Shown here piece after piece: positions 1 through 41,001 of a stretch of DNA of 41,001 bases. The DNA is taken from positions 1 to 41,001 of the forward strand of contig JAFPBK010000027.1 in assembly GCA_017424105.1 (NCBI GenBank). The letters run 5' to 3'. The notes beneath the pieces were generated by a model. It saw only the letters and a list, made by a program, of their open reading frames with translations, did not search any database and was not told the origin of the DNA. Numbering within the stretch: the stretch's first letter is position 1; each line of letters begins with the position of its first letter. A program made the translations under genes and the position numbers. The DNA comes from Kiritimatiellia bacterium. Its GTDB lineage: Bacteria > Verrucomicrobiota > Kiritimatiellia > RFP12 > UBA3636.

Positions 1-576
1 ATTTGGGATCCTGTTGACCAAGTTTATTCAACAACATTGTATTATGCAGGTGACGAGTATGATGAATATGGTATGATGGAAGCTCGTGGAGCAACTCCAG
101 GATCTTGGATCGATATGGCAACTCTTGGAAATTCTGATTTGACACTTAGAAATGGTGATGCTTTCTGGATTGATTCATCTACAGTCAATGCACAAGCAAT
201 AATTACTGGTGAAGTTCCAACAACAGCAAATACAATCACTATCATTCCAGGATTCAATATGGTTGCAAATCCATATCCAAAAGCAGTCAAGGTTAATGAT
301 TTATTTTCCATTAGTGGTCTTAAGGGGCTTGATTGGGGTATATTTGAAGAGCTAGGTGATACTCTTGAAATTTGGGATCCTGTTGACCAAGTTTATTCAA
401 CAACATTGTATTATGCAGGTGACGAGTATGATGAATATGGTATGATGGAAGCTCGTGGAGCAACTCCAGGATCTTGGATCGATATGGCGACTCTTGGAAA
501 TTCTGATATTGAAATTCCGGCAGGAGGTGCTTTCTGGGTAAACTCAAAGGTAACAGCAACACTAACATTCAAATAA
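1..576 (+). CDS. Tandem-repeat protein, 5' end cut by the window edge (module C, gene 1)
   Basis: Frame 1 is open from nt 1, and the track ORF 37..576 is in the same frame. Two ~123-aa repeats end in a G(D/G)AFW-type motif. It is a paralogue of 1940..2752 and 3452..4258. Confidence 0.7.
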   Translation: MWDPVDQVYSTTLYYAGDEYDEYGMMEARGATPGSWIDMATLGNSDLTLRNGDAFWIDSSTVNAQAIITGEVPTTANTITIIPGFNMVANPYPKAVKVNDLFSISGLKGLDWGIFEELGDTLEIWDPVDQVYSTTLYYAGDEYDEYGMMEARGATPGSWIDMATLGNSDIEIPAGGAFWVNSKVTATLTFK

Positions 577-639
577 TTTCTTATATTCACGACGAATATA
601 AGTTTAACTAAAAACTAAAATAGAAAGAAAATAAAAACA

Positions 640-1206
640 ATGAAAAAAATCGTAATAATCGCTGCAGTAGCACTTGTTGCTATGTCAATGCAGGCAGCTC
701 AGATTAACTGGGGTCTAACAGGTATGATTAAATTCAATAATAACCTTGTTGGATCAGGGGCTACTTTAACTCTTGTATGTCTAGATGGTGTTACAGACTG
801 GGAAACATATGCTAAAGATGTTGCTGCAGGAAAAGCAACATCTGGTATTGCTGCTACAAAAACTTCTGAAACTACATCTATGGCTATTCCAACAATGAAG
901 TCTTATGCATATACTTGGAGCGATGAAGGAACAGATATCGCAAATGCAGAAATCAAAAAAGGTACAGATTTTGCATTTGTTGTAACTGTTCAAGATGCAG
1001 GAAAATCTTATTACTGGGCTTCAGATGCATTTACCGTATCTGATACAAGTTCTAATTGGAATGGAACAAAGAACACCTACACAATGTCTGTTACAGTTTC
1101 AAACGCAATGGGTTCAGATGGTTCAAAGTGGACAGCTGTTCCAGAGCCAGCATCTGCTATGCTAGCACTTGCAGGCGTTGCAATGCTAATCCGCCGTCGT
1201 AAGTAA
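640..1206 (+). CDS. Small PEP-CTERM sorting-domain protein (module C, gene 2)
   Basis: N-terminal signal peptide MKKIVIIAAVALVAMSMQAAQ. C-terminal VPEPASAMLALAGVAMLIRRRK, which is PEP, then a TM helix, then a basic tail. Confidence 0.85.
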   Translation: MKKIVIIAAVALVAMSMQAAQINWGLTGMIKFNNNLVGSGATLTLVCLDGVTDWETYAKDVAAGKATSGIAATKTSETTSMAIPTMKSYAYTWSDEGTDIANAEIKKGTDFAFVVTVQDAGKSYYWASDAFTVSDTSSNWNGTKNTYTMSVTVSNAMGSDGSKWTAVPEPASAMLALAGVAMLIRRRK

Positions 1207-1237
1207 GCGACGCGCTGATTACAGCAAATATATAAAC

Positions 1238-1277
1238 AATAAAACCACCCTCGCAAGAGAGTGGTTTTATTGTTTTT
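1238..1277. terminator. Bidirectional intrinsic terminator between convergent PEP-CTERM genes
   Basis: AAACCACCCTC-gcaa-GAGAGTGGTTT hairpin with an A-run upstream and TTATTGTTTTT downstream. Confidence 0.6.
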
Positions 1278-1308
1278 AAGTTATGTGAGTATGTTTACTC
1301 TACCACAA

Positions 1309-1860
1309 TTACTTGCGGCGACGAATCAACATAGCTACACCAGCCAATGCCAACATTGCGCTAGCTGGCTCTGGAACAGCTGTGTATGTAGCTGTCCACT
1401 GAGATGGTGCAGCGATTGCTGATGAGGCGAATGTTGCTTGTGTTGGATCTTCGCCAGCAGCTTTATCATATGCATATGTAGGATATTGGTTTGTGCCAGT
1501 CATATAGTATAGTGCATTTGCTGAATCGTAAACAACGATAGCAAAGTTATACTGCTCTCCACCAGCTGAACGAGCAACTAGAGCATCGCTTGTTGCTGTT
1601 ACAGCTGTAGATGAGCTCTTACCTGCAGAAACAGTATCTGAGCTAATTGTTGCAGCAGCTAGTTGAGACTCAAATTCTTCTGCAGTTGTAGCATTGAAAG
1701 TTGTGTCTGCTAGAACTAGGTAAATTGTACCATTCATAGCTGCGCCTGTTGAATCAACAAACTTGCCTGAACGACCAAAATTTACAACCCAGTCAATAGA
1801 TGCTGCAGAAGCTGAAATAGCTACTAGAGCAACTGCCATCATTGTGATGAATTTTTTCAT
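1309..1860 (-). CDS. Small PEP-CTERM sorting-domain protein (module B, gene 2)
   Basis: Signal peptide MKKFITMMAVALVAISASAAS. The C-terminal VPEPASAMLALAGVAMLIRRRK is identical to the other two copies. Confidence 0.85.
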   Translation of the reverse strand: MKKFITMMAVALVAISASAASIDWVVNFGRSGKFVDSTGAAMNGTIYLVLADTTFNATTAEEFESQLAAATISSDTVSAGKSSSTAVTATSDALVARSAGGEQYNFAIVVYDSANALYYMTGTNQYPTYAYDKAAGEDPTQATFASSAIAAPSQWTATYTAVPEPASAMLALAGVAMLIRRRK

Positions 1861-1898
1861 ATTTTATTCTCTTTCTAATATTTGTTATAGTTTATTTA

Positions 1899-1928
1899 TA
1901 AAAAGTGGGAGAAAAATGTTCTCCCACT
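1899..1928 (-). terminator. Hairpin plus short U-run between module B gene 1 and gene 2
   Basis: AGTGGGAGAA-N5-TTCTCCCACT (10-bp stem) is followed on the minus strand by TTTTATAAA. Confidence 0.45.
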
Positions 1929-1939
1929 AAATCTTTATA

Positions 1940-2752
1940 TTATTCAGCGGATGGGAATGATACTGTACCACCATTACCTGCTAACATCCAAAAGCCCTGG
2001 CCAACAGCAATGTCAGCATGTAGAGCTGTCTGATAACCATCGCCCCAACCAGCTCCTAGAGCAATATCGTCATCATAATTATCTGGTGTGTTGTTTACAT
2101 CGTCAAAAACACCATCAACAGAATTACCCCAGTAGTATGCAGTCATATATGTTGCAGTAGCAGCGTCCCAGATTTTAATATAGTCTGTACCTTCTTCACC
2201 AAAACCTTCGCATTTGATGTCTTGTAATTCAATTGCCATAGGGAGAGTGTTACATACAAGGGTCATTGCATTAACTGGAAGAGTTATAGTATTTGAAGTA
2301 GAAACTTCGCCAGCGAATGTAGCTGTACCACCATTACCTGCTAGCATCCAGAAACCTTGTCCAGGAACGATTGTTGAGTGTAGAGCAGTCTGGTAACCAT
2401 CGCCCCAACCAGCACCTAGTGCGATATCGTCATCGTAATTATCAGGAGTGTTATTTACGTCATCAAAAACACCATCTACTGAGTCACCCCAATAGTATGC
2501 TGTCATATATGTAGCAGTAGATGCATCCCAGATTTTGATATAGTCTGTACCTTCTTCACCAAAACCTTCGCATTTGATGTCTTGAAGGTCTATTGAAGTG
2601 TCGCCAATATACTGGAATTGGTTACCAATAATTGTCATAGCATTAACAGGTAGTTCAATCTTTGAATAACCAACAACATTAGCTGATGGAACTTCTGTTG
2701 CGCTTGCGGCAGGGTTATTTTTGGAGCAAAAAAATAGGGGTAAAATTCGCAC
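1940..2752 (-). CDS. Tandem-repeat protein (module B, gene 1); start uncertain
   Basis: Two ~123-aa repeats (LQDIKCEGFGEEGTDYIKIWDA...GQGFWMLAGNGG). No signal peptide. The only upstream in-frame start is a GTG at 2752, in the loop of a hairpin. The first ATG is at 2638. Confidence 0.6.
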   Translation of the reverse strand: MRILPLFFCSKNNPAASATEVPSANVVGYSKIELPVNAMTIIGNQFQYIGDTSIDLQDIKCEGFGEEGTDYIKIWDASTATYMTAYYWGDSVDGVFDDVNNTPDNYDDDIALGAGWGDGYQTALHSTIVPGQGFWMLAGNGGTATFAGEVSTSNTITLPVNAMTLVCNTLPMAIELQDIKCEGFGEEGTDYIKIWDAATATYMTAYYWGNSVDGVFDDVNNTPDNYDDDIALGAGWGDGYQTALHADIAVGQGFWMLAGNGGTVSFPSAE

Positions 2753-2765
2753 GGAATTTTACCCC
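2728..2765 (-). promoter_or_regulatory. Conserved 12-bp-stem hairpin plus T7 tract overlapping the 5' end of the repeat-protein gene
   Basis: On the minus strand: GGGGTAAAATTC-cgtgc-GAATTTTACCCC, then TA, then T7. A homologous element lies at 4205..4240. Confidence 0.5.
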
Positions 2766-2804
2766 TTAAAAAGAGAAAAGCCACCCCCGTAAGGAGATGG
2801 CTTT
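2766..2804 (-). terminator. Intrinsic terminator of the PEP-CTERM gene 2838..3386
   Basis: On the minus strand, AAGCCATCTCC-ttac-GGGGGTGGCTT is followed by TTCTCTTTTT. Two positions pair as G-U only in the minus-strand transcript. Confidence 0.65.
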
Positions 2805-2837
2805 ATGAATTAGTTTGCTGTGTAATCAGCGATCGGA

Positions 2838-3386
2838 TTACTTACGACGGCGGATTAGCATTGCAACGCCTGCAAGTGCTAGCATAGCAGAAGCTGGCTC
2901 TGGAACAGCTGTATATTTAACATTAGAAGTGTTCTGATAAGTAGCACCAATATCATTATATCCAAATGTAATTGAAGTAGGTGTTGTTGGGTCTGTGTAG
3001 GCATATTGAGACTTTACAGCAGATAGATAATATTGTGCTCCATCATAAACAACAATTTGGAAATCATATTGAGAACCGCCTTGAGCTTGTGATAACCAGC
3101 TAGAATCTGTAGCTGTATTATTTGTTGCCTTACCATCTGCTACAGTTGTTGTTCCTACAGTAATAGATGATAGAGTGGACTCAAACGTTTCCTTTGTTGT
3201 TGTTGCTGTCAATGCCGCAGCATCATCAGCTAAGATTAGGTAAATATTACCATTGTAGTTAACTCCTGTTGAATCCACAATTCTTTTTGCTGCAGTAGTT
3301 AGACCAGAGAACTTCCAGTCAATAGAAGCTGCAGAAGCAGAAATTGCTACTAGAGCAACCATCATAATTGTTACTAATTTTTTCAT
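2838..3386 (-). CDS. Small PEP-CTERM sorting-domain protein (module A, gene 2)
   Basis: Signal peptide MKKLVTIMMVALVAISASAAS and C-terminal VPEPASAMLALAGVAMLIRRRK. Confidence 0.85.
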   Translation of the reverse strand: MKKLVTIMMVALVAISASAASIDWKFSGLTTAAKRIVDSTGVNYNGNIYLILADDAAALTATTTKETFESTLSSITVGTTTVADGKATNNTATDSSWLSQAQGGSQYDFQIVVYDGAQYYLSAVKSQYAYTDPTTPTSITFGYNDIGATYQNTSNVKYTAVPEPASAMLALAGVAMLIRRRK

Positions 3387-3451
3387 AGTTTTATTTTCTT
3401 TCTTTATTATTTTGTTTTAGTGGGAAGGTAACCCCATCCCAAAATTATTTT

Positions 3452-4258
3452 TTATTCAACAGTAGGAAAAACAACAGAGCCTCCATTAACGGACTGAACC
3501 CAGAAACCCTGACCAACATCTATCTTTATGTCAACGATAAGTTGATCTGCGTCACCCCAGCCAGCACCAAGAGTCTCTTCATATGTATCATCTGCAAATA
3601 CTCCATCAGCTTCTTCTCCGAAGAAATATGCTTCTTTATATGTACCTGTAGATGAATCCCAGAATTTAATCCAATCTGTACCATCCTGAGCAAAATCACC
3701 TGCAACAGTAATATCCTGAATGTTAATTGCTTGAGGAATTGGATTTGCTATAAGAGTCATTGCATTAACAGGTACATTAACTGTATTATTTTTTGAAACT
3801 TCGCCATTAAGAACCAATGAACCTCCATTAACAGATTGAGCCCAAAAACCCTGTCCTAGATTTACATCTAAATCAATGACAATCTGATCTGCGTCACCCC
3901 AACCAGCACCAAGAGACTCTTCATAATTGTCATCAATGAAAACTCCATCAGCTTCTTCTCCGAAGAAATATGCTTCTTGGTATGAACCTGTGGACGCATC
4001 CCAGAATTTAATCCAATCTGTACCATCCTGAGCAAAATCACCTGCAACAGTAATATCCTGAATGTTGATAATGGTCTCACCAATATTCTGGAACTGGTTA
4101 CCAACGATAGTCATTGCGTTAGCTGGTAGTGTAATCTTTGAATAACCAACAACATTAGCTGAGCCAACTTCTGTTGCGCTTGCGGCAAGGGTTGTTTTTG
4201 GAGCAAAAAAAGGGGTAAAATTTGCATGGAATTTACCCCTAAAAAACAGAAAAGCCAC
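3452..4258 (-). CDS. Tandem-repeat protein (module A, gene 1); start uncertain, possibly phase-off
   Basis: Two ~123-aa repeats (IQDITVAGDFAQDGTDWIKFWD...GQGFW.QSVNGGS). The 5' end has the same hairpin/T7 architecture as module B. The loop ATG at 4227 is one nt out of frame. The first in-frame ATG is at 4114. Confidence 0.55.
   Translation of the reverse strand: MAFLFFRGKFHANFTPFFAPKTTLAASATEVGSANVVGYSKITLPANAMTIVGNQFQNIGETIINIQDITVAGDFAQDGTDWIKFWDASTGSYQEAYFFGEEADGVFIDDNYEESLGAGWGDADQIVIDLDVNLGQGFWAQSVNGGSLVLNGEVSKNNTVNVPVNAMTLIANPIPQAINIQDITVAGDFAQDGTDWIKFWDSSTGTYKEAYFFGEEADGVFADDTYEETLGAGWGDADQLIVDIKIDVGQGFWVQSVNGGSVVFPTVE
4205..4240 (-). promoter_or_regulatory. Conserved hairpin plus T7 tract at the 5' end of the module A repeat-protein gene
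   Basis: On the minus strand: GGGGTAAATTC-catgc-AAATTTTACCCC (one bulge), then T7 (plus-strand A-run 4205-4211). Confidence 0.5.
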
Positions 4259-4282
4259 CCCAAAAAGGAGTGCAAAATTTTC

Positions 4283-4342
4283 TAGCGCTTTAATAAATTT
4301 GTCCCCAAGGTCTCCAATGTCCCCATTGTCCCCTAAGCGCTA
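4283..4342. repeat. Four tandem 9-mers bracketed by a short inverted repeat
   Basis: GTCCCCAAG GTCTCCAAT GTCCCCATT GTCCCCTAA (4301-4336) is flanked by TAGCGCTTTA and TAAGCGCTA. Confidence 0.75.
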
Positions 4343-4439
4343 AACTGCCTGTTCAATCGTCAAATCGTCTCACGAATTACGATTTTCACGCAATGCGTGC
4401 GTGCAAGGCACGCTAGGCCCGTTTTGAGTACAAGGCGGA

Positions 4440-5100
4440 ATATACGAGAGGAGCGTGTCGCTATCACTCACGCACCTCTCGCCTCCGAAGGCTCAGGCGC
4501 AGAGCGCCTTCGTATGCGCACTGATTATCTCAGTTGCGCATGAATAAATTTTAGAGATGTGTGAGGAGCCCTTCACAAATTTCGGGCACCTCACACCCAG
4601 TAATGTTATTAGATGAAGCGGTGCGAAGCACCATGAAGCATGCCTACGGCATATAAAGCATTGCGAAGCAATATATGCGGTGAGATTAAAACATATGATG
4701 TGCAGCACGGGGACGTACTGCACCCCAGTTATTCTGTAAGACGGGGACGTCTTACTGCCCAGTTAACGTGTAGGACGAGGACGTCCTACACCCCAGAGTT
4801 GTGCAAGACGAGACGGCATTACACCCCAGTTAAGCAAACACTTTAACTAATCTATTAGTTATTCACTAATCACTATTCACTAGATTCCGCGATAGTCAAT
4901 ACACGTTAATCTTGAAAAATCATCATGGTACTCCAGCCAGGACGACGCCTGGCCGCTCCGAGATAATTGAATCACGCCCACCACGTGCACAGCAACTAGC
5001 CACAAAACACGCACGCAGCATCCGCACAAATCCAAGCAAAATTATAGTCAATCCTGTCTAAAAACTTCGCACTTTTAGGCATCACGTGTTGTGCGTGCAC
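4440..5100. repeat. Mosaic intergenic repeat, copy A (inverted relative to copies B and C)
   Basis: It aligns by eye, as a reverse complement, to 11500-12075. Shared blocks are the mini-hairpin array, the ~33-nt hairpin array, the ATTCACT repeats and the ~200-bp core. Confidence 0.8.
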
Positions 5101-5108
5101 TAGAGTAG

Positions 5109-6113
5109 CTAGCGGGCTGCTGTGGCTGCTCTCACAAGAACTACAAGATATCCAAGCGTATATGCTGCAAGACGTAATAGCGCATATTTGCGCTTCTCTA
5201 ATAGCGCGACAATCACGCGCTGCCATACACTCAAATATGGCTTAGCAAGATAACCTATAGAAAGTGCTTTGCAAATATTATCAGAAACAGCTGACATATT
5301 TGATTTTCCACGCTGCCCTCTTCCATGTCGCAATGTAATCGACAAAGCAAACATAAAGGCATCACGCGTTGTGCGTTTAGTTAACAATACTTCATCTACG
5401 CCTTTTGCTTTTCCATGTTGGAAAATTATTTCACAAGCAGTAAAGCCATTGTCTATATACCAGGCAGGTATAGAGCGAGAAACTGATGCCAGATTTTCCC
5501 TAAATCCATAAAGCACAATTGGCAAATGTACCCAATTATTTGTTTCTAATGCGACATCAAATATGAATGGACAATCCTCACCACCTGTCAGTTTTGGAAA
5601 TTTGATATTACATAAAATTTCTTTTCTGTAAATGTATTGCCAAACATATATGACAAGATTTCCTTTTGTCAGATAATTCTGAAGTGGATTATCTATTGTG
5701 GTAAGCTTATCTAATACATCGCCAGATGGAGCCCACTTAGGTGATGTAGTAAACGCACAACGATCAAACTGAAGTACATCTGCTCCTGTGCTTTCAATAC
5801 CTGCTGTAGCCAATGCCATTGCTTCAGGATGAAGCATGTCATCCTGATCTGCAAACATAATGTATGAGCCATTAGCAGAGTCTAATCCAAAATTACGGGA
5901 ATCGCCAGTGCCGCCATTTGGTTTTGTCAGGACCCTGAATCGTGAATCCTTTTGTGCATATTCTTTAAGTATTGCAAGTGATGAATCTGTAGATAAATCA
6001 TTAACACAGATGCATTCCCAATTAGAATATGTCTGTGCAAGTATACAATCCAAGAGAGCACGCAAATAGCGTTCTCCATTATATACTGGCACGATGATTG
6101 ATACTAGATTCAT
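5109..6113 (-). CDS. Family 2 glycosyltransferase
   Basis: MNLVSIIVPVYNGERYL...VNDLSTDSS...FADQDD is a GT-A/GT2 signature. The start was moved to ATG 6113. The track's 73-aa N-terminal extension runs through repeat copy D. Confidence 0.85.
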   Translation of the reverse strand: MNLVSIIVPVYNGERYLRALLDCILAQTYSNWECICVNDLSTDSSLAILKEYAQKDSRFRVLTKPNGGTGDSRNFGLDSANGSYIMFADQDDMLHPEAMALATAGIESTGADVLQFDRCAFTTSPKWAPSGDVLDKLTTIDNPLQNYLTKGNLVIYVWQYIYRKEILCNIKFPKLTGGEDCPFIFDVALETNNWVHLPIVLYGFRENLASVSRSIPAWYIDNGFTACEIIFQHGKAKGVDEVLLTKRTTRDAFMFALSITLRHGRGQRGKSNMSAVSDNICKALSIGYLAKPYLSVWQRVIVALLEKRKYALLRLAAYTLGYLVVLVRAATAAR

Positions 6114-6411
6114 AATAGGATTAACATGTAATTGGGTTAGATGTTGTGATGGCGAAAAGTGCGAAGGAAAGGGACGCTGAGAACGCAAAGGGCGCTGAGG
6201 TGCGCGGGGCTCGTGTGATGGCGTGTGTGGTGATTCTGGGTGATACGCCTGCGCTTGTTGTTGGAGGCTAGGGCGACGCCTAGCCGCTCCAAGATAGCTC
6301 CAACTTCCAAGCGCACGCGTGTACGACCACAAGATAATTGAGTATGGGAGCGTACGTAAGTGTGATGCAGAACTAGATAATAGTGATTAGTGGAGGTGAA
6401 GGGTGAGAGCA
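6114..6411. repeat. Mosaic intergenic repeat, degenerate copy D
   Basis: It contains GTGATGGCGAAAAGTGCGAAG (6146-6166), the hairpin GCTAGG-gcgacg-CCTAGC plus CGCTCCAAGATA, and AATAGTGATTAGTG. Confidence 0.6.
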
Positions 6412-8166
6412 TTACTTGCTTGGTGCGATGCAACCTAGCTTGCAAAGCTGATCGCATAAGCCACAGCCATTACATGCTGTTGGATTGATGCTTGGGCGAC
6501 CATTTGCCCCAACCTCAATCGCAGGACAACCACAACGCAAGCAAAGCTTGCAGTTGACGCAACGCTCGTCATCAATTACACGTGCAGGGCCCATTGGCTT
6601 TCTTACATGCAATGGACATGGTGCACGAGAAATAATGAGCGATGGCTCGTCTGCCTCTAGCTCTTCTTTAATTATAGCGATTGTTTCAGCCTGATTGTAA
6701 GGATTGCATACACGAATGCGCTCCATACCACATGCACGAGCAATTGCCTCAATTGAAGCTGATTTTGTAGGCTCGCCCATCAGAGTGGTGCCTGTGCCTG
6801 GATGCTCCTGATGTCCTGTCATTGCTGTAATACGATTATCTACAACAATCAATGTGCTATTGCCTTTGTTGTAAACTACATCAAGCAAACCTGTGATACC
6901 TGAATGGAAGAATGTTGAGTCACCAACAATACCAACGACCTTCTTTTGTTCGCCAGCCTTTTGCATACCATGTGCAATTGTAAAACCAGCACCCATGCAG
7001 AGAATTGTGTCGGTACGATTCAATGGAGGGAATACACCTAAACTGTAGCAGCCAATATCACCACTCACAATTACATCAAACTTTGTGAGTGCTAAGAAAA
7101 GTCCACGATGTGGACAGCCTGCACAAAGCATTGGTGGACGTGCTGGCAAATCACCTGCCTCCTCAACAATGCTTGGAAGCTGTGGCAGGGTCTGCTCAGG
7201 ATAAAGCTGTTGCTTGATTGCATAAAGCTTTGCTGGTGTCAGCTCACCACAACGTGGCACAAGTCCCTTGCCTTCACAAGCAATGCCAAGTGACTTGATG
7301 TGCTCCTCCATAATTGGATCGCCCTCTTCTATCACTACAAGACGCTTTACCTTAGCAGCAAAGCTCTTGAATAGTTCATCAGGGAATGGCCAGCCAAAGC
7401 CTATCTTCAAAATACTTGCCTCTGGGAATATCTCAATACAATGAGCTGCTGTTACACCATGAGAAATAATGCCTAGCTCAGAGCCATTTTCAATGATCTC
7501 ATTCATTGGTGATGTGCATGCCTCTGCTGCTTGGGCGACCATACGCTCCTCAACCTTTACGCGGAGCTTGCGTCCCCAAATTGGCAGTGGAACAAATTGC
7601 TGCACATTGCTCTTGAAGCATGTGGCATTACGCTCACGTGGTTCACGCTCCTCTACTAATGAGCGAGAGTGGCTTACGCAAGTTGTAGTACGCAAAATTA
7701 CTGGGCAACCATATTTCTCTGAAAGCTCAAAGCCCTTGATAACAAAGTCGCGTGCCTCAGCTGCATTTGCTGGCTCAAGCACTGGGATTTTAGCTAAGCG
7801 CGCATAGTGTCGCGTATCCTGCTCTGTTTGAGATGAATCCTGACCAGGATCATCAGCCACAACAATTACCATGCCACCAACTACACCGATGTAGGAAAGT
7901 GTCATCAATGGGTCTGCAGCAACGTTAAGTCCAACAAGCTTCATTGTTGTGATTGTGCGAGCACCTGCGATAGAAGCACCTGCAGCTGCCTCAAGGGCAA
8001 CCTTTTCATTTGGCGACCACTCGCAATATACACCTTGCTTTGAGTACTGAACGAGATTTTCCAAAATCTCTGTTGATGGTGTGCCAGGATAACCGAATGT
8101 TGCAGTTACACCACCCTCAAATGCACCACGTGCAATTGCTTCATTTCCAGAATAAAGTTTTTTCAT
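6412..8166 (-). CDS. iorA: Indolepyruvate:ferredoxin oxidoreductase, alpha subunit
   Basis: The N-terminus is GNEAIARGAFEGGV..GYPGTPSTEI. There is a TPP-binding region. The C-terminus has two 4Fe-4S motifs, CVNCKLCLRCGCP and CNGCGLCDQLC. Confidence 0.9.
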   Translation of the reverse strand: MKKLYSGNEAIARGAFEGGVTATFGYPGTPSTEILENLVQYSKQGVYCEWSPNEKVALEAAAGASIAGARTITTMKLVGLNVAADPLMTLSYIGVVGGMVIVVADDPGQDSSQTEQDTRHYARLAKIPVLEPANAAEARDFVIKGFELSEKYGCPVILRTTTCVSHSRSLVEEREPRERNATCFKSNVQQFVPLPIWGRKLRVKVEERMVAQAAEACTSPMNEIIENGSELGIISHGVTAAHCIEIFPEASILKIGFGWPFPDELFKSFAAKVKRLVVIEEGDPIMEEHIKSLGIACEGKGLVPRCGELTPAKLYAIKQQLYPEQTLPQLPSIVEEAGDLPARPPMLCAGCPHRGLFLALTKFDVIVSGDIGCYSLGVFPPLNRTDTILCMGAGFTIAHGMQKAGEQKKVVGIVGDSTFFHSGITGLLDVVYNKGNSTLIVVDNRITAMTGHQEHPGTGTTLMGEPTKSASIEAIARACGMERIRVCNPYNQAETIAIIKEELEADEPSLIISRAPCPLHVRKPMGPARVIDDERCVNCKLCLRCGCPAIEVGANGRPSINPTACNGCGLCDQLCKLGCIAPSK

Positions 8167-8180
8167 ATCAAAATGGTTGA

Positions 8181-9377
8181 TTATTTTGCTAATGAGTCAA
8201 CAGCGCGCTTAAATGCGTCGCGTGAATTTATGATAGTTGAATCCTCAACACAGAATGCAAGGCGAATATAGCCTGGCAAACCAAAGCCACGACCAGGCAC
8301 TGCCAAGACATGTTCGTTAAGCAGTGCTTCTACAAATATGCGCTCATCCTCAACTGGAGATTTTGCAAAGAAATAGAAGGCTCCCTTTGGCATCATAAAT
8401 TCTACACCAGCATTTGTTAAAACATCTGCCATCAATGCGCGACGCTTACGATAGATATCAATATCTACTTGGCTGTCAAGAGCTGTTTGCAGAACCTTCT
8501 GAGCGATTGCAGGTGCATTAACAAAACCAAGAATACGATTTGTCAAAATCAATGCAGCCATTAGTTTTTCTGCTCCTTCCAAAGCAGGATTTACAGCTAC
8601 ATAGCCAATACGCTCACCAGCAAGTGATAATGTCTTTGAGAAGGAACCAATTACTACTGCTGCCGGATATACAGAGAATACAGATGGAATTTCTGCGCCA
8701 TCAAAATTCAATGCACGATATGGCTCATCAGATACAAGATAGATTGCACGACCATTCTTCTCTGAATGCTTCTTTAGTACTTCAGCAAGTGCTGCAAGCT
8801 CTTCACGAGAATAGATTTGACCTGTTGGGTTATTTGGTGAATTTACAATTACAGCGCGTGTCTTTGGTGTGATTGCTGCATCAATTGCAGCAATATCAAG
8901 AGTAAAATCAGGAAGCTTTGTTGGAACAGGAACAAGCTTACCACCAAAGTTGCCAGCATAGAAGCCATACTCCACAAAGTATGGGCTTGGACAAATTACT
9001 TCATCACCATCAGAAAGTACTGCACGGAACAGAACATTGATTGCACCAGCAGCACCACAAGTAACAACGATATTTGCTGCAGGAACCTGAGTTGCCTGCT
9101 CCTCAGAAACTTTCTTCGCAAGAGCTTCTCTTGTGGCAGGGTAACCTGCATTTGGCATATAGCCAATAGCAAATGGCTCATCTGCATGTTCGGCAATTTC
9201 CTTTAGAGCAGCCTTTACTGCAGATGGAGGTGGAACATCCGGATTACCAAGACTAAAATCATAAACATTCTCAGCACCATATTTTTTGCGTAGCTCAATA
9301 CCTGCTTCAAACATTTTGCGAATCATAGATGAATTTGCAAGATAACCATCAATTTCTTTTGTTACTAATTCGTTCAT
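8181..9377 (-). CDS. PLP-dependent class I/II aminotransferase (aspartate/aromatic type)
   Basis: The LGNPD, NSPNNPTG, SFSKTLSLAGERIGY and R.AF motifs are typical of this fold-type I family. Confidence 0.9.
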   Translation of the reverse strand: MNELVTKEIDGYLANSSMIRKMFEAGIELRKKYGAENVYDFSLGNPDVPPPSAVKAALKEIAEHADEPFAIGYMPNAGYPATREALAKKVSEEQATQVPAANIVVTCGAAGAINVLFRAVLSDGDEVICPSPYFVEYGFYAGNFGGKLVPVPTKLPDFTLDIAAIDAAITPKTRAVIVNSPNNPTGQIYSREELAALAEVLKKHSEKNGRAIYLVSDEPYRALNFDGAEIPSVFSVYPAAVVIGSFSKTLSLAGERIGYVAVNPALEGAEKLMAALILTNRILGFVNAPAIAQKVLQTALDSQVDIDIYRKRRALMADVLTNAGVEFMMPKGAFYFFAKSPVEDERIFVEALLNEHVLAVPGRGFGLPGYIRLAFCVEDSTIINSRDAFKRAVDSLAK

Positions 9378-9411
9378 AAAACTCCTATTTCAATCTTAAA
9401 TTAACTTTACA

Positions 9412-9527
9412 CTACCTAATCTATTCACTATTACCTATTCACTATTACCTAATCTCTACCTAATCTATTCACTATTACTTATTCATTATTATCTAATCTC
9501 TACCTGACCTATTCACTATTACCTATC
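9412..9527. repeat. 44-bp tandem repeat, about 2.6 copies, inside the ior/paaK/aminotransferase cluster
   Basis: The unit is CTACCTAATCTATTCACTATTACCTATTCACTATTACCTAATCT, at 9412-9455, 9456-9499 and 9500 onward. Confidence 0.8.
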
Positions 9528-10799
9528 TTATACAGTCTCGTAGAATACGCGCTTTGCTTTACCCATTTCTACGCGTGGCAATGTGCCTGGCTTGTGAATA
9601 TCACCCTTAGGAGAGAAGCCCAAATCTTCCTTTAGTTGCTTCTCTACCATATAACCAGTAACGCCCTCTTCTGCCTCTACATCTACACGCAATGACTTGA
9701 TGCCATTATTATCAATAATTGTCATTGTGTAATTTGGCAATACACCAGGAATCTTTAGTAGAGACTGCTCTACCTGAGATGGGAAGAAGTTTACTCCTGA
9801 AATAATCAGCATATCATCCAAACGACCAGAAATCTTTTCCAACCGAAGATGTGTGCGACCGCAGGAGCAGGTGTCGCGTGAGATGATACGGCTTAGGTCA
9901 CCAGTTCTAAAGCGAATTACTGGCAGAGCCTCACGATTCAGAGCTGTGATAACAACCTCACCCAGCTCACCATCATCTAGCACCTCGCATGTCTCTGGAT
10001 TGATAATTTCAACAATGTACTGATCCTCCCAAACGTGGATACCATCGTGAGCACAGCAATCCATACCCAGTGTGCCAATGCCGCCTGTTTCTGTCATGCC
10101 ATAAATATCATAAGCATCAATGCCAAGACCCTTGACAATTTTATCGCGCATTGCAACAGAGAAAGCCTCTGCACCAAAGATACCAATCTTTAAATCTGGC
10201 AGAGTTTGATTTGTTTCCTCCATTACTTCCATGATTCGTACTGCATAGGAAACTACGCCAGTAATCACGCGAGAATGAAAATCTTGAGCTAGCTTAATTT
10301 GACGAGCTGTATTACCTGGCCCGCAAGGCACAATAAACATACCTGCTGCACGAGCTCCATGATAGCAACCAAAACCGCCATTGAATAAGCCAAAGCCTGG
10401 TGTGATTTGGCAAACATCACCTGCTTCTGCACCTGCCATTACATAGCAACGTGCCATACATTCTGCCCACTGATCCAAATCCTTTAGTGTATATGGCATT
10501 ACAACTGGTGTACCTGTTGAGCCACTGGACATGTGCATTTCTGCAATCTGCTTTTGATCTACGCAGCACATACCCATTGGATATTGGTCACGAAAATCTT
10601 TTTTGCTCATAAATGGAAGCTTGTGAAGATCCTCAAGACCATTAAATGAAGCTACATCTACGCCTGCTACATCAAATTTCTCTTTGAAATATTGGTTCTT
10701 CTCATAGCAGTAGCGAACAATCTTTTTTACTGCTGCATCTTGGTGTGCGGTAATTTCTGCACGTGGCATTGTTTCCGCTTTTTCGTTATAAAATTTCAT
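9528..10799 (-). CDS. Phenylacetate-CoA ligase family (PaaK-like, AMP-forming)
   Basis: The length is ~420 aa. It has the MSSGSTGTPVV adenylation motif, YGMTE and RTGD, typical of the PaaK/coenzyme F390 synthetase family. Confidence 0.85.
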   Translation of the reverse strand: MKFYNEKAETMPRAEITAHQDAAVKKIVRYCYEKNQYFKEKFDVAGVDVASFNGLEDLHKLPFMSKKDFRDQYPMGMCCVDQKQIAEMHMSSGSTGTPVVMPYTLKDLDQWAECMARCYVMAGAEAGDVCQITPGFGLFNGGFGCYHGARAAGMFIVPCGPGNTARQIKLAQDFHSRVITGVVSYAVRIMEVMEETNQTLPDLKIGIFGAEAFSVAMRDKIVKGLGIDAYDIYGMTETGGIGTLGMDCCAHDGIHVWEDQYIVEIINPETCEVLDDGELGEVVITALNREALPVIRFRTGDLSRIISRDTCSCGRTHLRLEKISGRLDDMLIISGVNFFPSQVEQSLLKIPGVLPNYTMTIIDNNGIKSLRVDVEAEEGVTGYMVEKQLKEDLGFSPKGDIHKPGTLPRVEMGKAKRVFYETV

Positions 10800-10858
10800 T
10801 TATTGATCCTTTGGTTTAAAATTTCTTGTTTGTTGTATTGTTCAGGATTGCACAACTA

Positions 10859-11431
10859 CTATGATATGACTCTGCCACGAGCAAATGCATTAAGATTTGC
10901 TTTAACGGTAGCAGGCTTTACTGATCCCTCAATTGCTTTTTCCCAACATTCCATTGGTAAAGGCAATGCATTTGAAAGCATGCCAATCAGAATTGTATTT
11001 GCCAGACGAACATCGCCAAGCTCAAGGGCTTCTTTGACGCAATCGCAGTACTTAAGATTTGAAAATAGCTTATTAAGACGCTCTTCTACATCCTGTGGAT
11101 ATTTTGCATTACCGCAAGATACAGTTACAGGAATAACGGATTGCTTTGCTACAACAGCTAAACCACCTGGTTTTAAGTAGTGAGCGCAGCGAATTGCTTC
11201 AATATGTTCAAGTGAAGCAAGCACATCTGCTGTTCCTTCAAGAATAAGTGGGCTATGTACTTTCTCGCCAAATTTAATTTGAGCCATCACACTGCCACCG
11301 CGCTGAGCCATACCATGAGTTTCTTTTGCAGTAACTTCATAGCCTGCAAGTTCAGCTGCTTTACTAATAATTTTAGCGGCTAGAAGAATACCTTGACCGC
11401 CTACACCTGATAATAGAATATTGTATATCAT
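10859..11431 (-). CDS. iorB: Indolepyruvate oxidoreductase, beta subunit
   Basis: It is 190 aa. The N-terminal LSGVGGQGILLA motif matches the gamma-type domain of 2-oxoacid:ferredoxin oxidoreductases. Confidence 0.85.
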   Translation of the reverse strand: MIYNILLSGVGGQGILLAAKIISKAAELAGYEVTAKETHGMAQRGGSVMAQIKFGEKVHSPLILEGTADVLASLEHIEAIRCAHYLKPGGLAVVAKQSVIPVTVSCGNAKYPQDVEERLNKLFSNLKYCDCVKEALELGDVRLANTILIGMLSNALPLPMECWEKAIEGSVKPATVKANLNAFARGRVIS

Positions 11432-11467
11432 AAAATAAAAAATTGGTTACATAAAAAACATGTCTTT

Positions 11468-11496
11468 ATGTTACTATAAATAGAAACAAAATGCAA
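11468..11496 (-). promoter_or_regulatory. Candidate sigma70-type promoter upstream of iorB
   Basis: On the minus strand: TTGCAT, 17 nt, TAACAT. Confidence 0.3.
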
Positions 11497-11499
11497 AGC

Positions 11500-12075
11500 A
11501 TTTTTTTCGTATATTGAGAAATATGCGAAGAGCAAGCGTGATGCGTGAGTGTGATGAGTGAGCGAGGTGGCTAGAAGTGCGTGGCTAGAAGTACGATTTT
11601 TTTGACAGGATAAACTATAATTTGGATTGGATTTGTGCGGATGCTGTGGCGTGCGTGGTGGCTAGGTGCAGTGTGCGCGTGGTGTTCGTGATTCAATTAT
11701 CTCGGAGCGGCCAGGCGTCGTCCTGGCTGGAGCACCAAGATGATTTTTCAGGATTAACGTGTATTGGCTATCGCGTAGTTAGTGAATAGTGAATTAGTGA
11801 ATAGTGAATAGATGAGGTAAAAATATTTAAAGTGTGTGCTTAACTGGGGTGTAGGACGTCCTCGTCCTACACGGTAACTGGGCTGTAAGACGTCCACGTC
11901 TTACAGAATAACTGGGCGGCATGGCGTCCCCGCCTTGCTGAAATTTAAAATAATAAATCCCACCGCATATATTGCTTCGCAATGCTTCATATGCCGTAGG
12001 CATGCTTCATGGTGCTATGCACCGCTTCATAGCGCGAAACGCTGCTTCATCTAAATTCGGACACGAATTTAGACA
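11500..12075. repeat. Mosaic intergenic repeat, copy B
   Basis: Core block ~11590-11775. AGTGAAT repeats 11778-11812. Three ~33-nt hairpin units 11841-11940. Four 20-nt mini-hairpin units 11971-12050. A 9-bp-stem hairpin at 12051-12072. Confidence 0.8.
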
Positions 12076-12089
12076 CTTTTTGGCTTGGG

Positions 12090-12614
12090 TTAATGCACAA
12101 GAATCCGGAGTTTTAGCGTAAGAAGAGCAAATAGCCAGCGAATGCGATTAAATGAGCCTGTCAATAGCAAGCCACGTGGGTCAATAGGCTTGCCATTATG
12201 CTCTAACTGAAAGTGCAAATGCTCGCCTGTTGACATACCGGTCTTTCCCATATATCCCAAAGGGGCACCTGCAGAAAGCTCATCGCCAAGCTTTACTCGT
12301 ATTGTACCTGGCTCAAAATGGAAATATCGCGAAACATATCCATTCCCATGATCAATGGATATATTGTTACCTGCCGGGCGCTCTTTATCAAAGCCAGATA
12401 CATCAGTTTCACAATGCACTACCCTGCCTGCAGCAATCGCAAGTATTGTTGCCTCCATACATTGATCTGTCCAGAGGCAACAATCTATGCCGTGGTGCGC
12501 CTTGCGTTCTTTTGTAACAGGATGAATACGCACACCAAAAGACGAGGTCTGTATTACATCCCCCGTCTCTAAAAATATACGATTTTTCTTTAGATAATAG
12601 CGCTGTCTGCCCAT
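12090..12614 (-). CDS. M23 family (LytM-type) metallopeptidase
   Basis: HHGIDC ... GKTGMSTGEHLHFQLEH. Its ATG overlaps the htpG stop codon (TAATG). Confidence 0.8.
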   Translation of the reverse strand: MGRQRYYLKKNRIFLETGDVIQTSSFGVRIHPVTKERKAHHGIDCCLWTDQCMEATILAIAAGRVVHCETDVSGFDKERPAGNNISIDHGNGYVSRYFHFEPGTIRVKLGDELSAGAPLGYMGKTGMSTGEHLHFQLEHNGKPIDPRGLLLTGSFNRIRWLFALLTLKLRILVH

Positions 12615-14503
12615 TACTTAAGCATCAAATCACTAACTAGCTTATTGAAGCGAGCTGGATTTGTTAATGGTGTACCTTCAGCTAGCTGTGCCTGTCCGTA
12701 AAGAAGATCTGCCCAATCCTCTACAGAGCCATTGCCAGAATTTACGCTGTCCAACAGCTTCTTAATCAGAGGGCTGTCTGCATTGATTTCCATGATGCGT
12801 TGTGTTGGTGGCACTGTCTGATTGAAAGCACGCATTACTCGCTCCATGTGTGCTGTGTAGCCATACTCATCAGCAACAAAACAACAAGCAGAATCTGTTA
12901 AACGATTTGATAAACGAACGGTCTTCACTGTATCCTTAAAGCGCTCTGCCAAGAAATCAGTCAAAGGCTTAAATTGTTTATCTGCCTCTGTTGGCTCCTT
13001 CTTGCCGTCCTTTGACTTATCTGTCTCATCGCCATCTAAATCAATTTCGCCTCTGTCAATTGCACGAAGCTTCTTGCCATCATACTCGCGTAGGCGTTCT
13101 GCAACAAATTCATCAACTGGATCAACAAAGAATAGAACCTCAAAACCATGCTTCTTGAAGCTTTCCAAAATTGGTGTATTCTTTGCAACCTCAAAAGAAT
13201 CTGCTGTGAGATAATAAATCTCCTTCTGATTTGATGGCATGCGCTCAGCATATTCCTTTAATGTATATAGCTTTGATGCATCGTCAGAAAGTGTTGATGG
13301 GAATTGAACAAGCTCTTTGAGCTTATCATAATTTTCCCAATCTCCATGTACACCCTCTTTGATCATGCGACCAAACTCACGATAGAACTTTGCATAATCG
13401 TCTGGACGCTTATTCTTCATATCTTCGATTGCACCAATTATTTTGCCCACAATCACCTTGCGGATGCGACGAATAATTGCATCATCCTGAAGCATTTCAC
13501 GAGAAACATTCAATGGCAAGTCAGAGCTCTCAACAACACCCTTTACAAATGATAGGTAATGTGGCAATAGCTCCTTGATTTCATCACCAATAAATACATT
13601 GCGTGCATAAAGCTGAAGACCGCTCTTTGCATTTGAGAAATACATATCAAATGGTGCTGCAGCAGGAATGAATAGCAATGCACTAAATTCTGTAGCACCC
13701 TCTGCAGAGAAATGTACTGTAGCTAAAGGAGCCTCATTATCATGAGCAATATGCTTATAGAAAGAATCTGTATCCTCCTTTGTTACCTCATCCTTTGAGC
13801 GCTTCCAAATTGCCTTCATTGAGTTAAGTGTCTGTGGCTCCTTAACCTCAATTTCGTCCTTATCATTCTTCTCTGCAGGAATGCTTGGATCTGGGAATAA
13901 TACGATTGGATAAGAAATATAATCAGAATAGCGGCGAACTATTTCGCGAATACGCCACTCGTCAACATACTCTTGCATTTCCTCACGCAAATATAGTGTG
14001 ATTGATGTACCATATGCAGCATCCTCATCACCCTCTGTAATTTCATATTCGCCATTACCATCTGACACCCAAACAACTGCCTTGTCTCCGCGACGACGTG
14101 TAACAAGCTTTACTTTATCTGCAACCATAAATGCAGCATAAAAACCAACACCAAACTGACCGATAAGCTCAGGTGCATTTGCCTTATCCTTCATTGCTTG
14201 AAGGAACTTCTTTGTGCCAGAGGATGCAACTGTACCAATATTGCGTTCTACTTCCTCTGCATTCATACCAATACCATTATCGGTAATTACAAGTGTTTTT
14301 GCTTCTTTATTTGCAAGAAGATTAATTTTATATTCTTCATCTGCCTCTTGTGTCTTATCTGTCAATGCTTCAAAGCGAGCGCGATCAATAGCATCAGATG
14401 CATTTGAAATAAGCTCGCGAAGAAATACCTCTTTCTTTGAATAAAGAGAATTGATTACTAAATCCAATAGTTGGCTGACTTCTGTTTTAAAAGTTTTTTT
14501 CAT
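12614..14503 (-). CDS. htpG: Molecular chaperone HtpG (Hsp90)
   Basis: EVSQLLDLVINSLYS.KEVFLRELISNASDA, GQFGVGFYAAFMVA. The start was set to ATG 14503 (MKKTFKTEV). Confidence 0.95.
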   Translation of the reverse strand: MKKTFKTEVSQLLDLVINSLYSKKEVFLRELISNASDAIDRARFEALTDKTQEADEEYKINLLANKEAKTLVITDNGIGMNAEEVERNIGTVASSGTKKFLQAMKDKANAPELIGQFGVGFYAAFMVADKVKLVTRRRGDKAVVWVSDGNGEYEITEGDEDAAYGTSITLYLREEMQEYVDEWRIREIVRRYSDYISYPIVLFPDPSIPAEKNDKDEIEVKEPQTLNSMKAIWKRSKDEVTKEDTDSFYKHIAHDNEAPLATVHFSAEGATEFSALLFIPAAAPFDMYFSNAKSGLQLYARNVFIGDEIKELLPHYLSFVKGVVESSDLPLNVSREMLQDDAIIRRIRKVIVGKIIGAIEDMKNKRPDDYAKFYREFGRMIKEGVHGDWENYDKLKELVQFPSTLSDDASKLYTLKEYAERMPSNQKEIYYLTADSFEVAKNTPILESFKKHGFEVLFFVDPVDEFVAERLREYDGKKLRAIDRGEIDLDGDETDKSKDGKKEPTEADKQFKPLTDFLAERFKDTVKTVRLSNRLTDSACCFVADEYGYTAHMERVMRAFNQTVPPTQRIMEINADSPLIKKLLDSVNSGNGSVEDWADLLYGQAQLAEGTPLTNPARFNKLVSDLMLK

Positions 14504-14592
14504 AGTGTTTATTTTCCTGATTTTATTAAAAGTTAAATGCATAGGCACTTATTTCTAAATGCCTATGCGAAAAGTGTTTTTGTTGCGGCAGA

Positions 14593-15315
14593 TTAGTCGC
14601 GTCTTCCACCAATTAGGCCAAAACGATATAGGTAGTATAACAATGTTAGTAGTGCAGAGATTGCTCCTGCAACATATGTCATAAATGCAGCATTAAGCAC
14701 CTTGCCAGCAGCATCAATTTCTGCTTGGCTTGATACGGCACCACATACTGCCAGTTGCTTCTTTGCTCGTGCACTGGCATCCCACTCTACTGGTAGAGTT
14801 ACAACAGAGAAAACAAATGCAGTACCAAAAAGAATTATACCTGCCCATGTAATTAAATAACCTGTATCTGGTGAGATAAATCCAATACCAGATAAAAGTA
14901 GTCCAGCAACAGCAATCAGGATACCAAAATTGCTACCAAACTGTGTAATTGGAACAAGTGCGGAGCGTAGCATTAGAGGAGCATAGCCCTGAGCATGCTG
15001 TAGTGCATGACCAGCCTCATGGCAAGCAACACCTACTGCTGCAATGCTGGACTCTCCGTAAACTTCAGGAGAAAGACGCAAAACCTTCTTGGTTGGGTCA
15101 TAATGATCTGATAAAAAGCCAGATACTTGCTCAATACGCACATCATTAACGCCTGCACGGCGTAGCATACGTTCAGCAGCTTGTGCTCCTGTAATTCCTG
15201 TTGATGTACGAGACTTTGAATACTTATTAAAAGTGCTTTTTACTGTCATAGAAGCAATTCCAGAAAGAATCAATACTGGAATCATAACGACTAGATATAG
15301 AGGATCAAAAAACAT
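14593..15315 (-). CDS. Membrane zinc metallopeptidase, YugP family
   Basis: An N-terminal TM segment, the HEAGHALQH zinc motif and C-terminal TM helices. Confidence 0.85.
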   Translation of the reverse strand: MFFDPLYLVVMIPVLILSGIASMTVKSTFNKYSKSRTSTGITGAQAAERMLRRAGVNDVRIEQVSGFLSDHYDPTKKVLRLSPEVYGESSIAAVGVACHEAGHALQHAQGYAPLMLRSALVPITQFGSNFGILIAVAGLLLSGIGFISPDTGYLITWAGIILFGTAFVFSVVTLPVEWDASARAKKQLAVCGAVSSQAEIDAAGKVLNAAFMTYVAGAISALLTLLYYLYRFGLIGGRRD

Positions 15316-15479
15316 AATCGTTTCCTTTCATTATTTTGTTATATGCATTATTATACTAAATATAAACAAATTTGTATATGAGTATTGTAGCAAATTCTGT
15401 ACCAACGCGAAAAATCGGCAAATTTGGGTGAAATTTGCGAAATTATGACACAATTTGAGACACAGAAGTGCGACATAAG

Positions 15480-15705
15480 TGTGTTATGCGTAGTGGCGAG
15501 CGTGATAGCGAGCGTGATGGCGAAAAGTGCGAAGTTTTTTGACAGGATTAACTATAATTTGGATTGGATTGTGTGCGGATGCTATGGCGTGCGTGGTGGC
15601 TAGGTGCTGTGCACGTGGTGGGCGTGATTCAATTATCTCGGAGCGGCCAGGCGTCGTCCTGGCTGTGCACCAAGATGATTTCTCAGGATTAATGTGTATT
15701 AGCTA
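15480..15705. repeat. Mosaic intergenic repeat, copy C (core block only)
   Basis: It is near-identical to 11560-11775. The dinG-like stop codon (15703-15705) lies in its last bases. Confidence 0.8.
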
Positions 15706-18228
15706 TAGGAAGAATTCTTCAAAGGCTTGTTGAAGTTGCTCTGCAGATTGAATGCGCTCAACATCTGCAGGTATACTCCTGCGAAATACTCCACCATAAT
15801 TTTTTGTAATCAGACGAGGATCTGTAATTACTACTACTCCCCTATCTTGCTTGTGTCTGATTAAGCGGCCAAACCCCTGCCTAAACTTAATTACTGCATT
15901 AGGCACAGAAAATCCCATAAAAGAATCTCCTGTTTCAAAACGAACCTGCTCTGCTCTTGCATTGACAATTGGATCGTTAACCGCATCAAAAGGAAGTTTT
16001 ACAATAACTAATGCTGTTAATGTATCTCCTATTAAATCAACACCCTCCCAAAAAGAATCTGTTCCCATCAAAACAGAAGCTTGAGATTCATCTTTAAATT
16101 GCTCTGTAAGTGTTTCACGCGACATACCTGTTCCTTGAACAAGCACACGAATATGTGGTGCACCAGCATTTGCCTCAATAGCAAGTGCTACCTCCAATTG
16201 TTTTGCACATAGCTGCATTAGCTTATAGCTTGTGAATAAAACAAGCGTACGCCCTTGGGTAAGCATTAGCAAATTCTTCATAAATGGAGCAAATTCTTTT
16301 GCGTATTTTTCCTCGCCGCCTCGATCCGATGGGTCAGGCAAAAATGTCGGTGCCAATACGCGACATTGCTCTTTAAAATTAAATGGAGACCCTGCCACAA
16401 AGGTTGATATTCTATCTGGTTCAATTAAATCAATACCTATGCGATGTGAAATAAAAGCTGTAGACCCTGCCACATTCATCGTTGCGGAGCAAAGGATTAT
16501 AGACTCCTTTCGAGAGAAAAATCCATCAGCAAGAAATCTTGCAATACTAATAGGAGCAGTATGCAATGTTACTGCGAATCCACGCTCTGTTCTGGCTCCA
16601 GTACGCTCAATCCAATACACCCATTGAGGATCTCCAAGATTTGTTATAAATTCAAAATTTGAAAGAATTTCAGAGAATGTAGTTTGATATTGAGAAAGCT
16701 CATTTGTGAGTGATGAAAGCTGCTGATAAGCAGAATCAAATGTAGGTGCCATCACACTCATTAAGCTCATCAAAGGCGACTCGTCTGAGCTTACTCCAGA
16801 ATTTGCTTCCTTACAAATCTCCAGCTCTGTATTGATACTCGTTGTTATTTCAGAAATTAAATTATTAGTTTCATATAGAGCATCTAATACTTTATTCAAC
16901 AATGGCTCAGCATCCAGCCAGCCTTGTCGATACTTTATTTCCGGAAGCAATCTAAGAGATGCTTCATAAGAAGGAATCAGGGTTTCTAATTGGCGAAGAT
17001 ATGGCGGAAGAACTAAGCGAATTCTATTTAATAAATCAATTAACGAATTGAGCTTTTCAAAGATTAAATCACGATATTTCGCAGAGGCTTCTGGAATTAC
17101 TGCTGATGTCGCGAATGGTCGCTTTATACGTAAAATCAATCCACGCTCACCATTACGTGTTTTTAAATAGAGCCTACGAACCGGCAACAATATTGAAATA
17201 GGTGTAACCTCTCGCAAGAATTTACGTGTTGCTGCCTCTTCAAGATTATGAGCTTCATCAAATACAGCATGTGCATGAAGAGGTAATGCAAGTGGACGCT
17301 CCGCTGGCTCACTAAAATAAACCGAATGATTTGTTATAACTATATCTGAATTTTGTGATTTTACACGAGCTGTTTGCAAGAAACATCTATTATAGAAAGG
17401 ACACTTTCTTCCACGACACTCCTCTGGTGTAGAGAATAAGCGATTAGCTCCATTATCACAATATGCAATTTGAGGAGCCTTTGAAATATCTCCATCTTTT
17501 GTTTGGAACAACCATACACACGTCTGTGCTAAACCATAAATTTGCTCTTGAGCAACCTCTGTATCTATATTGCTCAAGACATCAACTAAACGAGCAAGAC
17601 ATATGTAATTGCTTCGGCCTTTGATTACTGAGTAACGCAACTTTTTGTGCAAAGCATCTCTAATTATAGGCAAATCTTTTTCGAATATTTGCGACTGAAG
17701 ATTCTTTGTATTTGTGCTTATTACAACAGGGAGCGAATTTGCAAGACTCCAAAGTGCACTTGGAACAAGATATGCCATAGTCTTACCAATACCTGTGCCA
17801 GCTTCTACAACCAAATGCTCTGAGCCATTAAATGAATTTATTACTCTGCAAGCCATCTCCACTTGCTCTCTGCGTGGCTCATAATTTGGTAACAAACGAG
17901 CCAGTGGACCATTGTAACCAAACCACTCTGCCACAGACTCTGGAGCGACCTGCTTAAAATCTGCAGGATTTGCTGGCATACGCTTTACTGGTTGCTCTTT
18001 ATTTATTGGCAAATGCTCTAGCATTGCCTCATAGGCATCACCTGAAGAATTTAATCCCATTTGCTGGGATTTTATAACATTTTGTCCTATCGCTTGTAAT
18101 TTGTCATCTGTGCTACAAAGCAAAAGCTGACCTATAACAAAGGCAGCTTCAGCAGGAATTTTGCCTGGCAAAAATTCCTTTGGCACTCCAACAAGTGCCT
18201 GTGATTTTGTGCTTAACAAGTCAGACAT
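15703..18228 (-). CDS. DinG/XPD-family ATP-dependent DNA helicase
   Basis: Walker A EAGTGIGKT, DEAH box FDEAHNLE, a Cys cluster (C..CRGRKCPFYNRC) consistent with an Fe-S domain, and C-terminal helicase motifs. Confidence 0.85.
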   Translation of the reverse strand: MSDLLSTKSQALVGVPKEFLPGKIPAEAAFVIGQLLLCSTDDKLQAIGQNVIKSQQMGLNSSGDAYEAMLEHLPINKEQPVKRMPANPADFKQVAPESVAEWFGYNGPLARLLPNYEPRREQVEMACRVINSFNGSEHLVVEAGTGIGKTMAYLVPSALWSLANSLPVVISTNTKNLQSQIFEKDLPIIRDALHKKLRYSVIKGRSNYICLARLVDVLSNIDTEVAQEQIYGLAQTCVWLFQTKDGDISKAPQIAYCDNGANRLFSTPEECRGRKCPFYNRCFLQTARVKSQNSDIVITNHSVYFSEPAERPLALPLHAHAVFDEAHNLEEAATRKFLREVTPISILLPVRRLYLKTRNGERGLILRIKRPFATSAVIPEASAKYRDLIFEKLNSLIDLLNRIRLVLPPYLRQLETLIPSYEASLRLLPEIKYRQGWLDAEPLLNKVLDALYETNNLISEITTSINTELEICKEANSGVSSDESPLMSLMSVMAPTFDSAYQQLSSLTNELSQYQTTFSEILSNFEFITNLGDPQWVYWIERTGARTERGFAVTLHTAPISIARFLADGFFSRKESIILCSATMNVAGSTAFISHRIGIDLIEPDRISTFVAGSPFNFKEQCRVLAPTFLPDPSDRGGEEKYAKEFAPFMKNLLMLTQGRTLVLFTSYKLMQLCAKQLEVALAIEANAGAPHIRVLVQGTGMSRETLTEQFKDESQASVLMGTDSFWEGVDLIGDTLTALVIVKLPFDAVNDPIVNARAEQVRFETGDSFMGFSVPNAVIKFRQGFGRLIRHKQDRGVVVITDPRLITKNYGGVFRRSIPADVERIQSAEQLQQAFEEFFL

Positions 18229-18312
18229 ACAAGTAATATATTAACAGCATCTACAAAAGATGCAGAAACAAAACAATTTTAATAGGATTGATATAATCAA
18301 AAATACGAGAAT

Positions 18313-19695
18313 TTATTTGATGCTTTTTTCTTGAGCTTTACTATATTTGCTATTCAAAAAAGCACAATCACTTAATCCCATTCCTAAAGAATATAGAAGT
18401 ACGATCTCTCCGTCAGCAAGATTATACTCTACTAAACCAAAAAGAGCTAACGATGTGAACATAACCAGTGGGATTACTGCATATAATCCAGCACCACGTT
18501 TCCAATAAATAACCGCAGACACTATTGTAAATAAATACCAAAAAGCATATGCAGCCACACCAAGCCATCCAAAATCTACCAGAGCTTGAAGCGGTGTGCT
18601 ATGTACATGAGAATGCTGAAAATTCTCCATATTTGGACAATGTTGACGCATCTTTTCTGTCGTTAAAGATCTAAAACCAATTCCATATGGATGCTCTTCA
18701 TGGACTGCTGGAACAATTTGTGTCCACATAGCATAACGACCACCCTTTTCTATTGTAAATTCCTCAGGCAATTCAAGAATACGTGCTCTGGATGCAGGAA
18801 CTAAAAATACAACTGCAATAAATAAACCAAGAACTAAAACTGTAATTCGCTTGAAATAATAAAACACCAAAGGAACCATTACTACTAATACAGCCAAGAG
18901 AGGACCACGCTTACAAGTAAATATAAGTGCCAATGCTATCAGTAACAAAGTAATTAACTGCTTAAAACGCTGCTTGCATGGCAGCTTTTGCTTGCATGCA
19001 TCAATAAACAAATAAAAAGCAGCAGGAACCGCGACCATAAAACGCTGTGCCTCTTGCATTGTTCCTTGCAATATAAATACTTCCGACATATGACTTGGAC
19101 GATATGCAAAGTACTTTCTAATCTCAGCCCAAATATCATCGCCGACACCAAGAAATTCTGTCACATAAAATAGCCATTGGGACAAAAGAGGTATTGTCTC
19201 ACGGACCGCAGGATTTTTCATGTGGCTTACTTTTGGTATATTACACATAATCCATGATTTTAATGGATAAGAGATAATGACTATTATTGCACCAATTAAA
19301 CAACCAATAACATACCAACGCAATAGCTGAACAAAGCGCTCTTTACTATTAACTGACAATGCCACAATTGGTATTCCAATATACCAGATCAATTTATCAA
19401 TTTTACCCAATCCCTTAGAAGGATTTAATTGAGGGTCATTTAAACAGCAAGTAGCAATAATTGAAACTACTAAAGCTAAAACAAAATATGTCAACCACCC
19501 AATCGTTGGGCGACTGATACGAGCCCAACTATGCTGACGAATTGCTCTTACTAAACTGCCAACTGCTGATATCAACAAAAAAATTCGAGCTAATGGCATT
19601 GAAACGCCACAAAAGAATACAAAAGCAAGTAATGATGCCCAAACGAAATCTTCTTTTAAATATTCTATAGCTCTATTAAGTTTTGAATTTTTCAT
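18313..19695 (-). CDS. O-antigen ligase (Wzy_C) family polytopic membrane protein
   Basis: It has at least 10 predicted TM segments. HSHVHSTPLQALVDFGWLG resembles the Wzy_C signature H-N-x-y-L-q-x-l-x-e-x-G. Confidence 0.7.
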   Translation of the reverse strand: MKNSKLNRAIEYLKEDFVWASLLAFVFFCGVSMPLARIFLLISAVGSLVRAIRQHSWARISRPTIGWLTYFVLALVVSIIATCCLNDPQLNPSKGLGKIDKLIWYIGIPIVALSVNSKERFVQLLRWYVIGCLIGAIIVIISYPLKSWIMCNIPKVSHMKNPAVRETIPLLSQWLFYVTEFLGVGDDIWAEIRKYFAYRPSHMSEVFILQGTMQEAQRFMVAVPAAFYLFIDACKQKLPCKQRFKQLITLLLIALALIFTCKRGPLLAVLVVMVPLVFYYFKRITVLVLGLFIAVVFLVPASRARILELPEEFTIEKGGRYAMWTQIVPAVHEEHPYGIGFRSLTTEKMRQHCPNMENFQHSHVHSTPLQALVDFGWLGVAAYAFWYLFTIVSAVIYWKRGAGLYAVIPLVMFTSLALFGLVEYNLADGEIVLLYSLGMGLSDCAFLNSKYSKAQEKSIK

Positions 19696-19707
19696 TTAAA
19701 TCAATCC

Positions 19708-20508
19708 TTACCAGAACATATATTTGCCTGTAGCAAGTACATATATACCTAATACAGCATTAGTGGTAATGTGTGCAATTGCAGCTGCCCAAATATCGCG
19801 AGTTTTAATATAGAATAATCCATAAATTATACCGCATAGAAAGCCTGCTAAAACTTCATTATGCTCAATAGCAAATATTGCTGCAACAATTAGGAAGGAT
19901 GGCCAATGAAGCTGACCGATATCTATATCCAAAAAGTCAGGGGTACGAGCAGTACGAAGCAAATATCCACGCCAGAAGAATTCCTCAATAATAGAAATAA
20001 TAAAGGCAGAACCAATGAAACGAATTGTCGTCATTGCAAAACCACAAACACTTGGAGCATATGGTGTTGACTCTAAAGGTGTACGCATTTCACCAAATGG
20101 CTTTACGCACCAAAGTTCATATTTTTCTGCAATAAAAGGACAAATACTTTTAAAAAATTCAGTTTCTAATCCAACCCAAAGGAAGAATACTCCAATACCT
20201 ATGCCTATAGCTGGTAAAATATTCTTTTTATTAAGAGCATTATAATATTTCCATGGGCGACAAATAAATAAAGCAATAACGCAAATAGCTGTGCGAATTG
20301 CATATAATGCTGGCAAAGAAACAATATTTAAAGATTTGATTTCTTCTGTTTCTGATCCCTCTGTGAGGTGCATCATATTTGCCAATAAAACGATTCCAAG
20401 CCACAATACAAATGGGACTGCATGTCTATATGCAGCGTTATCCATTCGGCGAGCTTTTTTGCTATTTTTCTTTGCTGGTTCTGTTGTTTTTATTTCTGTT
20501 GTATTCAT
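19708..20508 (-). CDS. CPBP (CAAX) family intramembrane metalloprotease
   Basis: EEFFWRGYL, FAIEHNE and AHITTNA motifs in a polytopic membrane protein. Confidence 0.8.
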   Translation of the reverse strand: MNTTEIKTTEPAKKNSKKARRMDNAAYRHAVPFVLWLGIVLLANMMHLTEGSETEEIKSLNIVSLPALYAIRTAICVIALFICRPWKYYNALNKKNILPAIGIGIGVFFLWVGLETEFFKSICPFIAEKYELWCVKPFGEMRTPLESTPYAPSVCGFAMTTIRFIGSAFIISIIEEFFWRGYLLRTARTPDFLDIDIGQLHWPSFLIVAAIFAIEHNEVLAGFLCGIIYGLFYIKTRDIWAAAIAHITTNAVLGIYVLATGKYMFW

Positions 20509-20587
20509 GCTTTAATTTTACCATATCGTAAAATATTGAGCAAGAGGATATTTGATTAAATTGGAGGGGGGATGGAGGGTGGCTAAA

Positions 20588-20757
20588 GCCACCCGCTCCG
20601 ATGTTTTTAAGGGAAAGGCAATTTAAAGAATGCCGCCAACTCCGATGCTTTATGGGGAAAGGCAATTTAAAAAATGCCGCCTGCTCCGATGCGGGAAAGG
20701 GAAAGGGGAAGGCAAATAAAAGAATGCCGCCCGCTCCGATGCTTTATGGGGGAGGCT
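20588..20757. repeat. 44-50-bp tandem repeat, about 3.7 copies
   Basis: Units at 20588-20631, 20632-20675, 20676-20725 and 20726 onward. The consensus is GCCGCCNNCTCCGATGCTTTATGGGGAAAGGCAATTTAAARAAT. Confidence 0.8.
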
Positions 20758-22093
20758 ATTCTGAAGGGCGGCTCTTTGACCAAGCGCGGCCAGAAAGAAA
20801 ACAGAATATGGTGCCACCAATACCAGCAATAAGCCATACAATGATAAGTTTGTCCCATCCTACTCGTGCAGCTAAAATTCCATACAAACCAGCTGCCAAT
20901 GCTGATGCAAAATAAATTATACTATTAAATGCACCTGTCATTGCTGCTGATAATCCATATTTAGCAAAATGATATGGAAGACGAGTCAAAAACATGTGAT
21001 TACTTCCCCACATCGCAGCCACACTGATTGACAAGAAAACAACACAAATAATTGCATTTGTATTGCGAGTTAAATAAATTCCCAATACAGCTAACGATGC
21101 AATAACAAACATCCATCCTGCTGTATGAAGCTCATTCTTTATGTGTTTATTATTTAACCAATTTGAGAAATAAGTTCCAGAAATGCTGACTATTGGAACA
21201 ATTACTGAAATTGTAGCAGCAAATGCTGGAGATGTATTAAATTGCTTATAAAGAAATGTCGGTACCCATGACTCTACTCCATCACGAAGTGCTCCATTAA
21301 AAAGTAGTCCAAAGAGAATCAACCAAATACCTGATGCAACAACAACACCAATAATTGTATATTTTTGTGTAGCTTCATCATTATTAGATGTTTCTCCACC
21401 AACAGTAGATGTCTGAGCAAACATTCTTACTCTTTCTTGTTTGCAAACAATATCCATCAAATTCAAGTAGTTGCGCAAATATCTGTTTCCTAAAACCCAA
21501 ACAATAAATGCGACAAAAAGAATTATTGCTGAAACAAAGAAAACCGTTCTCCAATCACATCCATATTTAATCATTTGGCCAGGTATAACTAATGCCAATA
21601 TTGCACCGACACTACATGCGGCACCAATATTTGCTCCTGCTCTGATACGCCGCTCATCAGGTATTTGATCTGTAAATACACGAATAATTGGAGCCCACAG
21701 CATTGAGTGGAATATGCCATTTGCAGCCCACACAAAAACCATGAGCTCTTTAGAGCTTAATACTCCCATAAAGAAATTACAAATTGTAGCACCAAACAAG
21801 CCTATACCAATCATATATTTTGGTTGATAGCGAGAGCCTAGTATTCCATTAACCAGTTGTCCGACACCATAAACAATCATATAAGCGGCAGAAATGTAAC
21901 CTCCAAACTCTTCTGTCAGGAAATTTTCCTTTATCATTTCTGGCAAACAAGCAGAAAAATTCTTTCGGCCAATGTAACTGCAAACATAAGCGAGAAAGCA
22001 ATACCAAAACAGTTGGTTGGCAAAGTTCAGAATTTGCTTTTCTGTACATTTTCCACCGCTTGTTGATGTTATTTTTTGTAAATTCATATACAA
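20756..22093 (-). CDS. MFS transporter, organophosphate:Pi antiporter-like
   Basis: It has 12 predicted TM helices. The YIGRKNFS motif near TM1 resembles the GlpT/UhpC family. Confidence 0.75.
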   Translation of the reverse strand: MYMNLQKITSTSGGKCTEKQILNFANQLFWYCFLAYVCSYIGRKNFSACLPEMIKENFLTEEFGGYISAAYMIVYGVGQLVNGILGSRYQPKYMIGIGLFGATICNFFMGVLSSKELMVFVWAANGIFHSMLWAPIIRVFTDQIPDERRIRAGANIGAACSVGAILALVIPGQMIKYGCDWRTVFFVSAIILFVAFIVWVLGNRYLRNYLNLMDIVCKQERVRMFAQTSTVGGETSNNDEATQKYTIIGVVVASGIWLILFGLLFNGALRDGVESWVPTFLYKQFNTSPAFAATISVIVPIVSISGTYFSNWLNNKHIKNELHTAGWMFVIASLAVLGIYLTRNTNAIICVVFLSISVAAMWGSNHMFLTRLPYHFAKYGLSAAMTGAFNSIIYFASALAAGLYGILAARVGWDKLIIVWLIAGIGGTIFCFLSGRAWSKSRPSE

Positions 22094-22167
22094 ATATACT
22101 CTAGTCTGATATTCTACAAATTATAAACAAATTTAATATCTAATCAGCAAACAACATTGAATTAAGA

Positions 22168-23166
22168 CTAATTAAACTTATCGTAAAAAATAGATTTAGG
22201 AGTGCCTTTTACATTTAGTGCTGTAGTAACTGCTTTAATCATACCCTCGCTACCGCATAAGTACACTGCCACATTATCTGTTGTAGTGAGACGCTGTGCA
22301 ATTACATCAGTCACAAAACCTGTATCAAAAGCATATGACTGAGGTTCTGCTGGCGGAGTTGCTATAGCTGGCAAATATGTGAAATTTGGTTCACTTGCCT
22401 GCAATGCAAGAAGTTCGCCCAAATATGGAAGTTCTGCAGCGGTGTTTGCACCATAGATAAAAGTTACCTTACGATTAAAGCCACTCTCCTTTAATGTACG
22501 AAGCAATGACATTACAGGTGAAACACCTGAACCACCTGCAACACAAAGCAGCTCGCCTTCATCCTTAAGCTCAGCATAGCCACTATATGGAGCAGTCAAA
22601 GTCAGTTCTTCTCCAATTGCAAGCTTCTCATGAATATATGTTGAAAGTTTACCACCTGGCACTAAGCGTACATTTATCTCAACAGCATTCTTTGAGGATT
22701 CTGGTGTAGAAATAGAATATGCACGAGATACACCAAACATCTTTGGTCCATCAATCATTACGAATGCACCAGGCAAATAATCAAGTGGCTTAGCCAATTC
22801 AAGGCGTACGCGCATAATGTCCTTTGCAACTAGCTCGCGCTCTGTAACAGTTCCTTTGCAGAGATAAATTCCTTTAAGCTCACCGGGAAGTGAAATTGAC
22901 ATATCGGAAGACACTGCCACGCGACAAGCCAAATGCCAGCCAGCAGCCAATTCTTCTTGATTGAAATGCTTTAGTTCCTCAGGTGTAGGAGCAATTCCCT
23001 CTGGAGCAAGAATCTGAACACGGCACTTTCCGCAGAAGCCCTTACCACCACAAATTGTAGGAACAAAAATACCAGCCTCGCGTAATGCAGCAAATAAGGT
23101 CTGTCCTTCTGCTGCTTGAACCTCGCGACCATCAGTAAGTGTTAGTTTAAACATAACATACTCCAA
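22168..23166 (-). CDS. 2Fe-2S ferredoxin domain fused to an FNR-type FAD/NAD(P)-binding reductase
   Basis: CGGKGFCGKCRV...C, RAYSIS (RxYS FAD motif) and GGSGVSPV (NAD-binding). An alternative start at ATG 23154 lies behind a GGAG. Confidence 0.8.
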   Translation of the reverse strand: MEYVMFKLTLTDGREVQAAEGQTLFAALREAGIFVPTICGGKGFCGKCRVQILAPEGIAPTPEELKHFNQEELAAGWHLACRVAVSSDMSISLPGELKGIYLCKGTVTERELVAKDIMRVRLELAKPLDYLPGAFVMIDGPKMFGVSRAYSISTPESSKNAVEINVRLVPGGKLSTYIHEKLAIGEELTLTAPYSGYAELKDEGELLCVAGGSGVSPVMSLLRTLKESGFNRKVTFIYGANTAAELPYLGELLALQASEPNFTYLPAIATPPAEPQSYAFDTGFVTDVIAQRLTTTDNVAVYLCGSEGMIKAVTTALNVKGTPKSIFYDKFN

Positions 23167-23176
23167 AATTACTTAA

Positions 23177-24949
23177 TTAAAACGAAAGAACAAGCAAGCC
23201 ACTTGTTGGGACAGCAACTTGAGAGAAGCCCGCAGCTGGTGCTAAAATTTCCTGCTCTCCTCCAATTGAATCGTAAATAACAGCCTTAACTGCTGGACGA
23301 TTCAATGAAACAACAATGCCATCTTGACCAGATGCATTAATTATAGAAATGCTCTTCGCATTGCTCTCTGGCTTAACAACTACGCCAGGGGAATACACTG
23401 CCACAACCTCATCCTCATCATTATATGCCGATATATGCTGATAGTTTGACGAAGCTAAGCGAGGCACAAACCTTCCTTCTAGCAATGTAGAACGATGCTG
23501 CTCTCTGAAATTCAGCCAGAATTTCAATGCTTTTCTATGCTCCTCTGGAAGTTCCTCTAATTTAACAGAAATCTGAGGCACACCAAAAATAACATTTAAT
23601 AGCTGAAGCATTGCTGTCTTATAATCTGCCTGCATATTCCATTCTAACATATCGGAATGTACTGCAGTTTCACCAGAGAGCAAACGCAAATCAACAATAC
23701 CTACACGATTGCGATTAATATCACCTGGACAATCTGCTACACGGAACATATTTCCATATTTACGGATTGCTGGACCAATATAAGACTGACGGAATTCAAT
23801 TAGCACATCTGGATTAATTGCTTTAAGGCGGCGAACCACCTCTGTAAGCAATGCATCAACAGCATGAGCAACTGACTTTATATCACGCCCCGCATAATCC
23901 TCTGCAATAGCAGGATCCTCTCCTTCTATATGAAAATTATCAATAAAATCAAACTTAAATCCGTCCAGCTCCCAATCTCGCATAGCATTTTCATAGGTCT
24001 GAATCAAATATTCGCGCACTTCAGGGAAGCGAGGATCAAGCACGAGTGCTTGTGTATTTCCACCTCGGAAATATAATGATTTATTCTTAAAGCGTTCATA
24101 ATGCTTACTATGTACACCAACAAAGCAAACTGAATACCAAAGCAATAATTTTACATCAATTGCATGTAAGCGACGTGCAAAATCGCGCATCCCATTCTTA
24201 AATCGTGTCTTAGAAGGCTCCCAATCTCCACAAAATGCGTAGCCACGTTTTATATCATCAGTCTGCCAACCATCATCAATAATAATTCCATTTAACCCAT
24301 ACTCTTTAGCAAGAGCACACTCTGACACCAATTCATCATCAAAAATTTCTTGATGATAGGTATACCAAGAAGAATAAATAGAATCATATGCAGCCTTAGG
24401 AGGAATTGTTGGCTTATACTCATCAAAAGAGGTAAACCATTTCGATGCCTCTTGAAGAGCTTCTGCATAAAAGCAATCGCGCATATCAATTCGCAAAATA
24501 AATTCGTAATTTTGGATTGGAGCTTCCACCTGCTCAAACATTCGAATAGAGGTGGTCAAAGAGCACCCCTCCTCTAAAATACCACAATGAAAAACAACAA
24601 AGCGCAATGCATCTGAACATGCAATAAGAAAACGATTCCTATCTGCATTATTATTAATTTGAACTAATGGCACCTGTGTTGCCAAATCAGAATGAGTTTT
24701 ACTCCACCAATTTGGTGGAATTCCGCGATAGAAATATCCTCCAGAAGTCCATTTTACAAACATATCCTTTTGAGGAATAGTATTGTCTAATCTTAAAAAA
24801 GGAGGAGCAATCGGAGCTGGAGCTGAAAGAGAAATCTTCAAAAGCTCAAGCTTTGGCTCTACAAGCTCGGAGGATGAGGTTATTTTCCACTCACCCAGAT
24901 CACCGGAAACAGAAAATTCGCCAAGAATTTGAGAAGGTATGGAATTCAT
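23177..24949 (-). CDS. Alpha-galactosidase-like glycoside hydrolase (GH36-like)
   Basis: IIIDDGWQTDD and LDGFKFDFID motifs fit the GH27/GH36 clan-D catalytic core. The family assignment is tentative. Confidence 0.6.
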   Translation of the reverse strand: MNSIPSQILGEFSVSGDLGEWKITSSSELVEPKLELLKISLSAPAPIAPPFLRLDNTIPQKDMFVKWTSGGYFYRGIPPNWWSKTHSDLATQVPLVQINNNADRNRFLIACSDALRFVVFHCGILEEGCSLTTSIRMFEQVEAPIQNYEFILRIDMRDCFYAEALQEASKWFTSFDEYKPTIPPKAAYDSIYSSWYTYHQEIFDDELVSECALAKEYGLNGIIIDDGWQTDDIKRGYAFCGDWEPSKTRFKNGMRDFARRLHAIDVKLLLWYSVCFVGVHSKHYERFKNKSLYFRGGNTQALVLDPRFPEVREYLIQTYENAMRDWELDGFKFDFIDNFHIEGEDPAIAEDYAGRDIKSVAHAVDALLTEVVRRLKAINPDVLIEFRQSYIGPAIRKYGNMFRVADCPGDINRNRVGIVDLRLLSGETAVHSDMLEWNMQADYKTAMLQLLNVIFGVPQISVKLEELPEEHRKALKFWLNFREQHRSTLLEGRFVPRLASSNYQHISAYNDEDEVVAVYSPGVVVKPESNAKSISIINASGQDGIVVSLNRPAVKAVIYDSIGGEQEILAPAAGFSQVAVPTSGLLVLSF

Positions 24950-25060
24950 AAAAATTCTCCAATGTGTTAATGAATGTTTATAAATAAAATTATAAATTAT
25001 TCTTAAACAAGAAGCAAGCGAAAGCGAGAATAAATTATGAATATGGAGAGATGAGAAGCT

Positions 25061-26347
25061 CTACTTCACAATACCCCAACGAGATGTAAATGGCCACCAA
25101 ACTATGCCAGCTGGTCCAACCATTGCTCTGCGTGGGACTGGGCCCCAAAAACGGCTGTCATAGCTATTGGAGGTGTTATCTCCAAGAGCCATATATTCAT
25201 CTCCAAGAGTAACAGAATCACCTGGCTTTACAAGATAACCTTCTCCTGGATATGATGGATTTGACTCACTTACCACGCGATATGGTCTGTATCCATTTTC
25301 GCCTTTTGTTATTTTCTCCATTCCTGGTAAACCAACAACAGGTTCCCCATTAGCAACAATGCGCCCATCTGCAATGCTTATAGTTTCTGTTGGCAGACCC
25401 ACCAGGCGCTTAATGTAGTGCTGTCCAGGCATTAAGCTTGGTTGAATTGCTTCATCCTTTACAACAAATGGAAGTGGGAATGTATTACTTCTTGTTGTTG
25501 GTGCACAAAGCACTAGTTCTGGAATACTTGTTGTAAATATCATAGTATCATCACGCTTAGGTGGAAAGAAATTCCAAGCTATGCGATTTGCAAAAACCTG
25601 ATCGCCTGAATGTATATATCCAGACCAAAGACGTGTGCCTTTCTTTACTATTCCACTAGCTAATGATTTTACACTGTCATTAGGGTTATCTGCCATGTGG
25701 TGGAAATTTTCTATTCCTTTAATTTCACCTCGCTCTAAAGAATCTTGAGGTATTTTAAAGGTTTGTTCTCCTAATGAGAAAATTACATATCCAGGATGAC
25801 GTTGATCTGTATAAATATGACCGCGGCAGGTCTCTGCTGCAACAACATCAACATAGCGAGCGCCTGTTATTAACCACTGTAGTTGCTTTAGTACAGGTGT
25901 TTTATCTAAAACGGTAGCTTCTTCTGGAGAAATCATTTCTGAATGCACACCGCAAAGAGTTGGTTGCATAGAACCTGTTGGAATTTTAAATGGCTGGAAA
26001 AAATATGCACGAAATGCCATTGCTACACCAAATGCAACAAGCAATGTATCTAGTACTGCATACATAGGATGCTTTAAGGAAGGTGGTGTCAGCTCATTAA
26101 CAAGTTTTGAAAGAGTCTCTACATCAGCTTTAATTTCATCTAGCTGCTCTTCTGACAAAGCTACTTTCAAAAGACCTAACTTCTTAGCTTGTCTTTTGAT
26201 TTTCTTCTGCAACAATACTACACTAGCTACTGTTCCATTAGGAAGTAAATCGCCATGCATTTGCACTAAACGATCTGCATCACTGCAGATTGATTTTATT
26301 TGCTTACGTAGCTTAGCAGCAGCTACTTTTTTCTTCAAAAATTCCAT
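25061..26347 (-). CDS. lepB: Signal peptidase I
   Basis: S26 motifs GSMQPTL, KRLVGLP and GDNTSNSYDSRFWGPVP. There is a long N-terminal extension before the TM segment. Confidence 0.85.
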   Translation of the reverse strand: MEFLKKKVAAAKLRKQIKSICSDADRLVQMHGDLLPNGTVASVVLLQKKIKRQAKKLGLLKVALSEEQLDEIKADVETLSKLVNELTPPSLKHPMYAVLDTLLVAFGVAMAFRAYFFQPFKIPTGSMQPTLCGVHSEMISPEEATVLDKTPVLKQLQWLITGARYVDVVAAETCRGHIYTDQRHPGYVIFSLGEQTFKIPQDSLERGEIKGIENFHHMADNPNDSVKSLASGIVKKGTRLWSGYIHSGDQVFANRIAWNFFPPKRDDTMIFTTSIPELVLCAPTTRSNTFPLPFVVKDEAIQPSLMPGQHYIKRLVGLPTETISIADGRIVANGEPVVGLPGMEKITKGENGYRPYRVVSESNPSYPGEGYLVKPGDSVTLGDEYMALGDNTSNSYDSRFWGPVPRRAMVGPAGIVWWPFTSRWGIVK

Positions 26348-26354
26348 AATTTTA

Positions 26355-27413
26355 CTATTCTTTATCTAATTGATTTTCCTTAGAAGAACTTTCTTTTGCT
26401 ACATCCTTTATCTCTTGAGCAAGCTCCTCTTTTCGTAATGAATCAAATGATGACTTAACTGCCATTGTTAAAGGGACTGCTAAAAGCATACCAACTGGGC
26501 CCAAAGTCCATCCCCAAACAAGTACAGCAATTAAAACAACAACAGGAGAAATACCAAATCCTTTACCCATAAATTTTGGCTCAAGAATATTTCCTAATAC
26601 TTGATTTACCACAAGATACAAGAAAATAACATATACAACAATTCCTGAATCTCCGCTATTTATGGATGCAAGTATAACTGCTGGAATTGTAGCGAGAATA
26701 GAACCAAACACTGGCACAAAATTAAGAATAAAAGCAAGAAGTCCTAATGCTTCTGCTGATGGCACTCCTAATAATTTTAAGCCTAGATAAATAAAGAAAC
26801 CAGTAGCTGCACTAATAATTGTTTTTATTCCCATATAATGGCGAATATCCAGTACCATTCGAAGCATTCTATCGTAAACATCTTTATCAACCCAACGAAT
26901 GCTACGAACCTTTCTAGGCAAGGAATTTAACTCGCAAAGAATAAAAGAAACTACGATTAGCACTACAATAATTTGTTGTAGCATTGACACCATTAGAGGT
27001 GTTACGCCTTTAACTACAGGCATTATTTGATCCAAACCAAATGTAGCAATATAATCAATAACCTTTTCTGGAACATAAACATCATGATTACTTAGCCAAG
27101 TTGTAACATCACGTACAATTTGAATAAATTGAGTATAGTAATCAGGTACTTTATCTGCAAATTTCTGAATTGTTTGTGTAATAAAGCTAATGATACCAAA
27201 AAGCGTAAAGCATACCATTGATACGATAAGAGTAATTAAGGCCAACCAATTTGGGAAGCGTAATCTTCTCAACCAATAGTAGATAGGAGAAATAATAACA
27301 GCGATAAAAATTATTATCAGGATTTGAGTTATTAATGCAGAGGCATATTTCAGACCAAGCATAATAATTGCGATAGAAGCAATTTTTAGAAGCCAATCAT
27401 TAATTTTAGACAT
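26355..27413 (-). CDS. AI-2E family transporter (PerM/YhhT-like)
   Basis: It has 7-8 TM helices, and the conserved C-terminal core is GLLAFILNFVP..G...A.IP. Confidence 0.8.
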   Translation of the reverse strand: MSKINDWLLKIASIAIIMLGLKYASALITQILIIIFIAVIISPIYYWLRRLRFPNWLALITLIVSMVCFTLFGIISFITQTIQKFADKVPDYYTQFIQIVRDVTTWLSNHDVYVPEKVIDYIATFGLDQIMPVVKGVTPLMVSMLQQIIVVLIVVSFILCELNSLPRKVRSIRWVDKDVYDRMLRMVLDIRHYMGIKTIISAATGFFIYLGLKLLGVPSAEALGLLAFILNFVPVFGSILATIPAVILASINSGDSGIVVYVIFLYLVVNQVLGNILEPKFMGKGFGISPVVVLIAVLVWGWTLGPVGMLLAVPLTMAVKSSFDSLRKEELAQEIKDVAKESSSKENQLDKE

Positions 27414-27530
27414 AGATTCTCCTGGACAAATTACATTGGAGCAAAATATTTGTTTATACCATTAGATTTATATGATTATATATTATCATATATTCAGAGA
27501 TAACACAACAAAACAACGATTTTGTATAAA

Positions 27531-27570
27531 TAAAAAAAATGCTCTGCCTCGCTTGTGCGAACAGAGCATT
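27531..27570 (-). terminator. Intrinsic terminator after rpmA
   Basis: On the minus strand, AATGCTCTG-N15-CAGAGCATT is followed by T8. Confidence 0.7.
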
Positions 27571-27595
27571 TTTCTAATTTAAAGTAAGCTAAAGC

Positions 27596-27841
27596 TTATT
27601 CAGCTGCGTTTTCGATAACGCTAACTACACGGCCTTCTTTCTCGAACTTAACTACACCAGCAACAACTGTGAATAGTGTATCGTCACGACCACGCTCTAC
27701 ATTCTTACCAGGGTGGAACTTTGTACCACGCTGACGAACTAGAACCTCACCAGCCTTAACTGTCTGACCGCCATAACGCTTTACGCCAAGTCTCTGGCCT
27801 GGGCTGTTACGTCCATTAATACCTGTCTTTTTACGTGCCAT
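27596..27841 (-). CDS. rpmA: 50S ribosomal protein L27
   Basis: The sequence is [38 protein letters not shown]. Confidence 0.95.
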
Positions 27842-27869
27842 TTTGAAACTCCGTTTCTTTTATAAATGA

Positions 27870-28184
27870 TTAAGCAATTGACTTAACCGTAGCACGTGTC
27901 ATTTCCTGACGATGGCCAACCTTGCGATGATAGCCCTTGCGGCGCTTCTTCTTAAAGTTAACAACCTTCTTTCCACGATAGTGCTCGACTACGTTAAGAA
28001 CTACAACAGCACCATCAACTAGTGGTGTGCCTACCTTCAACTGGGCGCCATCAGAAACAGCCAATACTGTCTTGATTTCAACGTCCTTACCAGCCTCTTC
28101 CTTGAGGCGTTCAATTTCTATTGTCTGACCAACTTCAACGCGATACTGCTTTCCGCCGGTTTCTATTACTGCATATGCTTCCAT
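27870..28184 (-). CDS. rplU: 50S ribosomal protein L21
   Basis: The sequence is MEAYAVIETGGKQYRVEVGQ......KKRRKGYHRKVGHRQ. Confidence 0.95.
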   Translation of the reverse strand: MEAYAVIETGGKQYRVEVGQTIEIERLKEEAGKDVEIKTVLAVSDGAQLKVGTPLVDGAVVVLNVVEHYRGKKVVNFKKKRRKGYHRKVGHRQEMTRATVKSIA

Positions 28185-28225
28185 GAGGGTCTTCCTCTAC
28201 TTTTCAAGTGGTTAATGAGCGCATA

Positions 28226-28254
28226 ATTTAACAAATTTTGATAGGCTTTGTCAA
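28226..28254 (-). promoter_or_regulatory. Candidate sigma70 promoter of rplU-rpmA
   Basis: On the minus strand: TTGACA (28254-28249), 17 nt, TTAAAT (28231-28226). Confidence 0.5.
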
Positions 28255-28325
28255 CACCTAATTTAAATTTATCAAATTTTTACTCTGACATTTATGTGAC
28301 AGGTATAAATCACCCATCACTACTC

Positions 28326-30317
28326 CTATAGATAGTTTTTAATTTTTTCGACTACAGCCTCTGCCGTAAAGCCAAACTTTTGCTCTAGCACCTTATATGG
28401 AGCTGAAGCACCAAAATGATCTATTGTTATTGCTAAGCCGGCCTTACCAATATATCTTTCCCAACCAAAGGATGAAGCAGCCTCAATTACGATGCGCTTT
28501 GTACAAGCCTTTGGAAGAACTGATTCTTGATAAGCTTCGCTTTGCTTTTCAAACAATTCCCATGATGGCATGTTGACCACACGGACATTTTTGCCTACTG
28601 ACTTGAGCTGCTCAAAAGCCTTTAGGGCTAACTGGACTTCGGAACCAGTTGCAATGATTATTGCATCAGGCTGCTTACCTTCCTCTGTCTGAGCAAGTGT
28701 GTAAGCACCCTTTTCGAGCATTTCTGGAGCTGGATAGATGGAGCGATCTAATGGCTCAAGATTTTGGCGTGTTACAAGGATTGCTGTTGGCCCCGTAGTG
28801 TTACGAAGTGCAGCAAGCCATGCCTGTGCTGTCTCTGTAGGATCAGCTGGGCGGATTACCACAGTATTAGGCATTGCCCTGAGGGAAGACAATTGCTCAA
28901 TTGGCTCGTGGGTCGCACCATCCTCACCTACATAGAATGAGTCGTGTGAAAATAGATAAATTGCAGGTAGCTTAGAAATTGCAGCTACGCGCATTGCTGG
29001 GCGAACATAGTCAGCGAATACAAAGAAGGTTGCGCTATAAACATAGAAGCCGCCATAAGCAATCATTCCATTTTGAATTGCTGCCATAGCTAGCTCGCGC
29101 ACACCAAAGTGTATGTTGCGTCCAGAAAAATCATTTGCTGAAATTGCAGAAGAGGAATCAATCCATGTTTTATTACTTGGAGCAAGGTCAGCTGAACCAC
29201 CAATAAATGTTGGTATTGCTGCTGCCAATGCTTGGATTACATTACCTGAAGAAGCACGTGTAGCTACTGCCTTTTCAAATGTTGGTAAAGCAATCTGCTC
29301 TGGAATTGAATAATTGCCCTTTAGAGCATCAATCAAATACTGCTCTTCTGCTGTAAATGTTTGTGAATCAAGATTGCGCTCCCATGCCTTTGCTGCACGT
29401 GTAATTGCAACTGCCTTACGGCGTGTAAGTGCATAAGCCTCCTCTGACACCCAAAAATCCTCTGCTGGGATACCAAGTGCTTGCTTAGTAAGAGCTACTT
29501 CCTCTGCTCCAAGTGGCTCACCATGTACCTTTGGAGAGCCTGCCTTATTTGGGCTGCCTTTACCAATTGTTGTTTTGCAAACAATCAGCACTGGCTTATC
29601 TGCTACCTTGCGAGCGCGACGAATTGTGGAATTAATCTGCTCGTAATCATGGCCATCAATTTGGAATACGCGCCAGCCATAAGCCTTAAAGCGAGCTGCT
29701 GTATCATCTGTAAAGGTGCAATCTGTATTGCCTTCAATTGAAATTTTGTTACTATCGTAGAATGCGATCAGCTTATTGAGCTTTAGGTTTCCTGCAAGAG
29801 AGGCTGCCTCGTGGCTGATGCCTTCCATCATATCACCATCGCCCATGAAAACATATGTGTAGTTGTCAATTATTGTGCGATCTGAATTATTTAGGCGAGC
29901 AGCTGCCATGCGCTCTGAAATTGCCAAACCTACAGCATTTGCAAAACCTTGGCCTAATGGACCTGTTGTTACTTCAACACCATCTGTCTCTCCTAGCTCT
30001 GGGTGACCTGGTGTAACTGAGCCATACTGACGGAAATTCTTTAAATCATCCAATGTTACTTTGTAACCAAAAAGATGAAGCAAGCTATAAAGCATTGCAG
30101 AACCATGACCACCGGAAAGAACAAAGCGATCACGATTTACCCACTTACTTACTTTTGGTGTAACATTCAAATACTGCAACCAAAGTACAGAAGCAACATC
30201 TGCCATACCCAGTGGCAAACCAGGATGGCCAGAATTTGCCTTCTGAATTGCATCAATTGATAAGCCACGAACTATATTGGCTATCGTTTTAAAATCATTT
30301 GAGTTAAATCTTGCCAT
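28326..30317 (-). CDS. tkt: Transketolase
   Basis: SGHPG, GPLGQG, the GDG.MMEG TPP motif, and a length of 663 aa. Confidence 0.95.
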   Translation of the reverse strand: MARFNSNDFKTIANIVRGLSIDAIQKANSGHPGLPLGMADVASVLWLQYLNVTPKVSKWVNRDRFVLSGGHGSAMLYSLLHLFGYKVTLDDLKNFRQYGSVTPGHPELGETDGVEVTTGPLGQGFANAVGLAISERMAAARLNNSDRTIIDNYTYVFMGDGDMMEGISHEAASLAGNLKLNKLIAFYDSNKISIEGNTDCTFTDDTAARFKAYGWRVFQIDGHDYEQINSTIRRARKVADKPVLIVCKTTIGKGSPNKAGSPKVHGEPLGAEEVALTKQALGIPAEDFWVSEEAYALTRRKAVAITRAAKAWERNLDSQTFTAEEQYLIDALKGNYSIPEQIALPTFEKAVATRASSGNVIQALAAAIPTFIGGSADLAPSNKTWIDSSSAISANDFSGRNIHFGVRELAMAAIQNGMIAYGGFYVYSATFFVFADYVRPAMRVAAISKLPAIYLFSHDSFYVGEDGATHEPIEQLSSLRAMPNTVVIRPADPTETAQAWLAALRNTTGPTAILVTRQNLEPLDRSIYPAPEMLEKGAYTLAQTEEGKQPDAIIIATGSEVQLALKAFEQLKSVGKNVRVVNMPSWELFEKQSEAYQESVLPKACTKRIVIEAASSFGWERYIGKAGLAITIDHFGASAPYKVLEQKFGFTAEAVVEKIKNYL

Positions 30318-30364
30318 TTCAAAACCCTTTTTCTTATAGTGTATTGAAGTTAAACAGATTAAAA

Positions 30365-31861
30365 TTACTTAATTTTGTACCCAGCCTGTTGGCGGCGCTG
30401 ACGGCGCTTTTTCATCGCTGACATTGAAGTCTCACCTGTAGGAACAGGCTTACGACTTGCTGGCTTCTTTGCAGCAGACTTTTGCTTTGAAGAATTCTTT
30501 TGCTGTTCAGCCTCTGCCTTGCTTCCACTGCGTGCACGGAATTGAATGTACACGATTACGCCTTCAAGACCAAACTTCTCACGCAAGCTGTTCACCAAAT
30601 AAGACTTGTAGCTGGCAGGTACACGCTTTGGATCATTTACAAATACGCGAATACCAATTGGGTTCTTACCTACCTGAACGCAATAGTACATACGCATACG
30701 CTTACCATCCTTAGAAGGAGGAGGTGTGCGATTGTATGCCTCCTCCATTACGCGGTTAAGAATACCGGTAGGAAGAGTAGCCATGCTCTGTGAAGCAACA
30801 TAGTCAATTGCACCAATTACGCTGTTAACATTAAAGCCTGATTTTGCAGACATAAATACAACTGGGCAGTATGCCATAAATGGCAGACCCTGCCACAAGG
30901 TTTGAGAATATTCCTTCTCTTTAACTGTGGACAGATCCCATTTATTAACTACAACTACGCAGCCCTTACCCTGCTCTACAATTTCGCTGGCAAGCTGCTT
31001 ATCAAGCAAACCAACACCGCGCTCAACATCAATCATGAGCACAACAATATCAGCGCGCTCAATGCTCTCCTGCATACGATAGCGGCTATAACGCTCAACA
31101 GCTGTATCTACGCGTGCTTCACGGCGTGAACCTGCAGTATCAATCAATGTATAGCGGCGACCCTCCACAGCAAATGGAACATCAATACTGTCACGGGTGG
31201 TACCAGGAATATCAGAAACTAGCACGCGCTCTGCATGCAAAAGCTTATTAACAAAAGAAGATTTACCAGCATTTGGTCGGCCAACAATTGCTACGCAAAG
31301 ACCATCATCCTTCTTTGCTTCTTCCTCAGAAACAACAGGAAAATCCTTAGTAAGATTATCCATCAGCTTTGCAAAGCCACGACCATGCAATGCTGAGATT
31401 GGATATACAGGGAAGCCTAGCTGAGTAAAATCAGCATCGCCCAAATCAAATTCTTCTGTATCAGCTTTATTTGCTGCTACGTAAACTGTAATTCCTGAGC
31501 GATAAAGTATGCCTGCAACCTCCTTATCCATAGGAGTAATACCCTGCTGGATATCTACAACAAAAATTGCTATTTTTGCATCTTTAAGAGCAGCCTCTGC
31601 CTGAACACGAATACCAGCATCAATTTTATCATGAATTGTTTCATTATCAACATTCATGATACCTCCGGTATCGATCAGGGTAAAGCGCTTATCCTGCCAT
31701 GAAACCTCGCGCATTAGGCGGTCACGTGTAACACCTGCCTCGCAATGCACGATAGCAATGCGCTTACCTGCTATGCGATTAAACACAGCAGATTTACCCA
31801 CATTAGGGCGTCCTACGATTGCCACGACTGGCAGTTCTTTTACTTGATTTTCTTCTGTCAT
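30365..31861 (-). CDS. der: Ribosome-biogenesis GTPase Der (EngA) with a Lys/Arg-rich C-terminal tail
   Basis: Two G domains (GRPNVGKS and GRPNAGKS, each with DTGG/DTAG and NK.D) plus a KH-like domain. Confidence 0.9.
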   Translation of the reverse strand: MTEENQVKELPVVAIVGRPNVGKSAVFNRIAGKRIAIVHCEAGVTRDRLMREVSWQDKRFTLIDTGGIMNVDNETIHDKIDAGIRVQAEAALKDAKIAIFVVDIQQGITPMDKEVAGILYRSGITVYVAANKADTEEFDLGDADFTQLGFPVYPISALHGRGFAKLMDNLTKDFPVVSEEEAKKDDGLCVAIVGRPNAGKSSFVNKLLHAERVLVSDIPGTTRDSIDVPFAVEGRRYTLIDTAGSRREARVDTAVERYSRYRMQESIERADIVVLMIDVERGVGLLDKQLASEIVEQGKGCVVVVNKWDLSTVKEKEYSQTLWQGLPFMAYCPVVFMSAKSGFNVNSVIGAIDYVASQSMATLPTGILNRVMEEAYNRTPPPSKDGKRMRMYYCVQVGKNPIGIRVFVNDPKRVPASYKSYLVNSLREKFGLEGVIVYIQFRARSGSKAEAEQQKNSSKQKSAAKKPASRKPVPTGETSMSAMKKRRQRRQQAGYKIK

Positions 31862-31913
31862 AAATTCTTTAGTTTTTTAGCTGGCTATACCAGCAATACC
31901 GCCTGCTATAAAA

Positions 31914-33224
31914 TTAAGCAGTCAGAGTTGCAGCTGCTTTGCGAAGGCGAGCAACTGTACGCTCCTTACCTACAAGCACTAGTAACTCAAACAAGCCAGG
32001 TCCCTCTGTAATACCGGACACTGCCACGCGAATTGGATGAACCACAGGGCCCATACCACCTAGTTCCTCGCTCTTTGCACGAACGATTGCTTCTGTAGCT
32101 TCCTCTGTGAAATCCTCAAGAGCCTCAAAGCGATTTGCCATTTCCTCCAATAGCTCGCGTACACCAGGCTGCTTCAAGCGCTTTGTTACTGCTGCCTCAT
32201 CAAAAGGATATTCCTCTGTGAAGAAGTAAATGCAGTTACCAGGAAGCTCTGTATAAACCTTTGTACGTGGTTGAACTGGGCCAATCACTGCATCAAGAGA
32301 GCCATTTAGAGGCTGCTCTGGAAGACCTGCTGCCTTTAGGCGAGCAACTAGCTCTGCCTTGAACTGCTCCTTTGGCTGCTTTGCAATATATTCGCCATTC
32401 ATCCAGCGAAGCTTCTTCATATCAAAACGAGATGGGCTTGACTTACAACGCTCCAAAGAGAATGCCTCAATCATTTCCTCACGAGTCATTACCTCACGAT
32501 CATCGCCAGGAGCCCAACCAAGCAGAAGCAAGAAATTAAATAGTGTCTCAGGAAGATAGCCCTGCTCTCTGAATTCACCAACAAATGCGGCACCATCGCG
32601 CTTTGAATATGGCTTACCCATATTGTTTACAATCATTGGCAAGTGAGCATACTGAGGTGGTGTATAGCCTAATGCCTTAAATAGCTCAATGTGTTTGAAG
32701 GTATTTTCCACATGGTCATCACCACGAATTACCAAAGTAATGTTTTGAAGCATATCGTCAACAACATTTGCCAAGTGGAATACAGGAGAACCATCAGAAC
32801 GAACGATAACAAAATCCTGAGTATCTTCTGCCTTTTTCTTCATGCGACCCTTAACAAGGTCCTCAAACTCAATGCGGCCTTCCTTTGGCATACGAAATAC
32901 AATACAGCCAGCCTTAGGACCTTCTGTCTCTTTGTATGCATAGCCTTCAGCAAGAAGCTTTTCTGCTGCTTCAAGGTGCTTCTGAACATTATGAGTCTGA
33001 TAAACTACTGGCTCATCAAAGTCCAGACCTAGCCACTCCATGCACTCAAGAAGTGTCTGAATAGCCTCTGGAGTTGAACGCTCTAAGTCAGTATCTTCTA
33101 CGCGTAGAAGGAATTTGCCGCCTACATGGCGAGCATATAGCCAGTTAAAAATTGCTGCTCTGATATTACCAATATGCACCTTACCAGTTGGGGATGGTGC
33201 GAAACGAACGCGTACCTGTTCCAT
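31914..33224 (-). CDS. gltX: Glutamate-tRNA ligase
   Basis: RFAPSPTGKVHIGNIR (HIGH motif) and KPYSKRDG (KMSKS equivalent). At 436 aa it is on the short side for GluRS. Confidence 0.9.
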   Translation of the reverse strand: MEQVRVRFAPSPTGKVHIGNIRAAIFNWLYARHVGGKFLLRVEDTDLERSTPEAIQTLLECMEWLGLDFDEPVVYQTHNVQKHLEAAEKLLAEGYAYKETEGPKAGCIVFRMPKEGRIEFEDLVKGRMKKKAEDTQDFVIVRSDGSPVFHLANVVDDMLQNITLVIRGDDHVENTFKHIELFKALGYTPPQYAHLPMIVNNMGKPYSKRDGAAFVGEFREQGYLPETLFNFLLLLGWAPGDDREVMTREEMIEAFSLERCKSSPSRFDMKKLRWMNGEYIAKQPKEQFKAELVARLKAAGLPEQPLNGSLDAVIGPVQPRTKVYTELPGNCIYFFTEEYPFDEAAVTKRLKQPGVRELLEEMANRFEALEDFTEEATEAIVRAKSEELGGMGPVVHPIRVAVSGITEGPGLFELLVLVGKERTVARLRKAAATLTA

Positions 33225-33448
33225 AAAAATTCTCTTTTATTTATAAAATTTACATTTTGCCACTAAAAATCAAGTGCTTAATTATACAAAATGCCGTATT
33301 TTTTTTCAACAGAAATCACACAACGGCACATCTAAAACAGCGAAACTAAATAGGCAATGCAATTTGCATGACGCATTAGATGCACGTGTCGCCAATATTC
33401 GCACTTCTCGCCACCACGCAAGCCCTGCGTCCTCCGCGTCCCTGCGGG

Positions 33449-33562
33449 AAAAAATCACAACTCACTCATCGCCCTCAATCGTTGCTCAAACATATAATCA
33501 TTGAAATCCATATCATACGAATATGTGCAACCTATACGAACTATCATATTCTTTTCTTTCTC
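33449..33562. repeat. Direct repeat DR1 (~115 bp), left boundary of the DUF262 islet
   Basis: About 93% identical by eye to 38133-38249. The core is ATCGCCCTCAATCGTTGCTCAAACATATAATCATTRAAATCCATATCATACGAATATGTGCAACCTATACGAACTATC. Confidence 0.85.
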
Positions 33563-33597
33563 TTTTTGCGTAACTGCTTATCCTAAAGCAAATTCCA

Positions 33598-33638
33598 TGC
33601 CAAAAGAAAAACAGGCTGAAAACGTATCGTCTTCAGCC
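33598..33638 (-). terminator. Intrinsic terminator downstream of the DUF262 operon
   Basis: On the minus strand, GGCTGAA-N11-TTCAGCC is followed by TGTTTTTCTTTTGG. A paralogous module lies at 38695-38735. Confidence 0.6.
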
Positions 33639-33941
33639 CGTTCACTGGTCAGATTTTTATCAACTGTTCAGATTTTAACCTCCCGCAGAGACGCAGAGGC
33701 GCAGAGATTTTGAGAACATTACCTTTTACAACAGGCAAATATCACAATCCACAATCTCTCCGCCGCCTGCGGCACGATCCCACAGACGACCGAGGTGTAG
33801 ATATCGCGATTCGAGAGGAAGGTGGTCATAAATCCGCAGTCTCATAGCTTTCTTTCAATTCCGCTTTCATACATGAAATTAAGTCATCGTCAAAACCTCA
33901 TATTCAGAATTGTGAGACCTTGCATAAACGCACATCTATTT

Positions 33942-36281
33942 CTAAAGAGCCATTCCAATTTTAGACAAAACATTTTCAGCGATTAATCCACACTCCTCCT
34001 CGTCATCCGTCCAAAGGGAGTATTTCCCATCATTCATTGCCTTCAAACGATACGTATGGCCGTTCTTGGAGAAATCAATGCTATTGGTTTCAGGCTCTGG
34101 CTGAATTGAATCATGGAAACATCTAGTGCCTTCCGCTACTTTCTCATAAACATAAGCAAGCAACAACTCATAGCTGCGACTGTTCTCTGTCTTGCCCCGC
34201 GCAAGAAAGTAGTGCCCGGAAGCGCTTGAAACAACTCCCCAATAGGCGTAGTCGCGCATAAAAAGTTGTGGCATGGAAATCATAAATCTACGCCAATCGG
34301 TGACGGCTGATTTTCCTTCCACTATAACGGCATCACAAACCGCTATTATATTAATCTCCTCTTGCTTCTCCCTGCGCCAAAAATCAATAAAGGCCTTAAT
34401 CCCAGGTGCGTAACATCCGTCTATCTCATCTCTGAGATACCTCTTCCAAGAATAGAATCTTTCCGCAGGCGGGACAATGCCGAAAGATTTATGTTTTCCG
34501 AATCGATAGTCGGAAATCGTCAACATAGCCGCATAAAATTTGCATCTCTGCGATTCTTCAATTCCATCCGAGAAAAGAGCTGTAATGCCACGTAGGCATT
34601 TTGTGTACGCCGAGAATTCCGCTTTGTTACACACCCCATCATTTTTTGACCAGCAAAGGAGGCATCCAATTTGTCCGCGAAGATATGCGTCGGTTTCAGC
34701 CTCCCTCATCAAATTTGCCCACTCTGTATCTGCACAGCGAAGTTTGGCCTTAGCAGATTCCTCTTCGATTCTCGCACGCTCAAAGCCTGGCACATTCTTG
34801 ATTGTGCCCAGAAACTCGTCCATTCTCATTTCGCATTTTTCGAATTCCTCCATCCAGCGGTCAATCTGTGTCATTGCCGTGATAACCTTGCCGACATCGT
34901 CAAACCTGTCGTTGCAATTTTCAATTATCGTACAGTTCCTGAGAAATCTTCCCCAAGACTTGAAATCTTCGAGCCTGACGTTTTCGCCATCGGCATTGCC
35001 GTTGACAGCCATTGTACGCAACGGAAATTTTCTCAGAAATGCCAACACACCATAAAATCCGAGTCTTTCGGGATAAGTGAATGAATCCTGGAGGTAAAGA
35101 TCAAGAAGGTTTCTAGAACCTGTTGAATCCCAACCGTATTCAGGATCAAGATATTTCGTGAAATCAAACCATTGGCGATCCTGCTCTACCTCGGTGAAAC
35201 CTATCAACGACTGCATGTCGTTGTACAGTTGCAGAAAATCAATGTACAAATATCTCGCAGCCGTGGAATGGCGCGCACGCCACGCCTCTGCCGTGTAGCG
35301 TGGAACTAACAACTCTAGCGTTCGCTCATCGCGAGAATTGGCAACCTCTGCGAGTTGCGGGCACACATTCTGTCTTGCAAACTGGATTGAAATCAGTCGC
35401 AGCAAAAGACGCATATATCGATCTTCAACTTCGGCGACATCCACCTCGCCGTTTTCACGGATACCCCGCTGTCCCCAGAAGTAATCAATCCAATCGTTGT
35501 CGACAATCCGCTTCCATTCTTCTTCAAATGCGGCAGTTCCTTTTTCATCGGCACCCATAGCATTTTGCTGGCGCAATTCCTCTTCGAGCGTTGACTTCAA
35601 GATATCGAAAGCCGAAAGTTGCAGCCCTCTCGCATTCATTTTCACGTAGAGCTCGTCGCCTTGGGAAAACTTATTGAGATCGAGCCAGTGAAACGTTATG
35701 CAGGAAAGTGCATCATAGCGACTGGTGTCGTAAGTATAGCCGGATTCCTTCAGCAAAGCAAACACTTCATCGATAACCACCAGCATTGAAATAACGGTAG
35801 CGTCTTTCCGCCAAGCCCACTTGAACCAGTCTTTCCTGCATAGTACTTCCGAGACCTGAAGGCTCTTCGCATTTGCCTCATGGTGCAATACGCATGCAAC
35901 ATGCTTAACAATTTCATTGCAGAACTCTTCCGCAGAGATGCGCGTTTCATACGTGAATCTCGATAATCCATCCAAACCGATTAAATCTTTCTTATCGGCA
36001 GGCGAAAATATCCAGTGTAGTATGAATAGCGTTGTGAGACGTTGCTGGCCATCTAGAGGCTCGAACGCGTCATTGCGGTCGTAGCCATAGATGAAATCGA
36101 GATGCAGCGGACGCTGTCCGTTGGAATATACCGAATCGAGAAGATCGTTAAGAAACGCCCTGCGGATGTCACGGATCTTCGGTTTCCTACGCCCCTCGGC
36201 ATAATCGCGTTGTATCTGCGGTATCCGGATCTTACTCGTCTTAAGCAAATCGAGAAACGTCATATTGATCTGCTCGCTCAC
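33942..36281 (-). CDS. DUF262 (ParB/Srx-fold NTPase-like) protein with a long unassigned C-terminal region
   Basis: IRIPQIQRDYAEGR, LDGQQRLTTLFILHW and YVKMNARGLQLSAFDILKS. No DUF1524 His-Me motif was found. The GTG start overlaps the upstream stop (GTGA) and lies 6 nt after a GGAGGTG. Confidence 0.85.
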   Translation of the reverse strand: MSEQINMTFLDLLKTSKIRIPQIQRDYAEGRRKPKIRDIRRAFLNDLLDSVYSNGQRPLHLDFIYGYDRNDAFEPLDGQQRLTTLFILHWIFSPADKKDLIGLDGLSRFTYETRISAEEFCNEIVKHVACVLHHEANAKSLQVSEVLCRKDWFKWAWRKDATVISMLVVIDEVFALLKESGYTYDTSRYDALSCITFHWLDLNKFSQGDELYVKMNARGLQLSAFDILKSTLEEELRQQNAMGADEKGTAAFEEEWKRIVDNDWIDYFWGQRGIRENGEVDVAEVEDRYMRLLLRLISIQFARQNVCPQLAEVANSRDERTLELLVPRYTAEAWRARHSTAARYLYIDFLQLYNDMQSLIGFTEVEQDRQWFDFTKYLDPEYGWDSTGSRNLLDLYLQDSFTYPERLGFYGVLAFLRKFPLRTMAVNGNADGENVRLEDFKSWGRFLRNCTIIENCNDRFDDVGKVITAMTQIDRWMEEFEKCEMRMDEFLGTIKNVPGFERARIEEESAKAKLRCADTEWANLMREAETDAYLRGQIGCLLCWSKNDGVCNKAEFSAYTKCLRGITALFSDGIEESQRCKFYAAMLTISDYRFGKHKSFGIVPPAERFYSWKRYLRDEIDGCYAPGIKAFIDFWRREKQEEINIIAVCDAVIVEGKSAVTDWRRFMISMPQLFMRDYAYWGVVSSASGHYFLARGKTENSRSYELLLAYVYEKVAEGTRCFHDSIQPEPETNSIDFSKNGHTYRLKAMNDGKYSLWTDDEEECGLIAENVLSKIGMAL

Positions 36282-38101
36282 TTTGCACCTCCATTCAAAT
36301 AAATGTTGAGCCGCTTATGCAGTTCTTTCTTATAGCACATCATGTCGCTTGTATGCCAACGAACGGCATCCATGGCGGATGCAGTGCCCCCCGAAAAGTA
36401 TTTGAGAAAGACATTTTTCGTCCCTAGAGGAACGAAAAGTCCATTACGGTCCCGTTCGATTACGCAGTCTCTTTTGTACGGAAATGGCGCATTGCCATAT
36501 CCGCGATTCGTACCGCTGTCAAGAAGGACGAGATTGCCAAGCGAATCTTTGTCGGACGCATCTTGGTCGAAACCAGTTCCACGCGAATAGTATTCGGAAA
36601 CCTTTCCATATAAATCGAGGAAAGCATCCCCGGAATCCCTCCGATCGCGTGTCATGGCTTCAATCAGTGACTGAGATTCCAAAAAGAGTTCTTTAGCGTC
36701 TTTCGATGATTCCGCTGATAGCGATTGTGCAACGCATTCAAGCCATTTTATCTTATCATCGATATCCTGCATTGTATTTGTCGTCTGAGAATCAACATGT
36801 TCGATATCCCAATTCTCCTCCCTGTAAGCTGCGAAGTCGAAGCGAAGCCCAGAAGTGCGATAAAGATCTACATTGAACAGGAGAAGTATTTTGCGGACGC
36901 TGTTGGAATCTTCGTATGTGACCGTTTCTATATCTGCCACATGTTTCAAGACGCCTGATATCAGACCTCGCAAAACACAATAGGTTTGTTCCTCGTCCCA
37001 ATCATCGGCATCCTTTTTGGCTTTTTCAATCGCCGAGTGAATATCCGATGGACTTTTACCATTTGCAACAAGGTATCCGACATAGTTATATATGTTAGTG
37101 TCTTCATACCAGTGGACAAGCATATCAAAAATACCCTTGACGCGATTCCACAATTCCAGAAACGCTCCCCCACCGTCAGCTTCGTCAAAGCATTGCTGAA
37201 ACCATCTGTAAGATCCATCGGTACCAGGTTTCTCGCCTGACACAAAATCAAAGAGAAGGTCCATCCGAGTTAGGGGATCTGCGGACTTGTCGCTTATGAA
37301 ACACCAAAATCCGTCATCAGAGAATCGACACTCCATAGCATCCCAAATCATAGAAATCTTCAAACTCTCGGACTCCCAACGTTCTTCAGTCTTCTTGCAG
37401 GCAAGTATAAATAGAGCCTTGATAAGTTCAGACGAAGTAAGTCCTATTTTTCCCTTATTCAGGCGGTTAAAAACTTTTATCGCCTCAACTCTTTCATCCG
37501 ATTCAGCAACAACGGTTTTATCAAAGGGAGGAACTACATACCATATAAACTGCACTTTCCGATCGCTGTCACTATCAAACAAGGCACATTCAAACTGCCC
37601 AAATGCCTTCGGATATTTTTCTGAAACAACCTCCATCCACTCCCTGATCAAATTGTTGGCTTTATGAAGATGATAGCTGTCTATGTCATTTTGAGGATCA
37701 AGGCGGTCAAGATCAAGATTCTTGCGTGCTGCATATTTTATCACATAAAGCCTATTCATGACCCTTTCCGCCTTCTTTGGCGATAGATATGGAATGAGAT
37801 TTTTCAATACAAGCAGCATTGTCGTCAATCGCTGCTGCCCATCCAACACTTCCCATTCTCCATTTTCCAAATTTCGAACCACAACAGGCTGTAAAAAATA
37901 TGACACGGCTGCCGTGGCACGGACAAAGGACAACATGTCATCAAGAAGGTCCTTTACTTGTTTGTCACCCCACCGATAGCCACGCTGAAATGATGGTATC
38001 AGAAAACGATGGTTTCCGTCCAAGAATTCCGCAACAGCCTTCGGTCTTAATGTATCAACCTGGCGCCCCCCCGCCATTTCAACTGTTCTTTCTTCTGTCA
38101 T
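36278..38101 (-). CDS. GmrSD-family type IV restriction endonuclease-like protein (DUF262 + DUF1524)
   Basis: The N-terminus has LIPSFQRGYRWGDKQV and LDGQQRLTTMLLVL. The C-terminus has WDIEHVDSQT and LGNLVLLDSGTNRGYGN, a His-Me finger of DUF1524 type. ATG 38101 behind AGGAG is preferred over the track's TTG at 38107. Confidence 0.85.
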   Translation of the reverse strand: MTEERTVEMAGGRQVDTLRPKAVAEFLDGNHRFLIPSFQRGYRWGDKQVKDLLDDMLSFVRATAAVSYFLQPVVVRNLENGEWEVLDGQQRLTTMLLVLKNLIPYLSPKKAERVMNRLYVIKYAARKNLDLDRLDPQNDIDSYHLHKANNLIREWMEVVSEKYPKAFGQFECALFDSDSDRKVQFIWYVVPPFDKTVVAESDERVEAIKVFNRLNKGKIGLTSSELIKALFILACKKTEERWESESLKISMIWDAMECRFSDDGFWCFISDKSADPLTRMDLLFDFVSGEKPGTDGSYRWFQQCFDEADGGGAFLELWNRVKGIFDMLVHWYEDTNIYNYVGYLVANGKSPSDIHSAIEKAKKDADDWDEEQTYCVLRGLISGVLKHVADIETVTYEDSNSVRKILLLFNVDLYRTSGLRFDFAAYREENWDIEHVDSQTTNTMQDIDDKIKWLECVAQSLSAESSKDAKELFLESQSLIEAMTRDRRDSGDAFLDLYGKVSEYYSRGTGFDQDASDKDSLGNLVLLDSGTNRGYGNAPFPYKRDCVIERDRNGLFVPLGTKNVFLKYFSGGTASAMDAVRWHTSDMMCYKKELHKRLNIYLNGGAK

Positions 38102-38132
38102 TTCCAAAATCTCCTTTTTTTATTCTCTACAA

Positions 38133-38249
38133 GAGAAAATCACAACACCCCCATCGCCCTCAATCGTTGCTCAAACATATAATCATTAAAATCCATATCA
38201 TACGAATATGTGCAACCTATACGAACTATCCATATTCTTTCATTTCTTT
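38133..38249. repeat. Direct repeat DR2, right boundary of the DUF262 islet
   Basis: It is the partner of 33449-33562 and ends 26-32 nt upstream of the GmrSD-like start. Confidence 0.85.
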
Positions 38250-38367
38250 ATAATGCGATTATATCAAAAATCCACATTATTATCAACAGATAATCGTAGC
38301 TCCAATCCCCATGGAGCGTTTTTTGCCATCGCCGGTCAGAATCCAATTCGCACAGAGGTGCTCTTTT

Positions 38368-38643
38368 TCAACGAAGTCTCCTTTTCGAGTCCACCTCCAT
38401 TCTGAAGAAGGCGAAGTCCATCTCCTTTGACGAATGATGCGGACTTGTCATGCATTCGCGCATCCGCGCGGCAAGGCCGGGATACCGCATTTGAACTTCG
38501 TGGTAGATGCGCTCTATCGTCGAGCCAACACGTTCGCACTGCCCCGCCTCGTCGATTCCAATGCGCAGCATCTCGTTCCTGAAAAGTCGCAGCTCCTGTT
38601 TGAAAAGCCAACCATCACTCATGTTGTTCTTGAATCTTTGCAT
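38368..38643 (-). CDS. Hypothetical 91-aa ORF, possibly a gene remnant
   Basis: The first ~60 aa look protein-like (LFKQELRLFRNEMLRIGIDEAGQCERVGSTIERIYHEV). The region is G+C-richer. No family was recognised. Two other frames are also open here. Confidence 0.25.
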   Translation of the reverse strand: MQRFKNNMSDGWLFKQELRLFRNEMLRIGIDEAGQCERVGSTIERIYHEVQMRYPGLAARMRECMTSPHHSSKEMDFAFFRMEVDSKRRLR

Positions 38644-38694
38644 CTGGGTTTTCTCCTATTTCTGTTCCACATGCCTATCTATCAGCAACATCCG

Positions 38695-38735
38695 TGCCAA
38701 AACAAAAACAGGCTGAAAACAAAGGTTTTCAGCCT
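38695..38735 (-). terminator. Intrinsic terminator (paralogue of 33598-33638)
   Basis: On the minus strand, AGGCTGAAAAC-cttt-GTTTTCAGCCT is followed by GTTTTTGTTTTGG. Confidence 0.6.
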
Positions 38736-38984
38736 ACGCGCCGTTCAATTTTTTACCACATGTTCAATTTTATACCACAAAGACAAGATATCTCCGTTTT
38801 AGAAGTGTTAAATTAGAAGAGCAAGCAAAAAGTTACCTTAAGATTATAGGATTTTACAATTATTGTTGAGTATTTGCGTTCTCTCGGTAATTATTTGGTA
38901 GCTACACTGCTTATACCTGAAATAAGCCTAGACCAAGCAGACATAAATCGCTTTACAAACTTTCTCTCTAAGCTTAATTTTTCA

Positions 38985-39108
38985 AAATGTACACACGCTG
39001 GTCCATTCTCACTCTTACATGGATTATTGCTGTTGTGTAGGAGCACACAAAAACAACAATCGTAAAACTATTTTGCCCGCAGCTTAAGCATGCGGGCAAA
39101 AAAAATGG
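38985..39108. repeat. Direct repeat DR'1 (~124 bp), distal boundary of the Fic islet
   Basis: About 98% identical to 40596-40720, with two substitutions and one A-run length difference. Confidence 0.9.
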
Positions 39109-39156
39109 CAGATAACCCCTGTTCCTATACAATGCACCACTTTTGAGGGGCATGGT

Positions 39157-39201
39157 GCACCCATTCCCTTAATAGCCCTATGCTTTTAAGGGAATGGGTG
39201 C
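39157..39201. other. Perfect 16-bp-stem hairpin just downstream of fic
   Basis: GCACCCATTCCCTTAA-N13-TTAAGGGAATGGGTGC. It contains the same AAGGGAA/TTCCCTT motif found upstream of fic. No U-run follows it. Confidence 0.6.
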
Positions 39202-39218
39202 AATTTTAAGGGGATTTA

Positions 39219-40265
39219 TCACTTGAGCCTGAAATAGGTGGTATTTTTGCCGTTGCCCTCACGCGCAAGATCCCCCTCGGCAACGAGCTTACGAAGTGCG
39301 CCCTCTACCGAGCTGATACTGAGGGACGGACAAAGCTCCATGACGTCCTGCTTCTTGAAGCGACCGACCTTATTCATCGTGGCGCGTCTCACCATTTCAA
39401 GAGAGGAAAGCTTGGTTTCCACAAGTGCAAAGCGGTCTTCAAAATCACGGTACGCGGAAAGGATCGTACCGAGCAGATATTTGATGAACGGTACGGTATC
39501 CGCTTCTCCCTCGTGCCAGCCTTGCTGCGACTGCCCTAGGGCATCGTAATACAGATCTTTGTTCTTTGCTATCTTGGCTTCCAAGGAGATATACTTCCCA
39601 ACGTAGAATCCGTTTCGGTAAAGGAGGAGCGTGGTGAGCAGACGGCTCATTCTGCCGTTGCCATCATTGAACGGATGGATGCAAAGAAAATCGTGTATAA
39701 AGGTAGGAATGGCAATGAGAGGCTCAAGCTCCATATTGCCGATCACACGGTTATATTCGTTACAAATGGCTTCAAGTGCCTCTGGTGTCTCAAAGGGGTC
39801 GAGAGGTGTAAACAGCGTTTCAGTATGTCCGTCGGGATAGGTTGCGCTGATATAATTCTGTACGCTCTTAGTTCTGCCTGCCACGGGATTGTTCATATGG
39901 CTGTAGAGGATCTTGTGAAGATGAAGGATATAGTTCGGTGTCAAGGGGATGGCATCAAAGCTTTCGTGAATGATATTCAAAACGTCTCGGTACCCGGCAA
40001 TCTCCTGCTCTTCGCGGTTTCTCGGTGTGGACTTCTCACCCATCAGCTGACGAATACGGGTGCTCGTGGTCACGATGCCCTCAATGGCGTTGGACGCTTC
40101 GGTGCTTTGTACCTTTGCAATCTCAACAAGCTTTTCAAGCTCCTCAGGGCGTTGCTTCAAATATAATTCTTGTTTTCCGGCTTCCTTGTAAATTGCGGCA
40201 ATCAAGCCGAGCAACTCGGAATCCCATTTGTTTTCACTGATTTTCGTATAATTAAAGGTTCTCAT
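39219..40265 (-). CDS. fic: Fic family protein (class II, N-terminal inhibitory motif, C-terminal wHTH-like region)
   Basis: The Fic motif is HPFNDGNGRMSRLL. The Fic_N-type inhibitory motif is SNAIEG (S-x-x-x-E-G). The start was set to ATG 40265, 5 nt after GGAGGTG. Confidence 0.9.
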   Translation of the reverse strand: MRTFNYTKISENKWDSELLGLIAAIYKEAGKQELYLKQRPEELEKLVEIAKVQSTEASNAIEGIVTTSTRIRQLMGEKSTPRNREEQEIAGYRDVLNIIHESFDAIPLTPNYILHLHKILYSHMNNPVAGRTKSVQNYISATYPDGHTETLFTPLDPFETPEALEAICNEYNRVIGNMELEPLIAIPTFIHDFLCIHPFNDGNGRMSRLLTTLLLYRNGFYVGKYISLEAKIAKNKDLYYDALGQSQQGWHEGEADTVPFIKYLLGTILSAYRDFEDRFALVETKLSSLEMVRRATMNKVGRFKKQDVMELCPSLSISSVEGALRKLVAEGDLAREGNGKNTTYFRLK

Positions 40266-40283
40266 TTTATCACCTCCAAACAA

Positions 40284-40376
40284 TTCCCTTAAATTATAGC
40301 ACAAATCAAGGGGATTGTCAACATCTCAAGGGAACATTCCCTTATTATTTTACTCAAATTAAGGGAATTTATTCAT
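40284..40376. promoter_or_regulatory. Cluster of AAGGGRA/TYCCCTT half-sites upstream of fic, including a palindrome
   Basis: TTCCCTT at 40284, AAGGGGA at 40308, the palindrome AAGGGAA-CA-TTCCCTT at 40328-40343, and AAGGGAA at 40370. Confidence 0.4.
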
Positions 40377-40595
40377 TTTTGAGGAAATAATACGATAGTA
40401 TCATATTTTAGCGTTAAGAGGAATTCTCTACAAAGGACAATGGGGACAGAACAGACAAACGGCAAGGCTGCCCCTGACGTCTGTGGTATAAGGTTGTTTA
40501 TTGCCGTTCCAATTCGGTGAAGACCTCAATGGCAATCCGCATCCCAAGCCGACATCGGTCGCTTCATAAGCCTGCTCTCAAGAATAGATTTTACC

Positions 40596-40720
40596 AAATG
40601 TACACATGCTGGTCCATTCTCACTCTTACATGGATTATTGCTGTTGTGTAAGAGCACACAAAAACAACAATCGTAAAACTATTTTGCCCGCAGCTTAAGC
40701 ATGCGGGCAAAAAAAAATGG
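40596..40720. repeat. Direct repeat DR'2, abutting the tRNA-Pro 3' end
   Basis: It is the partner of 38985-39108. Its last 3 nt are the complement of the tRNA's CCA. Confidence 0.9.
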
Positions 40721-40794
40721 TCGGAGAGGCGGGATTCGAACCCACGACAGCCAGTTCCCAAAACTGGTGCGCTACCAGACTGCGCTACTCTCCG
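40718..40794 (-). tRNA. tRNA-Pro (anticodon TGG)
   Basis: Manual cloverleaf: CGGAGAG/CTCTCCG acceptor stem, GCGC/GCGC D stem, CCAGT-TTTGGGA-ACTGG anticodon arm, GTGGG-TTCGAAT-CCCGC T arm, discriminator A and an encoded CCA. Length is 77 nt. Confidence 0.9.
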
Positions 40795-40819
40795 ACTTGT
40801 TTCGTAAAATATGCGCATA

Positions 40820-40848
40820 ATGATACAGTATTCTGAACCAAAATGCAA
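40820..40848 (-). promoter_or_regulatory. Candidate sigma70 promoter of tRNA-Pro
   Basis: On the minus strand: TTGCAT (40848-40843), 17 nt, TATCAT (40825-40820), about 25 nt upstream of the mature 5' end. Confidence 0.45.
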
Positions 40849-41001
40849 GCACTTTTTTAATTTTTTTTAATTTAATTTTTTCTTGTGATTTGCGAAAGTA
40901 AATGCACCAGTTTTGGTGCATTTAGTCGCACGACAGGGATATGAGAGACCAAAATTTCTATAAATTATGGTTTTTATAAAAAAACACAAAGTTTTCATAG
41001 A

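Follow-up and report, generated by a model that had tools for sequence, protein, structure and literature searches.

Probable surface-protein switching by leaderless two-gene PEP-CTERM cassettes in a gut Kiritimatiellae bacterium

Introduction

Several bacteria vary their surface proteins by rearranging silent coding segments around a constant part. In the R64/IncI shufflon (Rci, sfx; PilV tip adhesins), inversions of oppositely oriented segments put alternative coding ends on a constant N-terminal part, and the sfx sites are asymmetric, with one arm conserved. S-layer variation in Campylobacter fetus (sapA) depends on RecA and on ~600 bp of homology at the 5' end, which promoterless cassettes in opposite orientations share; the segment that inverts between these cassettes bears the promoter. 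[quoted passage not shown] The vpma and vsp loci of Mycoplasma agalactiae and M. bovis (Xer1/Mbr) likewise combine a unique promoter with several silent surface-protein genes that are switched by inversion, the recombinase gene adjoining the locus and terminators lying within it (PMC2268961). Closer in phylogeny, Akkermansia muciniphila, a relative in the PVC superphylum, has invertible promoters near PEP-CTERM genes (inverton group 138), so that DNA inversion controls PEP-CTERM surface proteins (PMC11892184). Proteins of this kind are sorted by exosortase through a C-terminal PEP motif, hydrophobic helix and basic cluster (Haft et al., 2006, PMC1569441).

The DNA analysed here, a stretch of 41,001 nt referred to below as the window, is probably one end of a surface-protein switching cassette array in a gut Kiritimatiellae bacterium, a shufflon-like system with a single expression site. 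The proposed arrangement resembles that of vsa in the make-up of the expression site, in an intragenic recombination site and, in a sister lineage, in a nearby tyrosine recombinase. What stays constant in vsa is a 714-nt stretch at the start of the coding sequence; here it is the signal peptide alone, so that the entire mature protein would be replaced. Furthermore, vsa comprises single lipoprotein genes, whereas each cassette here is an operon of two genes, the second of them complete; the systems also differ in phylum, in site sequence and in proteins, and the recombinases of the sister lineage come as a tandem pair, which one arrangement places inside the invertible segment. In vpma, recombination takes place in the 5' untranslated region (sites at -1 to -72) and no gene loses its signal peptide, whereas the site here falls at the signal-peptide cleavage codon and the silent genes are leaderless. 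As in the R64 shufflon, silent sites keep one arm, here the right arm of a palindrome, but that system is plasmid-borne, limits exchange to the C-terminal segments of one pilin gene and uses a single recombinase. One related locus (L001) matches the C. fetus layout, yet only 13-47 nt are shared and tyrosine recombinases are encoded in the sister lineage. The A. muciniphila elements, in turn, are small on/off promoter flips at single genes and involve no exchange of leaderless cassettes at one expression site. Thus, the switching strategy is already known, and what is new here is the phylum, the site and the cargo, which consists of uncharacterised proteins; we found no description in the literature of a leaderless gene paired with a PEP-CTERM gene.

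Three gene pairs in the window

A first-pass annotation of this DNA had reported three paralogous gene pairs, each made of a two-repeat gene 1 and a small PEP-CTERM gene 2 separated by a 60-80-nt spacer with a hairpin and a leader. The pairs lie where it had placed them, the plus-strand copy being truncated, and the spacers measure 63, 79 and 65 nt (copies A, B and C), with hairpins of -7.6, -17.1 and -10.6 kcal/mol followed in each by an A-rich AGAAAGARAATAAAA-type leader. In pair A, on the plus strand, gene 1 (1..576) retains its final 191 codons and stop, with its 5' end beyond the window; spacer A (577..639; hairpin at ~580-602) leads into gene 2 (640..1206, 188 aa), with a signal peptide, a divergent middle and a VPEPASAMLALAGVAMLIRRRK PEP-CTERM tail. 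The convergent pairs A and B are separated by a hairpin with 22-nt arms that are 91% complementary (1231..1278, no strand assigned), which looks like a bidirectional terminator.

Pairs B and C are on the minus strand. Gene 2 of pair B (1309..1860) encodes a 183-aa PEP-CTERM protein, and spacer B (1861..1939) has a terminator-like hairpin (1904-1928) and a T-run ahead of its leader. The gene 1 body (1940..2710), a silent cassette body in our reading, has 256 mature codons and a stop and begins with AASATEV, without a start codon or signal peptide. Its 5' end coincides with a junction core site, TGCCGCAAGCGCAACAGAAGT (2691..2711), of which the initial 13 nt do not vary within the family; a single copy of the motif TTGCNCCAA (2721..2729) lies ~18 nt upstream of this core, and beyond it, between gene 2 of pair C and gene 1 copy B, are two tandem terminator-like hairpins (2736..2804; individually 2777-2804 and 2736-2766), each followed by a T-run. 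Pair C has the same plan, with a gene 2 for a 182-aa PEP-CTERM protein (2838..3386), a spacer (3387..3451), a gene 1 body of 244 mature codons and a stop (3452..4186), the same junction core (4167..4187), a single upstream motif (4198..4206) and a hairpin element (4205..4272) with 73% identity to that at 2731-2796. The window holds 14 terminator-like hairpins against 3.7 +/- 1.6 expected, and two occurrences of the 21-nt junction core against none in 100 shuffles; both features therefore exceed chance.

The 5' ends first assigned to gene 1 (4258 and 2752) need revision, as they delimit only maximal open frames: the real coding bodies start at 4186 and 2710, and the first ~24 codons of the maximal frames are read-through of the hairpin elements (4205-4272 and 2736-2804, minus strand). 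In the window copies the sole "start" for gene 1 is a GTG within a hairpin. Both complete copies begin at the first mature codon with hairpins in front, and they carry no signal peptide, though homologues do (P0001, P0009, P0012, P0022 and P0027 have normal ones at that very boundary). Copy A, as seen in L001 (99.96% identical), is leaderless too, with a double hairpin and the core site before its body, so that all three window copies share this trait. Judged from their sequence, the window gene 1 copies are inexpressible as they stand; lacking leader and start, they could be expressed only once joined to an expression site, which is absent from the 41,001-nt window and would lie elsewhere in its genome. 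The earlier view of three functional paralogous operons thus gives way to one in which the gene 1 copies are leaderless, start-less silent cassettes, probably of a recombinational switching system.

Recombination core, expression sites and arrays

The window's lineage, which is low in GC, has a 13-nt core, TGCCGCAAGCGCA, where the mature reading frame of gene 1 begins, and in silent cassettes terminator-like hairpins stand before it. The core is invariant over 24 distinct cassette 5' ends, save for one position in one cassette (T for G in L006), and third-codon positions of its four codons are 100% conserved over these ends, compared with 33% to 92% for downstream codons; such frozen synonymous positions indicate constraint at the DNA level. 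At expression sites the core is inside a 25-nt palindrome, self-complementary at 24/25 positions, of which silent sites have kept only the right arm. The TTGCNCCAA motif occurs in 8-10 clustered copies upstream of expression sites and once before each silent site of the window. The expression site supplies a constant signal peptide, MKKILLGAMIASVALA, and a conserved upstream region of ~200 nt (85-98% identity); no sigma-70-like promoter was called at any expression site, and this conservation is the one ground on which a promoter is presumed.

Related assemblies have arrays of 4-7 two-gene cassettes with one expression site. The complete array of L025, flanked by groEL on one side and fabZ-lpxA-gspD on the other, has four silent cassettes besides its expression site, while L026/L027 have six and L004 three. 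Evidence for switching is comparative throughout, between different assemblies or samples. An alignment of L001 with L002 runs for 8,173 nt with 3 mismatches and then breaks off inside the core, beyond which the two diverge totally, and window copy B is 100% identical to the L001/L002 copy over 1,300 nt, yet has a different flank in front. The expression-site cassette of L004/L005 is a silent cassette in L027/L028 (98% over 1,290 nt), that of L003 is silent in L006 (93.5% over 1,300 nt), and a body 89% identical in DNA to window copy C occupies the L003 expression site, where it encodes P0001: judged by position, one and the same cassette is on in one assembly and off in another. These exchanges at the site in the window's lineage occur in backgrounds that are 99.96-100% identical. 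Spacer segments flanking the cassettes are found in both orientations among different genomes, as expected from inversion, and in L001 an 889-nt segment is bounded by two inverted sites.

Reciprocal inversion in a sister lineage

A sister lineage with its own 39-nt core provides all four junctions of a reciprocal inversion: signal peptide with P22 body, flank with Q body, flank with P22 body, and signal peptide with Q body. The invertible segment, 3.5 kb long, carries the presumed promoter, the signal peptide and, between the inverted sites, two tandem, paralogous tyrosine recombinases. This tandem pair adjoins the expression site in L016/L017/L023, L022 and L031 (in L022 and L031 it is the same pair, next to a signal-peptide-bearing gene 1). 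The pair is not exclusive to cassettes, since it also stands beside a 5,092-aa Gly_rich_2 protein in L029/L030. Neither the window nor the low-GC loci (L001-L008, L025-L028) yielded a recombinase gene, and known low-GC array contigs had no orthologue of the sister-lineage pair; the only candidates near low-GC arrays are one IS110-family gene, in L003, and one RAYT-like gene, in L025.

A model for switching and its alternatives

Comparison of loci thus reveals the cassette anatomy, exchange at the site and, in the sister lineage, reciprocal inversion with adjacent tyrosine recombinases, and from these a mechanism can be proposed. A cassette consists of two genes, the mature part of gene 1 without start or signal peptide and a complete small PEP-CTERM gene 2. 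One expression site per genome provides the presumed promoter, a ribosome-binding site and the constant signal peptide, stopping exactly at the signal-peptidase cleavage site, a boundary at which every cassette has its short recombination site. The leader is constant and the body variable, identical signal peptides being joined to bodies from different 50%-identity clusters. If the expression site recombined with a silent site of opposite orientation, the intervening DNA would be inverted and a new cassette would come to lie behind promoter and leader; further inversions would reshuffle the array, and the terminator hairpins before silent cassettes would hold them off. We infer that transcription is confined to the expression-site pair and that an enzyme of the same class as the sister-lineage tyrosine recombinases acts in the window's lineage; variation of surface structure against phages or host immunity is the presumable purpose.

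The alternative to be weighed first has the same cassettes exchanged without a site-specific recombinase, through RecA-dependent homologous recombination or gene conversion of the type known from C. fetus sapA or Neisseria pilE/pilS; the 5' block and the 3' PEP-CTERM tail, both conserved, would serve as flanking homology. The low-GC arrays are indeed without a linked recombinase, conserved DNA brackets the cassettes (~21-45 nt at the 5' side; on the 3' side a 92-nt tail block that copies A and C share at 93% identity), and concerted evolution of the internal gene 1 repeats shows that recombination is active. Among the low-GC loci compared, the four reciprocal junctions were not all found, which leaves room for gene conversion there. 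Nevertheless, strict invariance extends over just 13 nt, a length at which RecA would not act efficiently, and it is inside this stretch that L001 and L002 part; synonymous sites are frozen in the core only and not over a longer homology block; the inverted spacer segments point to inversion; and the sister lineage combines reciprocal products with adjacent tyrosine recombinases. We consequently regard RecA-dependent exchange as unlikely.

Quite unlikely, too, is a variant in which exchange in the low-GC lineage depends on a non-tyrosine enzyme that reads the 25-nt palindrome (as a hairpin or cruciform, perhaps) and the silent half-sites, with the TTGCNCCAA copies as accessory binding sites. 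Candidates may be the RAYT-like HUH protein of L025 or, in L003, the IS110-family, Piv-like or bridge-RNA-type enzyme. Such an enzyme, if real, would represent a mechanistically new way of programming gene-cassette exchange.

We give little credence to three independently expressed paralogous operons, born of ordinary duplication and divergence, in which translation of gene 1 in place would begin, for instance, at the hairpin GTG or at the Met inside "NAMTIVGNQ". Reading frames are intact in all cassettes, no gene 2 copy lacks a start codon, leader or signal peptide of its own, and the copy B read-through, MRILPLFFCSKNNPAASA, loosely resembles a short signal peptide; that of copy C, however, does not, the GTG sits within terminator-like hairpins, and a start at the internal Met would lose the signal peptide and the conserved first strand. 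Moreover, the sequence upstream of the core is wholly different between cassettes, often with in-frame stops 2-10 codons upstream, and identical cassettes occur with and without the constant signal peptide.

Finally, an old, fixed strain-to-strain rearrangement or chimeric contigs at a short repeat, with no active switch, would fit comparisons made between different samples or assemblies and loci on short contigs with ends often near the sites, but is highly improbable given that backgrounds outside the breakpoints are 99.8-99.98% identical, that the junction repeat (13-63 nt) is shorter than the k = 141 implied by k141 contig names, that junction contigs L023 and L024 reach > 1 kb to either side, that junction types recur in independent samples with different contig naming (k141_, NODE_, scaffold_), and that mixed orientations would themselves break contigs at such sites.

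The gene 1 and gene 2 proteins

Gene 1 had been described as two internal repeats of no named domain, and both points hold. The repeats are spaced 369, 360 and 342 nt apart with 99%, 84% and 85% DNA identity, and as protein they are 71-84% identical, against 47-50% between paralogues. Profile searches against Pfam and NCBIfam gave nothing below E = 0.005, every match being under its cutoff, and a Foldseek search of PDB and BFVD with the AlphaFold2 model (pLDDT 94.2) gave no match at E <= 0.001, all TM-scores being 0.26 or below. The product, a secreted protein from a large, unannotated family (2,977 representatives), consists of two beta-sandwich domains in tandem and lacks an anchor. A ligand-binding role for gene 1 and an anchored one for gene 2, as the first-pass annotation suggested, are candidate functions.

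Gene 2 is tripartite, as first proposed: between copies the signal peptide (MKK... at each N-terminus) is 59-82% identical, the middle 24-42%, and the tail, VPEP-ASAMLALAGVAMLI-RRRK, identical at 24/24 residues in all three. With its Pro-Glu-Pro motif, hydrophobic helix, basic cluster and N-terminal signal peptide, the PEP-CTERM motif is complete and like that of exosortase substrates, although the window tails fall just below the Pfam and TIGRFAM cutoffs (PF07589, 20.3 bits versus 20.7; TIGR02595, 13.9-14.0 versus 16), a near miss on a 24-residue model. The absence of an exosortase gene from the window was borne out by a scan of its ORFs >= 120 aa, which contained no exosortase family (EpsH/Xrt). 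Gene 2 relatives are annotated as PEP-CTERM proteins, and sister-lineage copies pass the PEP-CTERM cutoff (24.0 and 25.5 bits).

The modules are real and diversifying, as the first-pass annotation had held, and its interpretation stands in this respect, given that gene 1 has no described family and the pairing is conserved elsewhere: a PEP-CTERM gene 2 follows gene 1 in 44/44 cassettes with enough downstream sequence. The two genes also co-diverge (r = 0.93; Mantel 0/2000), and the pair evolves as a unit.

Cassettes without a start

On ORF listing and translation, the three gene pairs proposed in the first-pass annotation are all present: pair A on the plus strand (gene 1 running to 576, gene 2 at 640-1206), and pairs B and C on the minus strand (gene 1 open frames at 2752-1940 and 4258-3452, gene 2 at 1860-1309 and 3386-2838, respectively). 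The 5′ ends first given for gene 1 in the last two (2752 and 4258) proved to be merely open-frame limits, with neither an ATG nor a signal peptide upstream of AASATEVxSANVVGYSKI, the conserved mature N-terminus. What lies upstream instead is a pair of tandem terminator-like hairpins with T-runs (window 2736-2804), with a homologous hairpin element at 4205-4272, and terminator-like sites number 14 against 3.7 +/- 1.6 expected. Copy A is likewise leaderless, as seen in the related contigs L001 and L002. When homologues are aligned, a normal signal peptide occupies the N-terminus in P0001, P0009, P0012, P0022 and P0027, while P0003, P0005 and P0014, from other metagenomes, share the window's meaningless read-through of the hairpins. 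Among 118 gene 1 N-termini inspected, about half have a normal signal peptide by a crude classifier, roughly a quarter, by eye, have a conserved junction but no leader, and the remainder are truncated gene calls.

The missing leader is found in other assemblies of the window's own low-GC lineage. L001 and L002, which carry an identical copy A gene 2 and match window 1-2724 at 99.96%, have one full-length gene 1, in which the signal peptide directly precedes the mature protein (MKKILLGAMIASVALA|ASATEV). This signal peptide, with about 200 nt upstream of it (85-98% identical), stands before quite different gene bodies in L003, L004/L005, L025 and L026. Arrays thus organised, from Kiritimatiellae of animal guts, combine one expression site with four leaderless, silent cassettes in L025 (a 108-kb MAG contig with the complete array between groEL and fabZ-lpxA-gspD), six in L026/L027 and three in L004; the expression site of the window's genome lies outside the window. 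A scan of the genome collection with alignment A2 returned only five loci, and one of JGI metagenomes with a 21-nt core gave chance matches only, in unrelated genes (L011-L015). The promoter at the expression site is presumed from conservation, and none is claimed from consensus, since a sigma-70 scan showed no excess in the window (15 vs 14.8 expected) and did not call the conserved upstream region. Every low-GC expression site is also preceded, within about 350 nt, by 8-10 copies of a 9-nt motif, TTGCNCCAA, expected 0.1-0.5 times per locus (L025 2160-2411; L004 230-497; L003 2658-2925; L026 557-825; L001 7829-8003), and in the window each silent core site has a single copy about 18 nt upstream, at 2721-2729 and 4198-4206; the motifs may form an array to which a regulator or a recombinase accessory factor binds.

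Exchange at a conserved core

All low-GC cassettes, expressed or silent and in both orientations, start with TGCCGCAAGCGCA[AG]C[ACG]GAAGT, a pattern that occurs twice in the window and in none of 100 shuffles. Among 24 different cassette 5′ ends, of which 5 are expressed and 19 silent, the codons GCC GCA AGC GCA show 100% conservation at their third positions, against 33% to 92% in the codons downstream, those of the protein-conserved NVVGY included; with synonymous positions frozen in the core and variable beyond it, the core is constrained as DNA. At the expression site it sits within TGTTGCGCTTGC-C-GCAAGCGCAACA, self-complementary at 24 of 25 positions, of which silent sites retain the right arm alone.

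Closely related contigs part company at this core. Over 8,173 nt only 3 mismatches separate L001 from L002, after which the two are completely divergent, from a point inside it (GCGCA|GCC vs GCGCA|ACA), the left flank being common and the cassette different. Cassettes also recur in changed surroundings: over 1,300 nt, copy B of the window shares 100% identity with that in L001/L002, where its neighbours are an AT-rich flank and an AbiEi/AbiEii module rather than the double hairpin and pair C. The expression-site cassette of L004/L005 matches a silent one of L027/L028, situated behind an array-end flank, at 98% over 1,290 nt, with the alignment beginning directly after the core; that of L003 is 93.5% identical to a silent one in L006, and copy C of the window is the silent counterpart of the L003 (P0001) body, with 89% DNA identity and homology that stops at the core. 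Flank types occur in opposite orientations in different genomes. Switching in this lineage by gene conversion is possible, but the 13-nt core and its frozen synonymous sites favour a site-specific enzyme.

An inversion in the sister lineage

Site-specific exchange can be followed more directly in the higher-GC sister lineage, whose core, GCCCGCATGGGCC|GCGGAGGTCGTCTCCTCCAACATCGT, also lies at the signal-peptide cleavage site. Two alternative gene 1 bodies, P22 and Q, occur there. L016 has P22 fused to the signal peptide and Q fused to a silent flank, and at the end of L017 (99.8-99.98% identical to L016) the same silent flank (70/70 positions identical) is followed by P22. In P0058, a protein encoded by both L023 and L024, it is Q that follows the signal peptide, and P0058 is 99.6% identical to the silent cassette of L016; L024 23-614 matches L016 8478-9069, and L024 552-1947 matches L016 5524-4129 reversed. 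Together, the four are the parental pair and the recombinant pair of junctions that a single reciprocal inversion yields.

Between the inverted sites, a segment of 3.5 kb holds the presumed promoter, the signal peptide and two paralogous tyrosine recombinases (Phage_integrase and Xer-like, with 53% mutual identity). L022 has the same pair (60-69% identity) ahead of its expression site, and in L031 a pair with 57% identity adjoins a further gene 1 that bears a signal peptide; the tandem pair forms a family specific to Kiritimatiellae. It is present, too, at L029/L030 6487-8717, directly upstream of a 5,092-aa Gly_rich_2 surface protein (8892 onward), and is therefore not exclusive to cassettes; inverted repeats were not detected in the portion of that locus examined. 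The family may control other surface loci too. By tblastn, the sister-lineage recombinase was absent from the window and the low-GC loci, no member of its family lies on the known low-GC array contigs, and neither the window nor any of the low-GC array loci examined yielded a recombinase. Two other genes considered for this role, each present at one locus only and in a region of REP-like repeats, are probably incidental: a RAYT-like gene in L025, and in L003 (372-1658), 1.5 kb upstream of the expression site, an IS110-family (RNA-guided, Piv-related) transposase gene scoring 124 bits against a cutoff of 140.

Products and pairing

The family to which gene 1 belongs is large and unannotated (2,977 representatives at E <= 0.001, 1,277 at E <= 1e-10), and most of its members have two repeats and 230-280 aa. 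The two-repeat structure described at first pass holds, with repeat spacings of 369, 360 and 342 nt in the three copies and DNA identities between repeats of 99% (over 138 nt, in copy A), 84% and 85%. Protein identity is 71-84% between repeats of one gene vs 47-50% for the same repeat between paralogues, so the repeats evolve in concert, which indicates continuing intragenic homogenisation (window 1-576, 1940-2710 and 3452-4186). No family was matched in HMM searches of Pfam and NCBIfam, in agreement with the repeat having gone unnamed. Its AlphaFold2 model is a very confident all-beta, two-domain structure (pLDDT 94.2, pTM 0.88) with no significant match among PDB and viral (BFVD) folds.

Gene 2 has the layout originally proposed. 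Between the three copies, identity is 59-82% in the signal peptide and 24-42% in the divergent middle, and the tail, the same at 24/24 residues, scores 20.3 bits, slightly below the PEP-CTERM cutoff of 20.7. Its model places a small beta-rich domain between signal peptide and tail helix (pLDDT 78), and a PDB fold search gave no significant match. In the fold searches of the two proteins, the best-ranked hits, CUB-like and PHM-like, had TM below 0.25 and were set aside. The spacers between the genes (63, 79 and 65 nt) do contain a hairpin followed by an A-rich leader, the hairpin sequence differing in each, and an Rfam search of the cassette region found no match. The pairing itself extends well beyond the window, with a PEP-CTERM gene 2 downstream in 44 of 44 cassettes with enough sequence, and the divergences of the two genes are tightly correlated (r = 0.93, Mantel 0/2000, 29 distinct cassettes). 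Such co-divergence and constant pairing imply that cassettes are inherited as units, and they presumably function as units as well; the gene 1 product carries no anchor itself, and we infer that the gene 2 product retains it at the surface.

Relation to known systems

Close parallels to these arrays include the shufflon of R64 and sapA of C. fetus, and the nearest known kind is the single-promoter inversion loci of Mycoplasma. In vpma/vsp, Xer1 acts at 5′UTR sites and the promoter is unique (PMC2268961). Akkermansia has invertible promoters near PEP-CTERM genes (PMC11892184), but those inversions are on/off flips, in contrast to the Kiritimatiellae cassettes. A 2023 NAR survey of gene-altering inversions mentions neither PEP-CTERM nor Verrucomicrobia, and a literature search found no paper on cassette switching in Kiritimatiellae. 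New here are the phylum, the recombination site, the protein families and the tandem recombinase pair, as well as the placement of the exchange point precisely on the signal-peptidase cleavage codon and a cassette that is a two-gene operon.

Kiritimatiellae are frequent in animal gut communities and hardly studied, and we know of no programmed surface variation system described in them. The locus shows that the PVC superphylum, too, has the single-expression-site cassette strategy whose best-known examples are in Mycoplasma, in an economical design that keeps the signal peptide alone constant and exchanges the entire mature protein with its partner gene. It singles out a family of about 3,000 secreted proteins, as yet uncharacterised, together with the PEP-CTERM proteins paired with them, as the main variable component of the cell surface, making them leading candidates for the role of phage receptor, immunoglobulin target or adhesin. 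Since gene callers give silent cassettes false N-termini and assemblers break at such loci, the family is systematically misread in MAG catalogues.

Neighbouring features

Toxin-antitoxin or abortive-infection modules (AbiEi/AbiEii, AAA_21/RloB, PIN/MazE, HepT/MNT, HigB-like/HTH) lie between cassettes in every array examined (L001 3966-5614; L006 1100-2571; L025 7643-8991; L004 3704-5681; L016 10452-13059; L008/L026-L028, e.g. L026 9229-12528). By analogy with superintegrons, they may protect the array from deletions between sites in direct repeat; alternatively, they may simply mark a defence island.

In the window, an 836-nt non-coding stretch (4273-5108) separates the array from a GT2 glycosyltransferase gene and includes 3.8 copies of TGTCCCCAA (4300-4333) and about 2.6 tandem 34-nt units, each with a small palindrome (4700-4833). 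Similar GC-rich REP-like palindromes flank the arrays in L003, L004 and L025, where the weak RAYT-like gene (476-1666) adjoins them. Further along, a Wzy_C/O-antigen-ligase-like membrane protein (18313-19695) adjoins an Rce1-like CPBP intramembrane protease (19708-20508); both are candidates for envelope processing, but they are not exosortases. At the far end, two adjacent GmrSD-family (DUF262-type) restriction endonuclease genes (33942-38107) and a Fic/DOC gene (39219-40304) form a small defence islet beside tRNA-Pro(TGG) (40718-40794).

Follow-up and report, generated by a model that had tools for sequence, protein, structure and literature searches.

In the Mu G, P1 C, e14 P and p15B Min segments, which are inverted by the serine invertases Gin, Cin, Pin and Min, a constant 5' part (Sc) lies outside the invertible segment, and two convergent two-gene modules (Sv-U and U'-Sv') lie between inverted crossover sites placed inside the coding sequence. 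The expression loci of Neisseria and Borrelia carry DNA structures, pilE having a G4 nearby and vlsE an inverted repeat, and the vsa genes of Mycoplasma pulmonis undergo site-specific inversions at vrs boxes, 34 bp in length, with HvsR. The vsa locus has been described as a single expression site holding a promoter and the DNA for the amino terminus, with silent genes that lack both and have a recombination site at their 5' end, and recombination shifts the 5' end of the expression site to a formerly silent gene (PMC4534519). In the sfx sites of the shufflon a 7-bp core separates two 12-bp arms, of which the left one is variable and the right one conserved; the longest stretch conserved in these sites is 13 nt (PMC11852207). 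Closer in taxonomy, the gut PVC member Akkermansia muciniphila varies the phase of PEP-CTERM surface proteins by DNA inversion (PMC11892184).

By its organization, the locus described here appears to resemble most closely the vsa locus of M. pulmonis, the shufflon of R64 and the G segment of Mu. It lies in a stretch of 41,001 nt (the window), and comparison between assemblies suggests, with a probability of about 0.8, that its modules A, B and C are silent cassettes, devoid of promoter, start codon and signal peptide, of a multi-cassette phase or antigenic variation system in gut Kiritimatiellae. Each module is read as two genes, one for a secreted protein of two beta-sandwich repeats and one for a PEP-CTERM-anchored partner. 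As in vsa, there is one expression site with promoter and N-terminal DNA, and silent copies with a 5' recombination site; unlike vsa, which codes for a lipoprotein with tandem repeats, the unit here would be a secreted beta-sandwich protein with its PEP-CTERM partner in a two-gene module, in another phylum. The features are as follows (L numbers denote compared loci, EXPR a junction at the expression site):

1 to 576, plus strand: 3' part of silent cassette C, whose core and hpA flank are located 199 nt past the start of the window (849-861 in L001)
640 to 1206, plus strand: PEP-CTERM partner of module C, convergent with module B
1309 to 1860, minus strand: PEP-CTERM partner of module B, with its own ATG and Sec signal peptide (open reading frame)
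1940 to 2698, minus strand: body of silent cassette B down to the stop codon, coding for the mature repeat protein (TEVPSANVVGY...) with its pair of beta-sandwich repeats (open reading frame and comparison)
2699 to 2711, minus strand: recombination core T-GCCGCAAGCGCA of cassette B, codons Ala-Ala-Ser-Ala (junction alignment)
2712 to 2727, minus strand: C/A-rich motif GCTCCAAAAATAACCC, non-coding, found before the core in most, not all, silent junctions
2728 to 2766, minus strand: hairpin 2 (hpA), AGGGGTAAAATT-CCGTGCG-AATTTTACCCCT, plus A and T7, predicted second terminator or insulator before silent cassette B
2777 to 2804, minus strand: intrinsic terminator 1 of PEP-CTERM gene A, 12 pairs (6 GC), loop of 4, tail TCTCTTTTTA, T-run to about 2767 (fold)
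2838 to 3386, minus strand: PEP-CTERM partner of module A (open reading frame)
3452 to 4174, minus strand: body of silent cassette A, of a type that in L003 is joined to promoter and signal peptide
4175 to 4187, minus strand: recombination core T-GCCGCAAGCGCA of cassette A (junction alignment)
4204 to 4272, minus strand: flank of cassette A, with a terminator 1 remnant (4272-4256), hairpin 2 (4240-4211) and T7 (4210-4204)

A preliminary description of this DNA had placed a terminator for the preceding PEP-CTERM gene and a second hairpin followed by T7 upstream of B, and both are present on the minus strand as strong folds. The stem-loop of hpA spans 2766-2736 (13 pairs, 5-nt loop), with A and T7 at 2735-2728, and the 89 nt from 2810 to 2722 fold at -36.8 kcal/mol versus -16.6 +/- 2.7 for shuffles (z = -7.4), none of 200 shuffles folding as well. 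Both hairpins stand downstream of the stop of PEP-CTERM gene A (2838) and have T-runs on the coding strand only, the arrangement of intrinsic terminators, and terminator-like sites in window 1-5000 number 12 versus 3.4 expected. Modules C and B converge across a bidirectional terminator at 1234-1275. In the flank of cassette A hairpin 2 is weakened through a 1-nt deletion, and other tandem junctions have at the position of hpA a hairpin with a T-run (hpB) that is unrelated to it in sequence and also folds as a long hairpin. Terminator 1 and hpA are probably tandem intrinsic terminators that lie outside the gene proper and insulate the silent modules; they would keep transcription of the upstream module from running on into the silent module that follows, whose PEP-CTERM gene has its own start codon.

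The same description proposed that the repeat-protein genes begin inside the hairpin, under control of hairpin melting, an attenuator or antiterminator, or non-canonical initiation, and its reading of the frame was accurate. The mechanical open reading frame 2752..1940 opens at GTG 2752 in the 5-nt loop of hpA, its sole in-frame start, directly past an in-frame TAA (2761-2759); the T-run is translated as Phe-Phe and the next ATG, 2638, lies 38 codons downstream. Extension of this frame upstream by stop-codon reassignment was considered and rejected, as the bounding stop is that TAA and the sequence beyond it is the terminator of the preceding gene. Expression of the cassettes in place, whether from the loop GTG, through such regulation, from a non-canonical start or from ATG 2638/4114, would draw on frames that are open from GTG 2752 and GTG 4258, on a hairpin well conserved between A and B, and on the weak Shine-Dalgarno signals of this organism, because of which a missing signal is not decisive. 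However, alignment of A with B shows 1-, 2- and 1-nt indels from the hairpin to GCCGCAAGC, so that the DNA 5' of AASA is read in differing frames (MAFLFFRGKFHANFTPFFAPKTTL in A, MRILPLFFCSKNNP in B) and its conservation is that of DNA and not of protein. The synonymous differences in LP.NAM that had been taken as a sign of translation (cca/cct, aac/aat, gca/gct) do occur, as do non-synonymous ones nearby (G/P, T/E and A/V).

Other observations also speak against expression in place. The hpA-type hairpin is missing from all expressed copies and from most silent flank classes in the junction survey, and the leader that is expressed is a different one. No promoter-like site was found between the hairpin and ATG 2638 (2735-2640), and an Rfam scan of window 1-5200 (E <= 1) gave no family in the hairpin regions; with the frame unconserved as well, an attenuator, a riboswitch or an RNA thermometer finds no support here. 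ATG 2638 sits within the first beta-sandwich domain, past the invariant VVGY strand, at a place where many body types have no Met. As had been noted, neither possible N-terminus resembles a signal peptide, so the product would lack one, whereas some homologues have a genuine signal peptide (MKK...ALAASA, followed by AEV). Expression in place is therefore very improbable, and the statement that the genes begin inside the hairpin is true of the mechanical reading frame only. The alignments instead put the functional 5' boundary of each cassette at the 13-nt core (2711-2699 in B; 4187-4175 in A).

The preliminary description had also suggested a search for a copy with a signal peptide that shares the conserved block, and such copies exist. 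L001, which is 99.96% identical to window 1-2724, has one with promoter, ATG and signal peptide at 7283..6468, and this copy appears to be the expression site of the same organism as the window. No expression junction was found inside the window itself, where positions 4290-5100 have short motif-level similarity to promoter segments and no more. At the expression junction, a sigma-70-like promoter (TTGACT and TACTTT separated by 18 nt, plus an upstream TG) is followed by some 75 nt of leader and by an ATG with MKKILLGAMIASVAL, which is joined in frame to the core T-GCCGCAAGCGCA; AASA constitutes an AXA signal-peptidase site. Exactly one such junction was found in every locus showing any (L001, L002, L003, L009, L015, L043, L044 and L045; 8 loci), next to a total of 37 silent junctions, and the two complete loci have one expression junction each, with four silent ones in L045 and three in L043. 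Recombination inside the core would join the expression segment to another body, so that a different module is made, and the AASA of the core would become the end of the signal peptide once a cassette is joined to the expression site. Of the explanations first offered for the missing start, silent cassettes that need recombination is the one supported by the single expression junction per locus, the many 5'-truncated copies, the bodies shared between flanks and the divergence of L001 and L002 at the core.

This arrangement is like the R64/IncI shufflon (Rci tyrosine recombinase, pilV) in having multiple short crossover sites within coding DNA and a constant N-terminal part joined to alternative downstream segments. 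Unlike in the shufflon, the constant part is limited to promoter, leader and signal peptide, and the segments are entire two-gene modules of about 1.5 kb on the chromosome of Kiritimatiellae. The Akkermansia invertons, in contrast, are small intergenic promoter elements that act as ON/OFF switches for complete genes, whereas the swapped piece here carries the start codon and signal peptide and would choose among many 5'-truncated cassettes. Many promoterless, 5'-truncated silent copies with one expression locus are also the pattern of Neisseria pilE/pilS and Borrelia vlsE, and the likeness extends to a DNA structure specific to the expression site, here the perfect palindrome GTTGCGCTTGC-C-GCAAGCGCAAC, which is found only at the expression junction.

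The survey covered 45 junctions, of which 38 are distinct and come from about 11 assemblies of Kiritimatiellae. The sources are for the most part MAGs or metagenome assemblies, and all the evidence is comparison between assemblies. The junctions have in common the 13-mer TGCCGCAAGCGCA (codons AASA), while the DNA immediately 5' of it belongs to about 10 unrelated classes. The C/A-rich motif has variants such as CCCCAAAATATCTT and is missing from the EXPR, fabZ-side, X1 and promoter-segment-far flanks. Within the core, T at -1 is present in 38/38 junctions, G at +1 in 37/38 (L029 has T) and the remaining 11 bases in 38/38, third codon positions included, and about 45 nt more follow downstream at about 80% identity. 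By contrast, in the PEP-CTERM tail, whose peptide is as conserved as that of the core, most third codon positions are variable (majority allele about 0.66). Very divergent bodies (34-37% identity) share an identical pseudo-N-terminus, MRILPLFFCSKNNPAASATEV.

Exchange between junctions is confined to this site. Pairs with the same flank and different bodies first differ at +13 to +21 in 10 of 11 cases, and the other pair, L029/L028, diverges at +1 because of the T that L029 carries there. Conversely, pairs with the same body and different flanks (n = 13) have 1-3 nt in common 5' of the core, and the 13 nt and their edges account for every one of the 24 informative 5' exchange points. Multiple-inversion systems restrict exchange to a short conserved crossover site that every junction carries, as is seen here, and inverted cores bound both the convergent module pairs and the divergent spacers. 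In L001 and L015 a pair of inverted cores also encloses the promoter segment (889 and 778 nt, respectively). Given the system, site-specific inversion is the most likely exchange mechanism, at somewhat better than even odds, on account of the asymmetric site, the cassettes placed as convergent pairs between inverted cores and the promoter segment flanked in the same way in two genomes. The asymmetry recalls that of sfx, in that the 5' side is unrelated, 13 nt are near-invariant and the 3' side is partly conserved. A further parallel to the shufflon is that direct sites in tandem are retained, as they would be where deletion between such sites is disfavoured. The convergent pairs of body and PEP-CTERM genes between inverted cores match the geometry of the Mu G-type segments, although those encode tail fibres, have an adjacent invertase gene and use roughly symmetric sites of 26-34 bp.

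Movement of bodies is seen between genomes only, with two body clusters (1 and 2) at the expression junction in one genome and behind silent flanks in others. The silent body of cassette A and the expressed body of L003 are 97% identical over +60..+260 and have 3 nt in common 5' of the core, and the silent body of L017 and the expressed body of L043 are also 97% identical. Body B is identical in L001 and L002, where it stands behind a different 5' flank, and the flank of cassette A carries another body in L046; this body, P0020, is at the far flank of the promoter segment in L002, which would agree with a swap, although the two loci come from different samples. Over the 8,140 nt that end at the core L001 and L002 have 0 mismatches, and past it their bodies differ. 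Among the compared loci, no pair of arrangements separated by one clean reciprocal inversion was recovered. Derivation of the window arrangement from L001 by a single inversion was tried and fails, as the difference exceeds one event.

As in pilE/pilS and vlsE, exchange of the same cassettes could instead be non-reciprocal and depend on RecA, through gene conversion or double crossover, with homology supplied by the 5' conserved block and by the conserved PEP-CTERM tail and terminator at the 3' end. The modules are indeed bracketed in this way, by the 13 exact and about 45 further nt on one side and by a 69-nt tail with terminators, 93-99% identical between some modules, on the other. Strains with flanks 97-99% identical differ greatly in their cassette repertoires, as replacement by imported DNA would give, the A-like body of L003 has a locally divergent patch in repeat 2 that hints at segmental conversion, and the palindrome of the expression junction could act as a break or initiation site. 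Against this, every informative 5' exchange point is at the core although homology runs 45 nt further, and RecA normally needs far more than 13 nt of exact identity. The invariance of the core at the nucleotide level resembles a site recognized by a protein, and convergent pairs between inverted cores, in both orientations, are an arrangement that conversion does not require. In pilE and vlsE the products are mosaics with variable end points arising from non-reciprocal conversion, unlike the exchange points found here. Gene conversion is considered unlikely, though it gains some weight as no linked recombinase was found in the loci searched.

Such an enzyme was sought in several ways. Pfam found no recombinase among 22 open reading frames of the window, none was called in the complete loci L043 and L045 (precomputed Pfam), and in 10 further loci nothing recombinase-like stood out among the other reading frames of at least 170 aa, judged by eye on N-terminal sequences. 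A dedicated tyrosine or serine recombinase beside the locus was therefore not found in the window or the loci checked, in which the system differs from vsa, with its longer vrs box in place of the 13-nt core, from the shufflon, which rci adjoins, and from the Mu G-type segments with their serine invertases. The enzyme may be encoded at a distance from the locus. A 423-aa HUH/RAYT-like gene adjoins the expression junction in L009 and L045 (NF047646 at 38 bits, cut-off 80; PF01797 at E = 0.0037), but it was rejected as a dedicated recombinase because relatives at 35-39% identity, from the same large family, occupy unrelated contexts, and the locus does not present the RAYT gene tied to palindromic target repeats that marks REP/RAYT systems. 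An IS110 gene in L003, present in one contig only, was treated as an insertion.

It is a rather remote prospect that a recombination system of an undescribed kind is at work, in which an asymmetric 13-nt core without a linked tyrosine or serine recombinase would be served by a non-classical enzyme, such as an HUH-type protein or a structure-specific nuclease. In such a system the palindrome of the expression junction would form an extruded hairpin or cruciform that marks the obligatory partner site, and toxin-antitoxin and abortive-infection modules would be tied to switching, for example by coupling phage defence to variation of a surface receptor.

A scan of metagenome DNA for the core pattern returned unrelated GC-rich matches alone (L030-L042). 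In a lineage of higher GC the design recurs, built on another shared block. Toxin-antitoxin and abortive-infection modules occupy the spacers that separate silent cassettes.

The silent copies are maintained. All complete silent bodies are uninterrupted reading frames of 225-259 aa, or of 127-136 aa in single-repeat forms, and dN/dS is 0.09-0.24, silent-silent pairs included, with values of about 0.1 for body B and 0.18 for body A, as under purifying selection. The repeat protein matched no family in Pfam or NCBIfam; its AF2 model has a pLDDT of 89, and a Foldseek search of this model against the PDB gave no match with E <= 0.001 (TM < 0.25). Copies without promoter, start codon and signal peptide, drawn mostly from metagenome assemblies or MAGs, could also be decaying duplication pseudogenes, or the odd junctions could be chimeras of assembly, but open bodies under such constraint argue against decay, as does the 5' truncation, which falls on one and the same nucleotide across the 38 distinct junctions. 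Independent assemblies, made from different hosts, repeatedly show the same classes of junction, and the core cannot cause mis-joins, since 13 nt is far below the k-mer length of the assemblers (contig names k141_...). We give this explanation hardly any credence, and a repertoire of silent cassettes remains the reading that we favour.

Kiritimatiellae are common, almost uncultured bacteria of the gut and rumen, and to our knowledge nothing is known of how they vary their surface; among the papers searched none names both Kiritimatiell* and PEP-CTERM. The locus would provide them with a switch defined by its sequence: a 13-nt core, a single expression junction and, in each genome, 4-6 or more cassettes of two genes, with fast turnover of the repertoire between strains. 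It also accounts for MAG gene calls with a spurious start (for example MRILPLFFCSK... or an ATG within the gene), and it offers an exact motif for detection of switching at the level of reads in existing metagenomes. Should the recombinase come to light, its short and asymmetric site could find use as an inversion tool, as Rci/sfx has. For the biology of these bacteria, such a switch points to a surface structure, formed by the secreted protein whose fold has no PDB match and by its PEP-CTERM-anchored partner, that may be under strong diversifying pressure from phage or host.

Three modules, each made up of a repeat-protein gene and a PEP-CTERM partner gene, occupy the start of the window, with A and B in tandem on the minus strand and C convergent with them on the plus strand. 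The repeat genes were called as open reading frames (ORFs), and the partners were in addition assigned by Pfam and NCBIfam, with matches to the C-terminal sorting signal that are weak but consistent.

Modules of the window and structures upstream of B
4258..3452, minus strand: module A repeat gene (ORF)
3386..2838, minus strand: module A PEP-CTERM gene (ORF; Pfam/NCBIfam)
2752..1940, minus strand: module B repeat gene (ORF)
1860..1309, minus strand: module B PEP-CTERM gene (ORF; Pfam/NCBIfam)
window start (runs off) to 576, plus strand: module C repeat gene (ORF)
640..1206, plus strand: module C PEP-CTERM gene (ORF; Pfam/NCBIfam)
2804-2777, minus strand: terminator 1, then a T-run
2766-2736, minus strand: hairpin 2 (13 pairs), then A and T7

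The preliminary description had placed the start of the B frame inside a terminator-like hairpin, and we confirmed this in all details: the GTG at 2752 lies in the loop of hairpin 2, directly after an in-frame TAA, and the ATG at 2638 is 38 codons downstream. The structure folds at -36.8 kcal/mol (z = -7.4), far beyond chance. Four explanations had been offered, and our results support the last, that the window's repeat genes are probably silent cassettes needing recombination into an expression site; initiation by hairpin melting, an attenuator or antiterminator, and non-canonical initiation were not supported.

In the alignment, the DNA upstream of A and B is near-identical from terminator 1 onward, but indels of 1, 2 and 1 nt upstream of GCCGCAAGC put the stretch from hairpin to core in different frames in the two modules, and this stretch is kept as DNA and not as protein. 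The first frame common to both is GCC GCA AGC GCA (AASA). Some homologues begin with MKKILLGAMIASVALAASA|AEV or MKKTLIAIALAAMVAPAWA|AEV, which are ordinary Sec signal peptides with the AXA site at the end. Others have bodies just 34-37% identical to B, yet carry its exact pseudo-N-terminus MRILPLFFCSKNNPAASATEV; since identical junk precedes very different bodies, this points to a DNA element rather than a protein N-terminus. An exhaustive profile-free search returned 347 representative proteins, whose most conserved motif is the mature N-terminus xEVxSxN(I/V)VGY. It follows a Sec signal peptide in 72 of the 149 newly listed among the best 150 of the 347, and many other listed representatives have junk directly before ...PAWAAEVVSSNIVGY.

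The window's own organism also holds an expression site. Contigs L001 and L002, which share 99.96% identity with window 1-2724, carry a further repeat gene (7283..6468) 3.5 kb past B. This gene has a promoter (TTGACT, 18 nt, TACTTT, with TG before TACTTT), a leader of ~75 nt, and an ATG and signal peptide, MKKILLGAMIASVAL, fused to the same core, T-GCCGCAAGCGCA. In contig L003, this promoter and signal peptide are joined to a body 89% identical in DNA to cassette A.

A core-pattern scan of species-representative genomes, with context look-ups, yielded 45 junctions (38 distinct) from ~11 Kiritimatiellae assemblies of human, ruminant and other gut samples, with exactly one expression junction in each locus that shows any. 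Two loci were seen end to end: L045, with 1 + 4 cassettes between fabZ/lpxA/secretin and groEL/dnaK, and L043, with 1 + 3. The silent junctions fall into ~10 flank classes, among them terminator plus hairpin hpA (the window's class), an unrelated hairpin and T-run at the same place (hpB), adjoining AbiE or RloB/AAA_21 modules, the locus boundary, and the far end of the promoter segment. Among the distinct junctions, T at -1 is found in 38/38 and G at +1 in 37/38 (T in L029), and the other 11 core bases are invariant, including four third-codon positions; +13 is already polymorphic, and DNA 5' of -1 is unrelated between flank classes. The 22-residue PEP-CTERM tail of the same modules served as a control: it is as conserved as a peptide, but its third codon positions are mostly variable (majority allele ~0.66). 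Therefore, the core is under constraint as DNA.

We then compared pairs with flanks at least 90% identical and different bodies, or the reverse. Same-flank pairs first differ at +13 to +21 in 10 of 11 cases, the remaining one (L029/L028) differing at +1, where L029 has T, and the 13 same-body pairs have just 1-3 nt in common 5' of the core. All informative exchange points are thereby assigned to the 13 nt, although weaker homology extends ~45 nt past the core. Bodies are found in both states: one cluster sits at the expression junction in L043/L044 and is silent in L017/L024, whereas L003 expresses another that is silent in L029 and, as cassette A, in the window. L001 and L002 share 8,140 nt with 0 mismatches up to the last base of a core, followed by different bodies. 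The flank in L046 is that of the window's cassette A (90% identical across 300 nt), but its body is the one that L002 carries on the far side of the promoter segment, and L045, L009 and L043 express three different bodies from promoter and housekeeping flanks 93-99% identical. Mis-assembly was ruled out, since assembler k-mers are far longer than the 13-nt repeat.

Tandem junctions follow the order stop codon, terminator 1, hairpin 2 with T-run, a C/A-rich motif of ~16-20 nt, and core. hpA and hpB have no common sequence, but both are long perfect hairpins with a T-run, on the cassette strand only. The PEP-CTERM gene of the downstream silent module has its own ATG and A-rich leader, so transcription reading on from an active module upstream would co-express a foreign partner, and the simplest reading of the double terminator is an insulator. 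Many silent flanks have no hairpin and the copy of cassette A is degraded (z = -2.6), so hairpins are dispensable for silence.

If the cassette system is real, we consider inversion at the cores roughly 55% likely as the route of exchange. Modules form convergent pairs with inverted cores at their outer ends, spacers between divergent cassettes are likewise flanked by inverted cores, and so is the promoter and signal-peptide segment in L001 (889 nt) and L015 (778 nt); a single inversion would pass this segment from one cassette to the other. The site is asymmetric, with one unrelated side, the invariant 13-mer and a partly conserved side. R64 shufflon sfx sites have the same layout, and their asymmetry is proposed to limit Rci to inversions (PMC11852207); here it would also account for the escape of directly repeated tandem cassettes, A and B among them, from deletion. 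Gene conversion that draws on the 5' block plus the PEP-CTERM tail and terminators, both conserved, is a less likely but still serious alternative, and any other route is slightly less probable again. The 3' ends of the PEP-CTERM genes, together with their terminators (1132-1383, 2821-2912), make up inverted repeats 75-92 nt long, with 93% complementarity between modules C and A, and the 250-nt convergent junction keeps 96-99% identity from one genome to another; these repeats may be a second recombination substrate.

Counting against inversion, no recombinase gene was found within the window or called in the complete loci L043 and L045, and none stood out when the remaining ORFs of 10 more loci were inspected by eye. 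A two-domain HUH/Y1-like gene lies beside the expression site in two genomes (L009 2042-3313; L045 15340-16530). Its ~400-aa product, very common in Kiritimatiellae (>1,400 relatives), has a transposase-like N-terminal part (DHLHGII, AYIKDNP) and an uncharacterised C-terminal half of ~200 aa, with no PDB relative by sequence search; as a dedicated recombinase it was rejected, the HUH/RAYT-like match being weak and the family large, with unrelated contexts elsewhere. An IS110-family (RNA-guided, DEDD) transposase gene (L003 372-1658), 1.5 kb upstream of the expression site, occurs in a single contig.

At expression junctions only, a perfect palindrome, GTTGCGCTTGC-C-GCAAGCGCAAC, was observed (L001 7231-7253, minus strand; L003 3185-3207; also L009, L043 and L045), in which the V-A-L codons are the reverse complement of the core. 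Its arms are 9-11 bp in 5/6 variants, L015 having one mismatch, whereas silent sites retain CTTGC-C-GCAAG at most. A recombinase dimer might bind here, or the structure might mark the expression site. Flanks and promoter segments also contain clusters of short repeats (GGGGACA/GGAGAC, TTGCCCC, TTGGTGCAAA/TTGCACCAAA), the last word also present within the hpB hairpin, which may be accessory or regulator binding sites.

Short-repeat clusters
window 4296-4340, minus strand
L046 140-190
L001 7650-7690
L003 2750-2960
L047 60-260

Spacers between divergent silent cassettes almost always hold toxin-antitoxin or abortive-infection modules, each bounded by inverted cores: AbiEi/AbiEii (Pfam-supported), AAA_21 with RloB, or a PIN toxin, with two further pairs AbiE-like by eye only. 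These modules may be passengers, may stabilise the locus, or may be tied to it in function. Two GmrSD_N-domain genes lying side by side (779 and 609 aa) and a gene for Fic/DOC, all near the window's far end (minus strand, 33942-38107 and 39219-40304), resemble a small defence island.

Toxin-antitoxin or abortive-infection spacers
L001 3966-5614
L045 8015-9363
L024 2785-6084
L043 3704-5681
L029 1100-2571
L052 7726-8136

The repeat protein of B (P0013, window 1940-2710) gave a confident AF2 model of two beta-sandwich repeats (pLDDT 89, pTM 0.83), for which Foldseek returned nothing significant from the PDB. Some cassettes (L006, L011, L015, L029 from a CALDQE MAG, L047) have a single repeat (127-136 aa mature), so the internal duplication varies between cassettes and strains.

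In geometry, the arrangement is like the Mu G segment. In logic it has the same design as M. pulmonis vsa (PMC4534519), and in site anatomy it is like the R64 shufflon (PMC11852207). In Akkermansia, simple promoter invertons are already known to make PEP-CTERM proteins phase-variable (PMC11892184), and our literature search found no description of such a system in Kiritimatiellae. On the higher-GC contig L052, two 5'-truncated cassettes have in common a 42-nt block that begins exactly at the mature N-terminus; the DNA upstream of the block is unrelated, and a PIN toxin gene lies between the modules, an arrangement indicating that the cassette design recurs with different cores. Each complete silent body forms a normal-length open reading frame, and dN/dS is 0.09-0.24, silent-silent pairs included; such selection at the protein level implies occasional expression of the silent copies.

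Follow-up and report, generated by a model that had tools for sequence, protein, structure and literature searches.

Organisation of the gene pair and its islet

The window, i.e. the whole 41 kb (41,001 nt) stretch of DNA analysed, is from a gut Kiritimatiellae bacterium and includes two genes for DUF262 proteins, both on the minus strand. The mechanical ORF of gene 1 (positions 36278–38107) encodes 609 aa from a TTG start at 38107. However, an ATG at 38101 is preceded by GGAG 9 nt upstream, and 607 aa is also the length of the closest homologues; hence this ATG is likely the true start, which sets gene 1 (grwA-like) at 36278–38101 with a product of 607 aa. Gene 2 (grwB-like; 33942–36281) encodes a product of 779 aa from a GTG start at 36281. 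At the coupling junction (36278–36292, minus strand), this GTG overlaps the TGA stop codon of gene 1 (36278–36280) as GTGA, and a GGAGGTG sequence at 36286–36292 lies 6 nt ahead of it. The sequence features listed in an earlier sequence-only reading of this DNA are all present in the window, on the minus strand, which that reading had left unstated, and the motifs that it quoted (FQRGYRW, DGQQRLTT, DIEHVDSQT, GNLVLLDSGTNRGYGN, IPQIQRDYAEGR, and KMNARG) were all found in the ORF translations. Given the Pfam E-values reported below and thousands of full-length homologues, a chance origin of the gene and domain calls is ruled out.

A σ70-like promoter candidate for the pair (38258–38286, minus strand), with the pattern TTGATA-17-TATAAT and an extended −10 TG, is a consensus match only, as the region holds no more such sites than expected from shuffled sequence. 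The candidate is located within the transferred cassette described below. A hairpin followed by a T run that resembles an intrinsic terminator is located ~300 nt downstream of gene 2 (33609–33643, minus strand), and a related hairpin is found upstream of the cassette at 38708–38737 (repeat D3).

The chromosome around the pair carries housekeeping genes, and the pair occupies an islet that varies among strains and is located between gltX and a tRNA-Pro gene (40718–40794, minus strand), next to a SoFic-like Fic gene (39219–40304, minus strand). A segment of 4.6 kb (33745–38346, minus strand), which includes both genes with ~240 nt upstream and ~200 nt downstream, is 94% identical in nucleotide sequence to other metagenome contigs (L083 and L084) that have different neighbouring genes. 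As judged by this shared segment, the mobile unit is a 4.6 kb two-gene cassette, and transfer of the pair as a self-contained unit of this size is an addition of the present survey to the description of the family. The islet had been described previously as repeat-bounded. A ~110 nt repeat does flank the pair (33448–33561 and 38133–38247, 93% identical), but its upstream copy forms part of the cassette, and elements of this type are dispersed among intergenic regions; the copies are not demonstrably insertion boundaries.

Products of the two genes

The gene 1 product has the architecture of a GmrSD-type enzyme, consisting of a DUF262 NTPase/sensor domain, a helical linker, and a His-Me (DUF1524) nuclease. 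The DUF262 domain (GmrSD_N, ParB-like NTPase; 37409–38032, minus strand) was identified by PF03235 at aa 26–233 (E 2.3e-32) and includes the QR (FQRGYRW), DGQQR (37829–37843), and FNRLN motifs. Its invariant columns are Q39, R40, D87, G88, Q89, Q90, R91, F211, N212, and N215, where R91 is the DGQQR arginine in the 607-aa numbering (R93 in the 609-aa numbering). The predicted His-Me finger (36506–36799, minus strand) includes H435, N523, and N532 (607-aa numbering) and carries a helical insertion of ~85 residues between strand 1 and strand 2. The match of GmrSD_C (PF07510) at aa 514–547 is marginal (E 5e-5; 23.6 bits against the Pfam cutoff of 23). The H/N/N residues are retained in 72 of 74 members of the gene 1 family, the other two being truncated ORFs, and the distance between the two Asn residues is always 9, while that from His to the first Asn varies from 66 to 126 (9 and 88, respectively, in the window gene). 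In the AlphaFold2 model of the gene 1 product (pLDDT 82.8), strands are formed by residues 431–435 and 524–528 and a helix by residues 529–535.

The best Foldseek matches of this model were full-length GmrSD-type enzymes, DndI (9jfl, E 4e-8) and SspE (E 8e-6). HEC-06, Orf5, and SspE models of the 2023 PADLOC library match only the N-terminal part of the gene 1 product; the match of HEC-06 covers profile positions 11–278 of 569, and SspE matches have an E-value of 1e-13.

The gene 2 product includes an N-terminal DUF262 domain and a C-terminal region of ~550 aa that belongs to no known family, and it has no nuclease motif. The DUF262 domain (35586–36251, minus strand; PF03235 E 8.5e-20, aa 11–232) carries IQRDYAEGR, an intact DGQQR, the arginine of which (R81) is invariant in the family, and KMNARG. 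It is the sole region that genes 1 and 2 have in common (hhalign probability 97.5%, E 7.6e-12); profile comparison of the gene 2 C-terminus with the linker and DUF1524 parts of gene 1 gave no similarity (probability ≤1.2%).

The C-terminal region (33945–35585, minus strand; aa 233–779) was modelled by AlphaFold2 as two helical parts (240–430 and 435–680) followed by a beta-rich part (683–779), and the overall model has a pLDDT of 90.3 and a pTM of 0.80. Conserved residues in this region include W443, R448/N449, E507/E508/K511, Y533/G536/Q537, K613/R617, and W663; W443, E508, K511, W521, and F556 are invariant among GrwB-like proteins, and the EExxK and YLxGQ motifs are near-invariant. Pfam searches with 25 members of the gene 2 family found GmrSD_N alone in all 25 and no family in the C-terminal region. 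Similarly, the best structural match of the gene 2 model was SspE, and the fold search of the PDB gave no match beyond the DUF262 part. A well-folded and conserved region without a matched fold is a further addition of the family survey.

Conservation of the pairing

When relatives of gene 2 were used as seeds, a relative of gene 1 was found immediately upstream in 77 of 80 genomes, and the other three loci end at a contig edge. The reciprocal set seeded with gene 1 relatives comprised 80 loci, of which 78 are paired, one is cut by a contig end, and one lacks the second gene; hence, a relative of gene 2 lies immediately downstream in 78 of 79 informative genomes. The pairing of GrwA-like and GrwB-like genes is near-obligate. 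The sequence-only reading had guessed that the nuclease-less DUF262 protein and its GmrSD-like partner form an obligatory unit, and the adjacency in 77/77 and 78/79 informative loci bears this out. The gap between the two ORFs is most commonly −4 nt (15 of 78 loci), followed by −8, −11, and −1 nt. Locus L236 represents the single genome that has a GrwA-like gene but no GrwB-like gene.

DUF262 proteins are abundant and diverse, and the islet is set in a housekeeping chromosome, as might be expected if two independent DUF262 genes, or genes with a non-defence ParB-like function, had become adjacent by chance in an accessory region. Such a chance arrangement is extremely improbable and is contradicted by the co-occurrence data: more than 150 loci, spread over many phyla, preserve the order, strand, and junction of the two genes, which also move as a single cassette, and the orthologous pair has been shown experimentally to act in defence (PMC12137116). 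Near-invariance of both the pairing and the gene order in at least ten phyla is an addition of the survey to the description of the family.

Relationship to GrwAB

GrwAB is a two-protein anti-phage restriction system of Vibrio cholerae (Adams et al., Nat Microbiol 2025; PMC12137116), in which grwA is the first gene and encodes DUF262 and DUF1524, and grwB is the second and encodes DUF262 together with unknown domains. Protection is known only from expression of the V. cholerae genes in E. coli and is directed against phages with 7-deazaguanine or glucosyl-hmC DNA, without classical abortive infection; escaper phages map to DpdA (PMC12137116). Both proteins are needed, as GrwA by itself gave no protection, and the NTPase arginines of both are required, R86A in GrwB abolishing protection; GrwA mutants at H431, N521, or N530 are also inactive (PMC12137116).

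GrwA and GrwB of V. cholerae A1552 (sequences from the preprint supplement) were compared with the window pair over the first 400 aa of each protein. GrwA(1–400) is 31.5% identical to the gene 1 product over 352 aa (BLASTP E 1.6e-48) and matches the gene 1 family HMM with 259 bits (E 3e-80, positions 8–417) and the linker HMM with 65 bits. GrwB(1–400) is 34% identical to the gene 2 product over 322 aa (E 7.8e-42) and matches the gene 2 family HMM with 228 bits (E 6e-71, positions 5–283). Homology to GrwAB is therefore significant beyond DUF262, extending in gene 2 over about 300 residues. Segment 290–400 of V. cholerae GrwB did not align to the gene 2 family HMM; hence GrwB is judged to be divergent between V. 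cholerae and the window pair in its middle and C-terminal parts. Homology over the last ~420 residues of GrwB would rest on a bridging orthologue pair from Aliiglaciecola lipolytica, which shares 68% and 66% identity with GrwA and GrwB of V. cholerae, respectively. The B protein of this pair reaches 311 bits with the gene 2 family HMM and 101 bits with an HMM of the C-terminal region only.

The two systems share further features. Both have co-oriented genes in the order A then B with overlapping or abutting ORFs, the end of V. cholerae grwA coinciding with the start of grwB at base 270358. The A proteins are similar in length (603 aa in V. cholerae, 607 aa in the window) with the same arrangement of DUF262, helical linker, and DUF1524, and the H...N-9-N layout of the nuclease has spacings of 90 and 9 in GrwA and 88 and 9 in the gene 1 product. 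The B proteins (821 and 779 aa, respectively) consist of DUF262 and a long C-terminal part. The QR, DGQQR, and FxxxN motifs are found in both proteins of both pairs, and R81 and R86, the residues mutated in V. cholerae, are part of the DGQQR motifs in the GrwA and GrwB sequences used. The differences are the identity of only 31–34%, the host, which is a gut Kiritimatiellae bacterium, and the neighbourhood, as V. cholerae GrwAB adjoins a Shedu gene (VcSduA) and a transposase gene, whereas the window pair has neither and lies beside the SoFic-like gene.

Given that gene order and overlap, the domains of the A protein, those of the B protein, and homology outside DUF262 all agree with GrwAB, the window pair very probably represents a two-protein system of the GrwAB family for modification-dependent (type IV) restriction, housed on a small mobile cassette within a variable islet. 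The previous assignment to a modification-dependent restriction or defence module is supported. The same reading had held that the pair could not be assigned to a named system, which no longer stands given the GrwAB architecture (PMC12137116) and the homology of both products to their V. cholerae counterparts; it had itself named the placing of both genes in a characterised two-gene system as a refutation, and GrwAB is such a system. The defence interpretation is supported and the claim of novelty is not. The locus alone matters little, as it is a divergent representative of a defence family whose description and experimental testing date from 2025.

TgvAB (VC1767/VC1766) of V. cholerae VPI-2 is likewise a two-protein GmrSD-like system with DUF262 on both proteins, DUF1524 on one only, and overlapping ORFs; both its proteins are required and its targets are glucosyl-hmC phages. 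It usually forms part of a type I restriction-modification (R-M) operon, and such operons also enclose some of the pairs related to the one in the window. Membership of the window pair in the TgvAB family, which these likenesses would favour, is nevertheless highly improbable. The window pair and all its relatives have the opposite gene order to TgvAB, in which the nuclease-less TgvA is encoded first and TgvB with DUF262 and DUF1524 second. The first 400 aa of TgvA and TgvB gave 54–60 bits against the gene 1 HMM and 13–22 bits against the gene 2 HMM, with every match confined to DUF262, as compared with 237–1163 bits for true members of the window families, and H571 and N602 of TgvB are separated by 31 residues as compared with 66–126 to the first Asn in the gene 1 family. 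Outside DUF262, the first 400 aa of TgvA show no relationship to gene 2, and the GrwAB authors also found GrwB and TgvA distinct apart from this domain (PMC12137116). Identity with TgvAB was rejected on the basis of the reversed order and the lack of TgvA/TgvB homology beyond DUF262 within the first 400 aa.

The structural matches of gene 1 to DndI and SspE, and of gene 2 to SspE, together with the PADLOC matches of SspE, could indicate that the pair senses backbone phosphorothioation, the modification system being encoded elsewhere in the genome. This is very unlikely, as these matches reflect the common GmrSD architecture and the characterised orthologue recognises base modifications, its escapers mapping to DpdA. 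Moreover, no dnd or ssp genes (sspABCD, dndBCDE) were found in the 41 kb window or beside the cassette in contigs L083 and L084, and the cassette moves as two genes only.

Role of the second protein

Single-chain members of the GmrSD family (Eco94GmrSD, BrxU (HEC-05), HEC-06, SspE, and DndI) have the architecture and fold of the gene 1 product in common and, unlike the window pair, form homo-oligomers without a second DUF262 protein. As gene 1 encodes a complete enzyme of this type and Eco94GmrSD, BrxU, and HEC-06 work alone, the gene 1 product might be self-sufficient and gene 2 a helpful but dispensable accessory, for instance in regulation, in extending specificity, or as a decoy for phage inhibitors such as IPI*. 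An anti-inhibitor role for the partner has been raised by the authors of both TgvAB and GrwAB, and the genome without a GrwB-like gene would fit. Such self-sufficiency is unlikely given the data from V. cholerae, where GrwA alone is unprotective and a single substitution in GrwB is inactivating (PMC12137116), the occurrence of the partner, its start overlapping or abutting the first gene, in 78/79 and 77/77 informative loci, and its invariant DGQQR motif. What makes a complete GmrSD-type enzyme depend on a second DUF262 protein is a mechanistic question common to TgvAB and GrwAB.

For the window pair as a GrwAB-family system, we infer that translational coupling would lead to synthesis of the two proteins in a fixed ratio and that they would assemble into a hetero-oligomer. 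By analogy with BrxU and SspE, NTP binding and hydrolysis by both DUF262 domains may serve as a switch. The C-terminal domains of the GrwB-like protein may supply or gate recognition of modified DNA, after which the His-Me finger of the GrwA-like protein would cut or nick the invading DNA. The modification recognised by the window pair cannot be inferred at 31–34% identity to V. cholerae GrwAB. It is tentatively suggested, as a possibility rather than an expectation, that the GrwB-like C-terminus may represent a novel type of module for reading modified DNA or for gating the nuclease, in which case distant members of the family, such as the window pair, would recognise modifications other than those recognised by V. 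cholerae GrwAB. The gene 2 model with a pLDDT of 90 would make the idea of a reader or gating function directly testable.

Gene content and junction of the pair

Gene 1, the grwA-like gene, lies on the minus strand at 36278-38107 and encodes 609 aa when read from a TTG. A GGAG sits 9 nt ahead of an ATG at 38101, and close homologues are 607 aa long. Thus, the 607-aa protein is the likely product, and its numbering is used here. Pfam searches of gene 1 revealed GmrSD_N (PF03235; E 2.3e-32, aa 26-233) and, marginally, GmrSD_C (PF07510; E 5e-5, 23.6 bits against a cutoff of 23, aa 514-547). Gene 2, the grwB-like gene (33942-36281, minus strand), starts with GTG, encodes 779 aa and matched GmrSD_N only (E 8.5e-20, aa 11-232). 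Its GTG overlaps the TGA of gene 1 in the sequence GTGA, and a GGAGGTG is located at 36286-36292. All motifs listed by the sequence-only reading of this DNA were found in the translations of the two genes. PADLOC 2023, NCBIfam and PHROGs include no model for the pair; the matches obtained from profile libraries were N-terminal and at the level of DUF262 (HEC-06, Orf5, SspE and phrog_21165).

Assignment to the GrwAB family

Two characterised two-gene DUF262 systems were found in the literature, TgvAB and GrwAB, both from V. cholerae (PMC11411939, PMC11014532, PMC12137116). GrwA, the product of the first gene of grwAB, consists of DUF262, a linker and DUF1524, and GrwB, encoded second, of DUF262 and further uncharacterised domains (PMC12137116); the GrwAB architecture is exactly that of the window pair. 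[quoted passage not shown] GrwA (603 aa) and GrwB (821 aa) of A1552 were compared by their first 400 residues, taken from the same supplement. GrwA(1-400) matched the gene 1 family HMM with 259 bits (E 3e-80, positions 8-417) and a linker-only HMM with 65 bits, and shared 31.5% identity with gene 1 over 352 aa in BLASTP (E 1.6e-48). GrwB(1-400) matched the gene 2 family HMM with 228 bits (E 6e-71) and was 34% identical to gene 2 over 322 aa (BLASTP, E 7.8e-42). Proteins of Phocaeicola vulgatus and Helicobacter hepaticus reported as MacSyFinder hits in the GrwAB paper also scored 202-250 bits.

To cover the C-terminal halves of V. cholerae GrwA and GrwB, an orthologue pair from Aliiglaciecola lipolytica (L038) served as a bridge. 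This pair shares 68% identity with GrwA and 66% with GrwB, end-to-end over the 400 aa compared, and was retrieved via the gene 2 alignment of the window. Its B protein scored 311 bits with the full HMM and 101 bits with a C-terminal-only HMM. When V. cholerae GrwB was sought by homology from a Photobacterium relative, no V. cholerae-named protein was present among the best 120 matches. Two R86-type candidates for the LAT-1 locus, L081 and L082, were rejected, being relatives embedded in type I R-M operons.

GrwAB is inactivated by R81A, H431A, N521A and N530A in GrwA and by R86A in GrwB (PMC12137116). The R/H/N/N residues are kept in 72 of 74 family members, the two exceptions being truncated ORFs. 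The distance between the two N residues is always 9 in the family, and that from H to N ranges from 66 to 126; the H-to-N and N-to-N spacings are 88 and 9 in gene 1, as compared with 90 and 9 in GrwA.

Membership of the window pair in TgvAB (VC1767/VC1766), in which the nuclease-less protein is encoded first (PMC11411939, PMC11014532), was also considered. TgvA(1-400) and TgvB(1-400), taken from Table S3 of PMC11411939, scored 54-60 bits with the gene 1 HMM and 13-22 bits with the gene 2 HMM, as compared with 237-1163 bits for true family members. TgvAB membership was rejected because the matches were confined to DUF262. The catalytic H571 of TgvB lies only 31 residues from its metal-binding N602, in contrast to the 66-126 residues from H to N in the window family.

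The window pair is a divergent member of the GrwAB family, and it is new as a member. The sequence-only reading had found no named system for this arrangement, a statement that is now outdated, given that both genes fall into the characterised GrwAB system, an outcome that the reading itself had listed as refuting its proposal. Its interpretation of the pair as a defence module is supported. In E. coli, GrwAB protects against Queuovirinae, which carry 7-deazaguanine, and Tevenvirinae, which carry glycosylated hmC; protection needs both proteins, phage escapers map to DpdA, and homologues occur in ~1% of complete genomes (PMC12137116).

Conservation of the pairing

More than 4,000 homologues of each protein were found in a metagenome protein collection. 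The relatives of gene 2 are full-length (~750-850 aa) and conserved across their entire length. With the gene 2 family alignment, 80 loci were found in species-representative genomes, and their ORFs were scanned with HMMs of both families. In 77 of the 80 loci, a gene of the gene 1 family, with DUF262 and the C-terminal nuclease region, lies directly upstream on the same strand, and the remaining three end at a contig or locus start. Reciprocally, the gene 1 family was used as the seed for another 80 loci; 78 of them have a member of the gene 2 family directly downstream, and one further locus meets a contig end. The co-occurrence check proposed in the sequence-only reading thus indicates near-obligate pairing. 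The only case of A without B among the 79 informative loci is L236, and its partner could have been lost or replaced. In this Bacteroidales MAG from water buffalo rumen, the GrwA-like gene is located at 4950-6662 (393 bits), and no GrwB-like gene was detected over 4.9 kb 3' of it.

The commonest gap between the two ORFs is -4 nt (15/78), followed by -8, -11 and -1. This distribution fits translational coupling, although the ORF caller used takes the longest ORF. Hosts of the family belong to Bacteroidota, Spirochaetota, Bacillota, Pseudomonadota, Campylobacterota, Verrucomicrobiota, Actinomycetota, Thermotogota, Elusimicrobiota and Patescibacteria.

At L081 (1403-8558) and L082 (2522-15400), GrwAB-family pairs lie inside type I R-M operons in the order hsdM-hsdS-A-B-hsdR, an embedding like that described for TgvAB, an unrelated pair. 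L082 additionally includes an AbiEii module. The sole structural match to gene 2 in BFVD was A0A8S5PWA5 from Siphoviridae sp. ctg0K17 (847 aa, E 6e-7), a DUF262 protein; its location on a phage contig suggests that phages or prophages can carry GrwB-like proteins.

Predicted structures and possible mechanism

An AF2 model of gene 1 was built from a 55-sequence alignment (pLDDT 82.8). In the model, a strand at 431-435 ends at H435 and is followed by a helical insertion, a strand at 524-528 (N523) and a helix at 529-535 (N532). As modelled, this element is a His-Me finger into which ~85 residues are inserted. Foldseek matched gene 1 along its full length to DndI (9jfl, E 4e-8) and to SspE (E 8e-6 and 3e-5).

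The model of gene 2 (96 sequences, pLDDT 90.3, pTM 0.80) comprises DUF262, helical regions at 240-430 and 435-680, and, at 683-779, a C-terminal domain rich in beta structure. Its only PDB fold matches were SspE (E 2-3e-3) and BrxU (E 0.26), both via the N-terminal part. The C-terminal part gave zero PDB fold matches and nothing in a PDB sequence profile search, and no Pfam family was found in this part of GrwB-like proteins (25/25 members). Neither search revealed a solved GrwAB structure.

Profile-profile comparison showed that DUF262 is the sole region common to the two families (probability 97.5%). The gene 2 C-terminus was also considered as a possible degenerate copy of the linker or of DUF1524 of gene 1, and this was rejected, as it is unrelated to both (hhalign probability <=1.2%). 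A beta-beta-alpha-like element at aa 683-714 of gene 2 was rejected as a nuclease, since its 'GH' varies across relatives. Conserved residues of the C-terminal region include W443, R448/N449, E507/E508/K511, Y533/G536/Q537, K613/R617 and W663.

The NTPase and catalytic motifs of genes 1 and 2 are intact, and the ORFs overlap. In BrxU and SspE, DUF262 serves as a sensor or switch that depends on NTP, and DUF1524 provides the nuclease. GrwA and GrwB may form a hetero-oligomer in which the two ParB-like NTPase domains would act as a switch. The GrwB C-terminus would contribute to or gate recognition of modified DNA, and cleavage would be performed by the GrwA His-Me finger. The remaining interest lies in the GrwB C-terminal region and in why two DUF262 proteins are needed; both questions concern the family and not this locus.

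Variable islet, repeats and Fic segment

The window transketolase is 99% identical to that of L085, a Kiritimatiellae MAG contig from yak rectum that belongs to the same species. L085 matches window 27528-33315 at 97% and then diverges; hence it lacks the pair at this position and carries unrelated sequence (1-1376). Two related Kiritimatiellia MAGs, L086 and L087, keep tkt-der-gltX at 83-84% identity with different cargo upstream of gltX. The cargo of L086 (2117-6995) includes an AAA_14/DUF4143 ATPase, an FGE-sulfatase-like protein and an uncharacterised 427-aa protein, and that of L087 (1-6996) a KAP NTPase, a PDDEXK_3 protein, a sigma-54 activator and a RhuM/Fic protein. In the window, the corresponding interval (33338-38847) holds the GrwAB pair. 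The interval from gltX to Fic/tRNA-Pro is thus a variable hotspot in related Kiritimatiellia. Other metagenome contigs match window 33745-38346 at 94% identity, and in these the pair is found beside DUF2201 and PLDc_2. Given these other neighbours, the pair is a mobile two-gene cassette in a variable gltX/tRNA-Pro islet.

The tRNA-Pro (40718-40794), the Fic gene and the flanking repeats of the sequence-only reading are real. The repeats include a ~115-nt pair (33448-33561 and 38133-38247; 93% identical), upstream of gltX and in the gene 1 5' leader, and a ~90-nt pair (33587-33677 and 38684-38772; 76% identical) with similar terminator-like hairpins (TTTTCAGCCTGTTTTT). Both pairs are dispersed and intergenic, with related copies elsewhere in L083 (5935-6216), a contig that shares the cassette. 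Their proposed role as islet boundaries was rejected: the upstream copy is part of the transferred cassette, and related contigs have similar elements at other places, so that they are not clean insertion boundaries. These repeats may serve as a common terminator or leader module, or as a substrate for recombination.

The Fic gene (39219-40304, minus strand) is SoFic-like (PADLOC SoFic, E 1.8e-37). Direct repeats of 173 nt (38933-39105 and 40544-40716; ~90% identical) flank it, and the second of these begins 2 nt past the tRNA-Pro 3' end. Window 38848-40878 is 95% identical to L086 73-2116, as compared with 84% for housekeeping genes there, which suggests recent exchange of the tRNA-adjacent Fic cassette. 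No integrase was seen at this segment (38933-40794), and tRNA was the only Rfam match. Outside the transferred part, a 91-aa ORF (38368-38643, minus strand) is located between the GrwAB cassette and the Fic segment; it matched no Pfam family and is a putative gene only.

The L085 match also breaks at window 27528, adjoining an AI-2E transporter gene (26355-27413); hence the 5.8 kb tkt-der-gltX block is flanked by variable DNA on both sides.
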